A DNA stretch of 63,993 nucleotides, counting the filler, from Atractiella rhizophila (Eukaryota): assembly GCA_021432655.1 (NCBI GenBank). It is 21 parts of 21 records of this genome, joined end to end, with 100 filler letters (N's around TTAATTAATTAA, not from the genome) between each part and the next. Parts side by side here need not be neighbours in the genome. Positions count along the whole stretch, not along the records: positions 6,306 to 9,333 come from MU272590.1; 20 more parts are not named here. One strand, given 5' to 3'. Each line of letters begins with the position of its first letter. Positions within the stretch are counted from its first letter, which is position 1. Below the pieces are notes generated by a model. The model was not told the DNA's origin. It saw nothing but the letters and a program-made list of their open reading frames with translations, and ran no database searches. The position numbers were made by a program, and so were the translations under genes. Below, in pieces: positions 1 to 63,993 of this stretch.

Positions 1-574
1 ATATGGTAAACCGGGGGATGGGACATTGGAAGGGAGTAACGAGGATTTACCGATATTTGAAAGGGACAACCGGAAGGATTTTGAGATGGGATGGGAAGGG
101 TACATCGACTGAACTGGTGGGCTGGTGCGATGCGGATCATGCGGCGGACATCGACAGTAGACGGTCGATATCTGGTTGCCATTTCAATCTGGCTGGTGGG
201 ATGGTCTCTTGTTTTTCGACTGCTCAGAAATCAGTAGCAATCTCGTCTACAGAAGCTGAATACATGGCACTCTCTTTGGCTGCGAGGGAGGCGCTATGGT
301 TGAGAGAGATCCTGAGGACACTTGGATTTGAACAGAGATTCCCAACGATAATACGGGGTGACAATCAGAGCGCAATAATCCTCGCGAAACATCTCGCAAA
401 CCACAATCGAACGAAGCACATCGGTGTGCATTACGCTACACGAGAGAAAGGGTTCAGGGCAAGGAAATTGCGATGAAGTGGGTCCCAACTTCAGAGATGT
501 CAGCGGCCGTGTTCACAAAAGGGTTGGGTGCTGAGCCACATTACCGTTTCTGCTCGTCGTTAGGACTGCTGTGA
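1..574 (+). mobile_element. Ty1/copia retrotransposon pol C-terminus (end of RT plus RNase H), frameshifted
   Basis: Motifs RIYRYLKGT, GWCDADHA, SSTEAEYMA, DNQSAI and HNRTKHI are typical of copia RNase H. The tail (WVPTSEMSAAVFTKGLG...LGLL*) continues in another frame to TGA at 572-574. Confidence 0.93.
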
Positions 575-781
575 GGGGACGGGGATATGAGCAGGCGTTC
601 TATTGAAGATGTAAGACCCGTGGAACCGGTCTGTCCAATTCTATTATCAGGTTACCATTAGAACGCTGATATGCACGGAGGGACCATCGAGACAAACACG
701 GGGATTGAGTGGACCGAAATGGGATAGGGCATGGAGAGGCGGAAAGAGGAGGGGCACGAAGGTGGAGGAGAGGTGCGGCGA

Positions 782-1917
782 TTGAGGAGGGGTGTTGGAG
801 GTATCCAGTATGGTACGATCACCGCATACAGGTGTACGTACGAATGGTCAATGGCCTGTTCTCCCTAGGTCCTTACCACCTGGGATGAGCAGGTAGGAGT
901 CTTGGATAATAGTCATGCTAGGTGCTTACCACCAGGGATGAGCAGATCTACAGTATGGAGCTGGGAAATGGTTCGACAGACGGTGTAAGCTTGTGATGGA
1001 ACCGAAGCGGTCGGCTTGACCTTCGGCGAATTTTTGGCATTTCGACTTCAACTCGACCTACCATGGTCCCAATGAACAAGTGGGAGAAGTGGTTGGTAGC
1101 GGTAGAAAGAGCTGGCTCTATACTACTAGTCTGCCATACAGCTAAGGGGGAGAATGAGTAATGGGGGAGAAATTTCGGTTTGAAATTCATGTGTCGTCCC
1201 ATGTTTTGGTCTGGATGGGGTTACTTCTCTAGTGAAATTCCAGAGCTTCTGAGATTCTTGCACACCCTACACCGACATGCTAACACTGTCTACTTTGTTG
1301 GTGGGTGATAGGGCTGCAGAAATTTCCATAGTTACCTTCTCTTCAGGCTCACTGTGCACATGGAGTATTCTGCCAATGAAATGTATTTCATTTCGCTGTT
1401 ATGAACTACAAAACAAGAAACGGAAACCTGAATTGGAAGTGGTGAGACCTGGACTCATCACAATAGTACGGTGAAGATGGGAACAATCACTACTTTCAAA
1501 CTCCTCCCTCGTTACCCGTTCTCCCCCTTAGCTGTATAGCGGCATAGTAGTCTAGAAGTTGAAGGTGTTAGCATGTCGGTGTAGGGTGCGGAAGAGCCTC
1601 AGAAAGCTCTGGAATTTCACTAGAGAAGTAACCCCATTCTGACCAAAACGCGGGAAGACACATCAATTTCAAACCGAAATTTCTCCCCCATTACTCGTTC
1701 TCCCCCTTAGCTGTATGGCAGACTAGTAGTCTAGAGCCAGCTCTTTCTACCACTTCTCCCACTTGTTCATTGGGACCACGGTAGGTCGAGTTGAAGTCGA
1801 AAATGCCAAAAATTCGGCGAAGGTCAAGCCCACCGCTTCGGCTCCGTCGCAAGCCCTCCTCCAAAGGAGAAGGTTTGTTGCCAAGCTTACAGACGGTGTG
1901 TGAAATTTTGTTCAACA
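782..1917 (+). mobile_element. Copia polypurine tract and probable 3' LTR (793..1917), interrupted by a ~0.9-kb insertion
   Basis: TTGAGGAGGGG (782-792) is followed directly by TGTTGGA at 793. A matching inverted end, TTCAACA, lies at 1911-1917. A 29-bp internal direct repeat occurs at 865-893 and 918-946. The LTR right end is inferred. Confidence 0.6.
984..1891. mobile_element. Non-autonomous foldback/MITE-like element with ~300-bp terminal inverted repeats and a target-site duplication
   Basis: 989-1287 is the reverse complement of 1565-1854, with scattered mismatches. The termini are TGTAAGCTT...AAGCTTACA. GACGG flanks both sides (979-983, 1892-1896) and extends to CAGACGGTG. No convincing ORF. 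Confidence 0.85.
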
Positions 1918-2436
1918 ATGAGCGGAGCCAATCTTTGCATCACAACGGATCGTGACATGTTGCCTGTAATCTGCGTTCCAAGGGCCTTCCATCGTGTTTC
2001 TTAGCCATTCCTTCTTCCTGCTCCTGAGTATGAATACGTTAAATGAGACCCTCTGATGTGAGATGGATGATGTTGACGTTTGGAACATTTATCGTGGCCT
2101 CAAGCCACGATTTATATTCTGCGAAAGGCGCGGGCGTTTCTCGCTTCTCTTCCCGTTCAACATTCTACATGCATCTTCCTCTTACGTCTCCCTCCCGCTG
2201 AACTTCAAATGTTCAGCTGACATCTGGCTCCGGCCTTAAAAGGGGGAGCAACTTGGTCTGGCCCTCATTCCTAACCTCTCCTTCACACTTGTTTTATGTT
2301 CCTCCAAGGTCATCATGTCTCACATTGTCACACTCAATGACACTTACGTCACCTTCTACTTCGCGCACATAGTTCAAATCCTTGTCTCGGAAAGCAGACT
2401 TGTGAACTTGATTCAAGCAGAAGACCCATTTGTATC

Positions 2437-3055
2437 TAGGGATGGCTATCGGAGTCGAATCGTACCAGCTACGCCGGGTTCGATGGCCAGTCGTGTATCG
2501 ATCATAGACAAAAAAGGACCACGACTTACGATTCGATACGAGTACGGCTCCCAAGGCGTATCGAATCGCCAGCGTGTGGATTTTACGACTACGATACGAT
2601 ACACGATTCCATGTGCACGTTTTTGGGGGAGCGGCACCAATAGTAAGCTGCTCACATCACTCTCAGCTGCATGTGCTTACAGTCCTCAGCCCCATGGCTG
2701 CTGTCGGCCAGCATATAAATCCTCCCTATCTTCTCCCCGTTGGCGTCGCACCACCATGGCAACACTGGACAGTTTTCTCGCGCTAGGAAAGAGGTCAAGG
2801 ACTTCAGTGGATATTGTGAAGAGGAACAATGAGGATGGGACTGCACTTAGCCAGTCCAAGAAGCGAAAGGATGAGGAGTCTGAGTGGGTCTTCTCTCCTT
2901 ACAATGGACGCTTGTTGATTGAAATTGCACACAGACACCAAAAGATACCGGGTTACTTTCAGCTTAAGATCTTGCTGGCAGCTTCGCACAATTTCAAACC
3001 TGACCCGAATTATGTATGTCTGCCCGTCATCAACTGCATTAGCTTTCACTAAATA
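2437..3055 (+). mobile_element. Possible 5' end of a hAT-like DNA transposon
   Basis: TAGGGATG at 2437 resembles hAT termini. It is followed by clustered ACGAT/TACGA/CGTATCG subterminal repeats (2450-2610) and an ORF from ATG 2756 with basic NLS-like motifs. The contig ends before any catalytic domain. Confidence 0.35.
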
Positions 3056-3155
3056 NNNNNNNNNNNNNNNNNNNNNNNNNNNNNNNNNNNNNNNNNNNNT
3101 TAATTAATTAANNNNNNNNNNNNNNNNNNNNNNNNNNNNNNNNNNNNNNNNNNNN
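3056..3155. other. Artificial contig spacer (44 N + TTAATTAATTAA + 44 N); first of 20 identical spacers
   Basis: Identical 100-nt blocks start at 3056, 6206, 9334, 12451, 15568, 18682, 21796, 24885, 27970, 31054, 34127, 37182, 40227, 43256, 46278, 49295, 52305, 55311, 58304 and 61292. The core places stop codons in all six frames. Intervening contig lengths never increase (3050, 3028, 3017, 3017, 3014 ... 2888). Confidence 0.98.
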
Positions 3156-3719
3156 GTTGTGGGTGATGTGGTTGGCTGCGGTGACAATGTGAGTTGGCTC
3201 TCGAGGTCGAGTGGGACCTTGCAATGTTGCAATTGTAAACGTGTCTCGTGCAGTGTCTCGTGAACCATTCAAAGTGTCTCTTCAGATCATGCATAAGCTA
3301 TAAGCTAAGTGTGAGGAATTCAGCCGCTACTCGGGCAGTTGAGCAGCAAGCAGCTGGGGAGATGAGCATGATTGAACGCCTCTTATAAGTCCACTTGTCG
3401 TGATGACTGCAAGGACGAATCTCCTGCCCGGGCTTCCGTGATTGACGCAGCCGTAGGAGGAGAACCGCCGGAGGTGATAGTATCGTGTAGTGGAGCTGCT
3501 TCATTTATCCAATCCAGAGAAATGACGAGCGTCCTTGTTTCAGATATACACGACAAGCCGTCAAGTTATCGCCATGAGGAGGTAGCTGCATCCTGAACCA
3601 TAGAGCTCTGTACTCTGCAACCAAAAGTTCTGTTCTTCAGTACATAGAGTCAGCTCTGGTCTCCCTGATCCTGTGAGCGCGTGAGCAGCGGGCTGACAAT
3701 AAGTGATTCAACCACCAAG

Positions 3720-4948
3720 ATGGACTCATTCGACCTGCAACTCGAACCTCCGAAAACAGCCACCTCGCTACGCTCCCAAGGAACGACTCTGAGCACCATC
3801 TCCTCTCCCCACTTCACCATCAACATCTCCACCTCTCCCACGAAGACTTACGTCCTGACCCTGAGCCAAATAGTCTTCGACTCCCCCAACCTATTCACCA
3901 ACTCCTTCCTCTCTTCGACTTCAAACGCTCTCAACGCAACCCCTACCACCGCTGCTACCTCCGAATCAGGATTTCTCGAATCCCAGACGCACACCCTCTT
4001 TCTCCCAGATCGCAAACCGGCCACTTTCGAAGTGATCCGCGATTGGTTATCGGGATACGACATCTTTCCCCTCGAAGTTTCGGGGGCTGGATCTGAGAAG
4101 AAATTCAAGGCGAATCTGTTGAAAGATGCAGAGTTTTATGGACTAGAAGGGTTGAAGAACGCTATCGCGCAGTGGACGGAACAGGAAGAAGGTGAAACGG
4201 GAAGAATGGCGAGGAGAGCGGAAGAGGAGGTGTGTGCGGTCGGAAAGGGGTTGATGGATTCAGAGTTGAGGAGGTTGTTGAGAGAATGCGTGCCTGGTCC
4301 CGGATGGGGTACGGAGGAGAAGGTGTTGAGAGTCCGCGGGGTGCGAATTAGGTGCTTTACCCCTTTCGTTTCCATTTGTTGAACCTAGCTGATGACTCGA
4401 AGGTTCGAGATGCGTCCGCTCATGGCGCACTTTTCAGACATTAACCGCCTTCTCCTTTTCTCAATCGAGGTAACAAGCCTCATTTTTCTGGGCCAACAAT
4501 GACATTGACCGAAAGGATGCAGTTTCCATCACACCATCGTCCCCGTCTCGAAAAGATAGTCGGTCCTTTACTCATACCTCACGATGGTTATCACCCCTCC
4601 ACAACCACAACGCTCGAAGGCCGAATGCGACCCATCCCTCCCACTCCCACCAGCTCTCCCCTCGTCTTCCCTCTCATCCAATTGACGATCAATCACCTCC
4701 CGCGCGGATCCATTCCCACCGTTCTACCTTTCAATTTTCAAGACCTCGATTCTTGGCTCACTTTGGGACACAGTGGCAGACTCGGTGTCCCAGGATATTT
4801 GAGGGCTGAGGATGGAAGTCTCAGTTTGGAGGTCGACCAGTGCGTTCTAGTTTGGGGACAGAGAGATGAGGGATGGACGGTTAAGGGAATCATTGGTTTG
4901 GAGGCTACTACAGTCGAGAAGAAGCTGGGAACCATTCTGTCCGAATGA
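3720..4948 (+). CDS. BTB/POZ-domain protein, fungal type, spliced
   Basis: Motifs FDSPNLFT, DRKPATFEVIRDWLSGYDIFPL and LLKDAEFYGLEGL. Two GT-AG introns at about 4352-4402 and 4470-4516 link the two ORFs. Confidence 0.75.
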
Positions 4949-6305
4949 GCTTTGGTTCGTTTTTCATATCTTATTGCTCTGAATTCTGTTGGAACTACGC
5001 TCGAGACTGTGTAACTCTGCACAGCTATTCCACCATAAACAAAGACGGAATGAACCAGAGACACAGGGCTAAAGAGTTTGATGAAAATAACAGAGAACAA
5101 GGTTGAGAACAAAGAGCTCGTAACCAAATCTGTCAGTATTATATCATTGTACTGTACTGGCGACCAAGCTTGAAAGGGGATGGCAACAATTAAGATTGGG
5201 CAGCAGTTCGGAAATCAAGAAAGCCCTCCTCATAAATGATTCCATCCATCTACCTGGTACAGCGAAGGTGGACCTGGATGACTACTAATGTTGCATAACT
5301 TCTCTTGAGATTCCTGGCACCAACAAGGACCTGCTGCCGATATATGCCTCTCACTTACATGGTTGACAATCTCTTCTCTGTATTGCACCTGCTTCATGAA
5401 CTGAGTCTGTAAGAGAACATGCACACGGAATAAACATATAACGTAATGGAAAGCGGCCTTTTAGCATTAGGTTGCAATGGGACAAGGAGTTGGTTAACAA
5501 AGGGATCTGAGCTAAAGCTCACTCCGTTGAGTTGGGACTATCTTGACTTGAAGTGTTTATGGCGACAAAGGTAGAAAGAGCGAGTTTTGAGGGAGAACAT
5601 AAAAAGCAGCTTCGCATGAGGTGCTCAGCATCAAAAACCTATCCTCGTCCCAATTCAAAATCACCCGGGGTCAGCATTACCTTTAAATTGTGGCCGTTGC
5701 TCACAATGCCTTGGATTGATCTGCATCCGTTGTATTCAAGCCGATTGACAAAGTCGAAAAGATGGTTCGTTGTCCTGCGCTGATAAGTTCACAATTCATG
5801 TCTGGCAAGGGTTGCGCCGAAACGACAAGTCGAGATTTCAGAAGGCGTTTGGCACGACCCTAATCAACACCCACACTACCATGAAAGCGATGCGAGATTA
5901 TATCCTTGGACCTCCTCAACGTTTCCTCGTCCTCCCAACAGCCAGATTGATGCAGAATTACAGGGGAGAGTTCAGGATAAGCACCAGCGCCAGTATCACG
6001 CTCGTCCTCCCGTGATAAATAGATATGGCTTCGGTGAAGGAGTTGAACCAGTTTATGGTCCCGAACAACCACGAAGCAACTTGCATCGTAAGCTGTTCCT
6101 AGTGAAGAATGAACACCTACACTGAATATTGCCTTTTCTTCAGCGAGAGGAATTATACAGAGAAACATTCGAGCTTTTCCAGGCCTTGGACGCTGGGGTT
6201 AGAAANNNNNNNNNNNNNNNNNNNNNNNNNNNNNNNNNNNNNNNNNNNNTTAATTAATTAANNNNNNNNNNNNNNNNNNNNNNNNNNNNNNNNNNNNNNN
6301 NNNNN

Positions 6306-9300
6306 GCGGTATGAGGAGGCATTGAAACAGTTTGAAGAAGCGAGGGAGCTGTATCTGCAGGTGGAAGATCGGCACGGCATGGCTCACTGCATTCACAACA
6401 TGGGGCAGATCAAGCAGGATCATGGGTGGAATCAGGAAGCATTGAAAGCATTGAAAGTGTTTGAAGAAGCGAAGGAGCTGTATCTGCAGGTGGAAGATCG
6501 GCATGGCATGGCTCACTGCAATCACAACACGGGGCGGATTGAGCAGGATTGTGGGCAGAATGAGGAAGCATTGAAACAGTTTGAAGAAGCGAGGGAGAAG
6601 TATCTGCAGGTGGAAGATTGGCATGGTGTGGCCCACTGCAATCACAGCGTGGGGCAGATCAAGCAACTTTGCTGGCCAAATCAGAAAGCATCAAAATGGT
6701 TCAAGGAAGCAAAGCAGTTGTATGACCTGTTGAAAGATCAGCAAATGACCGCCAACAGCATTCACTGTATGGAGGCCATTGAACAGCTTCAAGGGCAGAA
6801 TGAGGAAGGACTGAAACTGTTTGAACAGGTGAAGCAGTTGTATGTGATGGTCGGAGATCAGCAATGCTGGGCCCACTGCATTCGCAGAATGGGGGAGATT
6901 GAGCAGCATCGTAGGCGGAATGAGGAAGCATTGAAATGGTTTGAAGAAGCAATGGAGCTGTATTTGCAGGTGAAAGATTGGCATGGCCAGGGCAACTGTC
7001 TTCACAGCATGGGACAGATTGAGCAGCATCGTGGGCAGAATGAGGAAGCACTGAAATTCTTTGAGCAGGCAAAGCAGTTATATGTGATGGGAGGAGATCA
7101 GCAATGCTGGGCCCACTGCATTCACAGCATGGGGGAGATCGAGCAGCTTTGTTGGCGAAATGAGAAAGCATTGAAATGGTTCGAGGAGGCGAAGCAGTTG
7201 TATGACCTGTTGGGAGATCGGCAAATGACTGCCAACTGCATTCGCTATATGGGGGCCATCCAGCAGCTTCGTGGGCAGAATATGGAAGCACTGGAACTGT
7301 TTGAGCAGGCAATGGGGTTGTATCTGCTGGCGGGAGATCAGAACGGTGAGGCTCACTGCATTCGCAGCATGGGGGAGATTGAGCAACATCGAGGGCGGAT
7401 TGAAGAAGCGCTGACATTGTTCCAGCAGGCGAAGAGGCTGTATCTTATGGTGGAGGATCGGCAAGGGCAGGCCTACTGCATTCGCAACATAGGGCAGATT
7501 GAGCGGCATTGTGGGAGGAACGAGCAAGCACTTAAATTGTTCGAGAAGGCAGACCAGCTGTGTCGAGGACGTGAAGATGTGTACAGACTCGCCCATCGCA
7601 TTTACACCATAGGCAAGATCGAGCATGTTCACAGGTGCATTGAGATGGCAATACATCGATTCCAGGAGGCAAAGAGGCTTTATTTGGCCTTGAAAGATGT
7701 TGAGGGTCAACTCAACTGCCTTGAAGCCTTGGGTTCTGTTTATGTTGATGACCGCCAGTTCCTGAAAGCAGTCAAGGTTCATGAGGAAGCAATTGATTTG
7801 AGCAGGAAAGTCAGCAGCTACTATGAAGCTATTTCCAGAGAGAAAATGGCCACACTTCTCCTCTTTAGACTATCAAGATACACCCATGTGAACAAGGAAC
7901 TTGAAGATGCCTGTCAGCTTTGTGTCAAAAGCTGCATAACTTCAGGGATAACATTTTGTGTTGTAACAATGCATCTTTCTTTATATCAATCTCATCTAAC
8001 ATAGACTCAGGAACCAGATTTAACCGCATGTGCCCATCTCATCACCCCAACGTCATACGCTGCTTCCCTCCACCTGTCCATTCTTCCTTCTTTCCTATTT
8101 CATCTGCCTCGGTCAATTCACTCGATCTGCATCACCTTTGTCTTACCTATCAGATATTCTTATCACTCTCCTGCAAGTGTGTCCACGAAATTGTCCTATT
8201 TCTCTCTTCCAAGTCTCCTGCAGTCATTTGGAAACAAGCCCAAACAAGATGGCATAGTGGATCTTTGTGTTAGGTTTGATCTTGAACATGTCACATTCAA
8301 ATTTGGGAAGGGCGAAGAGACCTCAGATGATGAGCCCCCAAGGAGTGTGTTTTCTCACACATTTCCTCTCCTCCCGGATTGGTCACAGGCAATCTTTGCC
8401 CCTGTTGCCTCATACTCCATAGCCAAAAATAGTTTTGTCCCTATCATGGATAACGAATCGTCATCCCTCCTGTCCTTCTATCAAGCTGTGAGCATTATCC
8501 AACTCTCGCTTTCCCCTACTGCACAGGATAGGAGGTGCTTTATCTCACGCTTGCCTCCTGAGCTTCTCTCCTTCATTTTCAGTTGTCTCTTGGAAACAGG
8601 GGATGCCAATTGGAACATCTCCCACATCTGCAAGCACTGGAGGGTTGTTTCAGCCGTGTATTGGGACGAGCCTTATTCGGTGTTGGAAAAGCATACTCGT
8701 TTAAAAGTGTATGCTGGTTCTGGACGTATGTGGAAGCAACTCCAGTTTCGACAATGCATGGATGTTAAGGTGGTAGAAGTGGTCATCTTGGGCTCGCTGA
8801 ATGTTACAGACATGTGGCTGGACGCATTTTGGAATGAAGAAGAGGCCAAGATATTGTTAAATGCAATTGGAAGCTTGATCAAGCTGGAGGTTGTAACCTT
8901 TGGACATAAGGGTTCAAGGCAGTGGAGGAAGCAGGAGGTAGAGGACTTCATGCAGGGGATGAGGGAGAGGATTGTACAGCTCTCCGCACTGGGGGTAGAA
9001 AACCTTTCCACCCTCTCTTTCTCTTCTATGGCATCAGCTGATCGTCCATTATCTCGTGGCTCCATATCCCTAAAGGTGCTGACATACCCGTCTATCCTAC
9101 AGCTCTCCCTCCCACAAACCCTCTTGCAGTTGAGCCTCATCACTCCAAGTCCTCTCCCAACCTCAATATCAAGCTCCCTGCCTGCTCAGCTCAAACATCT
9201 CACAATCGAGCTTACCCGGGCCTTGCCTAATGGAAATACCTCCATCCCACCCAGACCTCTCGACCTATCACTGCTTGAACAACTGACCTATCTCAACCTC

Positions 9301-9333
9301 GACGGCGGCGAGGAAACTTCAAACCTCGTTTGC
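6306..9333 (+). CDS. TPR-array protein (40-aa repeats, NLR sensor type), probably fused to an F-box-like and leucine-rich C-terminal region; partial at both ends
   Basis: About 12-13 repeats of 120 bp (EALKxFEEAxxLYxxVxDxxGxAHCIxxMGxIE) over 6306-7830. The only in-frame stop, TAG 8002-8004, is the acceptor of a 42-nt GTAACA...CTAACATAG intron (7963-8004). The same frame then stays open to 9333 and contains ISRLPPELLSFIF...ISHICKHWR and LxxLxL motifs. Confidence 0.75.
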
Positions 9334-9630
9334 NNNNNNNNNNNNNNNNNNNNNNNNNNNNNNNNNNNNNNNNNNNNTTAATTAATTAANNNNNNNNNNN
9401 NNNNNNNNNNNNNNNNNNNNNNNNNNNNNNNNNCAAGTCACATAACTCTGCAGAGGACGAATTTCTTCGGAAAGTGCGCGTAAACATCACGACATCACGT
9501 GATGCGAGCCTGATACACACAGTTCCAGGTAACAAGCCCCCAGGAGAGGTCATAGAAGATACAGCCCAAGGATTCTGCCAGGAGATCTACTGCAAGGAGA
9601 TTCCGGGATCAAATTCCAATAAGGTCCAGC

Positions 9631-9781
9631 CATATCACGACTCCGAATGATTCGAATGGATCCAACATGAGGACATTCCCTCAGTACCAAAACCATATCC
9701 CAACTCCGTATGATTCGAATGAAGCTAACATAAGGGCATTCCCCCAGCACCAAACCATGCTCCGTATGATTCGAATAGATG
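9631..9781. repeat. Imperfect tandem repeat, ~60-bp unit, about 2.5 copies
   Basis: CTCCG(A/T)ATGATTCGAAT recurs at about 9641, 9704 and 9760, and the intervening sequences are homologous to each other. Confidence 0.75.
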
Positions 9782-11335
9782 TTGACACTCACAGGAATTT
9801 CCTGAGGATCAAATACAGGCAATAGCACAACTGATTCAACTATGCTGAAATAATAACACGCCGAGGAGATTCCCTCGGCATCAAAGTACTGTAAATCAAG
9901 CCATTTGACAAGTCTGTAGATCCAAACTAGTGCTCAACATGCGGTACTTAGTTCGGCGAGCAGCGTTCATATCCTCCTGAAGCAACAGTAACATGGGCTT
10001 ATTGTCCCAACCTCCCAGATGATTTAAACAAGCCGAGAACAGTCCTGAATCCAATATTTCAACCTCTTCTTCGAAACTATTCGCAAACCATCGTGACAAA
10101 CAGCACTCGGCCAATTGTAAAATCTGCGGCAAGAGCATAAGGGACCAACAGTTACAATTATATTGTTACCACATGAACATCTCAATGAGCAGGTTCTTCC
10201 TGCCGCCTTGCATTTCTTTCATCAGGTTCATCGGATCCCCTCCATTAAGGACGAGGGATGCAATGTGGTTAACAACGCGACCTTTCTCCGATAGTGCAAA
10301 GGTCTCGATTGTTTCAACCGCTGCCCAAGTTTCACGTTGCACCACTAGCACACGCACAAATAAAAACGCGCCAATCAATTCAGGACGTCAGCTGTACTAC
10401 CCATCTGCTCCTCCCTCCTCTCCTTCGTCGGCGATGCAATCGTCGTATCGCATCACCATGTTCTTTCCCCTCCTCCACATCACACACCATTAAATCCATT
10501 CGCCAAATTCACTGCTAATTCCACTCATACGAGCGCAATCTCACAGCTTCGGCTACAGCGTGCACCTTCCCGCTTCTTCGTCTTGGTTCCAACAAATGGA
10601 GGGTGTTTCTAGAGATACAGGCAGAACGAGTATAGGGATGGAACAGGTCGCGGAGAAAGGTTGTGGCAAGGAGGGCAGTAAATGCAAACGTAAAGGTCGT
10701 GTGGTTCGTGGTTTGGTTGGAGCTTCAGAGGCACAATACATACGACCATGACTGTCTATCACAATGTAGAAGTTTGGACATCAATTTGCCAGCTGAGATA
10801 TAAGGTATCAGACGTTTCTAGAATGCAGGTGGCTGGTCTGCGTAAGTCATCCAATTGAGTGCAGTGGGACAAGCAAGCTTTTCCGGACAGCTTTCCGCTG
10901 CAGCAATTCTCCACTCTGCGAGCGGAAAGGCCAGTAGACGGAATACCAACCAAATGTTGTTGCTGCATGATCTGCAGTCAGGTCCATGCCTTGGTTGGCC
11001 TCCTCAAATCACCCACCTTTGACGCTAAAGACTGTCGTACGCGGTCGAACATCATTACAGCAGTAATATTGCAGAACATTTTAAACCAACGTTTGAGAGC
11101 TAGAGACTGAGTGATATTGACGATCGACGAATCGAAGAATTAAAATCTGGCATATATTTTGGGATACTTAATTGACATCAAGGAGCACAAACTTCATTGA
11201 AGCCATGTTGAAGAAGTTTGAGCATGATGCATAACGAAACACTTCAGTTCTTAGAAAGTGAAATAAATGAGTGAAGGTGCTTTATGATTTTTAGCTCAGT
11301 TGGAGAATCTCAGTCGGGTTTCATAGCCTATCCGA

Positions 11336-11614
11336 TCAGAGGACACGCATTTGTTGGCTCTCTGTTGGGCTCAGTGTGTACAATTTGTACAATATGTTAG
11401 CCCGCAGAATTAAAGCGAGGAAAAGGTGCTCACGCCAGTTCGATAATCCAGATACCATCGGAGGAGGAGGTCGATTCCTTTTAGGTCCCGGCTTCTTGGC
11501 CGCCTTCTTCTTCAGCTTGAAGTGCCACCACTTCCTCTCTTTCGTGGTTACGGCCCCTTCCTCTTGATGGTGATGTGTCGTATCTCTTTTCTTTCTGATA
11601 CCGAAGGGAGCCAT
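11336..11614 (-). CDS. Small basic hypothetical protein, possibly spliced
   Basis: ATG in a CCATGG context and a Lys/Arg/Pro-rich ORF. A GTGAGC donor with a GCTAAC branch site follows. No recognised domain. Confidence 0.3.
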   Translation of the reverse strand: MAPFGIRKKRDTTHHHQEEGAVTTKERKWWHFKLKKKAAKKPGPKRNRPPPPMVSGLSNWREHLFLALILRANILYKLYTLSPTESQQMRVL

Positions 11615-14600
11615 GGTCGAGAATGTAACGATTTTTTAAGCTTGCCTGCGAGGGTTTTCCTGGTTCAGTTTCCGATTTCATAATCAGGTGCGGCATCTGC
11701 CATGGATTATTTATACCATAGTTGCCCCTGCCCCTTGACTCGAGATTCGCTCGAACTTGTCTGATGAACGACCGAAACTTGCCGACTGGCTGAAATTTGA
11801 TGTTGTTTGGAAGTTAGAAAAGCTTCGATCTGCGGAGTACATGCCATCCCCCCTGCTTCTTCTCCGCCGCTACACTCTGAGCCCTTTAAAGGTCGGCAAA
11901 GTTGAACACTGGGCGTTGGCGCAGGAGATAAGGCGGCATTTCAAAGAAGGAACAGAGTGTTTGTGACCCGGAGCTACTGAGAATTAGGAAGGCCAAGTAT
12001 TCAACTTGACTTGATGTTGCATTTTAGTGGTTTGCTCTCAGCAGAGGCACATCCATCAATGATCTTTCCCTTGCTTCTCTCTGGCCTTCCAACCCTTCGA
12101 GGCTGCCACCATGCTGAACACCTCCTCTTTCACCCGTCTTCTCCCTTCCTGTGCCGTCATGGTCGTGACCTCCCAAATCCTTTTCCGACCAACTATCCCC
12201 AAATTCTTCGTACTTCCGATTCTAAGCGCCTGTGTCTATTCTTCAGTTTCTGCTCTTGCTACTGAACATGACGAACCTCGCGTTCTGGCACATAACCTGC
12301 TCTCAGGCATATGTCCGCCAAATATAACTGATAAGCTGCGTATCGACCTCCTCGTGAGGCTAGACCCCCACCTTCCAGGATGTCAAACATTTGAGGAGTA
12401 GGAGCTCGAAAGGCTTGTAACAGTGGGTGTGGCTCGTTCGATGTTCCTGCNNNNNNNNNNNNNNNNNNNNNNNNNNNNNNNNNNNNNNNNNNNNTTAATT
12501 AATTAANNNNNNNNNNNNNNNNNNNNNNNNNNNNNNNNNNNNNNNNNNNNGACGGGACGATGATATTATCGTCTCGTCACCGTCTCGTTCGTCGTCTTCC
12601 TTTCCTTCTGACGGTCGGTAGACGCACCAGTCCCGGACAGTCGTCCTACCGGAAAAGCCGGTGCGACAGCCATCCCTAGGCCTGGGATAAAGGTAATTGA
12701 CAGCTCAGCTGGACGCTGGACGACGGGAGTGTCGTCCCGAAGAAATCGCTCTAAGTTCAAATGAAGGAGACAAATGCCCTCACAAAAGGGCCAAAGGTTC
12801 AATTCCTTTATTACCTATTTACCTTATATTTTACTTTTTATACAATTCGGTGGTTCTCCCGAAAAGCAAAGCTTTCATGCTCAACTAGCAAATCACTTCC
12901 AATACCAGACTCTCTCGGATTAACTTGTCCTACATCCAACCACCCATATACTCACATAAGTGCACGCCACACACCTTCAACGAAACCAATCATTGAAAAG
13001 AACTACCGATCGATTTCGTCATTCTCCTTGATTCTTCCACCAACTGTTCATCCAAGTAGTCTCACAGCTCAAGTTCATCCAGGTAGTCTCGTCTCACGGC
13101 TCAAGGTTTGGAACTTATCTATCTTCGTCACAATTTCCATCGGATCAAGATTCAGGTTAACTCCTGCTGATGACATCAGGCATGAAGAACTTCAGCTTTC
13201 TTCATACCTAACATGGATTATGACACCACCCAGGTATGCATCTCCACTGGAGCCTTTCTTCGCTCATCTAACCTGGGTTATGGGTTCAAATTTGTTGCCT
13301 CTTCTCAAACAATGACGGAGCAGCGAACAGCTAGCCTTTGCCACAGCTCTCAGGAACCAATCTCAAGGGAGTTGTATGAAAAAAGGTAGAAGTGGGAACT
13401 CGGCGTTGGGGGTAGAACTGGTTGAGGGTGAGGACTGGGACTTGTGGTAGAACTGAGAATGGAGGGAGAATTAGTCTAAGGTAGAACCATGATTGGAGGG
13501 AGAACTAGATTGGTTGTTGTTGTTGTTGCGATCATATTTCAGAGCTTTCAGACTATAGTCAACATAGCTCTACATTTGGGGATATCACATGTGAGAAAAC
13601 GAAGATGTTAACAGTCCAACAAAGTAATCTTGGAGGTTGAATCAAAGCTGAAAATATTACGACGAGAGAGTGTAAAGGATATGAAAAAAGGCCCCCGGTA
13701 ATCCCTGTTAAAATTTATGTTGGCGTAGAACGCAAGAAGCGCAAACTAGATTGGTGTGTGTGAGGAAAAGCGGGTAATCACATGATCTTCTGCCTCCGAG
13801 AGAAAACAACATGATAATCTTCTAGTGAGGAGGTACCAAAACGAGTACATGGCATGCCTTATCTTGTCACTCCTTTTTTAGTCTGCCCTCCCTCTTCACT
13901 GTTTCCATCAAGGTGTCAAACTGGCATCACAGTTGGCCATTGATACTGTTGCAACCATCTAGGTGAGAGACCTTCTGGTTTGTTATTTACTTAATTTTCT
14001 GGGACATGTACACTGCAGGCCATCGCCCATTTAGCAAAAAGTATTCAGTTCGAGCCAATTTTTACTCTCAATGCATGAGCAGAGCTGCAAATAAAGGCTG
14101 GACAGGGCAGAAGAAAGTCGGGAGCAGAAAGTATGCTGTCCATTTTGTTTCATGGAAGGATTTCGGAAAGCAGACTATAATGGGGACCACAATAGGTGTT
14201 CAATGACTGGTGCCAGGAAAATGTCAACACTTTCTCCTTCTGAATGCAGATCGATCTTTTACTTTGTTCGGACTCACTTTCTCCACTCTTCCACAGGCAG
14301 GCACCCCAAACACAAGCGCCAAGCCACCGCAGGGGACAACAAACAAGTCATCAACATCAGTTCCGACAGTGAACGTGAAGCTTCAAGACATCTTTCTTCC
14401 AAGCAACCCCCGACTATCATCTTCTCTTCCTGTGCGGCTTTCCTCTCAGCCAACCATTAAACACAACGACATGGACGATGTTGTAACCTTGTCCTCTGGA
14501 GAAGGAGAGCTTGTGAAGGAGAAGACTGGAAAGAGGGAAGATTCCGAAGAAGGTATTGAAGGGATGGAGAATGATTCCATGGGATTTGAACCATACTCTG

Positions 14601-14939
14601 GCTTTGTGGAAAGGGAGCAAGAATTCGTTAAAGAAAGAGATATGTGCGCAGAGGATGCCATTCTCTTTTGGGATGATATGATGGAGGGGCTTGGAGCTTC
14701 AGAAGATGGAGAGGAGCTGGAAGCTACAGGATCAGATGGTCTGTGTTTGCTACCTTCATGTTTCTCCCTCTGATTAGAGCTGCACGTTGAGAGCAGATTT
14801 TTGTCTTTCTGATGTGCTTCCCGCTTCAAGTGATGGTGATGGCATGCCTGATTTCGAAACTGAATCTTTTGTCTTCTCTCCATGAAAGAGCCCTAAATCA
14901 CTGAAGCAAAGGAAGAAGCCAAGCCGTCACGACAACAAG

Positions 14940-15403
14940 ATCCGTGTTACTCGGGAACTGAGTGTGGATACCTTCATTCCGTGTCCATCAGATTCCCCTT
15001 TTGATTATCTCCCCACGAGCAAGGGAGGGGTAGCAATCAAGAATACCCTTGTCCCTTTCCCAAATCATGAAGAAGCACTGGACATGTTAGAAAATGCTTC
15101 ATTGAAGAGTGTGTGTTATTGTGTCCTTTACACTTGGATCACTGCTCACGCTCAACAACAGAACCAGTATTTGTTCGACAAGACATACGGCAAATCAAAA
15201 TCACGCACGACACTTGTTTATTGTTTTCAAATGCCCCCGCAGAAGGAATCGCATGTCGTGTTTCTGCTGCTGTATGCCAAGGAGTGAATTATTGCGAGCT
15301 TGTGGACCCGGATGAAGTCGGAGTGGGTGCGGAGGGAAGCGAGATATTAGCTCGTAAACTAGCTCAGCAAGAAGAGGAAGAACAATTTGATGGGGGGGTT
15401 TAA
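14940..15403 (+). pseudogene. Degenerate Cys-rich domain of a probable transposon-associated family, similar to that at 35850-37181
   Basis: FDYLPTSKGGVAI and, after a frame change, CRVSAAVCQGVNYCELVDP. These resemble the motif order FQYFPTTAGG...KCGSWKVC in contig 12. The family assignment is from recollection and is not verified. Confidence 0.35.
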
Positions 15404-15774
15404 GACCTTGATTTCTGAGAGACTATGGAAACAAAAGGTAAGGGCAAGAGGACAAAGATTTTAAACACGATGATGACAGAATCGTGCGCCTCCTCCTTTC
15501 GCCACTTGCGCACTTGCGCGTTTAGTTTCCTTCGAGCACTTTCTGGAACTGTGGCCAACCTTTTGCCNNNNNNNNNNNNNNNNNNNNNNNNNNNNNNNNN
15601 NNNNNNNNNNNTTAATTAATTAANNNNNNNNNNNNNNNNNNNNNNNNNNNNNNNNNNNNNNNNNNNNAGCGTAAGCAGCAGGTTTTATGGGGATATAGTG
15701 GAGGCAAGAGCTTACGCGCAGTGATGCGAAATAAAAAGACTAGACGTGTGGATTTCCGGACAAGTCGAGCCTTA

Positions 15775-16827
15775 TCAGTGAACTGAACGGTGTGCAAGAT
15801 CAAATTGTCGAGGGAGTGGGCGGGGTAGAAGGCGAGGTGTAGGAGGTACACAAAGGTCCGGCGACGGTTCGGCAGCCACTGCCTGAGTAGTCGGAGCCAG
15901 TTCAGTAATAGGAATCGACAGCGACCTCGTCTTGCGAATATGATGTCTCCTTCTGTTCACGTTAGCATTTTGGCTCTCCAGCTCCTCCGCTCTCCCCTGG
16001 CTTCTGAGAAACGCCACCTCATAATACTGTCTGGCATTGTCGTCCCATAACTCGAAGTTACCACAACGAAAACGCACACAAAATTGCAGTCTTCTCTCCC
16101 ACCACTTCCCACTATCCTTCGCGGCTGCATTTCTAGTTATCTCCTCCAATCCGATCTCAAACTCGAACTCCTCAAACGCTCGCCCCTTAATCGTTCTCAG
16201 GGACGTGGCCAACACTTCCGAATAGCTTTTCCAGCTATCCACAGTCCATTTGATCAGCACACTTTTCCGCAGGGCGAGGTTTTGTACCGCGACACACCCC
16301 CTCAAACAAGTCGGTGGACCGTCATGAAAGGCGGTAGGAGAGCAGAGCTCGATTGTTTCGACGTATATTTCGGAATCGAGTGCTTTTGAAGAAGAGAACG
16401 GAGTAAAGTTGATGGGATGTGGCCGAATCAGCCATCCCTCGTCCAACTCGTCATCGGTTGACCATTCGTTTTCTTCCTCCACTGGAAGTGAAGGATGGTC
16501 GATCCCTTCTTCTTTCTTTTGTTCTTCTGTGACTGCTGTCCGACCTATAACTGTTGGCTCGTCAGAATACTGAAAAATTTTGATTTCTTGAGGGTTGGGA
16601 TTAAGGTGTACTTGATGACACATCGAAGACCGATCTGAGAGTTTCGAGGGCAAGGAAATGGCTCGATGAGGACGCAAGGAGCTCTTGACTTTGAGGGGAG
16701 GAGGGGAGGTGTAGATGCCTGCTGCGGCCTCGCTAGGAGATCCGGATCGGTAAGCTGTATGAGGCGGTGAGTCAGGGAACAGGAGACTGGCAGGGTACTC
16801 TACCACCTCATCCTTTGTTTCGACCAT
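15775..16827 (-). CDS. CBM21-domain protein (PP1 glycogen-targeting regulatory subunit-like)
   Basis: LRGCVAVQNLALRKSVLIKWTVDSWKS...FEFEI...LQFCVRF...WDDNARQYY matches the CBM21 pattern. Upstream KSSLR...QVHL...IKIF...P resembles the PP1-docking region. The start ATG is taken at 16827. Confidence 0.85.
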   Translation of the reverse strand: MVETKDEVVEYPASLLFPDSPPHTAYRSGSPSEAAAGIYTSPPPLKVKSSLRPHRAISLPSKLSDRSSMCHQVHLNPNPQEIKIFQYSDEPTVIGRTAVTEEQKKEEGIDHPSLPVEEENEWSTDDELDEGWLIRPHPINFTPFSSSKALDSEIYVETIELCSPTAFHDGPPTCLRGCVAVQNLALRKSVLIKWTVDSWKSYSEVLATSLRTIKGRAFEEFEFEIGLEEITRNAAAKDSGKWWERRLQFCVRFRCGNFELWDDNARQYYEVAFLRSQGRAEELESQNANVNRRRHHIRKTRSLSIPITELAPTTQAVAAEPSPDLCVPPTPRLLPRPLPRQFDLAHRSVH

Positions 16828-18781
16828 GGTGGTGAAGCCTAGTTTCTCGAGCCGCAAAAGCCAGGGTATGAAGATTCCTGTCTGCAGCTTTCGTCCTTTC
16901 GTCCGCTTCCCTTTCCCCCAAGCTTCCCCTTTATAACTTTATTTCGGAACAAGGTTCTCGGAATTTAAGAGCAAAGCCGCATTCAGAAAGGAAGGCGTGG
17001 CTTGCAGAATGCATTTTATCGCCGAGGTGATTCCCTTCCATCTTCCTTCCCGAGGTAGATAACCTTAAAAAGCTGCGAGAAACCTTCATGGTTAGGGTTA
17101 GATCACCTTTGGTCACTCTTAGTTGTTCGGAACCTTCTCCAGGTCAGGTTGTGATCAACTTGCCGAGTTGGCGATCACCAGCGAGCGCTGATCCCATTGT
17201 AGCGACGTCAACGTCGACTTTTGTGACCGTCGTTCATCTCGTCCTGTTGCTTCGAGACTCACGTTCATACGCGTTCAGTGTGGCTCACGTACAACTTCCT
17301 TCAAAAGCCTTCCTTCAACATTGGATCGATCCTATGAAAGTGGTCTCTTTCCTTGTGCGTGCACGCGAGAAAGCAAGAGTAAGGGTGGCTAAAGGTTTTG
17401 GTTCCGCTGTATTGACTCTTTCTCTGTGATTGTGAGCTTTACAGCATTCTTGATTTATGGAATCATGACGACGTGCATTCGGCTCGTTTGAATATTTGGA
17501 TCGTCTTCAATATCAACCAACTTTTCTCAGGAAGCGACATCAAAATGACAGCAAATTCTCAGCGGTATGGTCCCAAGCAGAGTGATTCACTGCGATCTCC
17601 AAGTCCGGCAGCATCTTCCTTGTGGCCGTCTGCTGAAGGAGTGCATGTGAAACTGGGTTTGAGCACTTCTATTTTGTGTGGAACCGTACTGAGAGGAGAT
17701 GTAGGCGAGAACTGGACCTTGCTCAGGTGGGACGACTTGCAGGCGTTTCTTCTCAATCCAGCGAACACAATTCGGTTCCTCATGACGATATCGTCAGAAG
17801 AACGGCCGATTTCCTCAGAGGTTCGTCTTTTCTTGTCCTGAACTTCATGTCTCATGTCATGAGCAGAAGAAGTGACGAAGACCAACGGTACCCCTACCAA
17901 AGTGAACCAACCTGGACTTAGAAAGTAGAGAAAGAAGGTTGTTAAACTACCCCGAGACTGGATGGAGGAGGTGGGGGTGAAGAAGGGCTTTCAGAATAAA
18001 AATCAAGCTACCATACTACGGCCGTACAAGAATCTTATGTTTCCAATTGCTTCATAATAGTTTCTCCCAGTAATGAGTAGCGTTTCTTGAAATCACAAAG
18101 AAGTTTAGCACTTAGAAAGACCTGGAAATAGGATGCGCCGCTGAACTGTCTTCAAGCTTTTATTGCTACCATTTGTTCTCTGTCCGGCAACGAGCATCAC
18201 AGATATTTTTGAATAATCACCACTGCTGGAGGATAGGATTTTTTCAACATTTGAAGCCCCGTCCCCTGTCAAAAATGCTTTCCGGATTTTGACAAGATTT
18301 ACCAGCATTTTCCCCACTTTTTCGGTGTGATGGAAAACTCGCAAAATTTGGGTCAGGTTACGGAATTTTTTGCAGTTTTTCAGGCACGCGAGAGACTGTT
18401 GATTGGCGCAAAAACAGGAATTTCCATTATTTTCCCAAATTTGCAGCGTTTTAACATCTGCCGATCCCGTTGCCCCTCGCACCTGCACCTACTCCTTCTC
18501 CTCCTCCTGCACCCTCCTGCACCACCCTTCTGAACTTCAACCTCACAATGTTGTCGATGAGCCCGATGGCTTTGCTGCTGCTGTCTGAGTTGATGCCGAT
18601 TGTTCCTTCCATCGCCGGTTCCAGTCCTGCCCCATTGAGTTTAGCAAAGCACAAACTTGCTGTATTGAACGAGATACAGACNNNNNNNNNNNNNNNNNNN
18701 NNNNNNNNNNNNNNNNNNNNNNNNNTTAATTAATTAANNNNNNNNNNNNNNNNNNNNNNNNNNNNNNNNNNNNNNNNNNNN

Positions 18782-18879
18782 TATGACTCGTATGAGTCAT
18801 CACTATGTAGTTTAGTTCTGCCTAGGAGTGTTGGTGCTCATTATTGACCACCAACCACTCCTAGCCTTAGATCCTTACA
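18782..18879 (-). repeat. LTR-like fragment, copy 1 (cut by contig edge)
   Basis: Near-identical to 21273-21424. Both copies stop at ...TAGATCCTTACA, which reads TGTAAGG on the minus strand. Confidence 0.65.
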
Positions 18880-19124
18880 ATTCTTGAATGCAAAAATGTA
18901 GTAATGATTAACAATTCATCTTGAATACAATTTAGACTGATCCAGGGTCTATGAAATGGTATGTGTCTGTCTCTGAAGCAAAAAAAAAACAAAACAAATA
19001 CAGGTACGTGGAAACTTGAAATGTAATCACACCTTCTGACATCAATACCCAATGTGTTTTCCTGTTAAGCAGCTTGAACATAGCGTATATGATGCTGTTG
19101 TTGCCCTGTATAACATGTAATAAC

Positions 19125-19810
19125 AATGAGCGAACATTAAAAAGCAGAGCAAAAAAAACTCATCTTCATATATCAAAAATACAATTTGCTATTACTTCAC
19201 CATTATCCATCACATTTCAGGAGTGAGTGGGGCGAATGGAAGGCCTGAGAGCCAGCTACAATGATGTATAATTCATAGTAAGAATGAGCTAATATCAAAA
19301 AATTGGAGGAAAAAATACACACCTCATACATATCAAAAATTGTAATTCTCCATTGCTTCACCGCTATTCATCCTATTTTAGATGTAAGCAGCATGAATGG
19401 AAGGCCTGTGATGTAGCTTCAACGACATATAATATGTGTTGAGAATGAGTGAATATTTAAAAAAGCAGATGACAAAATACACACCTCATATATATGTCAA
19501 AAATGCAATCCCACATCGCTTCGCTATTTTCCATCATATTTTAGACGTAAGCGCGGTGATTGGTGGGCCTGAGGGCTAGGTGTTACTATGTATGATGCGT
19601 AATAAGTTTGAGAGTTTGAGTGAACATCAAAAACAGCAGAGGAAAACATACACACCCTATATATGTCAAAGATAAGATTCCCTATTACTTCACCATTATC
19701 CATTGTATCTCAGGCATAAGTGCATCAAATCCAGGGCCAGAGAGCTAGCTATTATGCATTGAGGGGATATTAACAAAGCAGAGCATGAACTCACATCATT
19801 TACATTGCCT
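19125..19810. repeat. Degenerate AT-rich tandem array, ~160-bp unit, 4 or more copies
   Basis: Units start at about 19125, 19283, 19444 and 19615 and share ATGAG..AA.AT, ACAC(A)CCTCATA, CTTCACC, ATCCAT and GGCCTG. Confidence 0.8.
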
Positions 19811-19848
19811 GAATCTGTAACTGTGCATTCCATCCTCTTGCAACTGCA

Positions 19849-20260
19849 TGTCAGGTTTGCATCTAACGCAAATCGGCGCCGTTCGCCGGATTGCGTCTCC
19901 TATCGCCGATTTGCGTTCCCTGCAAATCGGCGCCTGTCACCACTGCGTCTCCCGTCGCCCATTTGCACCTACATCACCACTTATCCTATTGTGCCTATCC
20001 TCCTCTTATTAACTCCGCGTAATCCCACTGTCACTTCCCCTTTTAGTTCTCTTACATGTTTCATCTGCTCTCCTCTACGCTCTGTGGCAGTGTTATTCCG
20101 CTTGTATATATAGATCAGAGAGTAGTGGAGGTGACCTTAGAGTATTCTCTTAGGTTTATCTCCACTACGGGTTAGTCTTCATGTCATATCATGCTCTTAG
20201 GTTTATCTCCACTATGGACGCATCGCCTATCGGCGACCGCACATAGTGTCAGCCCTAACA
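19849..20260 (+). mobile_element. Solo LTR (412 bp) with 5-bp target-site duplication
   Basis: Termini TGTCAGG...CCTAACA. CTGCA is duplicated at 19844-19848 and 20261-20265. Internal TATATATAG at about 20105, plus internal hairpins and direct repeats. Confidence 0.85.
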
Positions 20261-21272
20261 CTGCAGTTGTAATTGATCAAATAAAAGCTCAAAATTTGCC
20301 TTTGTTTTATAATAGTTGATGTGATATTTATAAAAAATTTCAAAAGTGGAAGCTGGTGCATTATATGTCCCGACTGAAAATCACAAAGGATATCTATTTG
20401 CATCTGACTACTCACTAAATGAACCACTACTTTCTCATCCCGCTTTAATATGCATCCTTTCTTTGCCAAAACCTAGTCCCTCTACCCATGTCATTGCCAT
20501 AAAAACTCATATGTTCATCATTTCCACCAATTGATCAACATCTGGTACTTTCCCATCCTTGATATCTGTGAAAAACTTCTTTACCACATTCTCATCTATG
20601 CTTCACTTCCCCAACATATTCTTGCGAAGTGGGACATTGTATAAGTTGGTCTTTGGCAGTGGGTACGGGACCTTGGACCAATACAGAAAGTTGTTGTCAC
20701 AGATGTTGCGCTTGTGATTGTTTGTATTCTTCTTCCATACCCATCCTTTTGCTTCTTGCATTGACCACAAGTCTTTTCAGCTCCAAGGTTGCCCTTCTTT
20801 GTTGGCTTTGTGTACGACACTTTCACTGGTGGAGGCAGTGTCATTCAGAGTGTCCAGGATACTTTGATTGCTGCTCAACACATTGTTAGTAAATTCCTTT
20901 TCTTTTAATAAAATTGTTCAAACTCACAGTCTCCTCTGGCTACTCTCTGAATATGACTAGCAATCTCCTTCTCAATTGCAAATAAACTATTTTTGTGTAT
21001 CAAACTGTTGCAAATAATTTTGTCGTTCAGAACTGACAGCCATAACAATTACTTCAGGGTGTTCAATATCATCTGGTTTGAGAGTTGGAGGAGCTCCTTT
21101 TGTCCCACTTCATAGCAATCTAGGTTAAGTCCCGTAAATCTAAACTCGTGGAATATCGATAATGTACTACGTAGCAAGTACAGAAACATACTGCTGTTCA
21201 CGCTTAACTAATCCACTCGTGCTTCAAAAAGACGTCCAGCAGTTTAGACTGGCTTGAAGTCATCCACCTCTG

Positions 21273-21424
21273 ATGACTCTTATGAGTCATCACCAAGTAG
21301 TTTAGTTCTGCCTAGGAGTGTTAGTGCTCATTATTGACCACCAACCACTCCTAGGTATGTCTCTCTATACTTCTCTAATGTCTCATTATTGATCACCAAC
21401 CACCCCTAGCCTTAGATCCTTACA
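21273..21424 (-). repeat. LTR-like fragment, copy 2 (left boundary not defined)
   Basis: Matches 18783-18879 with an extra ~55-bp internal duplication and ends in CCTTACA. Confidence 0.65.
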
Positions 21425-22188
21425 CGGCATTCTTCAAGATGGGCTTGGCATCCTTCAGTTCAGTCTTGATCTGCGCTTTCTTCTCCGTCCGTACAATACT
21501 CGGTTTCCTAGTATAGCTTGCGGCATTGAGAAAATAGAGAGCTTTGAAATAACCATCACAATAGCCGAGGAGAGAAAAATGATCGATGAATACGTGTAAG
21601 AGTTGATTGGTATACGTGGAGACTATTTAGCTGTAGTCCTTTCCAAGAAACCGCTGACCGATCCATTCCCTGATCTGCTCATTTGGATAGGTGAGATTGG
21701 TTGGCCGTCTTCACCCTGAATGAAGTCCTGTGTCGTTCCTTTCCGCACATCTTTTCTGAGCTTCTTGTAAACATCATTCCAAGCCTTGAATTCCGNNNNN
21801 NNNNNNNNNNNNNNNNNNNNNNNNNNNNNNNNNNNNNNNTTAATTAATTAANNNNNNNNNNNNNNNNNNNNNNNNNNNNNNNNNNNNNNNNNNNNCCCAA
21901 GACTGCTCACTTCAGCAATGGAAGCAGATTTTGATGGCAGGATAAAGCTCGCGAGAATACGAAAGCACGCGATTTGTACGAAGGTGAGGGTTATCATTGC
22001 GGGAGCAAGTTTGAAACAGAGAGATGCAAGTGTACAATTATGTAGAGGCACCAGATTCGATGATTGCAATTGTTCCACTCGTGCTCATGCAGGCTTTTTG
22101 GAGCTCCGCACTTGAACTCAGGACAACACAAAGGGGCACATTTTCCTCCCAACTCGGCCTCACTCAATTGATCTGATATGGATAGCTT

Positions 22189-22443
22189 ACCCGCACAATG
22201 AAGCGCTGTCCACCCAACATCGTCCTTGATCTCCAAAAGCTCCTTCACACGCTCCTCCCTCTCTGCGACCTCGAGAAAGAGTTGGACATTGTCAAATCGC
22301 GCATTGGAGCATGCATAATGCAGCGGAGTCCTCCCGTCTTCGTCTTTCGAGTAGAGGTCGCTGGTAGACTCTTCCAGCAGGGGACGGATGTGCGTCGCTG
22401 GTGCAGTAGAGGCGAGTGACTGCAGACTTGTTGATGGGGGCAT
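22189..22443 (-). CDS. Ankyrin-repeat protein (Nas6/gankyrin-like), first exon
   Basis: KDEDGRTPLHYAC and KDDVGWTALHCA, followed by a GTAAGC donor. No downstream ankyrin exon is visible before the contig edge. Confidence 0.75.
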
Positions 22444-22715
22444 GCTAGCTGATTAGATGTTATGAAACTGGTTAAGAAACCTAGAGAAAGATGCAATGCG
22501 ACGCGTCATTGCCATCTCTGATCTGATATGGCTTGCACGTGACATTATGCGCGGTGGACAAACTACCACAAATATCGCATTTGATATTGCTAGGCGCTTT
22601 TTCTTTGCCCGCGTTTCAACGCGCCTCGTGCTTCCCTTGCACGTTCCTCTCGCTGAGCCTATAAAGACCTCCTTCCCACTTTGGTTTGGAGCAGCTTGCG
22701 GTATTGCCATACACC

Positions 22716-24884
22716 ATGTTGTCGCTCCTTCTCACAGTTGCCGCACTGGCGACCGCCCAACAGATCCCTCTACCTCCCCTTCCAAATAAGTTATTGGGTG
22801 TGGTGACGAACAAGAAACCTTTGGTGTTTAACAAGAGAGGCGAATTCAAGGTGGTCTCATTCTCAGACATGGTAAGCCATCCACAGTGAATCACCAGCAC
22901 AGTTAGCTGATTGGAACTACCTAGCATATGGGAGAACGATGGGGTATGTTCACTCATGATGAATGAGCAGAACAGACGCTGAGCAGTAGAAGGAAGGCAA
23001 TCAGACATACGCAGATTGGGGCGATACAAATGTGCGCACTAATCTTCTCACCTTTCACTCGCCGCTGAAGATGTGCTCATGGCAAATTGTAGGACAACAA
23101 GACTCAAGAGGTGCACCGAATCGTGCTCGATCAGGAGAAGCCTGATTTTGTGTAGGTGCTTCTTACCCATGCTTCCCTTCGTTCAAGCTAAGCGAAGCTA
23201 TTGCAGCGTCTTCAACGGAGACCTTATGACTGGTACCTGTTCTCGCGTTTAAAAACAGTCTCCTAAGCATTGAGACAGGCGAAAACGTATTCAAAGAAAA
23301 TGCGACTAATTAGTGAGCTCTTCCAGTTCAAGAAGAAGAATGAAGGCCAATTCGGCAATAGTCTAGATAAAGTGGTTCGACCAACTGCAGAGCGAGGCAT
23401 CCCCTTTGCCTCCGCACATGGAAACGTATTATTTCTCAATCCCACACATCGAAAGTGAATCTGATAAGAAGAATAGCACGATAATGCTGTTTGTCTTCCT
23501 CACACATCAGCAAGGAGCACGTCCCAACGAGCTCATGTAGGTGAACATCACGCATGAGATCGAGATAGACTACGAAAGCAAGAAGTACGATCTGTCCTAC
23601 ACGCGCAGCGATGCAGGCCTCAAGCGTTAGTCCTTCTCTCTTTCTTTCCAACCTTTCGACTCAAAGAAAGCACAGCATACGGCGGCGGAAACTACTGTGC
23701 ATCTTCACTGTGCTATGCCAGAACAACATTGATGAATCTACATGTCTATAGGGGTGCCCGTCTACGCCACTACTCCTCCCAAATGGTTCTGGTACAACAC
23801 CAAGCCTGCTCTGCTGCTTTGGTTCCTCGATTCCAGGTCGTTCGTGAGTGGGCATGGTGCTGGACCTGGTGGGCTCACTTCCCACTATTCCGACTTTGAC
23901 GTGCCCAGCTGATGTGGCTGCAAAGGGCCTGTCCCGGCTGAGGCGGATTACTACTGGGTTCGTGTTCCCTTTCATTATAACAGCTGAGACTTATGAGTAG
24001 GAAAGGTGGATGAAAACACAGTGCCTCGATACATCGCCAGTCAGGCAGAGCTGATGAAGAAGGAAGTACGTGTCCTCTCTTTCTTCTTGCAGGCAGGAAG
24101 TTGATTCATTGCGATTTAGTGGGAGTCTGTCCCTCCTTCCCTCGTCTTCGTCCACATCCCAGTACGCATCTCATCTCTCTCTTGTGTGCGCATGTTGAGC
24201 AAAATCGGAAACAGTTCCAAAAAGCGCTTGATCTTTACTTCCTGTCAGTTCTCCCTCCACCCTACCTACCAGCTGACATTGTGATAGTCCAACGGAGGGA
24301 AACCATGACGACGAGTTCGTCTTCATCTCCTCCCCATGCAGTACGGAACTGAAGGCTTGGGACGGAAAGGCCAGACCCAAGCGTCCAGGGCTTCAACTCC
24401 AACGGATATACTGGCCTTGACAGTCCGACATGGACAGAAATCGTAAAATTAGACCAGGGGAAGAATAAAGTATTGGCCGTGACATCTGGACATGGTCGGT
24501 ATCTTCTTCTGATGTTTTCTTTTCGAGAGGATGTGTATTGATGTCATATATTGGTGTACAGATCACGGAGAAAACTGGTGTGCTCGTTCTGTGAACACGA
24601 CCGGCGTGACCGTGTGCTTCCAAGGACATTCTGGCTACGGTGGTTGTATGTCCTGCTCCTTGCTTTCTCCACCGAACTATGAAAACTGATGATGAATGTG
24701 CTTCTGAAAGATGTGACAGCAAATAGCGGAGTGAGGAACGGACGGGTGTTCCAGATGAACTTGAAGGACTTGAATGGCGAATATGCGAGCGCGAAGACTT
24801 GGACCAGCTGTATGTCTTTCTCGACCCTTTTCTCACCAACTCATGCACAAATTGGCTGTGGGGTGCCATAGTCGAGAATAAGAC
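22716..24884 (+). CDS. Secreted calcineurin-like metallophosphoesterase (Dcr2/PAP-like), many introns, 3' partial
   Basis: Signal peptide MLSLLLTVAALATA. Motifs FKVVSFSDMH, EKPDFVVFNGDL, FASAHGN|HD, LVFVHIP and GHSGYGG are reconstructed across GT-AG introns. Confidence 0.85.
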
Positions 24885-25290
24885 NNNNNNNNNNNNNNNN
24901 NNNNNNNNNNNNNNNNNNNNNNNNNNNNTTAATTAATTAANNNNNNNNNNNNNNNNNNNNNNNNNNNNNNNNNNNNNNNNNNNNTTCAAAAACGGGTTGG
25001 GAGCAGTTGGGAGGTGACTACAGCAAGCATATTGAGTGTTCATTCCATGTGAGGTTGCACATGAGGGAAGTGTATATGGTGAGTCCTTTCTTCAGCAGGC
25101 AAGGTTATGTGGTTGGTGGGGTCCTTTCGTCTCATTTTGCAACCTTGATATTCATTTCAAGGATTCTTTCTAGAGTGTGATAATGAGGATAAAGACACAC
25201 AATCTCGCCTATTGTACCAGCTTCTTGTACCAGCTTCTCAGCCCTCTTGCTTCCCTTTTTCAAAGAAACCTCTGTAGCAGTGCATAATTT

Positions 25291-27969
25291 TCAAATAAAG
25301 CGTAAGAAGGCGTCTTGATCTGAGAACTTGTTCAACCAAGCCTCCTGGTGGCTGTCTAAAATGTTCGAGCGATTTTGATCGCGAGGAGTTTCTGTTTTGA
25401 GGACTGGTGTTACATGCGCCTGCCGTATAATTCGTTCGATCGGGATCACTTCCACTTCACGGACTGGAACTCGATTGACAGAGACCTCAGCAATCTTGAG
25501 CTTCCACATGCGTGTGGTGGGGTCAATGTCGTGTCCAACAAGGTTGAAATACTGGACAAAAGCCAGTTGATGCTCCTTTCCCTCAAACTCCAGGCTGAAA
25601 AAGAGAAGGACTTGTGCGGGACGGAACGGACGCTTTGCTGCTGCCCTTGTTTCACGAATCACAACACAGTCAAAGCGTTCAAATGCCTTATCGTTTGCTT
25701 CAGGGACATCCCGAGAGTACCAAGAGTCCTTCGCTCGAATAAAATACTTCAAAAGCAGCCTGTTCTTTGTAGGGGCAGCTAGGTTCCTCCAGACAGCAGT
25801 GACTGCACCATAACGGGTGATAGTGCCAAGGAAATTGGGAAGCTGGTCGTCATGTTCGTAGCCAACATACGCCCCAGTTGCCAGTGACTTGAGAAAGCGT
25901 CCGATGTGATAACGAAGGTAGAAAAGGCGCTCTTTCTCGATTGCTTGGAGCACGGGCATCGGATATCCTTTCTCTGCCCCAGCATTATGTATCAGCCATT
26001 GCCGCTTGTTTACAAAGTTATTTTACCAGGAGTTTTTGCCATGAAAACTCCAATATTGCCCCCATGATCGACATGGCGTGCTCCACGAGGTCGAGCAGCC
26101 TCATTTGGAAGCAAACCCACATCCTCCAGATACGCTGTCTTTAGCTGAAAGGCGTCTTGCAAGAAGTTTCGGTTTAAAATCTGTGAATCTGCATTATTCT
26201 TGTTGGTCCCTCTGAATGGGTCCTTAAGGTCAACCGAGTGAAGAGCTTCGGAGTACTCTGTACTCAGAAAAGTCACCGGTCCAACATTGACAATGTCATC
26301 ATCGTAATGATGTAATGCGTGAATTTTTGGAATATTATCAAAGCCTTTCTCTTTTCCATCTTTGCCGACACGAACACAAGCAAACGCAGCCAGATCAGCA
26401 AAAAAGCGTGTTTTTGCTTGCTGCAGGCTGTCACGTTCTTCGTTACCAAACACGGGAAGATTTGCAAAGTAGACAAATTCCAGTAGCGCCACCGTACATC
26501 GCAATGCTGGAGTTGGGACAAGACCGTAAATGGCTGGGGCAAAGATGGCTGCGAGCTGTTGAGCGTCGCCTGCCGACCAGCGAGAGAAGTTGAGACCCAT
26601 ATAGAAAGCACGGATGCCTGGAAAAGCTGGCATAAATTTTAGGCGTCTCTCCAGTTCCGAAATCCCTGGTCCACCGTGTTCTTGACGCTCGATCTCAATG
26701 AGTGCAAGGATCCACTGGACAATATGGTGAAGAAAGATACCTTTGAGCAGCTGATGGAGGATATCTGATACAAGAATGCTATGCATGTCGGTTAAGCGTA
26801 AATTGTCTGTGTACGGTAAAAGAGGACGTAGCCCTGCTTGCTTGAGTCGTGCCTCTGACCATCCAGCAACCAAAGCATCCCTACGCTGGCTTTCATCTCG
26901 CAGTCGCCACTGGTCATCCTTCCCTTTGTCTGAAGGGTCGACAAGGCAACGGTCACACCATCCGTCAAAGAGGAGAGCGAGGAAAACCTTCTCCATGTAG
27001 TCCGCGAAATGAGCTACTATTGGAGGGAAAAAGTGGCGATAATATCCATCGGGACATCTTGCAAAGAGCCCAGTCTCTTCAAGTTCTTGCAATGGATCTG
27101 ATAATGCGATTCGGAAAGCTTGAGTGACAAGCGCGTGAGAGAAAATTCGGTATTCTTCAGTGCTTTTTTCGGCATCAGTAGCTCCTGCTACCTTTTAGAG
27201 ATAGTCTAAGAGGAACGCAAGTCACATACCACGGATGAGTGGGACACCAGCTGCAAGCATGAAATATCGGAGATGGTGTAAATAGGCCACATCTTCATCG
27301 ATGTTGCCAGGCAAGACATAAATGGGGTAGAACTCCGCACCACCTTTTTGAGCAGCAAGCAGGGTCTTATCTGAAGCAACTTTAAGAGGCATTATCGTTG
27401 CATCTGAACCAAGTAATCTCTGCCAACCACATTAGATCGATGAAGAAGAAGGCACGAGGCTTGATGACAAACCTGATATCTTCGCCACGCCTTTGCCGAA
27501 GCCATCGAACTATAGACCTCTTTTCCTTCCACATCAATATCAATAAAGGCTTGGTACTTAATATGCCCATTAAGTCCTCTTGCACCAAGTGTCCTCGTCA
27601 AGACATTCTTCAGGTTACGATGCCGAACAACATACATCTCTTGCATGTATCCAGGCAATTCTCCATCCGGGAACCTATCCCGTATCTCGTCCACATTGAC
27701 AGTGACAACCGTCTCATGCCATTTAAAGTCTTCTGCACCCGGAACTTGGGAAATAAGATCAAATAGCTTTTGCCTGTCTTGGAAGGGACGATAATTAAAG
27801 TGCTCCTCCAAAAAATCCAGGTATTCTTTTGTTCGTTCAACACTGAGTACTACTCCATTTGAGTTTAAAATAAACATTCCTGCATCTCGCTGACGCTTAT
27901 CTTCAAAGGGCCACCATCCATTATTCTTCTGATTAGCCTGTTCCAATGGATCAGGCTCTGGACCGTCAT
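25291..27969 (-). mobile_element. Plavaka-family transposase gene, spliced, 5' partial
   Basis: Motifs WWPF, YSSMASAKAW, ASDKT, FYPIYVLPGNI, CPDG...ADYME...WCDRC, DILHQLLKG, PKIHALHHY and STEYSEALH. Three introns join the ORFs with no internal stop seen. Confidence 0.9.
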
Positions 27970-28069
27970 NNNNNNNNNNNNNNNNNNNNNNNNNNNNNNN
28001 NNNNNNNNNNNNNTTAATTAATTAANNNNNNNNNNNNNNNNNNNNNNNNNNNNNNNNNNNNNNNNNNNN

Positions 28070-28491
28070 CCATTGGCCAGTCCACTCCTTTCCGGACTGG
28101 TGCTCCTCCATTTGTCCACTATCCTCGCATTCGCACTCACGCTGTTATTCCTCGACAGTCTCTGTGCGGAATTTATGGTGAGAGTAGAGTAGTCGGTGCG
28201 GTGCCTGGGCTTTTGAGGGTTGGGATGAGCAAAGATTTGACGCGCCACCAGCTTTTCGCGTTCGCTGATTCCGCCGCCTGTGATCCTTTCCAGGGCCGCG
28301 ACTCCACTACCATGCGCACCGTTCGAACTCTGGCGGATTGACGGCGCGATGGCGAGTGGAGGGGCAGATGAGGCCGGCGATGGAGCGTCCCCTCCTCCCA
28401 AAAAGCCGAAGGAGAGCGTGCGGACCAGCGTGCTTTTCCAGCTTTTCCTGGTGTCCCTGTTCGCCTTCGCGGTGGAGTAAGGAGAGGCCAT
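28070..28491 (-). CDS. Hypothetical protein N-terminus, divergent from gamma-tubulin
   Basis: ATG in a GCGAGATGG context and an open frame to the contig edge. It lies 171 bp from the gamma-tubulin ATG. No domain recognised. Confidence 0.5.
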
Positions 28492-28662
28492 CTCGCTGGC
28501 TGGTGAGTGGTGGAGTCGTTCTGAGGACGTCGTTTTTGGTCAAAACGTAACAAAGGTCAAGGGCATGAAATAGGGTTCCGGAGAAGGAACAAGAATAATG
28601 TAAACCGCAGCACGTCTGCTTTCGAAAAAACGTGACAACATAACCAAACGCGTCCAGCCCAC

Positions 28663-30430
28663 ATGCCTCGCGAGATACTCACCATCAGCGCCGGTCAGGC
28701 TGGGAACCAGAGTAGGTATCTATGTTTTGAAAGATCGGCTGAAATGATGGTGCAACAGTTGGCAGCGAATTCTGGCGACAGCTCTGTCTGGAGCATGGTA
28801 TTTCACCAAGTGGAACACTAGAGGATCTTCCAGCCGATGTCTCAGCGGGAAGTGGGAGCAGTTTGGCGCAAGGAGATCGAAAAGACGTGTTCTTTTATCA
28901 AGCGGACGATGATCATTATGTTCCACGCTCCATTCTGGTGGACCTTGAACCAAGGGTGCGCTGTTGCTTCTCTCGACTCCACCTGGGTATGATGTTGAAG
29001 ATCGCTGCCGTGAAGGTCATAAATGCTATCTTATCTAGTCCTTACCGCTCTCTATATAATCCTGAAAACATATACTTGAGCAAAGACGGCGGAGGCGCTG
29101 GAAACAACTGGGCAGCGGGGTACGTTGCTCTTCTCTTGCCCACATGTTTCTAAAGGGACGCGCAGATATTCAGCAGCTGAAAAGATTTACGAAGAGGTGA
29201 TGGAGATGATTGATCGTGAAGCGGATGGGTCGGATTCTCTCGAGGTAGGACGCTCATCCCTGCTTCAAACCGTCAAGTCAAATTGATGACATAGGGATTC
29301 ATGCTGCTCCATTCCATCGCAGGAGGCACTGGTTCTGGTCTTGGCTCTCATATCCTCGAACGATTGTCAGATCGATACCCCAAGAAGCTGATTCAGACCT
29401 ATTCCATTTTCCCTAATAATCTCGAAGGTATGTAGTACTCCTTCACATCAGTGTGATGTTGCTGATGCCCAGGCTGCAGGAAACAGTGACGTGGTCGTCC
29501 AGCCTTACAACTCCCTCCTTACTCTTCGCCGTCTCACCGAACACGCCGATTCCGTCGTGGTTCTTGACAACGCCGCGCTAGCACGAATCGCTTCCGATCG
29601 ACTGAAGGTGGAGGAACAAACATTCAAACAGACCAATCAGCTTGTTCGCTCTCTCTTTCCTGTCTCCAAACCAAGCAGGAATGACGATGGAGCGGTGTAG
29701 GTCTCAACTGTTATGTCAGCCTCGACGAATCCTCTCCGTTTCCCTGGGTACATGAACAACGATCTTGTGGGCATGGTCGCCTCCCTCATCCCTACGCCTC
29801 GATGTCACTTCCTCATGACTGCATACACACCTTTTACCTCTGATTCACTCGACAAAGCGAAGAGCACACGGAAGACGACGGTTCTTGACGTGATGCGCCG
29901 TCTACTCCAGCCAAAGAATCGCATGGTTTCTACTCCACCCACAAGCAGCAAGACCAGCTGTTACATCAGTATCCTCGACATCATACAGGGGGACGTAGAT
30001 CCAACAGACGTGCGTTCCATCCTATCCCACGTTTGACACGAACCCGAGCTGACGAACGCCGCGTTGACAGGTGCACAAATCTCTCCTACGAATCCGAGAG
30101 CGCTCTCTCGCCAATTTCATCCCCTGGGGTCCGGCATCCATCCAAGTTGCACTGTCCAAGCGCTCCCCTTACATCCAAACCGGCAACCGCGTCTCTGGTC
30201 TCATGCTGGCGAACCACACCAGCATTTCTTCCCTCTTCAAGCGCGTGTTGGATCAGTATACGCAATTGAGGAAGAGAAACGCCTTTTTGGAGGCGTACAA
30301 GAGGGAACCCATCTTTGGAAGCGATTTGGGCGAATTTGATCAGTCGAAGAATGTGGTACAGGACTTGTTGGACGAGTATATGGCCTGTGAGAGGGCGGAT
30401 TATATCGACTATGGAGCTGGAGATGATTAA
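28663..30430 (+). CDS. TUB4: Gamma-tubulin, spliced
   Basis: MPREI start, then [66 protein letters not shown] and [11 protein letters not shown]. Confidence 0.97.
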
Positions 30431-33399
30431 GTCCAGCCATGCGTTTGTTCCTGCGCTTTTCGGCGCCATTACTGCAGTTGTGTATCATTCAGGGGAGGCA
30501 CAGTTCGAGTTTCTAGTATGTAACATCTGGTTGTCCATTGTGACGAATGCATTACTGTTTGTTTCATCTACTTATTCACATTGTAAACCAAGGGCACGGC
30601 AAGATAATTATACAAGGTACTGAGACTTAGAACTGAACTTCTCTCAAAGAGAGCATCCAGGAGTAGGAGGTCCATCATCAAGATACATCACGTCGCATCA
30701 AGTCCTTTGAGCGCTTCGTCGTCATTGATAGGATGGATTGTACCCCTCCTTTCGTGCTGCTGGCGGAGGTTGAGCGAACTGAGCGGCCGGGTTCCACGAG
30801 ACTTGTTGCGGTTGGAATTGTGCATCCTTCGGCCCAGACCACTGGCAAATGCCGCACTGGAAGGATTCATCGTCAGCCTGAGAACTTCGAAGGAGTGACG
30901 GGTGGAAAGACGCACAAACCAGATTTCCTTCTTTCCCAGTGGTAGGATAGGGATCCAACACAGCTCGAACCGTCGTTTGGAGGTGGCAGGGACACAGGAG
31001 GCGTTGTGGCATCGCTGGAGGAGAAAGGGGCGTGAACGAAATTGAAGTGAACGNNNNNNNNNNNNNNNNNNNNNNNNNNNNNNNNNNNNNNNNNNNNTTA
31101 ATTAATTAANNNNNNNNNNNNNNNNNNNNNNNNNNNNNNNNNNNNNNNNNNNNGGCCTACTCTACATCAAGTATCGTCAGACATCTTTGAAGGTTTTCTA
31201 CTATTTGATTGTAGAGTCCTTGAAGGTAAAGCCAAAGCAAGTCGAGGCCGAGCTGGAAAATGAAAACTCGGAGTACTTGTGGGACAATACAGACTTTGCT
31301 GATCCGTCTCTTCATCCGTCCAACGAACCGATCCAGCTTGGACTGCCATCAAGTTAAGAACCACCGAACACAACGCTGCATCCGCCAACTTCCGCGAGAG
31401 CCTTAGCGATCGTGGTTTCACCGTCAGAGTTCCATTGATAAGGGTGGTTAGGGAAGAGGTTAGGAGGAGAGCGAGGCGGAGGAGCAGGGAGAAATCTTCG
31501 ATAGAGAGCAGGGAGGTGCTACGTGCGCTTAAGTTTCGAGAGCCGCTTTCAGCCTCAGTCTCAGTCTCCTCTGTGATGCTCCGCTTGTTCTGCGTTCGAA
31601 TTTAGGCTCTTTGAACAGTCTTCTCCCTCACGCTGAGCCCGGGAAGTGGTTTTTTGTGGTGCCCGTTTGTGACATGAAACGTCTTTGCAAGAGAATTTGC
31701 GGAGGGTGGTGGAGAGTAGAGACGACTCATAGGAGGAGCTTATGGATAGTCAGTTCCGCCGAGGGAGGAGGAGAGAAGGAGGGCGACGTAGAAATAGAGT
31801 GCGTATGTACGAATCGCTGATTCTACCACATGCAGATAGTATCCACTTTGTCATGAGCCCTCAGAATCCTCAAACACTGCTGCCTCCCTTGCTACCTGTG
31901 CCGACTGCGTTTAAAGTTTGCTTTGAATTTCCGTCCGCTTCCCAGTTCAGTTCTCTCCTTTGTCAGTGGACCGTTTAGAGCAGCTTGCCAAGCGCATTTT
32001 GGGGAATTGGGATACGCAGAACCCGCTATTGGATTGAACTGGCATGTCGGTGATAGGTACGTGTCGTCTTTGTTTCAGCCAACTTCAGTTCTTAATTCCT
32101 TCACTTATGTTGGGATCACTCTCGCTTACAAGTGTGACCTCAGTCAAATTTCCTGAGAGCAAGCTCTTCTTGATCTGTTGCGATTGTGTACTGCTGTTTA
32201 AACCTGGGACCCAATACGTCTAATTGGGACGTGGAAGGACCTTATATGCTAGACTCATGAGGGTGAGCTTGGGCGCATTATGCTTTCCCTTTCATCTATC
32301 AAACCAATCATTGGAAGGGCACAGAAAACATGCAAGCGGATATCCATTTTCTGTTTATTTCGCTTTGTGACGCCGTGACCATCCTATCCATGGCAATTTT
32401 GGGACGTTGACCCCAAACGTCAAACTGGAAGCTTTGTGTTGTTGCGTGTTCTCTAAACCTGCCTTTGACTGAATGAGCCCGATATAGGGATGCTTCGTAG
32501 CCTGCCTTTTCGCGGCCTGCACCACTCTCGAGCGCGTTTCACCATCATTAGACGGTTTGCACACAACGAGAGCGGCTCTGGAATTGAGGGGGAAGAGAAT
32601 GTGAAGGAAGCCGAGGTCGAGTTTGAGAAACCTTTTTCGGAAGTGTAAGCTTTACCTGTAACGCTGGCCTGGCTGACATTAAACTCTTGTAGGAAAATAA
32701 ACGCAGGCAAAAGGAAGGGTGGGCGTGCCCTAGGACCACGTCCGTCCTGTGCTAGTTCGAGAATCTCTCTGATTTGTCATCACTTTCAGGAACAATTGAA
32801 CTTCGGAATAAGCTACTGTCCAATGCTCAGAACCATCAAAGACGTGAAAAGCTCGCGAAATCGGCATTCAAAGGAAAGTACATTTTGACTGCATTGCAAA
32901 CGTCTTTGCTGAACAATTCGTTCAGATGTGGAATTGGCTCGGTTTCAGTGGCGGCAGGGTAAGAACAACTTGCATCCTGCAACGTCTATTTAACCGGAAC
33001 AGGTCATACGCGCCGAATAATGCGATTAGTTGAAGGACGAGCGGGGAAAGTCGAGGAATATCCTCATGAATGCCCCCATTGCCCTTTCCGTTCGAAAGTT
33101 TCCGGGAATTTAAAAAGGTAATTTTTATGACCAAGGTTCATGCAGTAAAATCGATCCCTCTGATGCAGTCATATCCGAATCAATCACGATGATGCTGTGT
33201 CGCATCTCTGCTCCGCTTGTGGTCGCGGTTTTTGTGGGTTCTGTGTTAATTTTGCTCACATCATTAAGCTGTAACTCTCTGTACGAACCTTCCAGCAACA
33301 AAGACGAATGCTCGAAAACATCAAATCCAGCGCTTTACGCCGCTGGAGTGTCGCAATAGTCGTTTCATAGTTGCTCCGAGAGACCAAACGGGGGCGAAT

Positions 33400-34126
33400 T
33401 GGATCTGTTCCGCTTGCGAAGTATCTTTTGGTGCGTCACCTTTGAGTCGATAGTGAGCTACGTTTGACTTGCTTGTAGAATCGAAAGATGAGTATGAGCG
33501 ACATCGAAGCGAGAGCGCCTTGCCAGCTTGTAACACCGGACGATCCCTTCACATTCCTTCCTTAGAGGAAAGGTCCGCTACATCCTCAAAATTCGTGGAG
33601 CAACTGAAGAAGTATCCGACTTGCCCAACATGCTCGACTGCTTTTCTTAACAAAGCAACGTTGTACAAGTGAGCCGCAAGGTAAAACTCCAACGAGGTAG
33701 CTCATGGATATAGGCACCAGCGCATGGACCACCAAGGAGAGCGTATAATATGCACTGGTTGCAAACAGCTGTATGGTACGCGTTCCACCATAACCTCATG
33801 GATTCTCATCATTATGAGCGCGAAGCTACGGACCGTGCTCTTCGGCAGCATCAGACGAATGCAGATACATGTAGCCGTGCGGGGTGGTTTTATGTCCCTG
33901 CTCCCAGACCAGGCTGCCAGATTCTCTGTCTATGTTGCGGTAAAATATGGGGTATGTCCCTTTTTGATATCGTCATGTCGTTTCCAGCTCATGGAGAGAT
34001 ACCAGGAAGGCATTTAATTCCCATAAAAGAGTCTCAAACGCGTGTTTCAATGCCGAAGGTTATGGTATTGCTGGTCGTACCACGGAGGGTACGTTTTTTG
34101 GATGATATGCATCTAGGTGGACGTTG
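33400..34126 (+). CDS. Zinc-finger protein (C2H2 and C2HC-type fingers), spliced, boundaries uncertain
   Basis: CPTCSTAFLNKATLYK|HQRMDH, CTGCKQLY...LRQHQTNADTC and CLCCGKIW|DTRKAFNSHKRVSNAC, read across short introns. Confidence 0.65.
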
Positions 34127-34357
34127 NNNNNNNNNNNNNNNNNNNNNNNNNNNNNNNNNNNNNNNNNNNNTTAATTAATTAANNNNNNNNNNNNNNNNNN
34201 NNNNNNNNNNNNNNNNNNNNNNNNNNAGCAGGCTGATGTTTGCACAGTATGGGACCATGGGCTCCTGAAGGTTTGTTCCTTGCCCTTCTGTTCCAGTTAT
34301 TTCTAATCTATTTTTCAGATTCTTCATGCTCTCCCCGACATCAAGAAGAGGGAGGAT

Positions 34358-35302
34358 ATGGTGCAGTTGTGGCTTGTTTCGCAGCTTCCTCCCTCCCCGT
34401 CGGCTGCCTCCTCCACCGCCCTACCATCTTCTGCTGGTACTCCGCTTTCTGCTCGCCCCCCCTCCGTCCTCCCCTCCCCACCAGCCCCTTCCTCCAGCTC
34501 CGCGTCATTCTCCAGGTTCAGCTCCCCTCCAGCTCGCCCCCTCTGCAATCCGGAGTCTTCCCCCACCCCTCCGACATCTCCTCTCACTCATGTGGCTTCC
34601 CTCCTCTCAGAGAACAAGAAACCGGTCATTTGTCCCTCGCTACCTGTGATAAAGACACCAGGAGCAGGAAAAGTGGCTGTCATTGATTTGGATGCTGAGG
34701 ACGCTACGGACACCTTCATTACGCATCTCACCACCCTGAGCTGCTTTTCCCCGGTTTGTGAGGGAAGACCTGTCATAAAATTCTACGACAAAACAAAGGT
34801 GCGTAATTTTTTCTGTGGGAGATGGGCTGGGCTGAGTATCAATCATGAGGGTCATCCCAAAAAGCCCCGACCGGAGCACCGGAATGATTGCTTCATGGGT
34901 TGTTCAAAATGGAAGAAGTGGGATCCCGACTATGCCCATCTATTTACAAATATACCCATAGACGTTGACATGGGGCGTTTGCGCAATGCGATTACTCCTT
35001 ACAAAGGTGCGCCTCATCTTAACCCTTTCAATAGATGTTGACGCTTGAATAAAGGCACTGCTGCTCGCTCCTCCTTCACCCGCAAACCATCCATCCCCAG
35101 CTCCTCTGCCCCCAAACCATCCACCTCAGTCGCCTCCGCTCGATACTCACCTTATCCATCATCTGCACCGGCAGATATGATCCCAGAACGGACAAAAAAG
35201 GGAAAGAAGAGGAGCGAGAATCTTCACGAGCGACTGGATCAACTTAGTGATAAGCTGGATGAAATTTTTTTATTTCTTCAAAATAAAGAACAGTATGAAT
35301 AG
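34358..35302 (+). CDS. Ser/Pro-rich protein with a Cys/His cluster, probably transposon-derived
   Basis: CFSPVCEGRP...CFMGCSKW...H...IPIDVD motif. A probable intron at about 35007-35054 leads to a coiled-coil tail. Confidence 0.45.
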
Positions 35303-35849
35303 ATATTTGGAATGATATTGATTGCAAACATCTATCTAATTGTCAAACTAAGCATTGGTCAAATGTTGTGTTGCTGTTTGCTGTATTGCACCTTACACCG
35401 TGCCCATTTTGATGGCATGATCTCTGAACTGAACTATGTGTTTGAATTGATCAACCAAACCCCTCCAAATCCTCCACTCTTCTGTGCTTAAAGCGTCCAA
35501 CACAATGCTGGATCCACATAAGGAATATTATGCTGCTGAACTCTTGGAGGCTCTAGAAAATGAGGCGGCCTGGCCACATGAATGGATTGCAGTTGGTGTG
35601 TTAAATATTTTCCTCCACCATTTCTTATGGCTGATCCATTTCAGGCACAAATGTCTCCGGTTCTAGTACACTTCCTAGTACCTCCACAATGGTTGGCGCT
35701 GGTGGCAGAGATGATAGCTTCGGAGAGAATGAATTTACAGTGGAAGATATACAGGAAGCCATGCAATCGGAGAGCAGTAAGCACATTCATTACCTCTTTC
35801 TATGTTGCAATTAGGATGGGCAGGGGAAACACGTACTAATATCACCCGA

Positions 35850-37181
35850 ATGTCCACTCCACCTCCGACCCCTTCAAATCAGTTAGGACAAAAACGTGGA
35901 CCGGCCATGAATAGTCCAGAGCAGAAGTCTAACCCCCGACATCGTCAACGTGCCCGTCATGCCCTCAATCTCTCTCCCAACATATTTGATCTCTCACCTC
36001 AGATAACACGTTTCCAGATCACTGATAGCACAGCTCTTCCACTCCCTTCTTCTTCAATACAGCCCGAGCAACCCAAGCAACCACATGTTCCAGTTTTCGC
36101 AACTCAATGCATTCCTGATCCGCACACACCTTCACCAGTTGGAGTTGATGTCTCGCACCCACTTGCTGCCTTTCATATCGACTATTCAACTCTTCCGGGG
36201 TTTCTTGGATATCAAGTAGCTCCTGGATTCAATCTTCAGCAAATTCAAAGTTATGAAGCGACAGATGAAGTACCAAATCATGTTTGGGGCTCTCCGTTTC
36301 CTTCTTCAAAAAGCAGCCCAGTCCTTTCCAAGCTCCGGCTCATCGTCAAAATGAAAGGCCGCCCTTTTCAGTATTTCCCAACAACAGCAGGAGGTCGCAT
36401 CGGCTTTCTCTTTCGCATGGAAGGATACAATGCTGATTGGTCCCCACAACAAGATGTGCGTTGTTAATATGCTCTGTATTGATTAATCAAGATTTGTTTT
36501 ATTAGCTTCAAGGATCTTGGCGGAAAAACTCATCAGGTTCGATCAGAACGATACATCAGCCCAAATGGGACTTCCTGGATCCAGATTATGGCTGGGCCGT
36601 ATTCAAGACAAAATGTGGCAGCTGGAAGGTTTGCGCTCATGGAAATCCTCACGAGTTTACTCAAATGCAACGATATGCCTACCTCTTATCAGATTATACT
36701 TCCCGATGGAAAGAATACGTCCTTCAGCGTGAAAAGGCAAAGGAGTTATGTCCAGTAGAGGCTGCTGCAGTGTATGTTTCGTTTCAAAATAAAAGAAATG
36801 AAGTTCTAACAATGAATAGATGGTATCTTGCCGTCATTGTAGAAAAGTTCCAGCGCCGATGTGTGAAGAAGAATTGTGATGGCCACTTACAGTTAGTTTA
36901 CGAAACTGCAAGTGCCTAGCCTTTGGTTCTCAGTAAACAATGCTAATTCAGGTCCAGATTGAGCCAACAGAAGATATATCGTATACAGCACGCATTTGCT
37001 GCTCTCGAACCATTCCAACCATATCCCCTGATGACGGCGGACGACCTTTATTTCCTATGCCACCATCAGATATTCCACAAAACGGTATACATCTAACTGA
37101 AAGAGTTCCGTCAATAGTTTCAATATCCACTCTTCACCATCTTCTTGAAACTGGCACAATTCCACCAAACCTTTCGAATAC
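35850..37181 (+). CDS. Cys-rich protein of a probable transposon-associated family, spliced, 3' partial
   Basis: FQYFPTTAGG, KCGSWKVC, CVKKNCDGHLQL and ICCSR...H motifs across introns at about 36455-36505, 36770-36819 and 36912-36952. Cys spacing is similar to the upstream ORF. Confidence 0.45.
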
Positions 37182-38386
37182 NNNNNNNNNNNNNNNNNNN
37201 NNNNNNNNNNNNNNNNNNNNNNNNNTTAATTAATTAANNNNNNNNNNNNNNNNNNNNNNNNNNNNNNNNNNNNNNNNNNNNTTTCTGGTCAATGGATTGG
37301 ATGGGCAGTGGCAGTCTCTTTATGAACGACAAACTCCCACCAATTGCAGGATACGGATGCTGCTTGGAATCTCGGAAAAGCATCCAAGTTTCTCTACGCC
37401 CTACCACTCCTATTCACCACCCCTGTTCCCTTAGCTCCATTAACTCCAGGCTTGCTAACGGTAAATGCATGGCTCTTCCCATCAAACTCGCATGCATGCG
37501 TGGATGAAGTTAGCTGGACGAGCTAATATTGCGTTTCTCTCCTGTAAATTTAGCAGGCGGAATCGCGGGACCCTTCCTCACCCGCATTCCGATGGATAAT
37601 CCTTCCTTTCTTATTGTTTGGTTCCGAGCGATTCAGAATTAAGAAGCAGTTCAAGCTGACTGCTGGCATCTATCACAAGGGGATGTGACTCAGCTCTTTC
37701 TAGCGCTGATTGGTCCTTTAAACAGACCGTCACCATTCATATTCGGGGCGAAAATGATATTTGATGACATTTGAGAGATGCCAAACACAGTTTCATCTTT
37801 CAACTATCCGTTGATTCCAGGATACAGGATAGGTTTCGCAACAATGGGCCGAGTAATTGAACTGGACGACAGTGCTGAACCCGGTGGGCGCGACGATCTT
37901 GCACAGGCTTGACGAAAATCATCTGTGCGAAACTCTATATGATCGTCGCTTCTTTTGTTTAACCCTAACGCAGCGTGAAAGTCTGTGCGTACAGAAATAT
38001 CGCCAGTTATCGACAGACCACCTGCGCTTCCCACGCCTCTTTCAGCGCCGTGCACACTCTGTGGAAGTCGGACCACCCAAGTGGATCGACTAGACACTCT
38101 GTGAATGCGTCCTGTTTCAGTTTCAGATCCTTCACCTTGTGTCCTTGGGTCGCAGGGCAGCAGGCAAACGCAAGCGGCCGAAGGGACTGGGCTCGGAAAG
38201 GCAAGTTGGTTTTGGCCGGATTTTTGGGGACGATCAACGATGATCAAGACGAGCTTTGACAGTTCCGAGCAAACTTTCTGCAGGATGGATTTACAATTAA
38301 TTCTTCCATCCCAGTAAGTCCTCAAAGTTCTTAAATAGCAAGCCAGACCATTTCGAGTGAAGGCGGAAACGTTCAACCAGCAAGCA

Positions 38387-39790
38387 ATGGCAGACGTCGT
38401 TATGATAACAGCTTCCGAGAGAATCCCTCCAGAGGTTCTATCCATGATTTTTGAGTATACGGTTTCCCCACGGCTGGGGAAAGAGGAAGCCGAATCTCTG
38501 AAGTCGTACACGTTAGTTTGTCGTGCGTGGACGCGAACTGCTCAAGTAATGTCGCTCCTCAGCCTGATGCTTTATAATTCGTGGTTGACTTAGCCTGTAC
38601 AGCGGCTTTTGCAGCGTAGTTTCGTAGGTCGAACAATGAAGCGTCTGAGGTTCATTCGACACGTTACAAAGTCTCGAACTGGGAAGAAGATGGCTCTGTT
38701 GGTCAAAAGTCTGACGCTGAGTGGCTTCGAAAGCAGAACGCCGTCAACAAACATCCAGTTTATGAACTGTGCGATGAGCTGTTTCCCCGCGCTGACGAGC
38801 CTCGAAGTCATCATTTCATTCGCATCTGTAACGGGTCTGGTTACGAGGAGTGGTTTCAAAGACACACTTTTAACCCTGCAAAAGGCTTTGACGCTTATGC
38901 CACCCACCATTCAAACATTAAAGGCCGTGTTTGAATTCGGTTGGCCACTCAATTTGGAGAGCTTGTCGCCAGCGGTGGTGGACACATTCACCACAGTTTT
39001 CGGTTTGCATCATCCTGTGGAGAGCCTTAAACTCATGAGCAGAGTGGACTCTCCTTTTGCGTGGATATCAGATACCTATTCAGCTGAAATTCTGGCCAAA
39101 TTGCCAACGGAAGCAAAATTTTCCCTCAGCATCTCCATCTTTCTGGTTTTCCATTTGATCATTATTTCCTCACGTTGTTTGGTTCCCAGCCCGACTCACG
39201 CTTAACGAGCGTTGTATTCATTCCGCACGACGGTTACGATACGACAGAAAATATCGTCGACGCTTTTCAATCCGTTGGACCAACGCTCAAACACCTTCGT
39301 TTGGGGCTCACAACCAGCCACAGGGCAAAACCAGATGCCATCCTCAAATTTTGCACTGGCTTGCGAACACTTGTGTTTCTCCCTCTATACCCTTCTGGAC
39401 CCTCCCTGCCAAAAGACCCACCAGCCTTAGCGCTTCAACAAGAAGAGGAATTGCAAACATTTCTCCTGCTTTTGCCGTCTCTTCCAACGATTATCGAGAA
39501 AGTTGTTTACGCACTTTCGGCCGGCGAGCCTGACGAAACAATGCAGAGCTGTCCGAGTTGAGGCTATACGGCTGCGGCAATTGCGAACGTTTCATTTCAT
39601 AACATCACGATGGCGACATCGCGCCGGTGAAGAAGACTTGATTGGAATTTTTTTATGTTGCGAACGCAGAGATTACTGTCCGAACCGACTGTCGACACCG
39701 AAGGTGAAAATTTTGGAGTCCGACCCTGCGCAGAAAAGCGTGGAAATTTCAAAGTTGTTCTTTCTGCCACATCATCATTTTGAGCGTTGA
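38387..39790 (+). CDS. F-box-like protein with leucine-rich C-terminus, spliced, possibly frameshifted near the 3' end
   Basis: RIPPEVLSMIFEY...LKSYTLVCRAWTRTAQ, then intron 38546-38593. Later motifs include FPALTSLEV, TLKHLRL and CTGLRTL. Confidence 0.7.
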
Positions 39791-39793
39791 ATG

Positions 39794-40226
39794 TTAAAAA
39801 GGACGAAAGAGACAACTGCAGAGAAGGTGCAAACGGCGCAATGTAGCTTTTACCATTTCATCCATTCTCTGATATCCCGAAACTAGAGTGATATTCTGAG
39901 CATACATAAAAGCACTTAAGCTGAAGACCAAAAAGGCGTACAAAATGCCATTCTTTTGTGCTTCTGTCAAACCCTCTAGCCAGTTCTTCATAAAACGCTT
40001 GCTGGAGAAGATAAAAAGCGGAGGCAGAGAATTCCCATCTGCAGTGACACATTCAATAAGTGTAACCAGCTCGAGCTTGTCTGACTTTGCCCAATATACC
40101 GATTTCCTCTCAGCGGCACCAATAACACGATGTTTCCCCAACTTTCGACCTCCTCCCAGTTGCAATCCCTTCTCGTCCATATTTGCAACATCACACCATC
40201 TTATCTTATGCTTGTGCATTGTCTCC
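39794..40226 (-). mobile_element. pogo/Fot1-like (Tc1-mariner superfamily) DDE transposase fragment
   Basis: NMDEKG...ELVTLIECVTADGNSLPPLFIF...W matches the DDE_1 pattern. Confidence 0.85.
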
Positions 40227-40673
40227 NNNNNNNNNNNNNNNNNNNNNNNNNNNNNNNNNNNNNNNNNNNNTTAATTAATTAANNNNNNNNNNNNNNNNNN
40301 NNNNNNNNNNNNNNNNNNNNNNNNNNAAGGAAATGCTTTTTACGCACGAACCCGCCGTGATCGGCAAAGGAACAGTGTGGGGCTCCATTCCATGAACAAT
40401 ACCCACTAACACCTCACATGTGATCGCCATGCCTCTAAGCTTCGGCTAAATGGTATCCTATCTCCTTGTGTGAAGGCTGCAGATCTCATGCACATTGGAA
40501 ACGCGTTCACTGAGAAACAAGGGCAGGCATGGCACCATCACAGCACCACGCCCCTGTACTGTGCGTCCACAGTGGTACCGACAGTGTCCGGAGGGGTTTT
40601 CACCCTCAGCTACTGACGTCAGTGTCAGTGTCCCAGGTCAAGCCAGGCTGGTTGCTTGGTGGGTCAACCAGGG

Positions 40674-40764
40674 TGGGGAGGGTGGGATTCGAACCCACAG
40701 CCACATAAAAACCGTCGTTTGGGCTGGCCAGGACTGGTGCTTAGCCCACTACACCATCCTCCCC
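40674..40764 (-). pseudogene. tRNA-derived sequence (tRNA-Leu-like pseudogene or SINE head)
   Basis: On the minus strand: acceptor stem GGGGAGG/CCTCCCC-A, A box TGGTGTAGTGG, D stem GTGT/GCAC, and T arm GTGGG-TTCGAAT-CCCAC. There is no canonical anticodon loop, and the sequence contains an internal T5. Confidence 0.75.
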
Positions 40765-41367
40765 GATATAAAACTTTCTTAACTCTTTCAATGAGTATCC
40801 CATTGGTACCTGCTATTTCAGGACATATGCTCATGAGTACTCTTACGTACTTCGAGTATCATACTTGGTGACATCTCTACACCAAACCACCAACTAAGAC
40901 CTTGACAAACTATCCCAGTTCATCCCCTGGAAACTTGCAGGGCCGGCTCAGTGCTCAAGTAATGAGTGGTCAGTGTAGTTGGTGCCGAAAAAGTGCAGAC
41001 GTCAGTGTCACCCAGGACTTTTGAGAACAGCAATCTGTTTTGAACGTTATCAAGGGGCTTTTTATGAGGGCCAGCGTGTTCTCGTCAGCGACTATGCAAA
41101 TCGGGCGCATTTGATCGCTTGCGAAGGTAAAGGCACTTGCTCACCTGGAAGCACCACAACCATAGACCTAATTAGTGGAAGGAGAGAATTATTTGTGTAG
41201 TCTTATTGGGTACGAGAAGGAGCTTGAAGGATACTGAGCATGGGCCCAGTGCAAGTCCTGAGAGACTCTGCTTCCAATCCTGTCCAAAAGGTGCCGAATC
41301 TCTGATAGAATATAATGTGTGGAAATGCAAATTAGCGAATTGTAAATGAAAAATGAAGTAGATTAAT

Positions 41368-43255
41368 TTATGCCAGTATAATACTGCTTCCAGTCAAGAA
41401 ACCCACGCGAAGTGAAGAAGCGAGCAAACAGCAAACAGAGAGGCTAAACTGAGTCCGAAAGATCCATCTCATCACTCTGACCTGCATCTCCTTCAAGAAG
41501 AGCCTTATCTGCCTCTGGCTCAAGGACTGGGTCGATAAGTGCATCGGAGTGGTGACAGTGAAGGATCCAAACGAACCTTCTTCCCTCACCATCTTCTGCT
41601 TGAAAGACCCCAATCAAGCGCATGACTTGATCAAGAGGCACAAGGCGGAATTCATCGCTGCACTGGCAGAGGATTTCGCTTTCAAAGAGGTTACGTCGTT
41701 TGCTGAAAAGCTGAGTAATGGCGAAGAGCTTGTCGGCAGCTGGGCTTGCATCGGGGTCGAAGAAAGTCTCTGGGACTCGAAGATAGACAACTGCCTCGCT
41801 GTAGAAGGTCTCTCCAGTGTCGTCAATGCCCTGTTTCTCTCATTAGAGGAGATAGTAAGACAGATTGACCAACAACGTACCTCATATCTGCATGCCTTGC
41901 GTGCTTCGAACTTCCATGACCTTTCCAGCTTCCGTGAACGAATAACATCCCCGTTAGCCAAAGCGCACCGGCCCCAGTGTTCCCACTTTGCCACAATCTT
42001 CTCCAGGTCCAGCCCATCAAGGTTCTTTCCACGAGAGTCGCAATAGGTTCGAATCAAAGCAAGCTCCTCCATCCATTCGATGCTGTATTTGGTGCCCTGC
42101 AACTTTGCCAGCTTCGTGAGAGGAATCGATGCCCAGCGAGGCGAGTAAACTGAGTTACGTGAGTGGATGGAAGAAAAGCGCTGAAATCGAGAACCCGCCA
42201 TCTCGTAAATCAAATTTTGGGCTGGATACAGAATATCAACAATATTCATCTGCTCTTACAAGAGAGCTTGGTTCAGCAGGTTCTCCTGGTACCTGTTGTC
42301 CTGATTAATTCGTTTCTTAAGAAATCCAATCATTCCCTCCATCGGGAACTGCGAGTAGAGAATCCCTGGTCCCCACCAGAGGATCCAGTTGGCGATGTGC
42401 AAGAGATGGTGGATGCACATGGGCATACGACTAAGCCATGTGTGATCTCCATGAACGTACACCTTCTCCCAATTTGTGACAAAGCTTGCAAAAAGCTCGC
42501 GGATTCTGAGCCTTTCCTGCTTGCTAATCTCGTGCTGCCATGCAAGCCTGCAGCCACAAACGAAAGAATCGAGAACATGTAAGATGTCGAGTGGAAAGCC
42601 AAGAAGGAGAAGAGAGGGTATTAGCAACCAGTCATAAACATCCCACCACTCATGCATTTTGTACTGGGTGTTTCGGAATCGATGTGTGTTCCGAGGAGCT
42701 GCTTGAGAGAAGGCATAAGGAATATCGACCTTAGAGCGCTCAACCATGCGGCCAAACTCGTCCTGTACTTGCTACGTTGGGTGCCAGGGCTCAGGAAGAG
42801 ACTCTTGCTTGTTAATCCCCATCGTAGCGTCGAAAATGAGTTCGGCATCATTCTTCCAGTGGAGATGGGCAAGGTCTCCTGCAAAAAATGTCCAAGGATC
42901 ACGAAATGTCTTGGATCCGGAAACAGGGGTAATGGAGATGACACCACTATCGCGCGCGACCTCTGCTCGTGCTTTTTGTGTGGTTGCTAGTGCAAGATTT
43001 TTTGCTGTTTGTGTGTACTTGGTCGTGGTGCGATTCAGAAGATTGAGAGGGTCATAAGCAGCTGGGCGATATGAAGGGAGAGTGCCGTCGTCCTGTGGGA
43101 TCGATATACACGGGTAATAGTAATGGTGACCCAGGATCTGACCGATAAGCTTGTAAAAGCGGCAGCCACACTTTCCTTGATGGCCAGTGCAGCCATTTGC
43201 CTTCGCAGAACCGAGCATGTCACCTACATTAAATATTCAGTGCAATATCCAGTAA
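41368..43255 (-). mobile_element. CACTA/En-Spm-type transposase, inactivated by in-frame stops
   Basis: GHQGKCGCR, YYYP, YDPLNL, DLAHL..KN, PRN...YKMHEW and IHHLLHIA...GP...YSQFPMEGMIG. Three ORFs share one frame, separated by single stops at 42772 and 42256. The 3' boundary is approximate. Confidence 0.8.
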
Positions 43256-44130
43256 NNNNNNNNNNNNNNNNNNNNNNNNNNNNNNNNNNNNNNNNNNNNT
43301 TAATTAATTAANNNNNNNNNNNNNNNNNNNNNNNNNNNNNNNNNNNNNNNNNNNNAGAACTTTTTGAGCAGGTTGTGGGATGGAATGGCGAACAACTTGA
43401 TTTGATTCTCTGCGTTTCCACCCTCTACTTGTTCACCTGCCTGCTGTGTACTTTCGAATTTCTCCTTCCATTATCGATGCTAGTCTGGTCTGGTGATTCG
43501 ATACGAGACACATCGCTCAGATTCTGAAATAATCCAATATTAGCTTTCTCTTCCACTAGTCATGCCCGGGATGTAACACAGCAAACCATCGAGCGTGACA
43601 ACCTTCGAGATAATTGCCGCTTACTATCCGTCACAACCCAGGAAGCTAAGCTCAATCCTCCGTTGTGAGCGGCGCCACAACCTTTCGAGAGAGTGATAAC
43701 ATATGCAGACTTTGAGGAAGAAAGTGCACATTAAAGGACAAAAAATAAATGGAAACAAAGCCCCTTTGCATATCTACACTCCAGATGACGCGGTGTCCTC
43801 GATATGGACATCCTCCATTTCTGAAAGTTGTGCGTTATGACGGAGGAGGCCCCTATTTAGATATAGTTGGAAACGGACCCTGCAAACTCTCATGTTGGTG
43901 ACCACAACATGGCACGAATTAGATATCATTTATCACTCGTATAACTCTACCCGAACTCATGAGAGCTAAAATAAATGGGGGCGAACCGTGACTCCAGTCC
44001 TTCCAGTTGTTATCCACCGCTCGAACATAGTCGAAGTCATGCGCGAATCGACAATGAAAGTCGGACGAATTCTGAAGGAAAGTACGAAGCACGATCAAGA
44101 GTGTTGTCCCTGCACCAGTTCGACTAATAC

Positions 44131-45209
44131 TCAGATAAACCGTAAATGGGGAGAATGGTTACAGACCTTCAATTCCTCGATTCGTCCCTTGACTGTCTCC
44201 TTAACATGTGGCCAAATCTCGTCCGTCGTATTTCCCTTCACAATAATCAGCACTTTAGGTCTGCAGATAAATAAGGGGGTGGACAAACGGTGAAAGTGAG
44301 CACCCTTTCCAGTCCACCAACCTTGCTCCCGGCATAGTGTTCCAGAAGTGTCTTATTCTCTTTATGGAAGTCTTTCAATCTCTTCCCAAAAATATTGACG
44401 TCGTCATCAGGCCGTTTTGTAAGAGACTCGCCAGTGACATCATCTCTTCCCTGGACCTTTGGAGGGTTGAATCTACTTTGCTTGTAAGTGGATGGTAGCG
44501 AGGAGAAAGCAGACGAACGTGTGATTGTATACTCGGCCAGAAGGGGCATGAATCCATCTGTCTATTGTAATATCAATGCATCAGAATTTATCAACGAGAG
44601 AGAAAGGGGGGATGCGAGAAATCACCCACTTTCTATTCGGTCCAGAATGACCGAATCGGGTACAACGAGGTTCAGGATCAAGTTAAGGCCTACCCCGCGA
44701 CTCTGCAGGAGAGAGTCTAGAGAACGCGCTTGGGAACCGTTTCGAGGATAACCATCTAGCACCCAATGCTGTTTGTCCAGTGCAGCATGCAGAATTAGAG
44801 CTTTATCAAGGGCAAGAAAGATTAGTCACAAACCTTTCCTTCTAAGACCGAAAGCTCCTTTTCCACCAACTGGAGGATCACTTCGTCAGGCAGAAGAGCT
44901 GTTTCTCTGTATAAGTGTACGAGTAGAATGCCCCTGTCGGTCGATAGGAACGCACCGCCGCGTTTCATGAATCCCTCTGCTTGCGCTCCTAACGCCGTCT
45001 TCTGTACAATCTGAGCTCTCAATAAATCCCCTACGCCAACGGTCCGTATTGGGAAGGCAGCCTGACAGCGGGATATGAGCGTTCCTTTCCCTGATCCCTG
45101 GCACCCGAACAAGCAAATGTACATCATGATTACTAGACCAGGTGGAAGGGGAAAGACGAACAGGTGCACCAAGGATTATCATTCGAAGTGAAGAGAAGGA
45201 AGGAGCCAT
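44131..45209 (-). CDS. Mitochondrial adenylate kinase (GTP:AMP phosphotransferase, AK3/Adk2 type), spliced
   Basis: IILGAP|GSGKGT, GDLLR, LLPDEV, WVLDGYPR, RWIHAPSGRVYN and DDVTGESLTKRPDD. The 3' end is approximate. Confidence 0.92.
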
Positions 45210-46069
45210 GACACTTGAGACACAATGTCAATATTGTAGGTCCAGACTCGGATAGATATATGTGCTGTGACGCTGCAGAGAGTGTTAGAACTTGTTTAGG
45301 TGCAGCATCCATTCATTGTCTGCCTACTGTGACGCCTAGTACTATAGGTCTTGGAATTCTTCCAGCTTGTGGGATAGTTACTAATTCTAATGTAAAAGGC
45401 TTGTAACAAGTTGTAACAAGCTAAGAACTTATCGACATCAATCGTGAACAGCTTGAACACAGAAGGTGAACCAGCTGGTTGGGGTAATAAACTCAAGGTG
45501 CATAATTCGCTCCGAACTCAATATTCGACCAGATGATTGACAAGCGAAAAGTTAATACTTTCGCTAGTGAAAAGGAACTCCTGTGATAAGTAAAGCGAGA
45601 AGCAGGAGGTGTAAGTGCATACCCTATAAGTGATATCCTGAAAGCTGAAATGACGTGCATGATTATGTACTTGGGTATAACAACTAGTGATAAAAACGAC
45701 ATCAAGCTGATCAAGTAAACTGTAGACCATGATAGAACAACAATACATCATGAAAGCGAGGAAACGACGACATTCAGACTTAAGTGCTAAGTTAAGTGGG
45801 AATCTTGGACAGCAGCTGCAACATATGATGAATAACTGGAGAGTCCTTCGTCTCAAACGAAGACAACATTGCTGAACAAATGTTTGAGAAAGCTGGGTAG
45901 TTTTGAGAATGCAAGTCCATAGGCAACAGGGAAGGATGATGAGTGCAGTTGCATGGCTGTGAGAAAGAGCAAAGAGCCCAGTGATAACAAGATGTAGGTC
46001 CAATCAAGGCTCTAGTCTATTTCCCGTCTCATCATCTTCATCCTATACAAAAGAAGAAAGTGACGTACT

Positions 46070-46277
46070 TAAAAAGTTATGTGGGGCGGCATAAAGCTCC
46101 TTCATCTCCACTTCCAGCGCCTCAAAGTACCTCACCTCCTCCGGTTGATCCCTCTTCAGATCTTCCCAACGTCTCGTGCATGCCGCTGTCTTTGCGTTTC
46201 CAGCATAAAGACCTTCCTTGAATAGAGGTATTAAGGTACAACATTTCTTGAGGAGAAGGAAGAGGTCCGAATTGACC
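46070..46277 (-). CDS. Possible divergent HMG-box exon
   Basis: Hand translation gives NSDLFLLLKK...TRRWEDLKRDQPEEVRYFEALEVEMKELY..P, which resembles the HMG helix pattern. Confidence 0.3.
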
Positions 46278-46377
46278 NNNNNNNNNNNNNNNNNNNNNNN
46301 NNNNNNNNNNNNNNNNNNNNNTTAATTAATTAANNNNNNNNNNNNNNNNNNNNNNNNNNNNNNNNNNNNNNNNNNNN

Positions 46378-48285
46378 ACATCTGTTTCCCCCACTGCACT
46401 CTTGACATATTTGAGGACCCAGTTCCCTCCTCTCTTTGCCACGAGTTCCCAGCAGAGTATGCGATCCTCTGCCAGGTACATGTTGCTTGTAAAAACGTCG
46501 GCGTCGTGTCCTGCGAGATGTTCTCCCTTGAAGTAAGACGCGAGAGGACCCCGTCCTAGTTCGTCGTTGAGCAGGGCAATGTATCGATAGGCGGAAAAAG
46601 CCCCTGGAAGCACTGAGATGTAGCCGAAGACAGACTCTGTTGGTTTATCCAGTATATCTGCGGAGATCTTCAATACTTCCTTGATTTAGAAAGGGGATCA
46701 CACGTACTCGAAATTTTGTATTCAAAGTTTTGGGCAGCCACTAGAGGGTTCAGTAGCGCAAGTCCCATCTTCCCTTTCATCGCGCTGATCTCTCCGCATG
46801 CTCCGGCGACATTGCTATTGAGATCGAACGTTTTCCAGAGATAATACAGACTCTTGTTCGCTGGCTTCGTTCCAACATCCAGCAAGCAGCAGATATTGGG
46901 TTGCAAAAGCGGAGCGAAGGCGTTAAAGAACCAGCGGTGCGAATTGAGCTTTTTCCCATTTCGTTCCTTGAGACAGAAGATGATCTGGGTCGGCACAATT
47001 CCTTTTTCGAGCCCTTTGAACTTGAGAGACGGGTCGATGGAGAGCTGAGTGGTGAATTCGAAAATGTGTGCTTGCACGATCTTCTTTTGCCCATTCGGCG
47101 TCTCTACCATGTTCTTCGCTACACCGTCCTGGTAAACTCCCATAGCGGCGAGACTAAGGTTTCAATGTGAACATAGGAAAGCCCCATTTGAGGAACGTAC
47201 CAGTCCAAAACTCGAGGATGGATGCTCTTCCGTCCATCAGCCACAATACAGACCACGACCTGTATATGTTGTCACTTAAATTATGTCGAAGAGAGAAAGG
47301 AAGGGACCTCACTTTCTTCCACCCGTCTTTCCCCCAGGTCCGACTTCTTTCCCGCGTACAAAGGTGAGCGATGTTTTCTATTTCCTCTTGTTTAGTATGT
47401 TTCAGTTGAGGGTTGGAATGTAGGTACGCACTCATGATTCCGTGCATCGTGCGCGTAAATAAAATCTCATCTTCATTGTACATCGTAACGCCTACGAAGA
47501 GTTCCGTATGCCGATTCATCATTGCTGGGCGTAAAGTGAAACGTTCCTTTTCGTAGTTATCCGGCTAGAGAACCAAAGAAACATGAGCTCTCAAATCCCT
47601 CGTACCTGTATAACATAAACACGTGAAGACGCACATCACAAGTAGCGGCAGTATAACGCATAGTCGTAAATTCCTCCTCTCCCTTCCGCGGCAGGAATCC
47701 AGCGAGACGAGTCGGAATGGGAAGGTCCATGATAAGGTTGCCATCCGTGAGCGCTATCCGCTTCTTGGTCTTGTTCCTCCTCAACATAGGATGTTTAGGT
47801 GCAGGTCCGAAATGCAAATTAACGGTCGAAGGTACACTCGCGCTTTCCGGCAGCTTTGTCTCCTCGATAGTTGTTGCAATTCGCGGCCCACCAGAAATCC
47901 CAGCTTCTTCCATCTTTGCACTCATAGGATCCGGACTCACTACATCCCCAACGAGGTCTTCATACCAACCCGCGTTCTCTTCTGGCAGCTCGGCCTTTTC
48001 GTCATCCATGAGTTCGCCGTGATAGTCTCTCATGCCGTGAGCGTAGCCCTCTTGCTCTACCCAGTACCCCTCCGCTTTCTCGTCTCCTTCCCACGGCCCA
48101 TTGTCTCCGAACCCATTCATGTTTACTGGCTCATACTGATCGTGATGTCCGGAGTGCAGGGGAAGGATAGGCGCTGTTGGGGGAGGGGAAGTCGCGTAGC
48201 GGTGGTGATAGTCCGACAGCTGGGACGCGTACGGATCATCGACGTCCAGGTCAATTGGTGGAAGCGTTACTGGCGTGTATGACAT
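46378..48285 (-). CDS. Chitin synthase (division 1, class I-III type), spliced, 3' partial
   Basis: [66 protein letters not shown] and MYLAEDRIL. Confidence 0.96.
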
Positions 48286-48399
48286 CGTGACGGTAATCGC
48301 GTATCGAGTCTCGATTGAGCAACCAGAACCAAACAAAAGTGGAACAACAAGTCCCGACTCCTAACCCTACTTCGCGAGTCACGTGTAGTTACAACCAAC

Positions 48400-48902
48400 A
48401 TGGTTTATGAGAGGCTCGTTAAAAACCACATACAATCTCTTTCTTCCCCCCTTGTGCTTCCGGACGAAGCGAGTAAAGAAGAAAAGAAAGCCGTCGACGT
48501 CCTGAACAAGGACTTTGCGAAAGATCTGAAGGGGCGATTCACCTCTGCTGCCATCGCCCAATTCTGTGATCAATTGGACCAGCTCGATAAAGAGTTACCG
48601 CCCGAAGCTAACGTTGATGGAATCTTTGTCGATGTTAACGGGAGAGTTAATATTGGAGCGTCAAAGGTCGCATTAAAGGCAGCGAAGGGCGGCGGCGAGC
48701 TAGTTGAGTTGGGAAGAAAGAAGGAGGAGCTGGAGGAACAAATAGCTCATTATGAGGTGAACAAGCCAATCTCTCGACATTAAGAGTAGTATAATAATTA
48801 TATGTTAAGGCGCTCCTACAGAAACTGCGCGATATGAAGAAGGTTGAAGTGGTGGATGAAGAGGAAGGGAGGAAAGGGACGAGGAAAAAGAACAAGTCAT
48901 AG
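48400..48902 (+). CDS. Small coiled-coil protein with one intron (48756-48809)
   Basis: ATG in a CAACATGG context and an in-frame splice to ALLQKLRDMKK...KNKS*. Divergent from the chitin synthase gene. Function not assigned. Confidence 0.6.
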
Positions 48903-49394
48903 CATTTATGTTTAATTCCTGTTCTCCTGCCTTTTCGTTCTACTCTGCCGGAATGAGAGTCGTCAGTAAATTTGTCTCCTCCAGCCTAAAATCGTCCAGA
49001 ATGATGTCATCCCCTGTCACATTGGTGGTCAGACAATTCTCTAGTTTCAGGACGAGTAACGACTGTGCGCACCTGAAGTATTGAAGCGGATGAGTTCTTC
49101 CTTGCTTTCTGAGTATTTGTTCCAAAGTGGTTCCGCTGCCAATTTCGATCAATCCGTACAATCTTAGACACAGGTCGATCTAGGGACTCACAAGAAGGAG
49201 CATTAGGATTCTGCTCAGTGATAAAATAAATCCATCGATCCAGGAGCCTGTTTCTCACCGCCAACAGTTCAGGTGTTTGGCCAATTATTGAAGTNNNNNN
49301 NNNNNNNNNNNNNNNNNNNNNNNNNNNNNNNNNNNNNNTTAATTAATTAANNNNNNNNNNNNNNNNNNNNNNNNNNNNNNNNNNNNNNNNNNNN

Positions 49395-52304
49395 CATCCA
49401 CCGTCACCTCAACATCTGGAATCTCCAATTCATCCACGACCCAGTCCACCTCTTTCACACCCCGAGTTGAGCAAATGGTGCTTCGTTTCGGTCGGAAGGG
49501 GTCATCGAGGCCGTCTTCTGGAAGGTCTGGTATGGGATCAATTTCGTCATGCCGACGACGAACTGCCTCAAGTCGCATGTTGAAGATGGCAAAGATCTTG
49601 AGAACTTGTGGGTCGCGCTGCTGCTGAATATTATCACCAGCGGCTACACCTATTCGACTGAGTCTCCAGACCATGAGGCGTTGGAAATATCCTCGAACAC
49701 CGACGTTGAAGGACAGGAAAAGACGTTGGAACAGAGCTCTGTCCAAAAGCATCTTCTCACACAATTCTTCCCTGTCTTGCTTCCTCAAGGTCAACCTGGG
49801 CACACGGGTGAGATTATTCCTTCCAAGAACAACGGGGTAAGCTTACACCTCGAAGTGGGCGTAGAGAAACGCAATGGTGCGCATGAGGCAGACAGTATTG
49901 TCCGCTTCCATCAAAATGGTTTTGATAAAAGACAGAATAAATAGGATGTCGAACAGCTCAACGCTCTCTGGGACTGGCACCTGTGGGGGCGGAGGGTCAA
50001 CACCTTTGGGCAAGGGCACAAAACAGATTGTGTAGATGAGGCCCTCTATCCAGTCGAGTAGGAGGAAAACTCCACGAGTATCCCAGAGGCTAGTCCGCTT
50101 CACAACAGCTTTAATCCACACTTTCAGCATACCTCCAAAAAGTCTATGCCGATTGCGAGGATCAGTATTTTTATCCTCTTCTTCCGTTTCCTCATTTGTA
50201 GGCTGACCTCCAATGATGTCGAGAATAGTCGATACTAGACGACGGTTGGCTAGTTCGAGGACTTTCGGTTTTTGGCCCATAGTGAGATTGGCCGACTCGG
50301 TGGCGTTGACATTGTTGCTTGGACTGATTGACGTAACGGACCGAAGATTGCGTCGAATAAGGGCATCGACTTTATCCATGAGAGAAGCAGCGAGAAACAA
50401 GAACCCGGGAGCCCCGATGTACTCAGAAGGATGATCGACATCCATCTTGTCGTGGAAAACATCATCGGGATAGAGGTATCTCGCTAGTTGGCGATGGTAA
50501 GCACGAAGGAAGGCAAAAGGTAGGTCGGAATCAGAAGCTGTCCATCGTAACAGCCTGTCGGGTGAATCAATAGGAGAGAGATGATAGGGCAGACGCTAGC
50601 GTACCAATTCCCATTCATTTCCACCACGATATCTTCGTGTCTAATGAGGTATCCATCATCTTCTGGATCAGGATTATTTCTGTTCACATTAAATGTGCTG
50701 AAATAAGAATTGAAGTTGCGATAACATAACCTCCATAAATGTCGCGGAAAGAGCTCTGGCTCTACTGGTGGTAGGTCTGTTTCATCCAAACCAGCTTCAC
50801 CGAGTATACGCCGAAGGGAACCTCTTTTCACAGGAGGGAGTGCTCGGAGTAACTTCAAAGCCACTCCGTCGATACGAAAGAATGCAAGAGCTACAACACT
50901 CGTCAGCTGTGACGACAACGAGACTGTGACATACCAAAAAGTCGTCCAGCAAAGACTAGGGTATTTGCATACACAGCTAAGGATGCTTTATAAGTTACAG
51001 TAGGTCAAGGCAGGGAGCGGTTCACCTTTATCGTTCAACTTGTCAATCGCCCAAGCAATGAGTCTGACGATTATTGTCTTGAACCGTTCCTCTCCCATTT
51101 CATCCTCGTTCATGGTTGCGGCGCTAAGGTATCGACTGGGAAGACCTTTCAGCATCGTATAAAAAAATCGAAGACATTACCATTCTAGGATTCCGGCTGC
51201 AGCCTCTAGACAAGCCCCGCGATGGCTAGGTTGCACTTGCTGCAACTCTTGATGAAGCATATCTAGCCATCCAAACAGTATCTCTCGTTGACGTTTGGCC
51301 AGTCGTTCATCGGGCCGATAATTGAGCCGCAATTCTTCCTTCTTGATAAAAGGAAGTAAGGAATTAGAGACGACACTACCACGTTCATTGCTTCCTTGCT
51401 TAGCAAAATTGCTCATTGCTTCTTCGATATCCAACCAAGCCGAAGACATCGATCCATCGGATCCGAGACCTGAATCAGCAGTCCTGGTTCTTTTCTTCCG
51501 ATCCAGAACTTGAGCCGGCGTCACATCAGACCCGGAGCCAGAGCTGCGAATGGAGTTGGTGGTAATGGCGCGCTCACGTTGAATTAGAACTGGAGAGACC
51601 GAAGCTCGCACGGCTGATAGAGGAGCAATAGAGGGCACAGGGGAAGGTGTCACTCGGTCCACACGTGCTGCGACAAAGACGGTTGCTCCCTCGTCATCTA
51701 GGGAGGTCCGTCCTGGATCTGAGCCATCGGAAGATGTGGCGGATGAAGCAAGCGAAGGGCGCCTGTTTGTGACTACGGAGCGTTCCTAACAAAACAGATT
51801 CAGCACGATCCAATCTGGGATGAACAAACACACTTGCTGAGACTCTCTCATTTGACGTTCAAGTCCGAGAGAGTTTTTTCTCACCGCTTTCACAGCCTTA
51901 CTGCCTGCTTTCCCGATAGACGAAACCACGCTTGCTGCACTGGTCTTGATTTCTCGCAACGGGGGTCTTTCCTTGTCTTCAGCGGCAACCCCTGATTCCA
52001 AGTTCGTCGAGGACTTCGAAAATGCCTTCTTCCCCATCGGAAACTGACTTAGATGGTCTGGAGTTTTAGGGCGAGGTGGCATCGCTTCCGGTTGGCTCGA
52101 ATTTGTAGCATTAGCAGCAGCGGCAGCTGCAGCAACGGCGGCATTCTTCAGGCCACCCAGAACGTTCTCACTCTTTTTTCGCATCCTCGAGAGTCCTCTC
52201 TTCAAGCCACCGCGTTCTTTCCCCTTGTCCTCATCCTCTCGATCGCCTTGATCATGTATGGGGGTAGGAGTAGGCGGAAGAGACTTGTTGAGACTTAGAC
52301 CGGC
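49395..52304 (-). CDS. DUF1765 (UPF0592)-like fungal protein, spliced, partial at both ends
   Basis: HRGACLEA, AFFRIDGVALKLL, FLYAHF and FQRLFLSFNVGVRGYFQRLMVWR, with a long Ser-rich N-terminus. Confidence 0.7.
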
Positions 52305-52404
52305 NNNNNNNNNNNNNNNNNNNNNNNNNNNNNNNNNNNNNNNNNNNNTTAATTAATTAANNNNNNNNNNNNNNNNNNNNNNNNNNNNNNNNNNNNNNNN
52401 NNNN

Positions 52405-53038
52405 GGCCTGAGACAAACATCAGGAAGTTTGTAAGCTCTACTACGAGTCAGCTGCCGTAGGTGGTGTAGAGAGGATACGCACAAGTCAGCGGGGAGCCGG
52501 TAGAATCCTTGCAAAGTCCCATGGGTTGGCGGAGTAGCCGCGAATGCAATATGGGGGCAAAGCTCGTACTTCCCCTTCTTGCAATCCGAGCAGACGCGAC
52601 AGGTTTGCCCAGGTTCCAGCGCCACTCTATCCCCAGCTTTCAGGTGCTTCACTCCTTTTCCGACTATTTCAGAGTTCTCAATGGACAACCCCTTGAATTG
52701 AGAGGACCGAACCTCCCACCACAACAGCAGATGTTTCATGCCCTAATATCATTGGAGCCTTAACGACAAGATGAGCAATTCTCCCATGTTGGAGAAAATG
52801 GACGTCTGAGCCGCAGATCCCGGTCTGATTGGAAACGACATTGAGATTCGACCGAGATGTAAGTGAAAGTGACCACCTTTCGAGGAGATACGAGAGCCTC
52901 ATCATCAGCTAGATCAGATGCTTGCACCATCGGCATCTCTTCGAATTCGACATCCTTCACTCCTCTCAGCACGAATCCGACATTTTTCTGAGGAATCGTG
53001 AGATTATCTGGTGAAAGCTCAGCTCCTAGGCCGCCCAT
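52405..53038 (-). CDS. Xylitol/sorbitol dehydrogenase (Zn-dependent MDR), 5' part, spliced
   Basis: TGICGSDVH, LGHETS, GDRVALEPG, CxxCxxCxxGxYxLC and FAATPP. Confidence 0.93.
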
Positions 53039-55684
53039 TTTGTATCTTCGCAAGTGGATAATCTGAGGGATGTTGGGTGGATTTGTTGGCCCTAAGCCTT
53101 TAAAATGCAACTGTGTTCGGGCTATGACAGGTTGTGGGGAAGAGTGGGGATATGGACACTGCTGATGGCGAGAAGCAAGACACGGCGCAATAGGAGGGAG
53201 ATATCCAGGGTTATATTAGCAATAGTATCTGCGGAGAGAAACTTATCATAGTTTCCTACAGGACACCACAATATCGTTGTTGTCTCAAGTGAATCACGTG
53301 CTGTCCAGGGAAGGAGCAAGAACCGTGGCTTCTCTTACCCAAATAATTCTTCTGCGGTTCCCAGTAACGCGCCGAGGGTATGAGATACTGGAAGATATTT
53401 TTGCAGCGGTGGAAAAGATCGCAAAGAAAGGCGCACCTTTCCCCCTTTCCCAGCCAACCAAGGCAACCTAGTTCGGGCGGATAGACGATCATGTCCTGGA
53501 GATATCATGTGCTCGAGGCAAGAGATGAAAGTGTGAGGGAACGAACAAAGAGGACCTTGATTGGACCAGCAGCCTCGCCTCTCGTCATACCTGTTTTGCA
53601 GTTTCCTGTAGACTTCATGAGCGTGCGTGCATTCTAACTGCGAAACCAACCTGAATTATGAGCGTTATGCTTTGTCCCTTACCTTGGGGAACCGAGGTAA
53701 GTTGAGAGAGGATGAGAGCCCTCATACAGTACAGAACTCAGTCTTTTTGCAATGTAGAATAGAATACCGCACCTATTTACTCTGGCAATAGAGTATCTGC
53801 GGCATCATGGCTCTTCTCGCTGGTCCGTCATTGACGGTATTATAATCAACCATCTTTTCCCCGTTTTGTAATGTGGAAGGGAGGCTAGTGAGACAATGGG
53901 CGACTTCGGGGTGCGAGACATGGAGCCCAGGTACATTCACCCCAAAGGTCAGATCCTAATCTGCGCGGCGAGCTGCTCAATTGCAAGCCGCCAGATTCCA
54001 CTGCGTAAGAAAGAGTCAGTGATACGAACAACAAACAGAAATACGAACGCATTATTGATCAGGACATCGAGTTTATGCTCCGTACTGTCAGATTCAGAGT
54101 TGTGGAAGAACTTCAAGAGTAAAGTTGGCGCACATCAGAAATGTTTGGGCAGCGCGTTGTAGCATCCTCAAATCGCACATTTCCATCTCCAAATATTTTT
54201 ACTTGTCTCTTGGGTCAAGTGATCTCTTTCCTCAGGTTCTCAAAAGTTGTTTCAGTCTGCCTGCGCAGATGTAAACAGTCGCATGTTTTTCAAGATGTTT
54301 CGCTGTTAAGCACCTATATTCTGTCTGGGACATTAAAAAAGGGACTAGAGAATGGTGAAGGAATTTGACGAACCTGATGTCCCGCCTGTAATGAGAAATA
54401 ACTTGCCAGTTTCGTCTGGCATTTCAGACGCGGACACTTTGGTTTTGGCGGTAATAGTTCTCGTAATACTCCAATCTTAGTTTAGAGAGAGTCCTATTTG
54501 AATCAACTAGGGGATAGCAGACTTGCTTGGTCCACTATCCTCTTCTTATAGTGTAGCTCAGCAATAAGACGCTCGGGGTCGCTATCAGATTCACCGGAAC
54601 ATTCATAGTCGAATAGGCAGTCGCATAATGATATCGGTACGATTGACCAAAGCTGACGAGAATCAAGAGCACTTTCGAACAAATATGATGTAAACGTTGA
54701 TAGGTGTGCTGCGTCCTCACAATCATGAGACAGTGAAGTTCCTTTGGCTCAAGAAACTGTTGCAGAAGTGTCGTAGTTGACGAGGAGAAGAGAACAAATA
54801 TGCGAAATTGTTATTTAAAGCGAACTTTGGAATGTTCACCTCCAAATCGCAGCGCAACAAACAGTGTCATTATAAGTGGCATCCTAGTAGTGTTCGTTGA
54901 CAGTATACCTGGAAGTCCTTTTGAGGGAAAACCCATTTGCACCATTAACGGATTACTCAATCTTCGCCGTTATGCGTCGAGGAGAGACCTGAAGGCAGAT
55001 GGAAATGCGAGCCAACTCATGTCAAATGTAAGAATTGGAAGAAAAAAGTCGCTGTTCAGGCGCTCATTCGTGTAATCGTAATGTCATAGACAGGGGCATT
55101 GGGATTCTAAGAACTAACTCCAAGGCACCACAGTCCATTGCGGTTGACGGACTGGAACCTTTATAGAGGAGGAAAAGAATATGCTCTCCCCGTCACTTGA
55201 ATTTGATACCTCCTGCAGTCTGCGATGGAAGAGGAGATTCTTTCCTTCCTCTGGTATCCCTTCGCACTTTTAGAAACATATTGATTGAAACATTCAGATT
55301 GCTTGGTCTCNNNNNNNNNNNNNNNNNNNNNNNNNNNNNNNNNNNNNNNNNNNNTTAATTAATTAANNNNNNNNNNNNNNNNNNNNNNNNNNNNNNNNNN
55401 NNNNNNNNNNCCACCCAAGCAGAACTCCCGTGCAAGTCTGCGCTCGTTTGGGAAACGTTGGACGTTGGACGAATTCAGTCTCTTTCACCTATAACTCGTT
55501 GTTGCTACCATGACTGAGGACAACCTTGTCTGACACCGACGAAGATTTTCGTGTCGAGTTCTCCTTGCCATCTCACTTCTCCAATGCTATACTGAAAGAT
55601 ATAAAAGTCTGTGGGCTTTCACTACTCTCTCCTCAGCGATCCAGTTACATTAGCAATAGGAAATCAGCAACTATAAACGAAAAA

Positions 55685-56121
55685 ATGCAGCTCAGCACTC
55701 TCGTCTCCGCCATATTTCTCCTCTACCCGGCTCTCTCTCAAGCAAAATTCGAAGTGGTATTCTGGTCCAACCTCTGCTCTGCTGGCACTGGAACTGGAAC
55801 TTATTTGGGAACCGTCAATTTGGAAGCTGGTATGTTGTCGCTTTCCAGCACCAAGTACAATGATTGACCAAGCGTATGTAGTCGGTTGCTCCCCCGTACC
55901 AGCTGGTGCTCACCAAGGCCAACCATTTACTGAAAATGTTCAGAAATGTGTGGTGGTCTACCCTAACGGTAATTGTGGATCCGGCGCTGAGACGGTTCAA
56001 GTTAAGTCGGGACAATGCTTCAACTTGAATGCTGCCACTATCGGTAGCTCTTCAATCAAGGTGAGCTCACGCCGTCTATTTCTTGTTGAAATGAACTCAT
56101 TCAGATCCATAGCAATGCTAA
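55685..56121 (+). CDS. Small secreted cysteine-rich protein (~113 aa, 6 Cys)
   Basis: Signal peptide MQLSTLVSAIFLLYPALSQA. Exons 55685-55829, 55873-56060 and 56113-56121 join in frame and end in KQC*. TATAAA-like motifs lie upstream at about 55600 and 55672. Confidence 0.75.
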
Positions 56122-56722
56122 ACACACCACATCTCAATTGGACCCGATGAGTTTTTTAGTGGAGAACCGTTCTTTTGTACCTCCTCGATCATTTAAGCTT
56201 GTGATCTACGCAATTTCATCTTGGACGTCCTCTATCTTATGCTTACCCATCAGCGATAAGATCTGGTCATGCCACAGAGTACACCTCAGGAATGCCATGG
56301 TCTATCGTGTGAACAGAGCTCGCATTCAGAGCTCAGAGTGCAGAATGCAAGCAACTATGCTAGTGCGCTGTGTTAACACCACAAGGCTCGTTATGGCAAG
56401 CGCTGGATTGCCAGAATTCTTTGCACGTCGCCTTCTACTATGATCATGCGAATTCCGCCTCCACAACTATCCATCCCCATAGGAAACCCATAAAAAAGAC
56501 ACACCACGACGCTGCAAATCAACTGACAGTCTAACAACTCCTTCATATATATGGACTCCGACATACATATCATATAATCAGCAAGTTGATCACAGTTGAG
56601 CCAATCCATTGCAGATATTCGCCCTGTGAGAAATAACTTCCAAGAAAGGAAATCCCGACATTTGACAACACGACACAGAGAGTTGACAAACTTAACCTGA
56701 GCTCCTTACCACCTCAACGACG

Positions 56723-57974
56723 ATGATAATCCGGCGTCTCCTTCACACCCGCGTGCCTCTGCCCTATTCAACCGCGGGTGGACTCCCTCCATTTCTCTCC
56801 AGTCATGCGCTGAAACATATTGGTGAAGTCTGGCAGGAGGACATGATGAGGAAGCTCAATGACCAAGTTCAAGGTACGTATCCTGCCCTGCTTATATGAT
56901 TTTATAATTTTTTTTTCTTGTCTTCTTACTTGCATCAAGCCGTCATTGTAATGTTCGTGAAATGCGTCTCAGAGCTCTTGCTGTAAAAAAGCCCTTTCGT
57001 TACTGAACGGTTGTGAGCGGAGCAATAATTTGGCAACAAATATCTTACACCTCAGCCTCCCAGAAGCAATAATCCTATTCGGGGTACTCTGGTTGATGCG
57101 CTTCTGCATACGTTCTAAAATATTGCGACACGGTTTATTCCTATGCGCACACGTCTACAGTTTATATGTTTGTGCTGGATGGAGAGGTCATTAGATGAGC
57201 ATGGAAGGTAATCAGGGGTTGAGCAGAATTTTCATTGCCGATTTTACAGCTTTTGACTTTGTCGCACTCATGGCAGTTTTCTTTCCTTCTGGATTTCAAC
57301 TGAGCCATTCTTCAACGCAGGGACAGAGAACTCTACGAAATCTCTCCTCCAAACCGTACTCTCTACTTCTCTCTCGCCCTCCACCTCCTTAACATATAGT
57401 TACTCCTCCCTCCTCCTTTCCAACCACCTCTTCTTGTCCTCCCTCTCTCCCACTCCCACCACCCTCTCTCCCAGCTCTCCTCTCCTCGCCGGTCTCGAAA
57501 AGACATACGGGTCGTTCAAAAACTTTGAAGACGTCTGGCAACAGACTGCCCTGAACACTTACGTCGCTGGGCACCTCTGGTTGGTCTACTATGCTCCTCA
57601 AGAGAAGCTAGAGATCAAGTGGACGGCGGGGAGCGGGACGGTTGTCGTACCAGGAGGGAAGAGGGAGATGAACTTTCAAACCGCTGTACGTCCATTGCTC
57701 CCTTCCTCCTTCCCATCTCCTCTCACCTCGTACCGCTGGCATTAACGCTTATTGTTTTGAATAGCCGTCGAATGGAAATCGGCAGCTATTCCCTCTCCTT
57801 TGTCTCGGGCTGTGGGAGAGAAACTGGGTGTGGGATTATGGAGTCGGATTGGAAGCGAAGGAGGAGTATGTGAAGAGACACTTGGGGGCTGTGGATTGGA
57901 AGAAGGTGGAAGGGAAGTTTGAGGAGATTAGAAGGGGAGTGGTCAAGCCCAGGGAAGCTGGGGAGACAAAGTAG
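56723..57974 (+). CDS. SOD-fold mitochondrial small-subunit ribosomal protein (mS42/mS43, Rsm26/Mrp1-like), spliced
   Basis: Presequence MIIRRLLH, then LPY...GLPPFLS...WQ...LN, YGSFKNF...GHLWLV and PLLCLGLWERNWVWDYG...VDW. This is an Fe/Mn-SOD fold without the DxWEHAY metal ligands. Introns at 56874-57320 and about 57686-57764. Confidence 0.75.
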
Positions 57975-58403
57975 AATTCTACCTTCACATGCATAATATA
58001 ATCTTTCTAATCCGAGTACCGACGGGAAGTATCATTCGTGATTCCATATGCACCCAGTTCTTCGCTTGTTGGGTCAGGTTAGAAACTCTTGCAGTGTAAT
58101 TCTAGATAATGGAAGTTTCGACAATATTAATTGCAGGAAGCAGTGTGCAAGCCCCCAGATGGTACGTATAAGCTCTAAACTACCGACAGGAATGGTATTA
58201 TGATAAAGGAGGGAACAAGGGGATAAAATTTCTATCAGCTCGAATGGTTCGAGAGAGTAGGAGTATACAACGCTTCCGATGAAGCTCGCCCAAAATCGAT
58301 AAGNNNNNNNNNNNNNNNNNNNNNNNNNNNNNNNNNNNNNNNNNNNNTTAATTAATTAANNNNNNNNNNNNNNNNNNNNNNNNNNNNNNNNNNNNNNNNN
58401 NNN

Positions 58404-59049
58404 ACATCTCCCCTTGAGGTCGTTCAAGCTCGTGACCTCCGCAGGAGGAATTGATGCTTCTGGTGATGCAGAAGTGGCATCGAGAAATTCTGGACTAAAG
58501 AAGTCTCCCGTAATGAACTTGATAGGGCAGGTGCCATGGTCGTTAAACAACTCGTGGCCGAGCTGTATGAATTCAGGTCGAAGGTCGGAACCGACTACTT
58601 GAGAGGAAGGCCATCCATCCGAGACAGCCTTACGAATGTCTGTACCGAAACAACAGGCTGTTTCCAGCTCAGCTGATTTTGAAGTAGAAGAAATCCCAAA
58701 GGATGTTGCAGCTCACCTTGGTCGAGGAAGATGGCGTTTTCTCGATCCTTCAGTGCTAACGTCCTCAAATATAGGGGATGATTGGAAGCTCGGAAGGAAA
58801 GGAAGTTGTAGGAGCTGATGCCTTGCTCCCTGTTCATGAATATTGTACTCCCTGATTGTAGGATAAAGATTTACAGGGGTAAGGAAATGTTAAGTACCCT
58901 TTATCCCTAATTTGTGAGACATGTAATTCAAGAGCGTCGTCCTCTGTGATTCTGGTCGCGCTTTTGAAGAACGCTCGCTGGTCTTCATTCAACACCAATG
59001 GGTCGATGAGGTCCTCCTTTGTTCCAGACTTTCTCTCGTTCTCCTTCAT
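58404..59049 (-). CDS. Class I SAM-dependent methyltransferase (fungal AusD-like family), 5' part, spliced
   Basis: FPYPC|I, HPLY, FLDQG|xCFGTDIRK...DG...GSDL...GHELF...GDFF. Confidence 0.82.
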
Positions 59050-61391
59050 CCTTCAGAACTTTTGTGTTGAGCTTCATTAACACTTTGCACCTTGAGACCA
59101 CGAAATGGCAAATTTATATAACAACGGCGACGCATAACGCTGCCGATGTTCGCAAAGATAGCGCAGTGGCACTAGAGGATTCTCACGAAGAGGATACATC
59201 GGCAGGCTATTCCGGGATCGATGCCGCACCCATCCATTGAAACAGTGCATATCTACCGAAACGAAAGCAACGGTGGGCAGTTGGAAATTGGGATATCTTT
59301 TTCACAGCGTTGATCGTTGATCATTGCGACTCTCGAAAAAGTAGTCTTTCCGATTCTTTTCACTCTCAGTCAGACAATTTCAAGCGCGGACAAGCAATCA
59401 TCAACATATTCAATCTCGCCCAGCAAGGCAAGTATACACACTTGATGATGCATTCATCAACATCCTTTCCCAGGACCGGCGACACTTGCTGGAACGGAAG
59501 AGCATTCACTGCATGGCAGGGACAATCTGAGAGCGGGGAAGCAGACAATAGATGATGGTCTCAATACCTCCTTCAACAGATTTGAGCATTTCTAGCGGAA
59601 CTTCTGTCCACTCCTCAGCTTCCAACGGTCGATCTTCATGGACCAGATGGACCGCTGTTGCTCGTTTGACAGGCGCAAATATCCTTTGCCACATCCTTGC
59701 GACGCCATTTCTCGATGGGGAAAGTTCTCCTCCATCTCGATCGTATGTATTACCATTTTTGCCAAAATTTTTACCAGCTTTTGCTGATGTATTCTATCTC
59801 GACCGCTTTGCACCTTGGCTATGCTTGACAATGGTGCCAGTGAATGATAACATTCTTCGAATTTCCGTGACACGCAAACACAATATGAGATCACGTGTCT
59901 GACTACTAGTACTTCGCTCTGACAAGTCGCGAAGAAACGAGTGAATGGCAGGGAAAGAAGAACGAAGAGATGCCACCAATCCTGCACCAAAGTCTGCACT
60001 ACTCCAGATTTGGCATCTAGAATCGGGACCGTGTTCAAGTGTTCGAGGTTTCCTTTCCCACGCCCATGCATTGATGCATTGCAGTCCACCACATGAGAGC
60101 ACGCCGCGCGCATTGGGATCAATGAACGTCCTCGCTCGTATTCGCTCATACACGCAAAAGAGCGTGGGTGAAAAGGACGGAAGAAGTAAGGCTAATAGGC
60201 GACTTCTCGTGCATTCAACAACGAGCAACATATTGGCGGCATCCATTACCACAATACCCGCTCCGCAACAGGAACTGATGAACACGTAGCTCACTCGTCC
60301 TCGAAGCGAGCAGCGCTCCCCCTTGTCTCCATTGCGACGCGCAAATCCTGAAGCTGTGAACGAAGTAATGGCATAGGGTAAGAGAAAGCAGCGTGAATAC
60401 GAGCCAGCCTGCGCTGAGAATGAGGTTGAAATCGAGGGCGGCCGCCGAACAAGTTCCAAAGATCTTAACACTCAAAACAAACAGACCACGAGAGGACGAA
60501 CTGACAGTGCAATCTGCCACATAGCTTCGATACTAATACCAGAAACCCTCCTCAAACAGTCTGCACGTACCCTTAATATAGTTCATAGGATTTGTAAAAT
60601 GAAAACGTAATGAAACACCACAAATCTGTAATACGTCCCAAGCTCCAAAACCCCCAAAGAAGGGATAAATGGGCGTGAACATCTCTTGAATACTTGAGGG
60701 CAACTGCCTAGTTCGCTGTAGCTCGGCAGCTAGCTTGGGATTGACGGAGTGACAAGGTTTGTTGGCAAAAACAAAGCAAAAGATTGTTCGTTGTTTGAAC
60801 AGGCGAAATCAGTCGAAACAATGCCATTTTCGAGCGCGCTGTGTGCAAACGCTCTCAATAACGGAAGGAAAGAAGAAAGAAAGAGGCTCCCGACAAGGCC
60901 TTGTCAGGCAGTAGAATTTCGGATTTGTAAGACTTGAACCAGCTTAGGCGGAGACTGCCTTCCCAGGTCGATTTACTCTCTACTTCAAATCACTTGGACT
61001 CAGAGAGCTGCACGGTATGCGTGTGGAGGTCAGCGGCTCCACCGTTTCTGCGGGTAACAAGAAGAAACCAGAAGCTTGATCCCTTCTAGTTCCTCTCCAG
61101 TTCCTCTTTCCCAAATTATCAGAGCAAAGAAACACGTAGTTTATTGACTTGACGATAGGTGGATATACCTCTCACCCACCACCCACGCAGACAATAGACG
61201 AGATTCAATATGGACATCCCTCGCTGTCCCCTCGGCACGCATTGAATACCATCACTGACTTGGGATTGGGAATTTCCCGCATTCAGAGAACNNNNNNNNN
61301 NNNNNNNNNNNNNNNNNNNNNNNNNNNNNNNNNNNTTAATTAATTAANNNNNNNNNNNNNNNNNNNNNNNNNNNNNNNNNNNNNNNNNNNN

Positions 61392-61520
61392 CCTGCACAG
61401 CACATGTTGTCATCAGTGTGATCCACAACGTGCTTGCATTTTGCCCATAGGCCTGGCCTAGAGACCTTGCTCCTGCAATACAGCTCTCATCCCTTTTGGG
61501 ACTCCTTGTACATCCATCAT
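61392..61520 (-). mobile_element. Degenerate Tc1/IS630-like transposase fragment
   Basis: GVPKGMRAVLQEQGL* followed, after a frameshift, by PGLWAKCK...NMCCA. This resembles the KGMxxVLxERGL...CC motif of fungal Tc1-like transposases. Confidence 0.5.
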
Positions 61521-61590
61521 TGGTTGAGGTACCTTTATACCATCCTTAGACCATCAATGTGGTATTTACACAAGAGGTAAGAGTACATAC

Positions 61591-62560
61591 CCTGCACGAG
61601 ATATTGAGCAGCATTGCAGCTTTGTGACCCATTACTTCCATACAGGCTTTCGTCCGACCCACGACGTCCTTTGTTCGCTCCCACTCCTCCCACTTGACGC
61701 CTCCCATTGTGTGGACTAAAAAGCGGTGGTAGCGATGCCCCAGACCGCGATCCTGCATCTTCATCTTCAACTGATCCGCTACCTGAGCGACGATTGCCTT
61801 CACAGCGAGTTCAATGTCGCGTTTGGTAGGTCCCCAATTAACAGCCTGAGCGATCCCCGAACCCAGAGAGACGAGACAGGCAACTTGGCTTCCTTGTCCC
61901 CATATGCGCTTTGCCTCGTCAATCGCTATCGCCGCTGGGTTATTGTTCCCGATGGCGACATATTCGGTATTGTCAATGACGATAGAAGGAAAGAATTGAT
62001 GGGCAGAGGAAGTCGCTCTTGCTGCTTCCAACACGGTACATCGAGCAGCAGAATGAACTGGATCGGGGCCGTCGGTATGTGCGCATCTCTGTTGATACAA
62101 CTGCGTTTGATTCGTACCTTGACACGACAAAAGTTCTACATCTATCCCCAATTGCCGCATCCTTCATAGGAAGTCGAGAGGACAGTATAGACGATGGAGC
62201 GTGTCGTGTAATGATCTCCTGGAGGACGGCTGCAAGCGTCTTTGCGGAGTAGACATAGCCTTCATTCGAAAGTGGAGGTCCCTCGGAAAAGACGTCCTGC
62301 ATGATCTCTTCGTATGCGCTGATGGATTGTCGAACGGTCATGCCCAACCTTCCAAGCATGAGGGCGATCCACCCTCCCATGGAAGTGCCGCAGATCAGAT
62401 CGAAAACATCGCACCGCCGGACTACTTCTCCTTCGGGGACTTTGAGGAGGTTGCCAACCTGGAGCATGATGACTTCGAGCATGTAAAGCGCGGAGAAGGT
62501 ACAGATGCCACCGTTGTCGATAGCGAGGATTCGGAGTCCTTGTTGTTGGGGTAGGAGATC
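61591..62560 (-). pseudogene. Patatin-like phospholipase domain (NLR-effector type), frameshifted, catalytic Asp missing
   Basis: LRILAIDNGG, FDLICGTSMGG...MLGRL, EAARATS and CLVSLGSG. The frame changes near 62050 with no intron signal, and the DGG motif is replaced by YVAIGNNNP. Confidence 0.8.
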
Positions 62561-63993
62561 TAGAGGCAACGGGCAATGCGGGATGCGATAAGACGCGAAA
62601 TTGTGGACCAAAAATTGTCGGTTTGACGCTGAGGGAACGGCTAGGTTGATAGTACAGCTGCAATACAGAAAGATTTTGAACTCCGATGCCTTCATTAGAA
62701 GAAGGAACTTGTCGTCAACCTTGGCTGAATGCGTGGTCGTCATCAGACAAATTCCCAGGGTCTTCATGGTTGCTGGGATTTGATGTAGAAGGCTTAGGCG
62801 TCTTTTCGGAAGCTGAGTCCTCCATCGCTTAGAGCACGAGATGACATCGATGACAATTGGCGCAGAACTCCTTGTTGAACGGTGAGCGAAACTGAGGAAA
62901 TGCGTGTTAGATCTGGACTAGAGCTATCAGGAGGGAGAGCGGCTAAAGAATACTCGACTGGCTGTGAAGAAGAGGAAGAAGAGGAAGAAGAAACAAGGAA
63001 TACGGAACACAGTACAGCCACATGCCGATCCAAAGATCCGCACGTACGAAGGCATGAAAGAAAATCCAGACGAATATGAGGATGTGAGGATAAGAAGGGG
63101 AGGTAAGCTTAGGGCAACTCGAACAATTTGTCAACTCGCAAGACGGAGGAACGAATGCCAGGGAAAAGAAGGATGGCACTATGAACCATCCAGCACTGAA
63201 GAACTCTTGTCTAACGCAGCGGAGGGGGATCCTAAGAAGAAGTGGTGTTGTGGATAAGTTAAAGTTATGCTTCTGATGGAGATATGAAGGCTGCACAATA
63301 TCGAATTGACAAGGGAGAACACAAAGTTCATCCCTCATCTCAAGGTCGACATGCCAGGCTATAAATTTAAGACTCACAGGACCTCCAGAGACTCTTTCTT
63401 CGACCATGTAGAAACGCTTGACATTCAACACACAAAACTCAGGAACAATGCGATATCTTGCTCTCTTTGACGCGTGAGAGAGTGTGTGAGCAGACCCGTC
63501 GCCGGGTCGGCGATGTCGGGGTTAAGGTCTGGTCTAAAACTGGTGAACAAGTTTTGCGAAAATTTGTGCGGCGAAACAGAGGGGGTGGGCTTAATTCCCA
63601 GGCCTCATTTGGTTGGAAGGCCGGCCGGATGAGCTTCCAAAAAAATAAATCTGGCATACAAGCTCAACATATTGACACTTTGGCAACTGCACTGATGCTG
63701 CTCAAAAACAATGCAGCATCTGCGGAGAAATATTTAAGGACACGGAAGGGTACTCCAACACACCAGATAGAAGCCAGTGATGGAAGAGAGAAATTTAAAG
63801 TTTCTATTGATGAGTTCGATGGGTGGTTAGCAAAGGAAGCTGAGAGAGTGGAGTGGAGAGTTGCAACAGGATGGGATACTCTTCTGAAAGAGTGTATTGG
63901 AAATGGTGATCCTGGCCAACAGACACAGCCTTTTGTGTTCTGTTTCATGGACAAATGGCAGAACGAGCTGTTATCAGAGTTTGGACAGACAGC

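Follow-up and report, generated by a model that had tools for sequence, protein, structure and literature searches.

A TPR array that probably runs into a lineage-specific F-box/LRR module in Atractiella rhizophila, in a layout like that of yeast Dia2

Described systems with a related layout

Among described proteins, yeast Dia2, the product of a conserved gene, carries a short TPR domain. Dia2 of S. cerevisiae and Pof3 of S. pombe are F-box proteins of SCF. In passages of PMC3405993 the domain order of both proteins is given as an N-terminal TPR part, an F-box and C-terminal LRRs. The same order of TPR, F-box and LRR is present on the DNA of the locus from Atractiella rhizophila investigated in this study, where it would reside on one polypeptide only if positions 7963-8010 are spliced out. 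An earlier note on this DNA had regarded the architecture as undescribed, which is incorrect with respect to the domain order, and the TPR gene probably runs into the downstream module in a layout resembling Dia2 rather than that of a proven immune receptor. In contrast to Dia2, the array consists of 12 or more TPR units of 40 aa, an extra domain of 160 aa is inserted between the TPRs and the F-box, and the module derives from a multi-copy, lineage-restricted family. Orthology to Dia2/Pof3 was considered and rejected in light of the single-species origin of all close family matches with a named source, the lack of TPRs in most of its members and the absence of Dia2 among the 10 PDB sequence matches of the family profile. 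Foldseek places the Dia2 structure 7pmk_L at rank 35 for the module (E 1.1e-2), and the Atlas look-alikes of residues 560-1169 of the annotated paralogue P0040 include clusters of TONSOKU and Dia2, with scores of 0.78-0.82 (0.79-0.80 for the Dia2 clusters), all below 0.9 and to be regarded as leads only.

The downstream module on its own resembles proteins of the FBXL type (Skp2, FBXL17, FBXL2, TIR1, COI1 and D3/MAX2), in which the F-box directly precedes an LRR solenoid and whose F-boxes are matched by the family profile. It is distinguished from them by the location of its F-box, which follows after about 180 residues that include an N-terminal domain (N-domain) with no recognizable fold, by the lack of a Pfam LRR match and by a sequence identity of 8-16%. 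Closer in sequence are the stand-alone members of the Atractiella family (e.g. P0001-P0032), which show 41-48% identity across the full 443 residues and are alike in N-domain, F-box and LRR, but which differ by their own Met, a conserved leader (M.EQ.TSS...SQEP) and the absence of a TPR part.

A further comparison concerns the NB-ARC-TPR NLRs of fungi, whose highly conserved TPRs, in sections of Dyrka et al. 2014 (PMC4986451), are more than 85% identical and mostly 42 aa long and which, according to the abstract of the same study, carry no LRR motifs. Our locus shares with these proteins a long array of the TPR_10/TPR_12 type and the occurrence of numerous similar units at other genomic sites. 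In contrast, no NTPase domain was found either here or in P0040. The earlier note had called the array NLR-style and named highly conserved 40-aa repeats as typical of such proteins. The repeats here are 40 rather than 42 aa long, the pairwise identity of the eleven 40-aa units ranges from 20 to 78% with a mean of 45%, and with a maximum of 77.5% the array falls outside the class of highly conserved repeats as delimited, at more than 85% identity, in those sections of PMC4986451.

Organization of the locus and its family

The window, which is the entire stretch of 63,993 nucleotides that was analysed, fillers included, consists of 21 pieces of 2.6-3.06 kb each, chained via N44-TTAATTAATTAA-N44 spacers. 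Since the chain is joined by spacers, the sequence flanking the piece at 6306-9333 belongs to other, unrelated pieces, and because the piece itself is bounded by spacers, both gene ends really are located outside (Table 1). The TPR frame (6307-8001, 565 codons) is open at its 5' end, where it is cut by the piece boundary in agreement with the earlier placement of the N-terminus outside the contig. The downstream frame (8005-9333, 443 codons), whose 3' end is likewise open, is in identical phase. Both are separated by nothing but one TAG (8002-8004), which confirms the earlier description of TPR and F-box ORFs that share a frame. This TAG is not an assembler slip, because positions 7354-8103 are reproduced without any difference by read-derived contigs from two DNA runs, although both runs may belong to the data from which the assembly was made.

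Table 1. Coordinates of features in the investigated piece (positions in the window).
Feature	Position	Strand	Basis and remarks
Assembly piece, 3,028 bp	6306..9333	.	Artificial N44-TTAATTAATTAA-N44 spacers on either side
TPR array, 12 units of 40 aa (first of 43 aa)	6316..7764	+	Pfam, TRF; 5' end cut by piece boundary
Degenerate last TPR or cap and non-repeat tail ending ...TSGITFCV	7765..7962	+	The upstream exon is proposed to end here
Candidate phase-0 intron, 42 or 48 nt	7963..8010	+	GTAACA donor, CTAAC box, two acceptors
N-terminal domain of the family module, conserved, beta-rich, with invariant LSILPS motif	8005..8487	+	Paralogue alignments, AF2 strands
258-nt (86-codon) segment with the whole F-box	8488..8745	+	Bounded by GTGAGC...CAG; open in the window copy
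F-box-like motif (LPPELLSFIFSCL ... CKHWR)	8542..8652	+	Pfam PF12937
Leucine-rich-repeat solenoid	8665..9333	+	AF2 model, VIA; 3' end cut by piece boundary
209-nt exact match to RNA-library contig (root metatranscriptome)	8735..8943	+	0 differences, depth 2.5

The repeats of the upstream frame were identified by Pfam (TPR_12, E 2.7e-51; TPR_10, E 6.5e-27) and by TRF, with a period of 120 nt and 69% matches (69-83% at the DNA level), and the array comprises 12 units and a degenerate end. The degenerate end and tail can be aligned with P0040 as far as an identical FCV, and in the DNA runs the bins covering 7518-7921 show just one copy at 88% or more. The same data are very rich in TPR units of this type, their summed contig depth reaching about 8,000 compared to about 90-125 for single-copy parts, a sum that does not represent a copy number. 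The closest PDB sequences of the TPR part are designed PPRs and GPSM2/LGN, with no NLRs among them. Among its long relatives listed (990-2,825 aa), P0040 alone is close; the remaining 119 are at most 35% identical, mostly non-fungal by name, and include proteins with SIR2-like, AAA, NB-ARC, CHAT and kinase domains.

An F-box-like motif of the downstream module was recovered by the PF12937 profile where the earlier note had expected it, at about 8540-8650 (aa 180-216 of the second frame), with a score of 20.4 bits (E 4.3e-4) that is below the curated cut-off of 24.3. The same profile matches 26 of the 36 family members at E<=0.01, in the best case at 5.8e-9, and the 10 PDB sequences that match the family profile (E 0.004-0.43) are all F-box proteins aligned at identical profile positions. 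The AF2 model of the second frame has a pLDDT of 76.9, with values of about 85-94 over residues 211-330, and superposes with its residues 178-443 on F-box/LRR proteins. In this model the LRR solenoid follows straight after the F-box helices, as in FBXL proteins, with VIA Z-scores of 12.2-14.4 (FBXL17 14.4, D3 13.2, Skp2 12.6 and 12.2; model residues 178 or 204 to 443). Pfam LRR families match neither the window copy nor the family members. Family Pfam matches, PDB profile and LRR fold together support the view of the F-box-like motif and LxxLxL region noticed earlier as an F-box followed by LRRs. The strands of the N-domain are visible in the AF2 model, and the domain modelled alone (pLDDT 61.8) finds no fold match among 48,161 chains (best VIA Z 3.2). 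At the truncated 3' end, paralogues extend about 100 aa and a read-derived contig 285 nt beyond 9333. The RNA-library contig, for which DNA carry-over is possible, begins 11 nt before 8746 and is too short to bridge the end of the F-box segment.

The downstream frame is a member of an F-box and LRR family that is almost exclusive to Atractiella rhizophila. A search among 1.84 billion representatives retrieved 49 matches, the close ones with a named source all originating from this one species and most being devoid of TPRs; metagenome scans with a single protein and with alignment A1 yielded 140 and 229 pattern matches but no confirmed relative. Stand-alone proteins of 520-750 aa make up most of the family. 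About 20 of the 49 representatives are fragments of less than 300 aa and others are odd fusions with RhoGAP, with unknown N-termini or as a tandem double, all of which may stem from the merging of gene models or represent dead copies. The window copy retains 135 of 171 columns conserved at 80% or more (79%), which places it at rank 31 of 32 (range 75-96%). Of 35 tallied differences to close paralogous contigs (a further 41 are outside this tally), 14 are synonymous and 21 are not, none creates a stop, and they are distributed over the codon positions as 15:4:16. One close paralogous contig carries a 5-nt deletion at 8532. P0040, which is encoded on a 316-kb contig and annotated as a protein of 1,169 aa, is 59% identical to the window copy in the TPR part and 77% identical in the module (80% in the N-domain). 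It begins within an array of about 17 TPR units, with no NB-ARC, NACHT or other NTPase domain found, and joins FCV to GPDL at the identical place of the TPR-to-module junction. As a gene model P0040 may lack transcript support, and its protein is devoid of the segment 8488..8745 and with it of the entire F-box (258 nt in window coordinates).

The junction and its possible origins

The candidate intron proposed in the earlier note is present in the sequence as described, with a GTAACA donor from 7963, a CTAAC box at 7996-8000 and a TAG acceptor ending at 8004, which together define 42 nt in phase 0. An alternative in-phase acceptor, CAG, ends at 8010 and gives 48 nt. As in a spliceosomal intron, the stretch thus defined begins with GT and ends with AG, contains a branch box and leaves the reading frame intact through its length and phase. 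The TAG at 8004 is located just 5 nt past the branch A, which favours the 48-nt version over the 42-nt one and makes CAG 8010, rather than the acceptor chosen earlier, the more likely site. Within 7963-8010 lie an ATG at 7969-7971 and the only stop codon, TAG 8002-8004. The GC content of the candidate (0.286, compared to 0.41-0.50 in the surroundings) is the lowest of any 42-nt stretch in the piece, and the equally low windows amount to only 0.8%, every one of them at 7944-7968. The donor lacks a G at +5 and is non-consensus compared to the introns of GTGCGT (70 nt), GTACGT (47 nt) and GTAAGC (51 nt) on other pieces, all with a +5 G, which constitute a small sample inferred from frames and Pfam continuity rather than from RNA. 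None of 13 in-phase GT/AG pairs within 7780-8090 has a consensus donor and none is better than GTAACA. The single RNA run retrieved, a root metatranscriptome, covers parts of 8735-9331 and has no coverage at 7962-8011.

Further features of the junction concern the start of the module. In most full-length members among 80 family proteins homology starts at 8005-8035, and just two alignments begin further upstream. The tblastn alignments of P0002 and P0029 reach past 8005 in the upstream direction, and these parts were rejected as evidence of a coding leader as they exhibit no visible similarity. The spacing from ATG 7969 to the Q of QEP is 13 codons and matches that of the start Met in P0011, P0012, P0047 and P0061, whereas the 12 intervening codons do not resemble the leader of the family (MTEQ.TSS) and contain the TAG. 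The N-domain is open over 8005-8445 with no in-frame ATG; the first ATG is found at 8446, and this Met is conserved in no paralogue, P0040 included. A contig from one DNA run, which joins 7143 to 8006 with a shorter side of 33 letters, might be a third TPR-to-module copy.

These properties would be explained if the piece encoded one chimeric gene, in which a TPR array and a copy of the lineage-specific F-box/LRR family are separated by a short intron, a reading we hold with about even confidence. We favour it over a dead downstream copy because the N-terminal part of the module has no start of its own and the ancestral ATG 7969 resides within the candidate intron, ahead of the TAG. The view is also consistent with the common phase of both frames, the confinement of the single stop to a GT...AG stretch with a CTAAC box at the GC minimum of the piece, the onset of family homology directly behind it, the preserved spacing of ATG 7969 in front of a diverged leader, the lack of conservation of ATG 8446, the identical junction in P0040, the constraint of a coding type in the tallied differences, the 443 codons that have stayed unbroken despite a protein divergence of 23% from P0040, and the exact match of an RNA-library contig. 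Against the chimeric gene stand the absence of RNA coverage at the junction and a donor unlike those of the three inferred introns; the P0040 model, moreover, skips the F-box as predictors do to step over defects, a paralogous contig bears a deletion in the same segment, the family is rich in fragments and doubtful fusions, and the window copy is next to last in conserved columns. The main rival is a TPR gene that stops at TAG 8002, followed by a relic F-box/LRR copy whose leader, starting at ATG 7969, has acquired a nonsense codon and which is either untranslated or only slowly decaying, an account that appears possible if somewhat doubtful. The shared frame would then have arisen by chance (1 in 3) and P0040 would be an ab initio model in which the two genes of this duplicated pair were merged. 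Such a relic is suggested by an ancestral start that is still present and is followed by a stop after 11 codons, besides the weak donor, the skipped or damaged F-box of relatives, the dubious family members, the divergence of the window copy and the lack of RNA across the junction. It is harder to reconcile with the long open frame, with the depletion of differences at second codon positions (4 of 35), with a stop that falls exactly into a removable stretch of minimal GC, with the missing intergenic room for a terminator and promoter where the TPR frame crosses the old ATG of the module, and with the representation of the locus in the RNA library.

Two other accounts are less probable. In a sub-case of the fusion, put forward in the earlier note, the unseen 5' part of the gene might encode an NB-ARC or NACHT NTPase, in which case an NLR with a TPR sensor and an integrated F-box/LRR would link non-self sensing to ubiquitination. 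We consider this unlikely, and slightly more so the specific version in which a fungal NLR with TPRs has integrated an F-box/LRR SCF adaptor by leader intronisation of a captured neighbour. In favour of an NLR, arrays of the TPR_10/TPR_12 type are, in sections of PMC4986451, the kind that is joined to NB-ARC in fungi, such units are very abundant in this genome by the summed depth given above, and some distant TPR relatives contain NB-ARC or AAA domains. On the other side, P0040 starts within its array and is devoid of an NTPase domain despite its 316-kb contig, which leaves the earlier label 'NLR-style' unproven; P0040 is the only close one among the listed relatives of at least 990 aa, the repeats are too dissimilar and the nearest PDB sequences are of other kinds. 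The term F-box, moreover, has 0 occurrences in the main text of two papers that survey the NLR architectures of fungi (PMC4986451, PMC9815663), whose supplementary tables could list rare architectures. A literature search found no paper combining fungal NLR, TPR and F-box, and among the matches listed for Atractiella rhizophila, by title and start of abstract, there is no study of its genome or gene families. The least probable account has the module made independently, either from ATG 8446 without its N-domain or from an unseen upstream first exon that uses the 8004 or 8010 acceptor. While ATG 8446 is located 32 codons ahead of the F-box and the RNA-library contig falls downstream of it, its Met is not conserved, the N-domain upstream of it is open and 80% identical to that of P0040, and the preceding 1.7 kb are occupied by the TPR frame with no candidate first exon visible.

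Proposed mechanism and its meaning

In the favoured chimeric gene, an array of the TPR_12 type would be joined via the phase-0 intron of 48 nt (or 42 nt) to the F-box/LRR copy, and this intron would be the decayed leader of a formerly independent gene that has kept its ATG 7969 and now also contains a TAG. The predicted product, with a TPR array followed by the 160-aa beta-rich domain, F-box and LRR, may act as an SCF substrate receptor, which would dock on Skp1-Cul1 through its F-box and bind a putative target through the LRR together with the N-domain. By analogy to the TPR domain of yeast Dia2, the array might provide a second platform for binding or tethering. Without a real splice, the locus would be yet another duplicate in decay, and it would caution that neighbours can become merged in public gene models such as P0040. 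The reading as an immune receptor depends on the missing 5' end irrespective of the splice, and if true it would describe a non-self sensor wired straight to ubiquitination and the first fungal NLR with LRRs.

If the splice is real, the locus would illustrate a clean and datable gene fusion by 'intronisation', in which a short intron of the upstream gene arose out of its downstream neighbour's start codon and leader, within a fast-expanding and species-restricted F-box/LRR family. In this case the layout of TPR, F-box and LRR known from Dia2 would have been re-invented independently, here with a long and variable TPR array, a layout to be expected of a diversifying recognition protein.

Module, array and their setting

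The window (1–63993) is composed of 21 assembly pieces of 2,602–3,055 bp, ordered by decreasing length, and does not represent a stretch of chromosome. Its pieces are separated by spacers of the form N44-TTAATTAATTAA-N44, which carry stops in all frames. The adjacency of pieces is meaningless, and the piece at 6306–9333 is without genomic context beyond its ends, where its gene or genes are truncated at both piece boundaries. The first of its two long frames shows Pfam matches to TPR_12 (2.7e-51) and TPR_10 (6.5e-27) and contains an array of 12 units of 40 residues each, with a TRF period of 120 nt, a mean repeat identity of 45% and a maximum of 78%. Its nearest sequences in the PDB are designed PPRs and GPSM2/LGN. 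The high summed depth in DNA runs, which is not equivalent to copy number, indicates many similar TPR-like units elsewhere.

Features of the window (piece, 6306–9333; other entries as stated)
Feature	Position	Strand	Remark
TPR frame	6307–8001	+	frame +1 of the piece, 565 open codons
Module frame	8005–9333	+	frame +1, 443 codons, no interruption
F-box segment omitted by the P0040 model	8488–8745	+	open 258 nt, phase 0, GTGAGC...CAG ends
Antisense long open frames across the TPR array	6250–7869	-	146–263 aa; most likely a by-product of repeat codon composition
CBM_21 starch-binding module fragment	15778–16938	-	ordinary fungal gene, other piece
Ankyrin repeats fragment	21997–22452	-	ordinary fungal gene, other piece
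Plavaka transposase (PF18759), two adjacent frames	26013–27967	-	E 2.5e-31 and 2.5e-7; transposon copy on a different piece
Tubulin GTPase fragment	28743–29150	+	ordinary fungal gene, other piece
Chitin synthase gene (Chitin_synth_1N + Chitin_synth_1)	46673–48360	-	split by two short frame-inferred introns
Chitin synthase inferred introns	within 46673–48360	-	GTGCGT...TAG 70 nt; GTACGT...TAG 47 nt
DUF1765 gene	49396–50595	-	inferred 51-nt intron GTAAGC...CAG
Fe/Mn superoxide dismutase C-domain fragment	57257–57742	+	ordinary fungal gene, other piece
Patatin-like phospholipase fragment	61976–62917	-	ordinary fungal gene, other piece

The description of the downstream frame as an F-box plus leucine-rich module appears correct, with an additional N-domain preceding the F-box. 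The F-box-like match of the module itself (residues 180–216, window 8542–8652) scores 20.4 bits, under the Pfam cut-off of 24.3, and PF12937 is detected at E<=0.01 in 26 of 36 aligned family members. A family profile searched against the PDB at E<=1 retrieves 10 sequences at profile positions 191–243, F-box proteins throughout, including FBH1, Skp2, FBXL5, FBXL17, FBXL2, FBXO42, TIR1 and FBXW7. The AlphaFold model (pLDDT 76.9) resembles F-box/LRR proteins, with Foldseek matches to Skp2, COI1, D3, FBXL17, TIR1, FBXL2 and Dia2 and also to NLRP3-type LRRs. VIA Z-scores reach 14.4 (FBXL17), 13.2 (D3) and 12.6 and 12.2 (Skp2), the matched range starting at residue 178 or 204 and ending at 443. The N-domain, comprising the first ~170 residues, is conserved and beta-rich with an invariant LSILPS motif, and structure comparison assigned it no fold. 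At E<=1e-3, 39 family proteins of 243–776 aa, all source-named Atractiella rhizophila, match the module with 35–51% identity at a query coverage of mostly 98–100%. Only 49 matches were found among 1.84 billion representatives, about 20 of them fragments below 300 aa, and by these sequence matches the family is nearly limited to one fungus.

The junction between the two frames

A single TAG (8002–8004) divides the two frames. It is contained in a segment, 7354–8103, which is reproduced without difference in read-derived contigs of two DNA runs, possibly the assembly's own data, and the stop is therefore present in reads. The earlier note had placed this triplet at the end of a 42-nt candidate intron; the same-frame arrangement and the GT...AG stretch are borne out, whereas the proposed acceptor is less fitting than a CAG further downstream. 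The candidate intron starts with GTAACA at 7963, contains CTAAC at 7996–8000 and offers two in-phase acceptors, the TAG ending at 8004 (42 nt) and a CAG ending at 8010 (48 nt), whose terminal G residues lie 5 and 11 nt, respectively, from the branch A at 7999. Such short branch-to-acceptor distances are disfavoured, and the CAG fits better in this respect. The G+C content of 7963–8004 (28.6%) is the minimum of the piece, and the 0.8% of 42-nt windows that are equally poor all overlap that spot.

Most family proteins stand alone, and their models open with a Met and a conserved leader (M.EQ.TSS...SQEP), placed anywhere from a few residues to several tens ahead of the equivalent of position 8005. 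In tblastn searches with 83 proteins, 80 of which match the module side, homology sets in at 8005–8035 in most full-length members, and only two alignments reach further upstream, without visible similarity. An in-frame ATG is present at 7969–7971. Its distance to the Q of QEP, 13 codons, equals that of the start Met in the family proteins P0011, P0012, P0047 and P0061; the 12 codons in this interval are unlike the family leader, and the twelfth of them, the eleventh after the Met, is the TAG. We read this arrangement as an old leader of a module gene that would no longer be coding, so that the module with its conserved N-domain would be translatable only if the leader were spliced from a transcript begun in the TPR gene. 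In one contig from a DNA run, TPR-like sequence, of which 33 letters match up to 7143, is linked to the module, whose match begins precisely at 8006 and shows three synonymous differences (8052, 8055 and 8074). This contig may represent a third copy of the TPR-to-module arrangement, in which the linker differs.

The one annotated protein with this architecture is P0040 ('TPR-like protein', 1,169 aa), encoded on a 316-kb contig, in which about 17 TPRs end in ...TSGIPFCV joined to GPDLTACAHLISP..., followed by the module. Its junction corresponds to a donor at 7963 and the CAG acceptor at 8010. Identity between the piece and P0040 amounts to 59% in the TPRs and 77% in the module, and the TPR-to-module arrangement is therefore older than a sizeable divergence. 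P0040 is a gene model, and it omits 86 residues that constitute the entire F-box. Contigs from DNA runs with P0040-like substitutions exist in two versions; one is gapless over 8388–8711, the other has lost 5 nt at 8532. The omitted segment could be an optional intron whose removal yields an isoform without the F-box, or it could be the gene predictor's detour around a defect. An 'intron' of this kind is what a predictor bypassing a frameshift would yield, which lowers the weight of P0040's other intron.

Standing of the window copy

The chances that the piece carries a chimeric gene appear to us about even. That its downstream module is instead a relic copy is less likely. Counted against a living copy are the 79% (135/171) of well-conserved family columns that it has kept (rank 31/32), the donor GTAACA, which lacks the +5 G found in all three local introns inferred from frames on other pieces, and the junction, crossed by none of the reads of one RNA library. 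Counted for it are the unbroken 443 codons, an RNA-library contig identical to the window over 8735–8943 and a codon-position bias. The latter is seen in 35 listed single-base differences from close paralogous contigs, several copies mixed and with 41 further differences beyond those listed. The 35 comprise 14 synonymous and 21 nonsynonymous changes and no stops and are distributed 15:4:16 over the codon positions, a second-position depletion with a chi-square of 7.6 (2 d.f., p about 0.02). Translation of the module independently of the TPR frame is very improbable, as the following in-frame ATG (8446) lies beyond the N-domain and is conserved in none of the paralogues.

An NLR with an integrated F-box is likewise improbable. 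The label 'NLR-style' found no support, as no NTPase domain was seen in the piece or in P0040, the only close TPR relative of at least 990 aa among the matches listed, and as the repeats are on average 45% identical rather than above 85%. In Dyrka et al. (PMC4986451), the NLR-enriched repeat class is defined by >85% internal conservation and TPRs are mostly of 42 residues, in contrast to the 40 found here; according to its abstract, LRR motifs were not found in fungal NLRs. The observation underlying the earlier note is confirmed, while its interpretation is supported only in part.

Relation to known F-box proteins

The architecture, which the earlier note did not recognise as described, would, if the candidate intron is spliced, follow the order TPR, F-box, LRR known from Dia2/Pof3 (PMC3405993). 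Dia2 clusters are also found among weak Atlas look-alikes of P0040. The gene is not an orthologue of Dia2. Its module comes from a species-restricted family with multiple copies, most of them lacking TPRs, and its TPR part is an extended array. Other family members carry the module behind a RhoGAP domain, in truncated form (P0059), after long N-terminal regions without Pfam match (P0044, P0046) or as a tandem double (P0041), and these 'fusions' may be mergers or relics. The module family seems prone to landing beside, or being merged with, other genes, and the gene is best filed as a probable variant of F-box/LRR substrate receptors that would have acquired a Dia2-like layout via a separate fusion.
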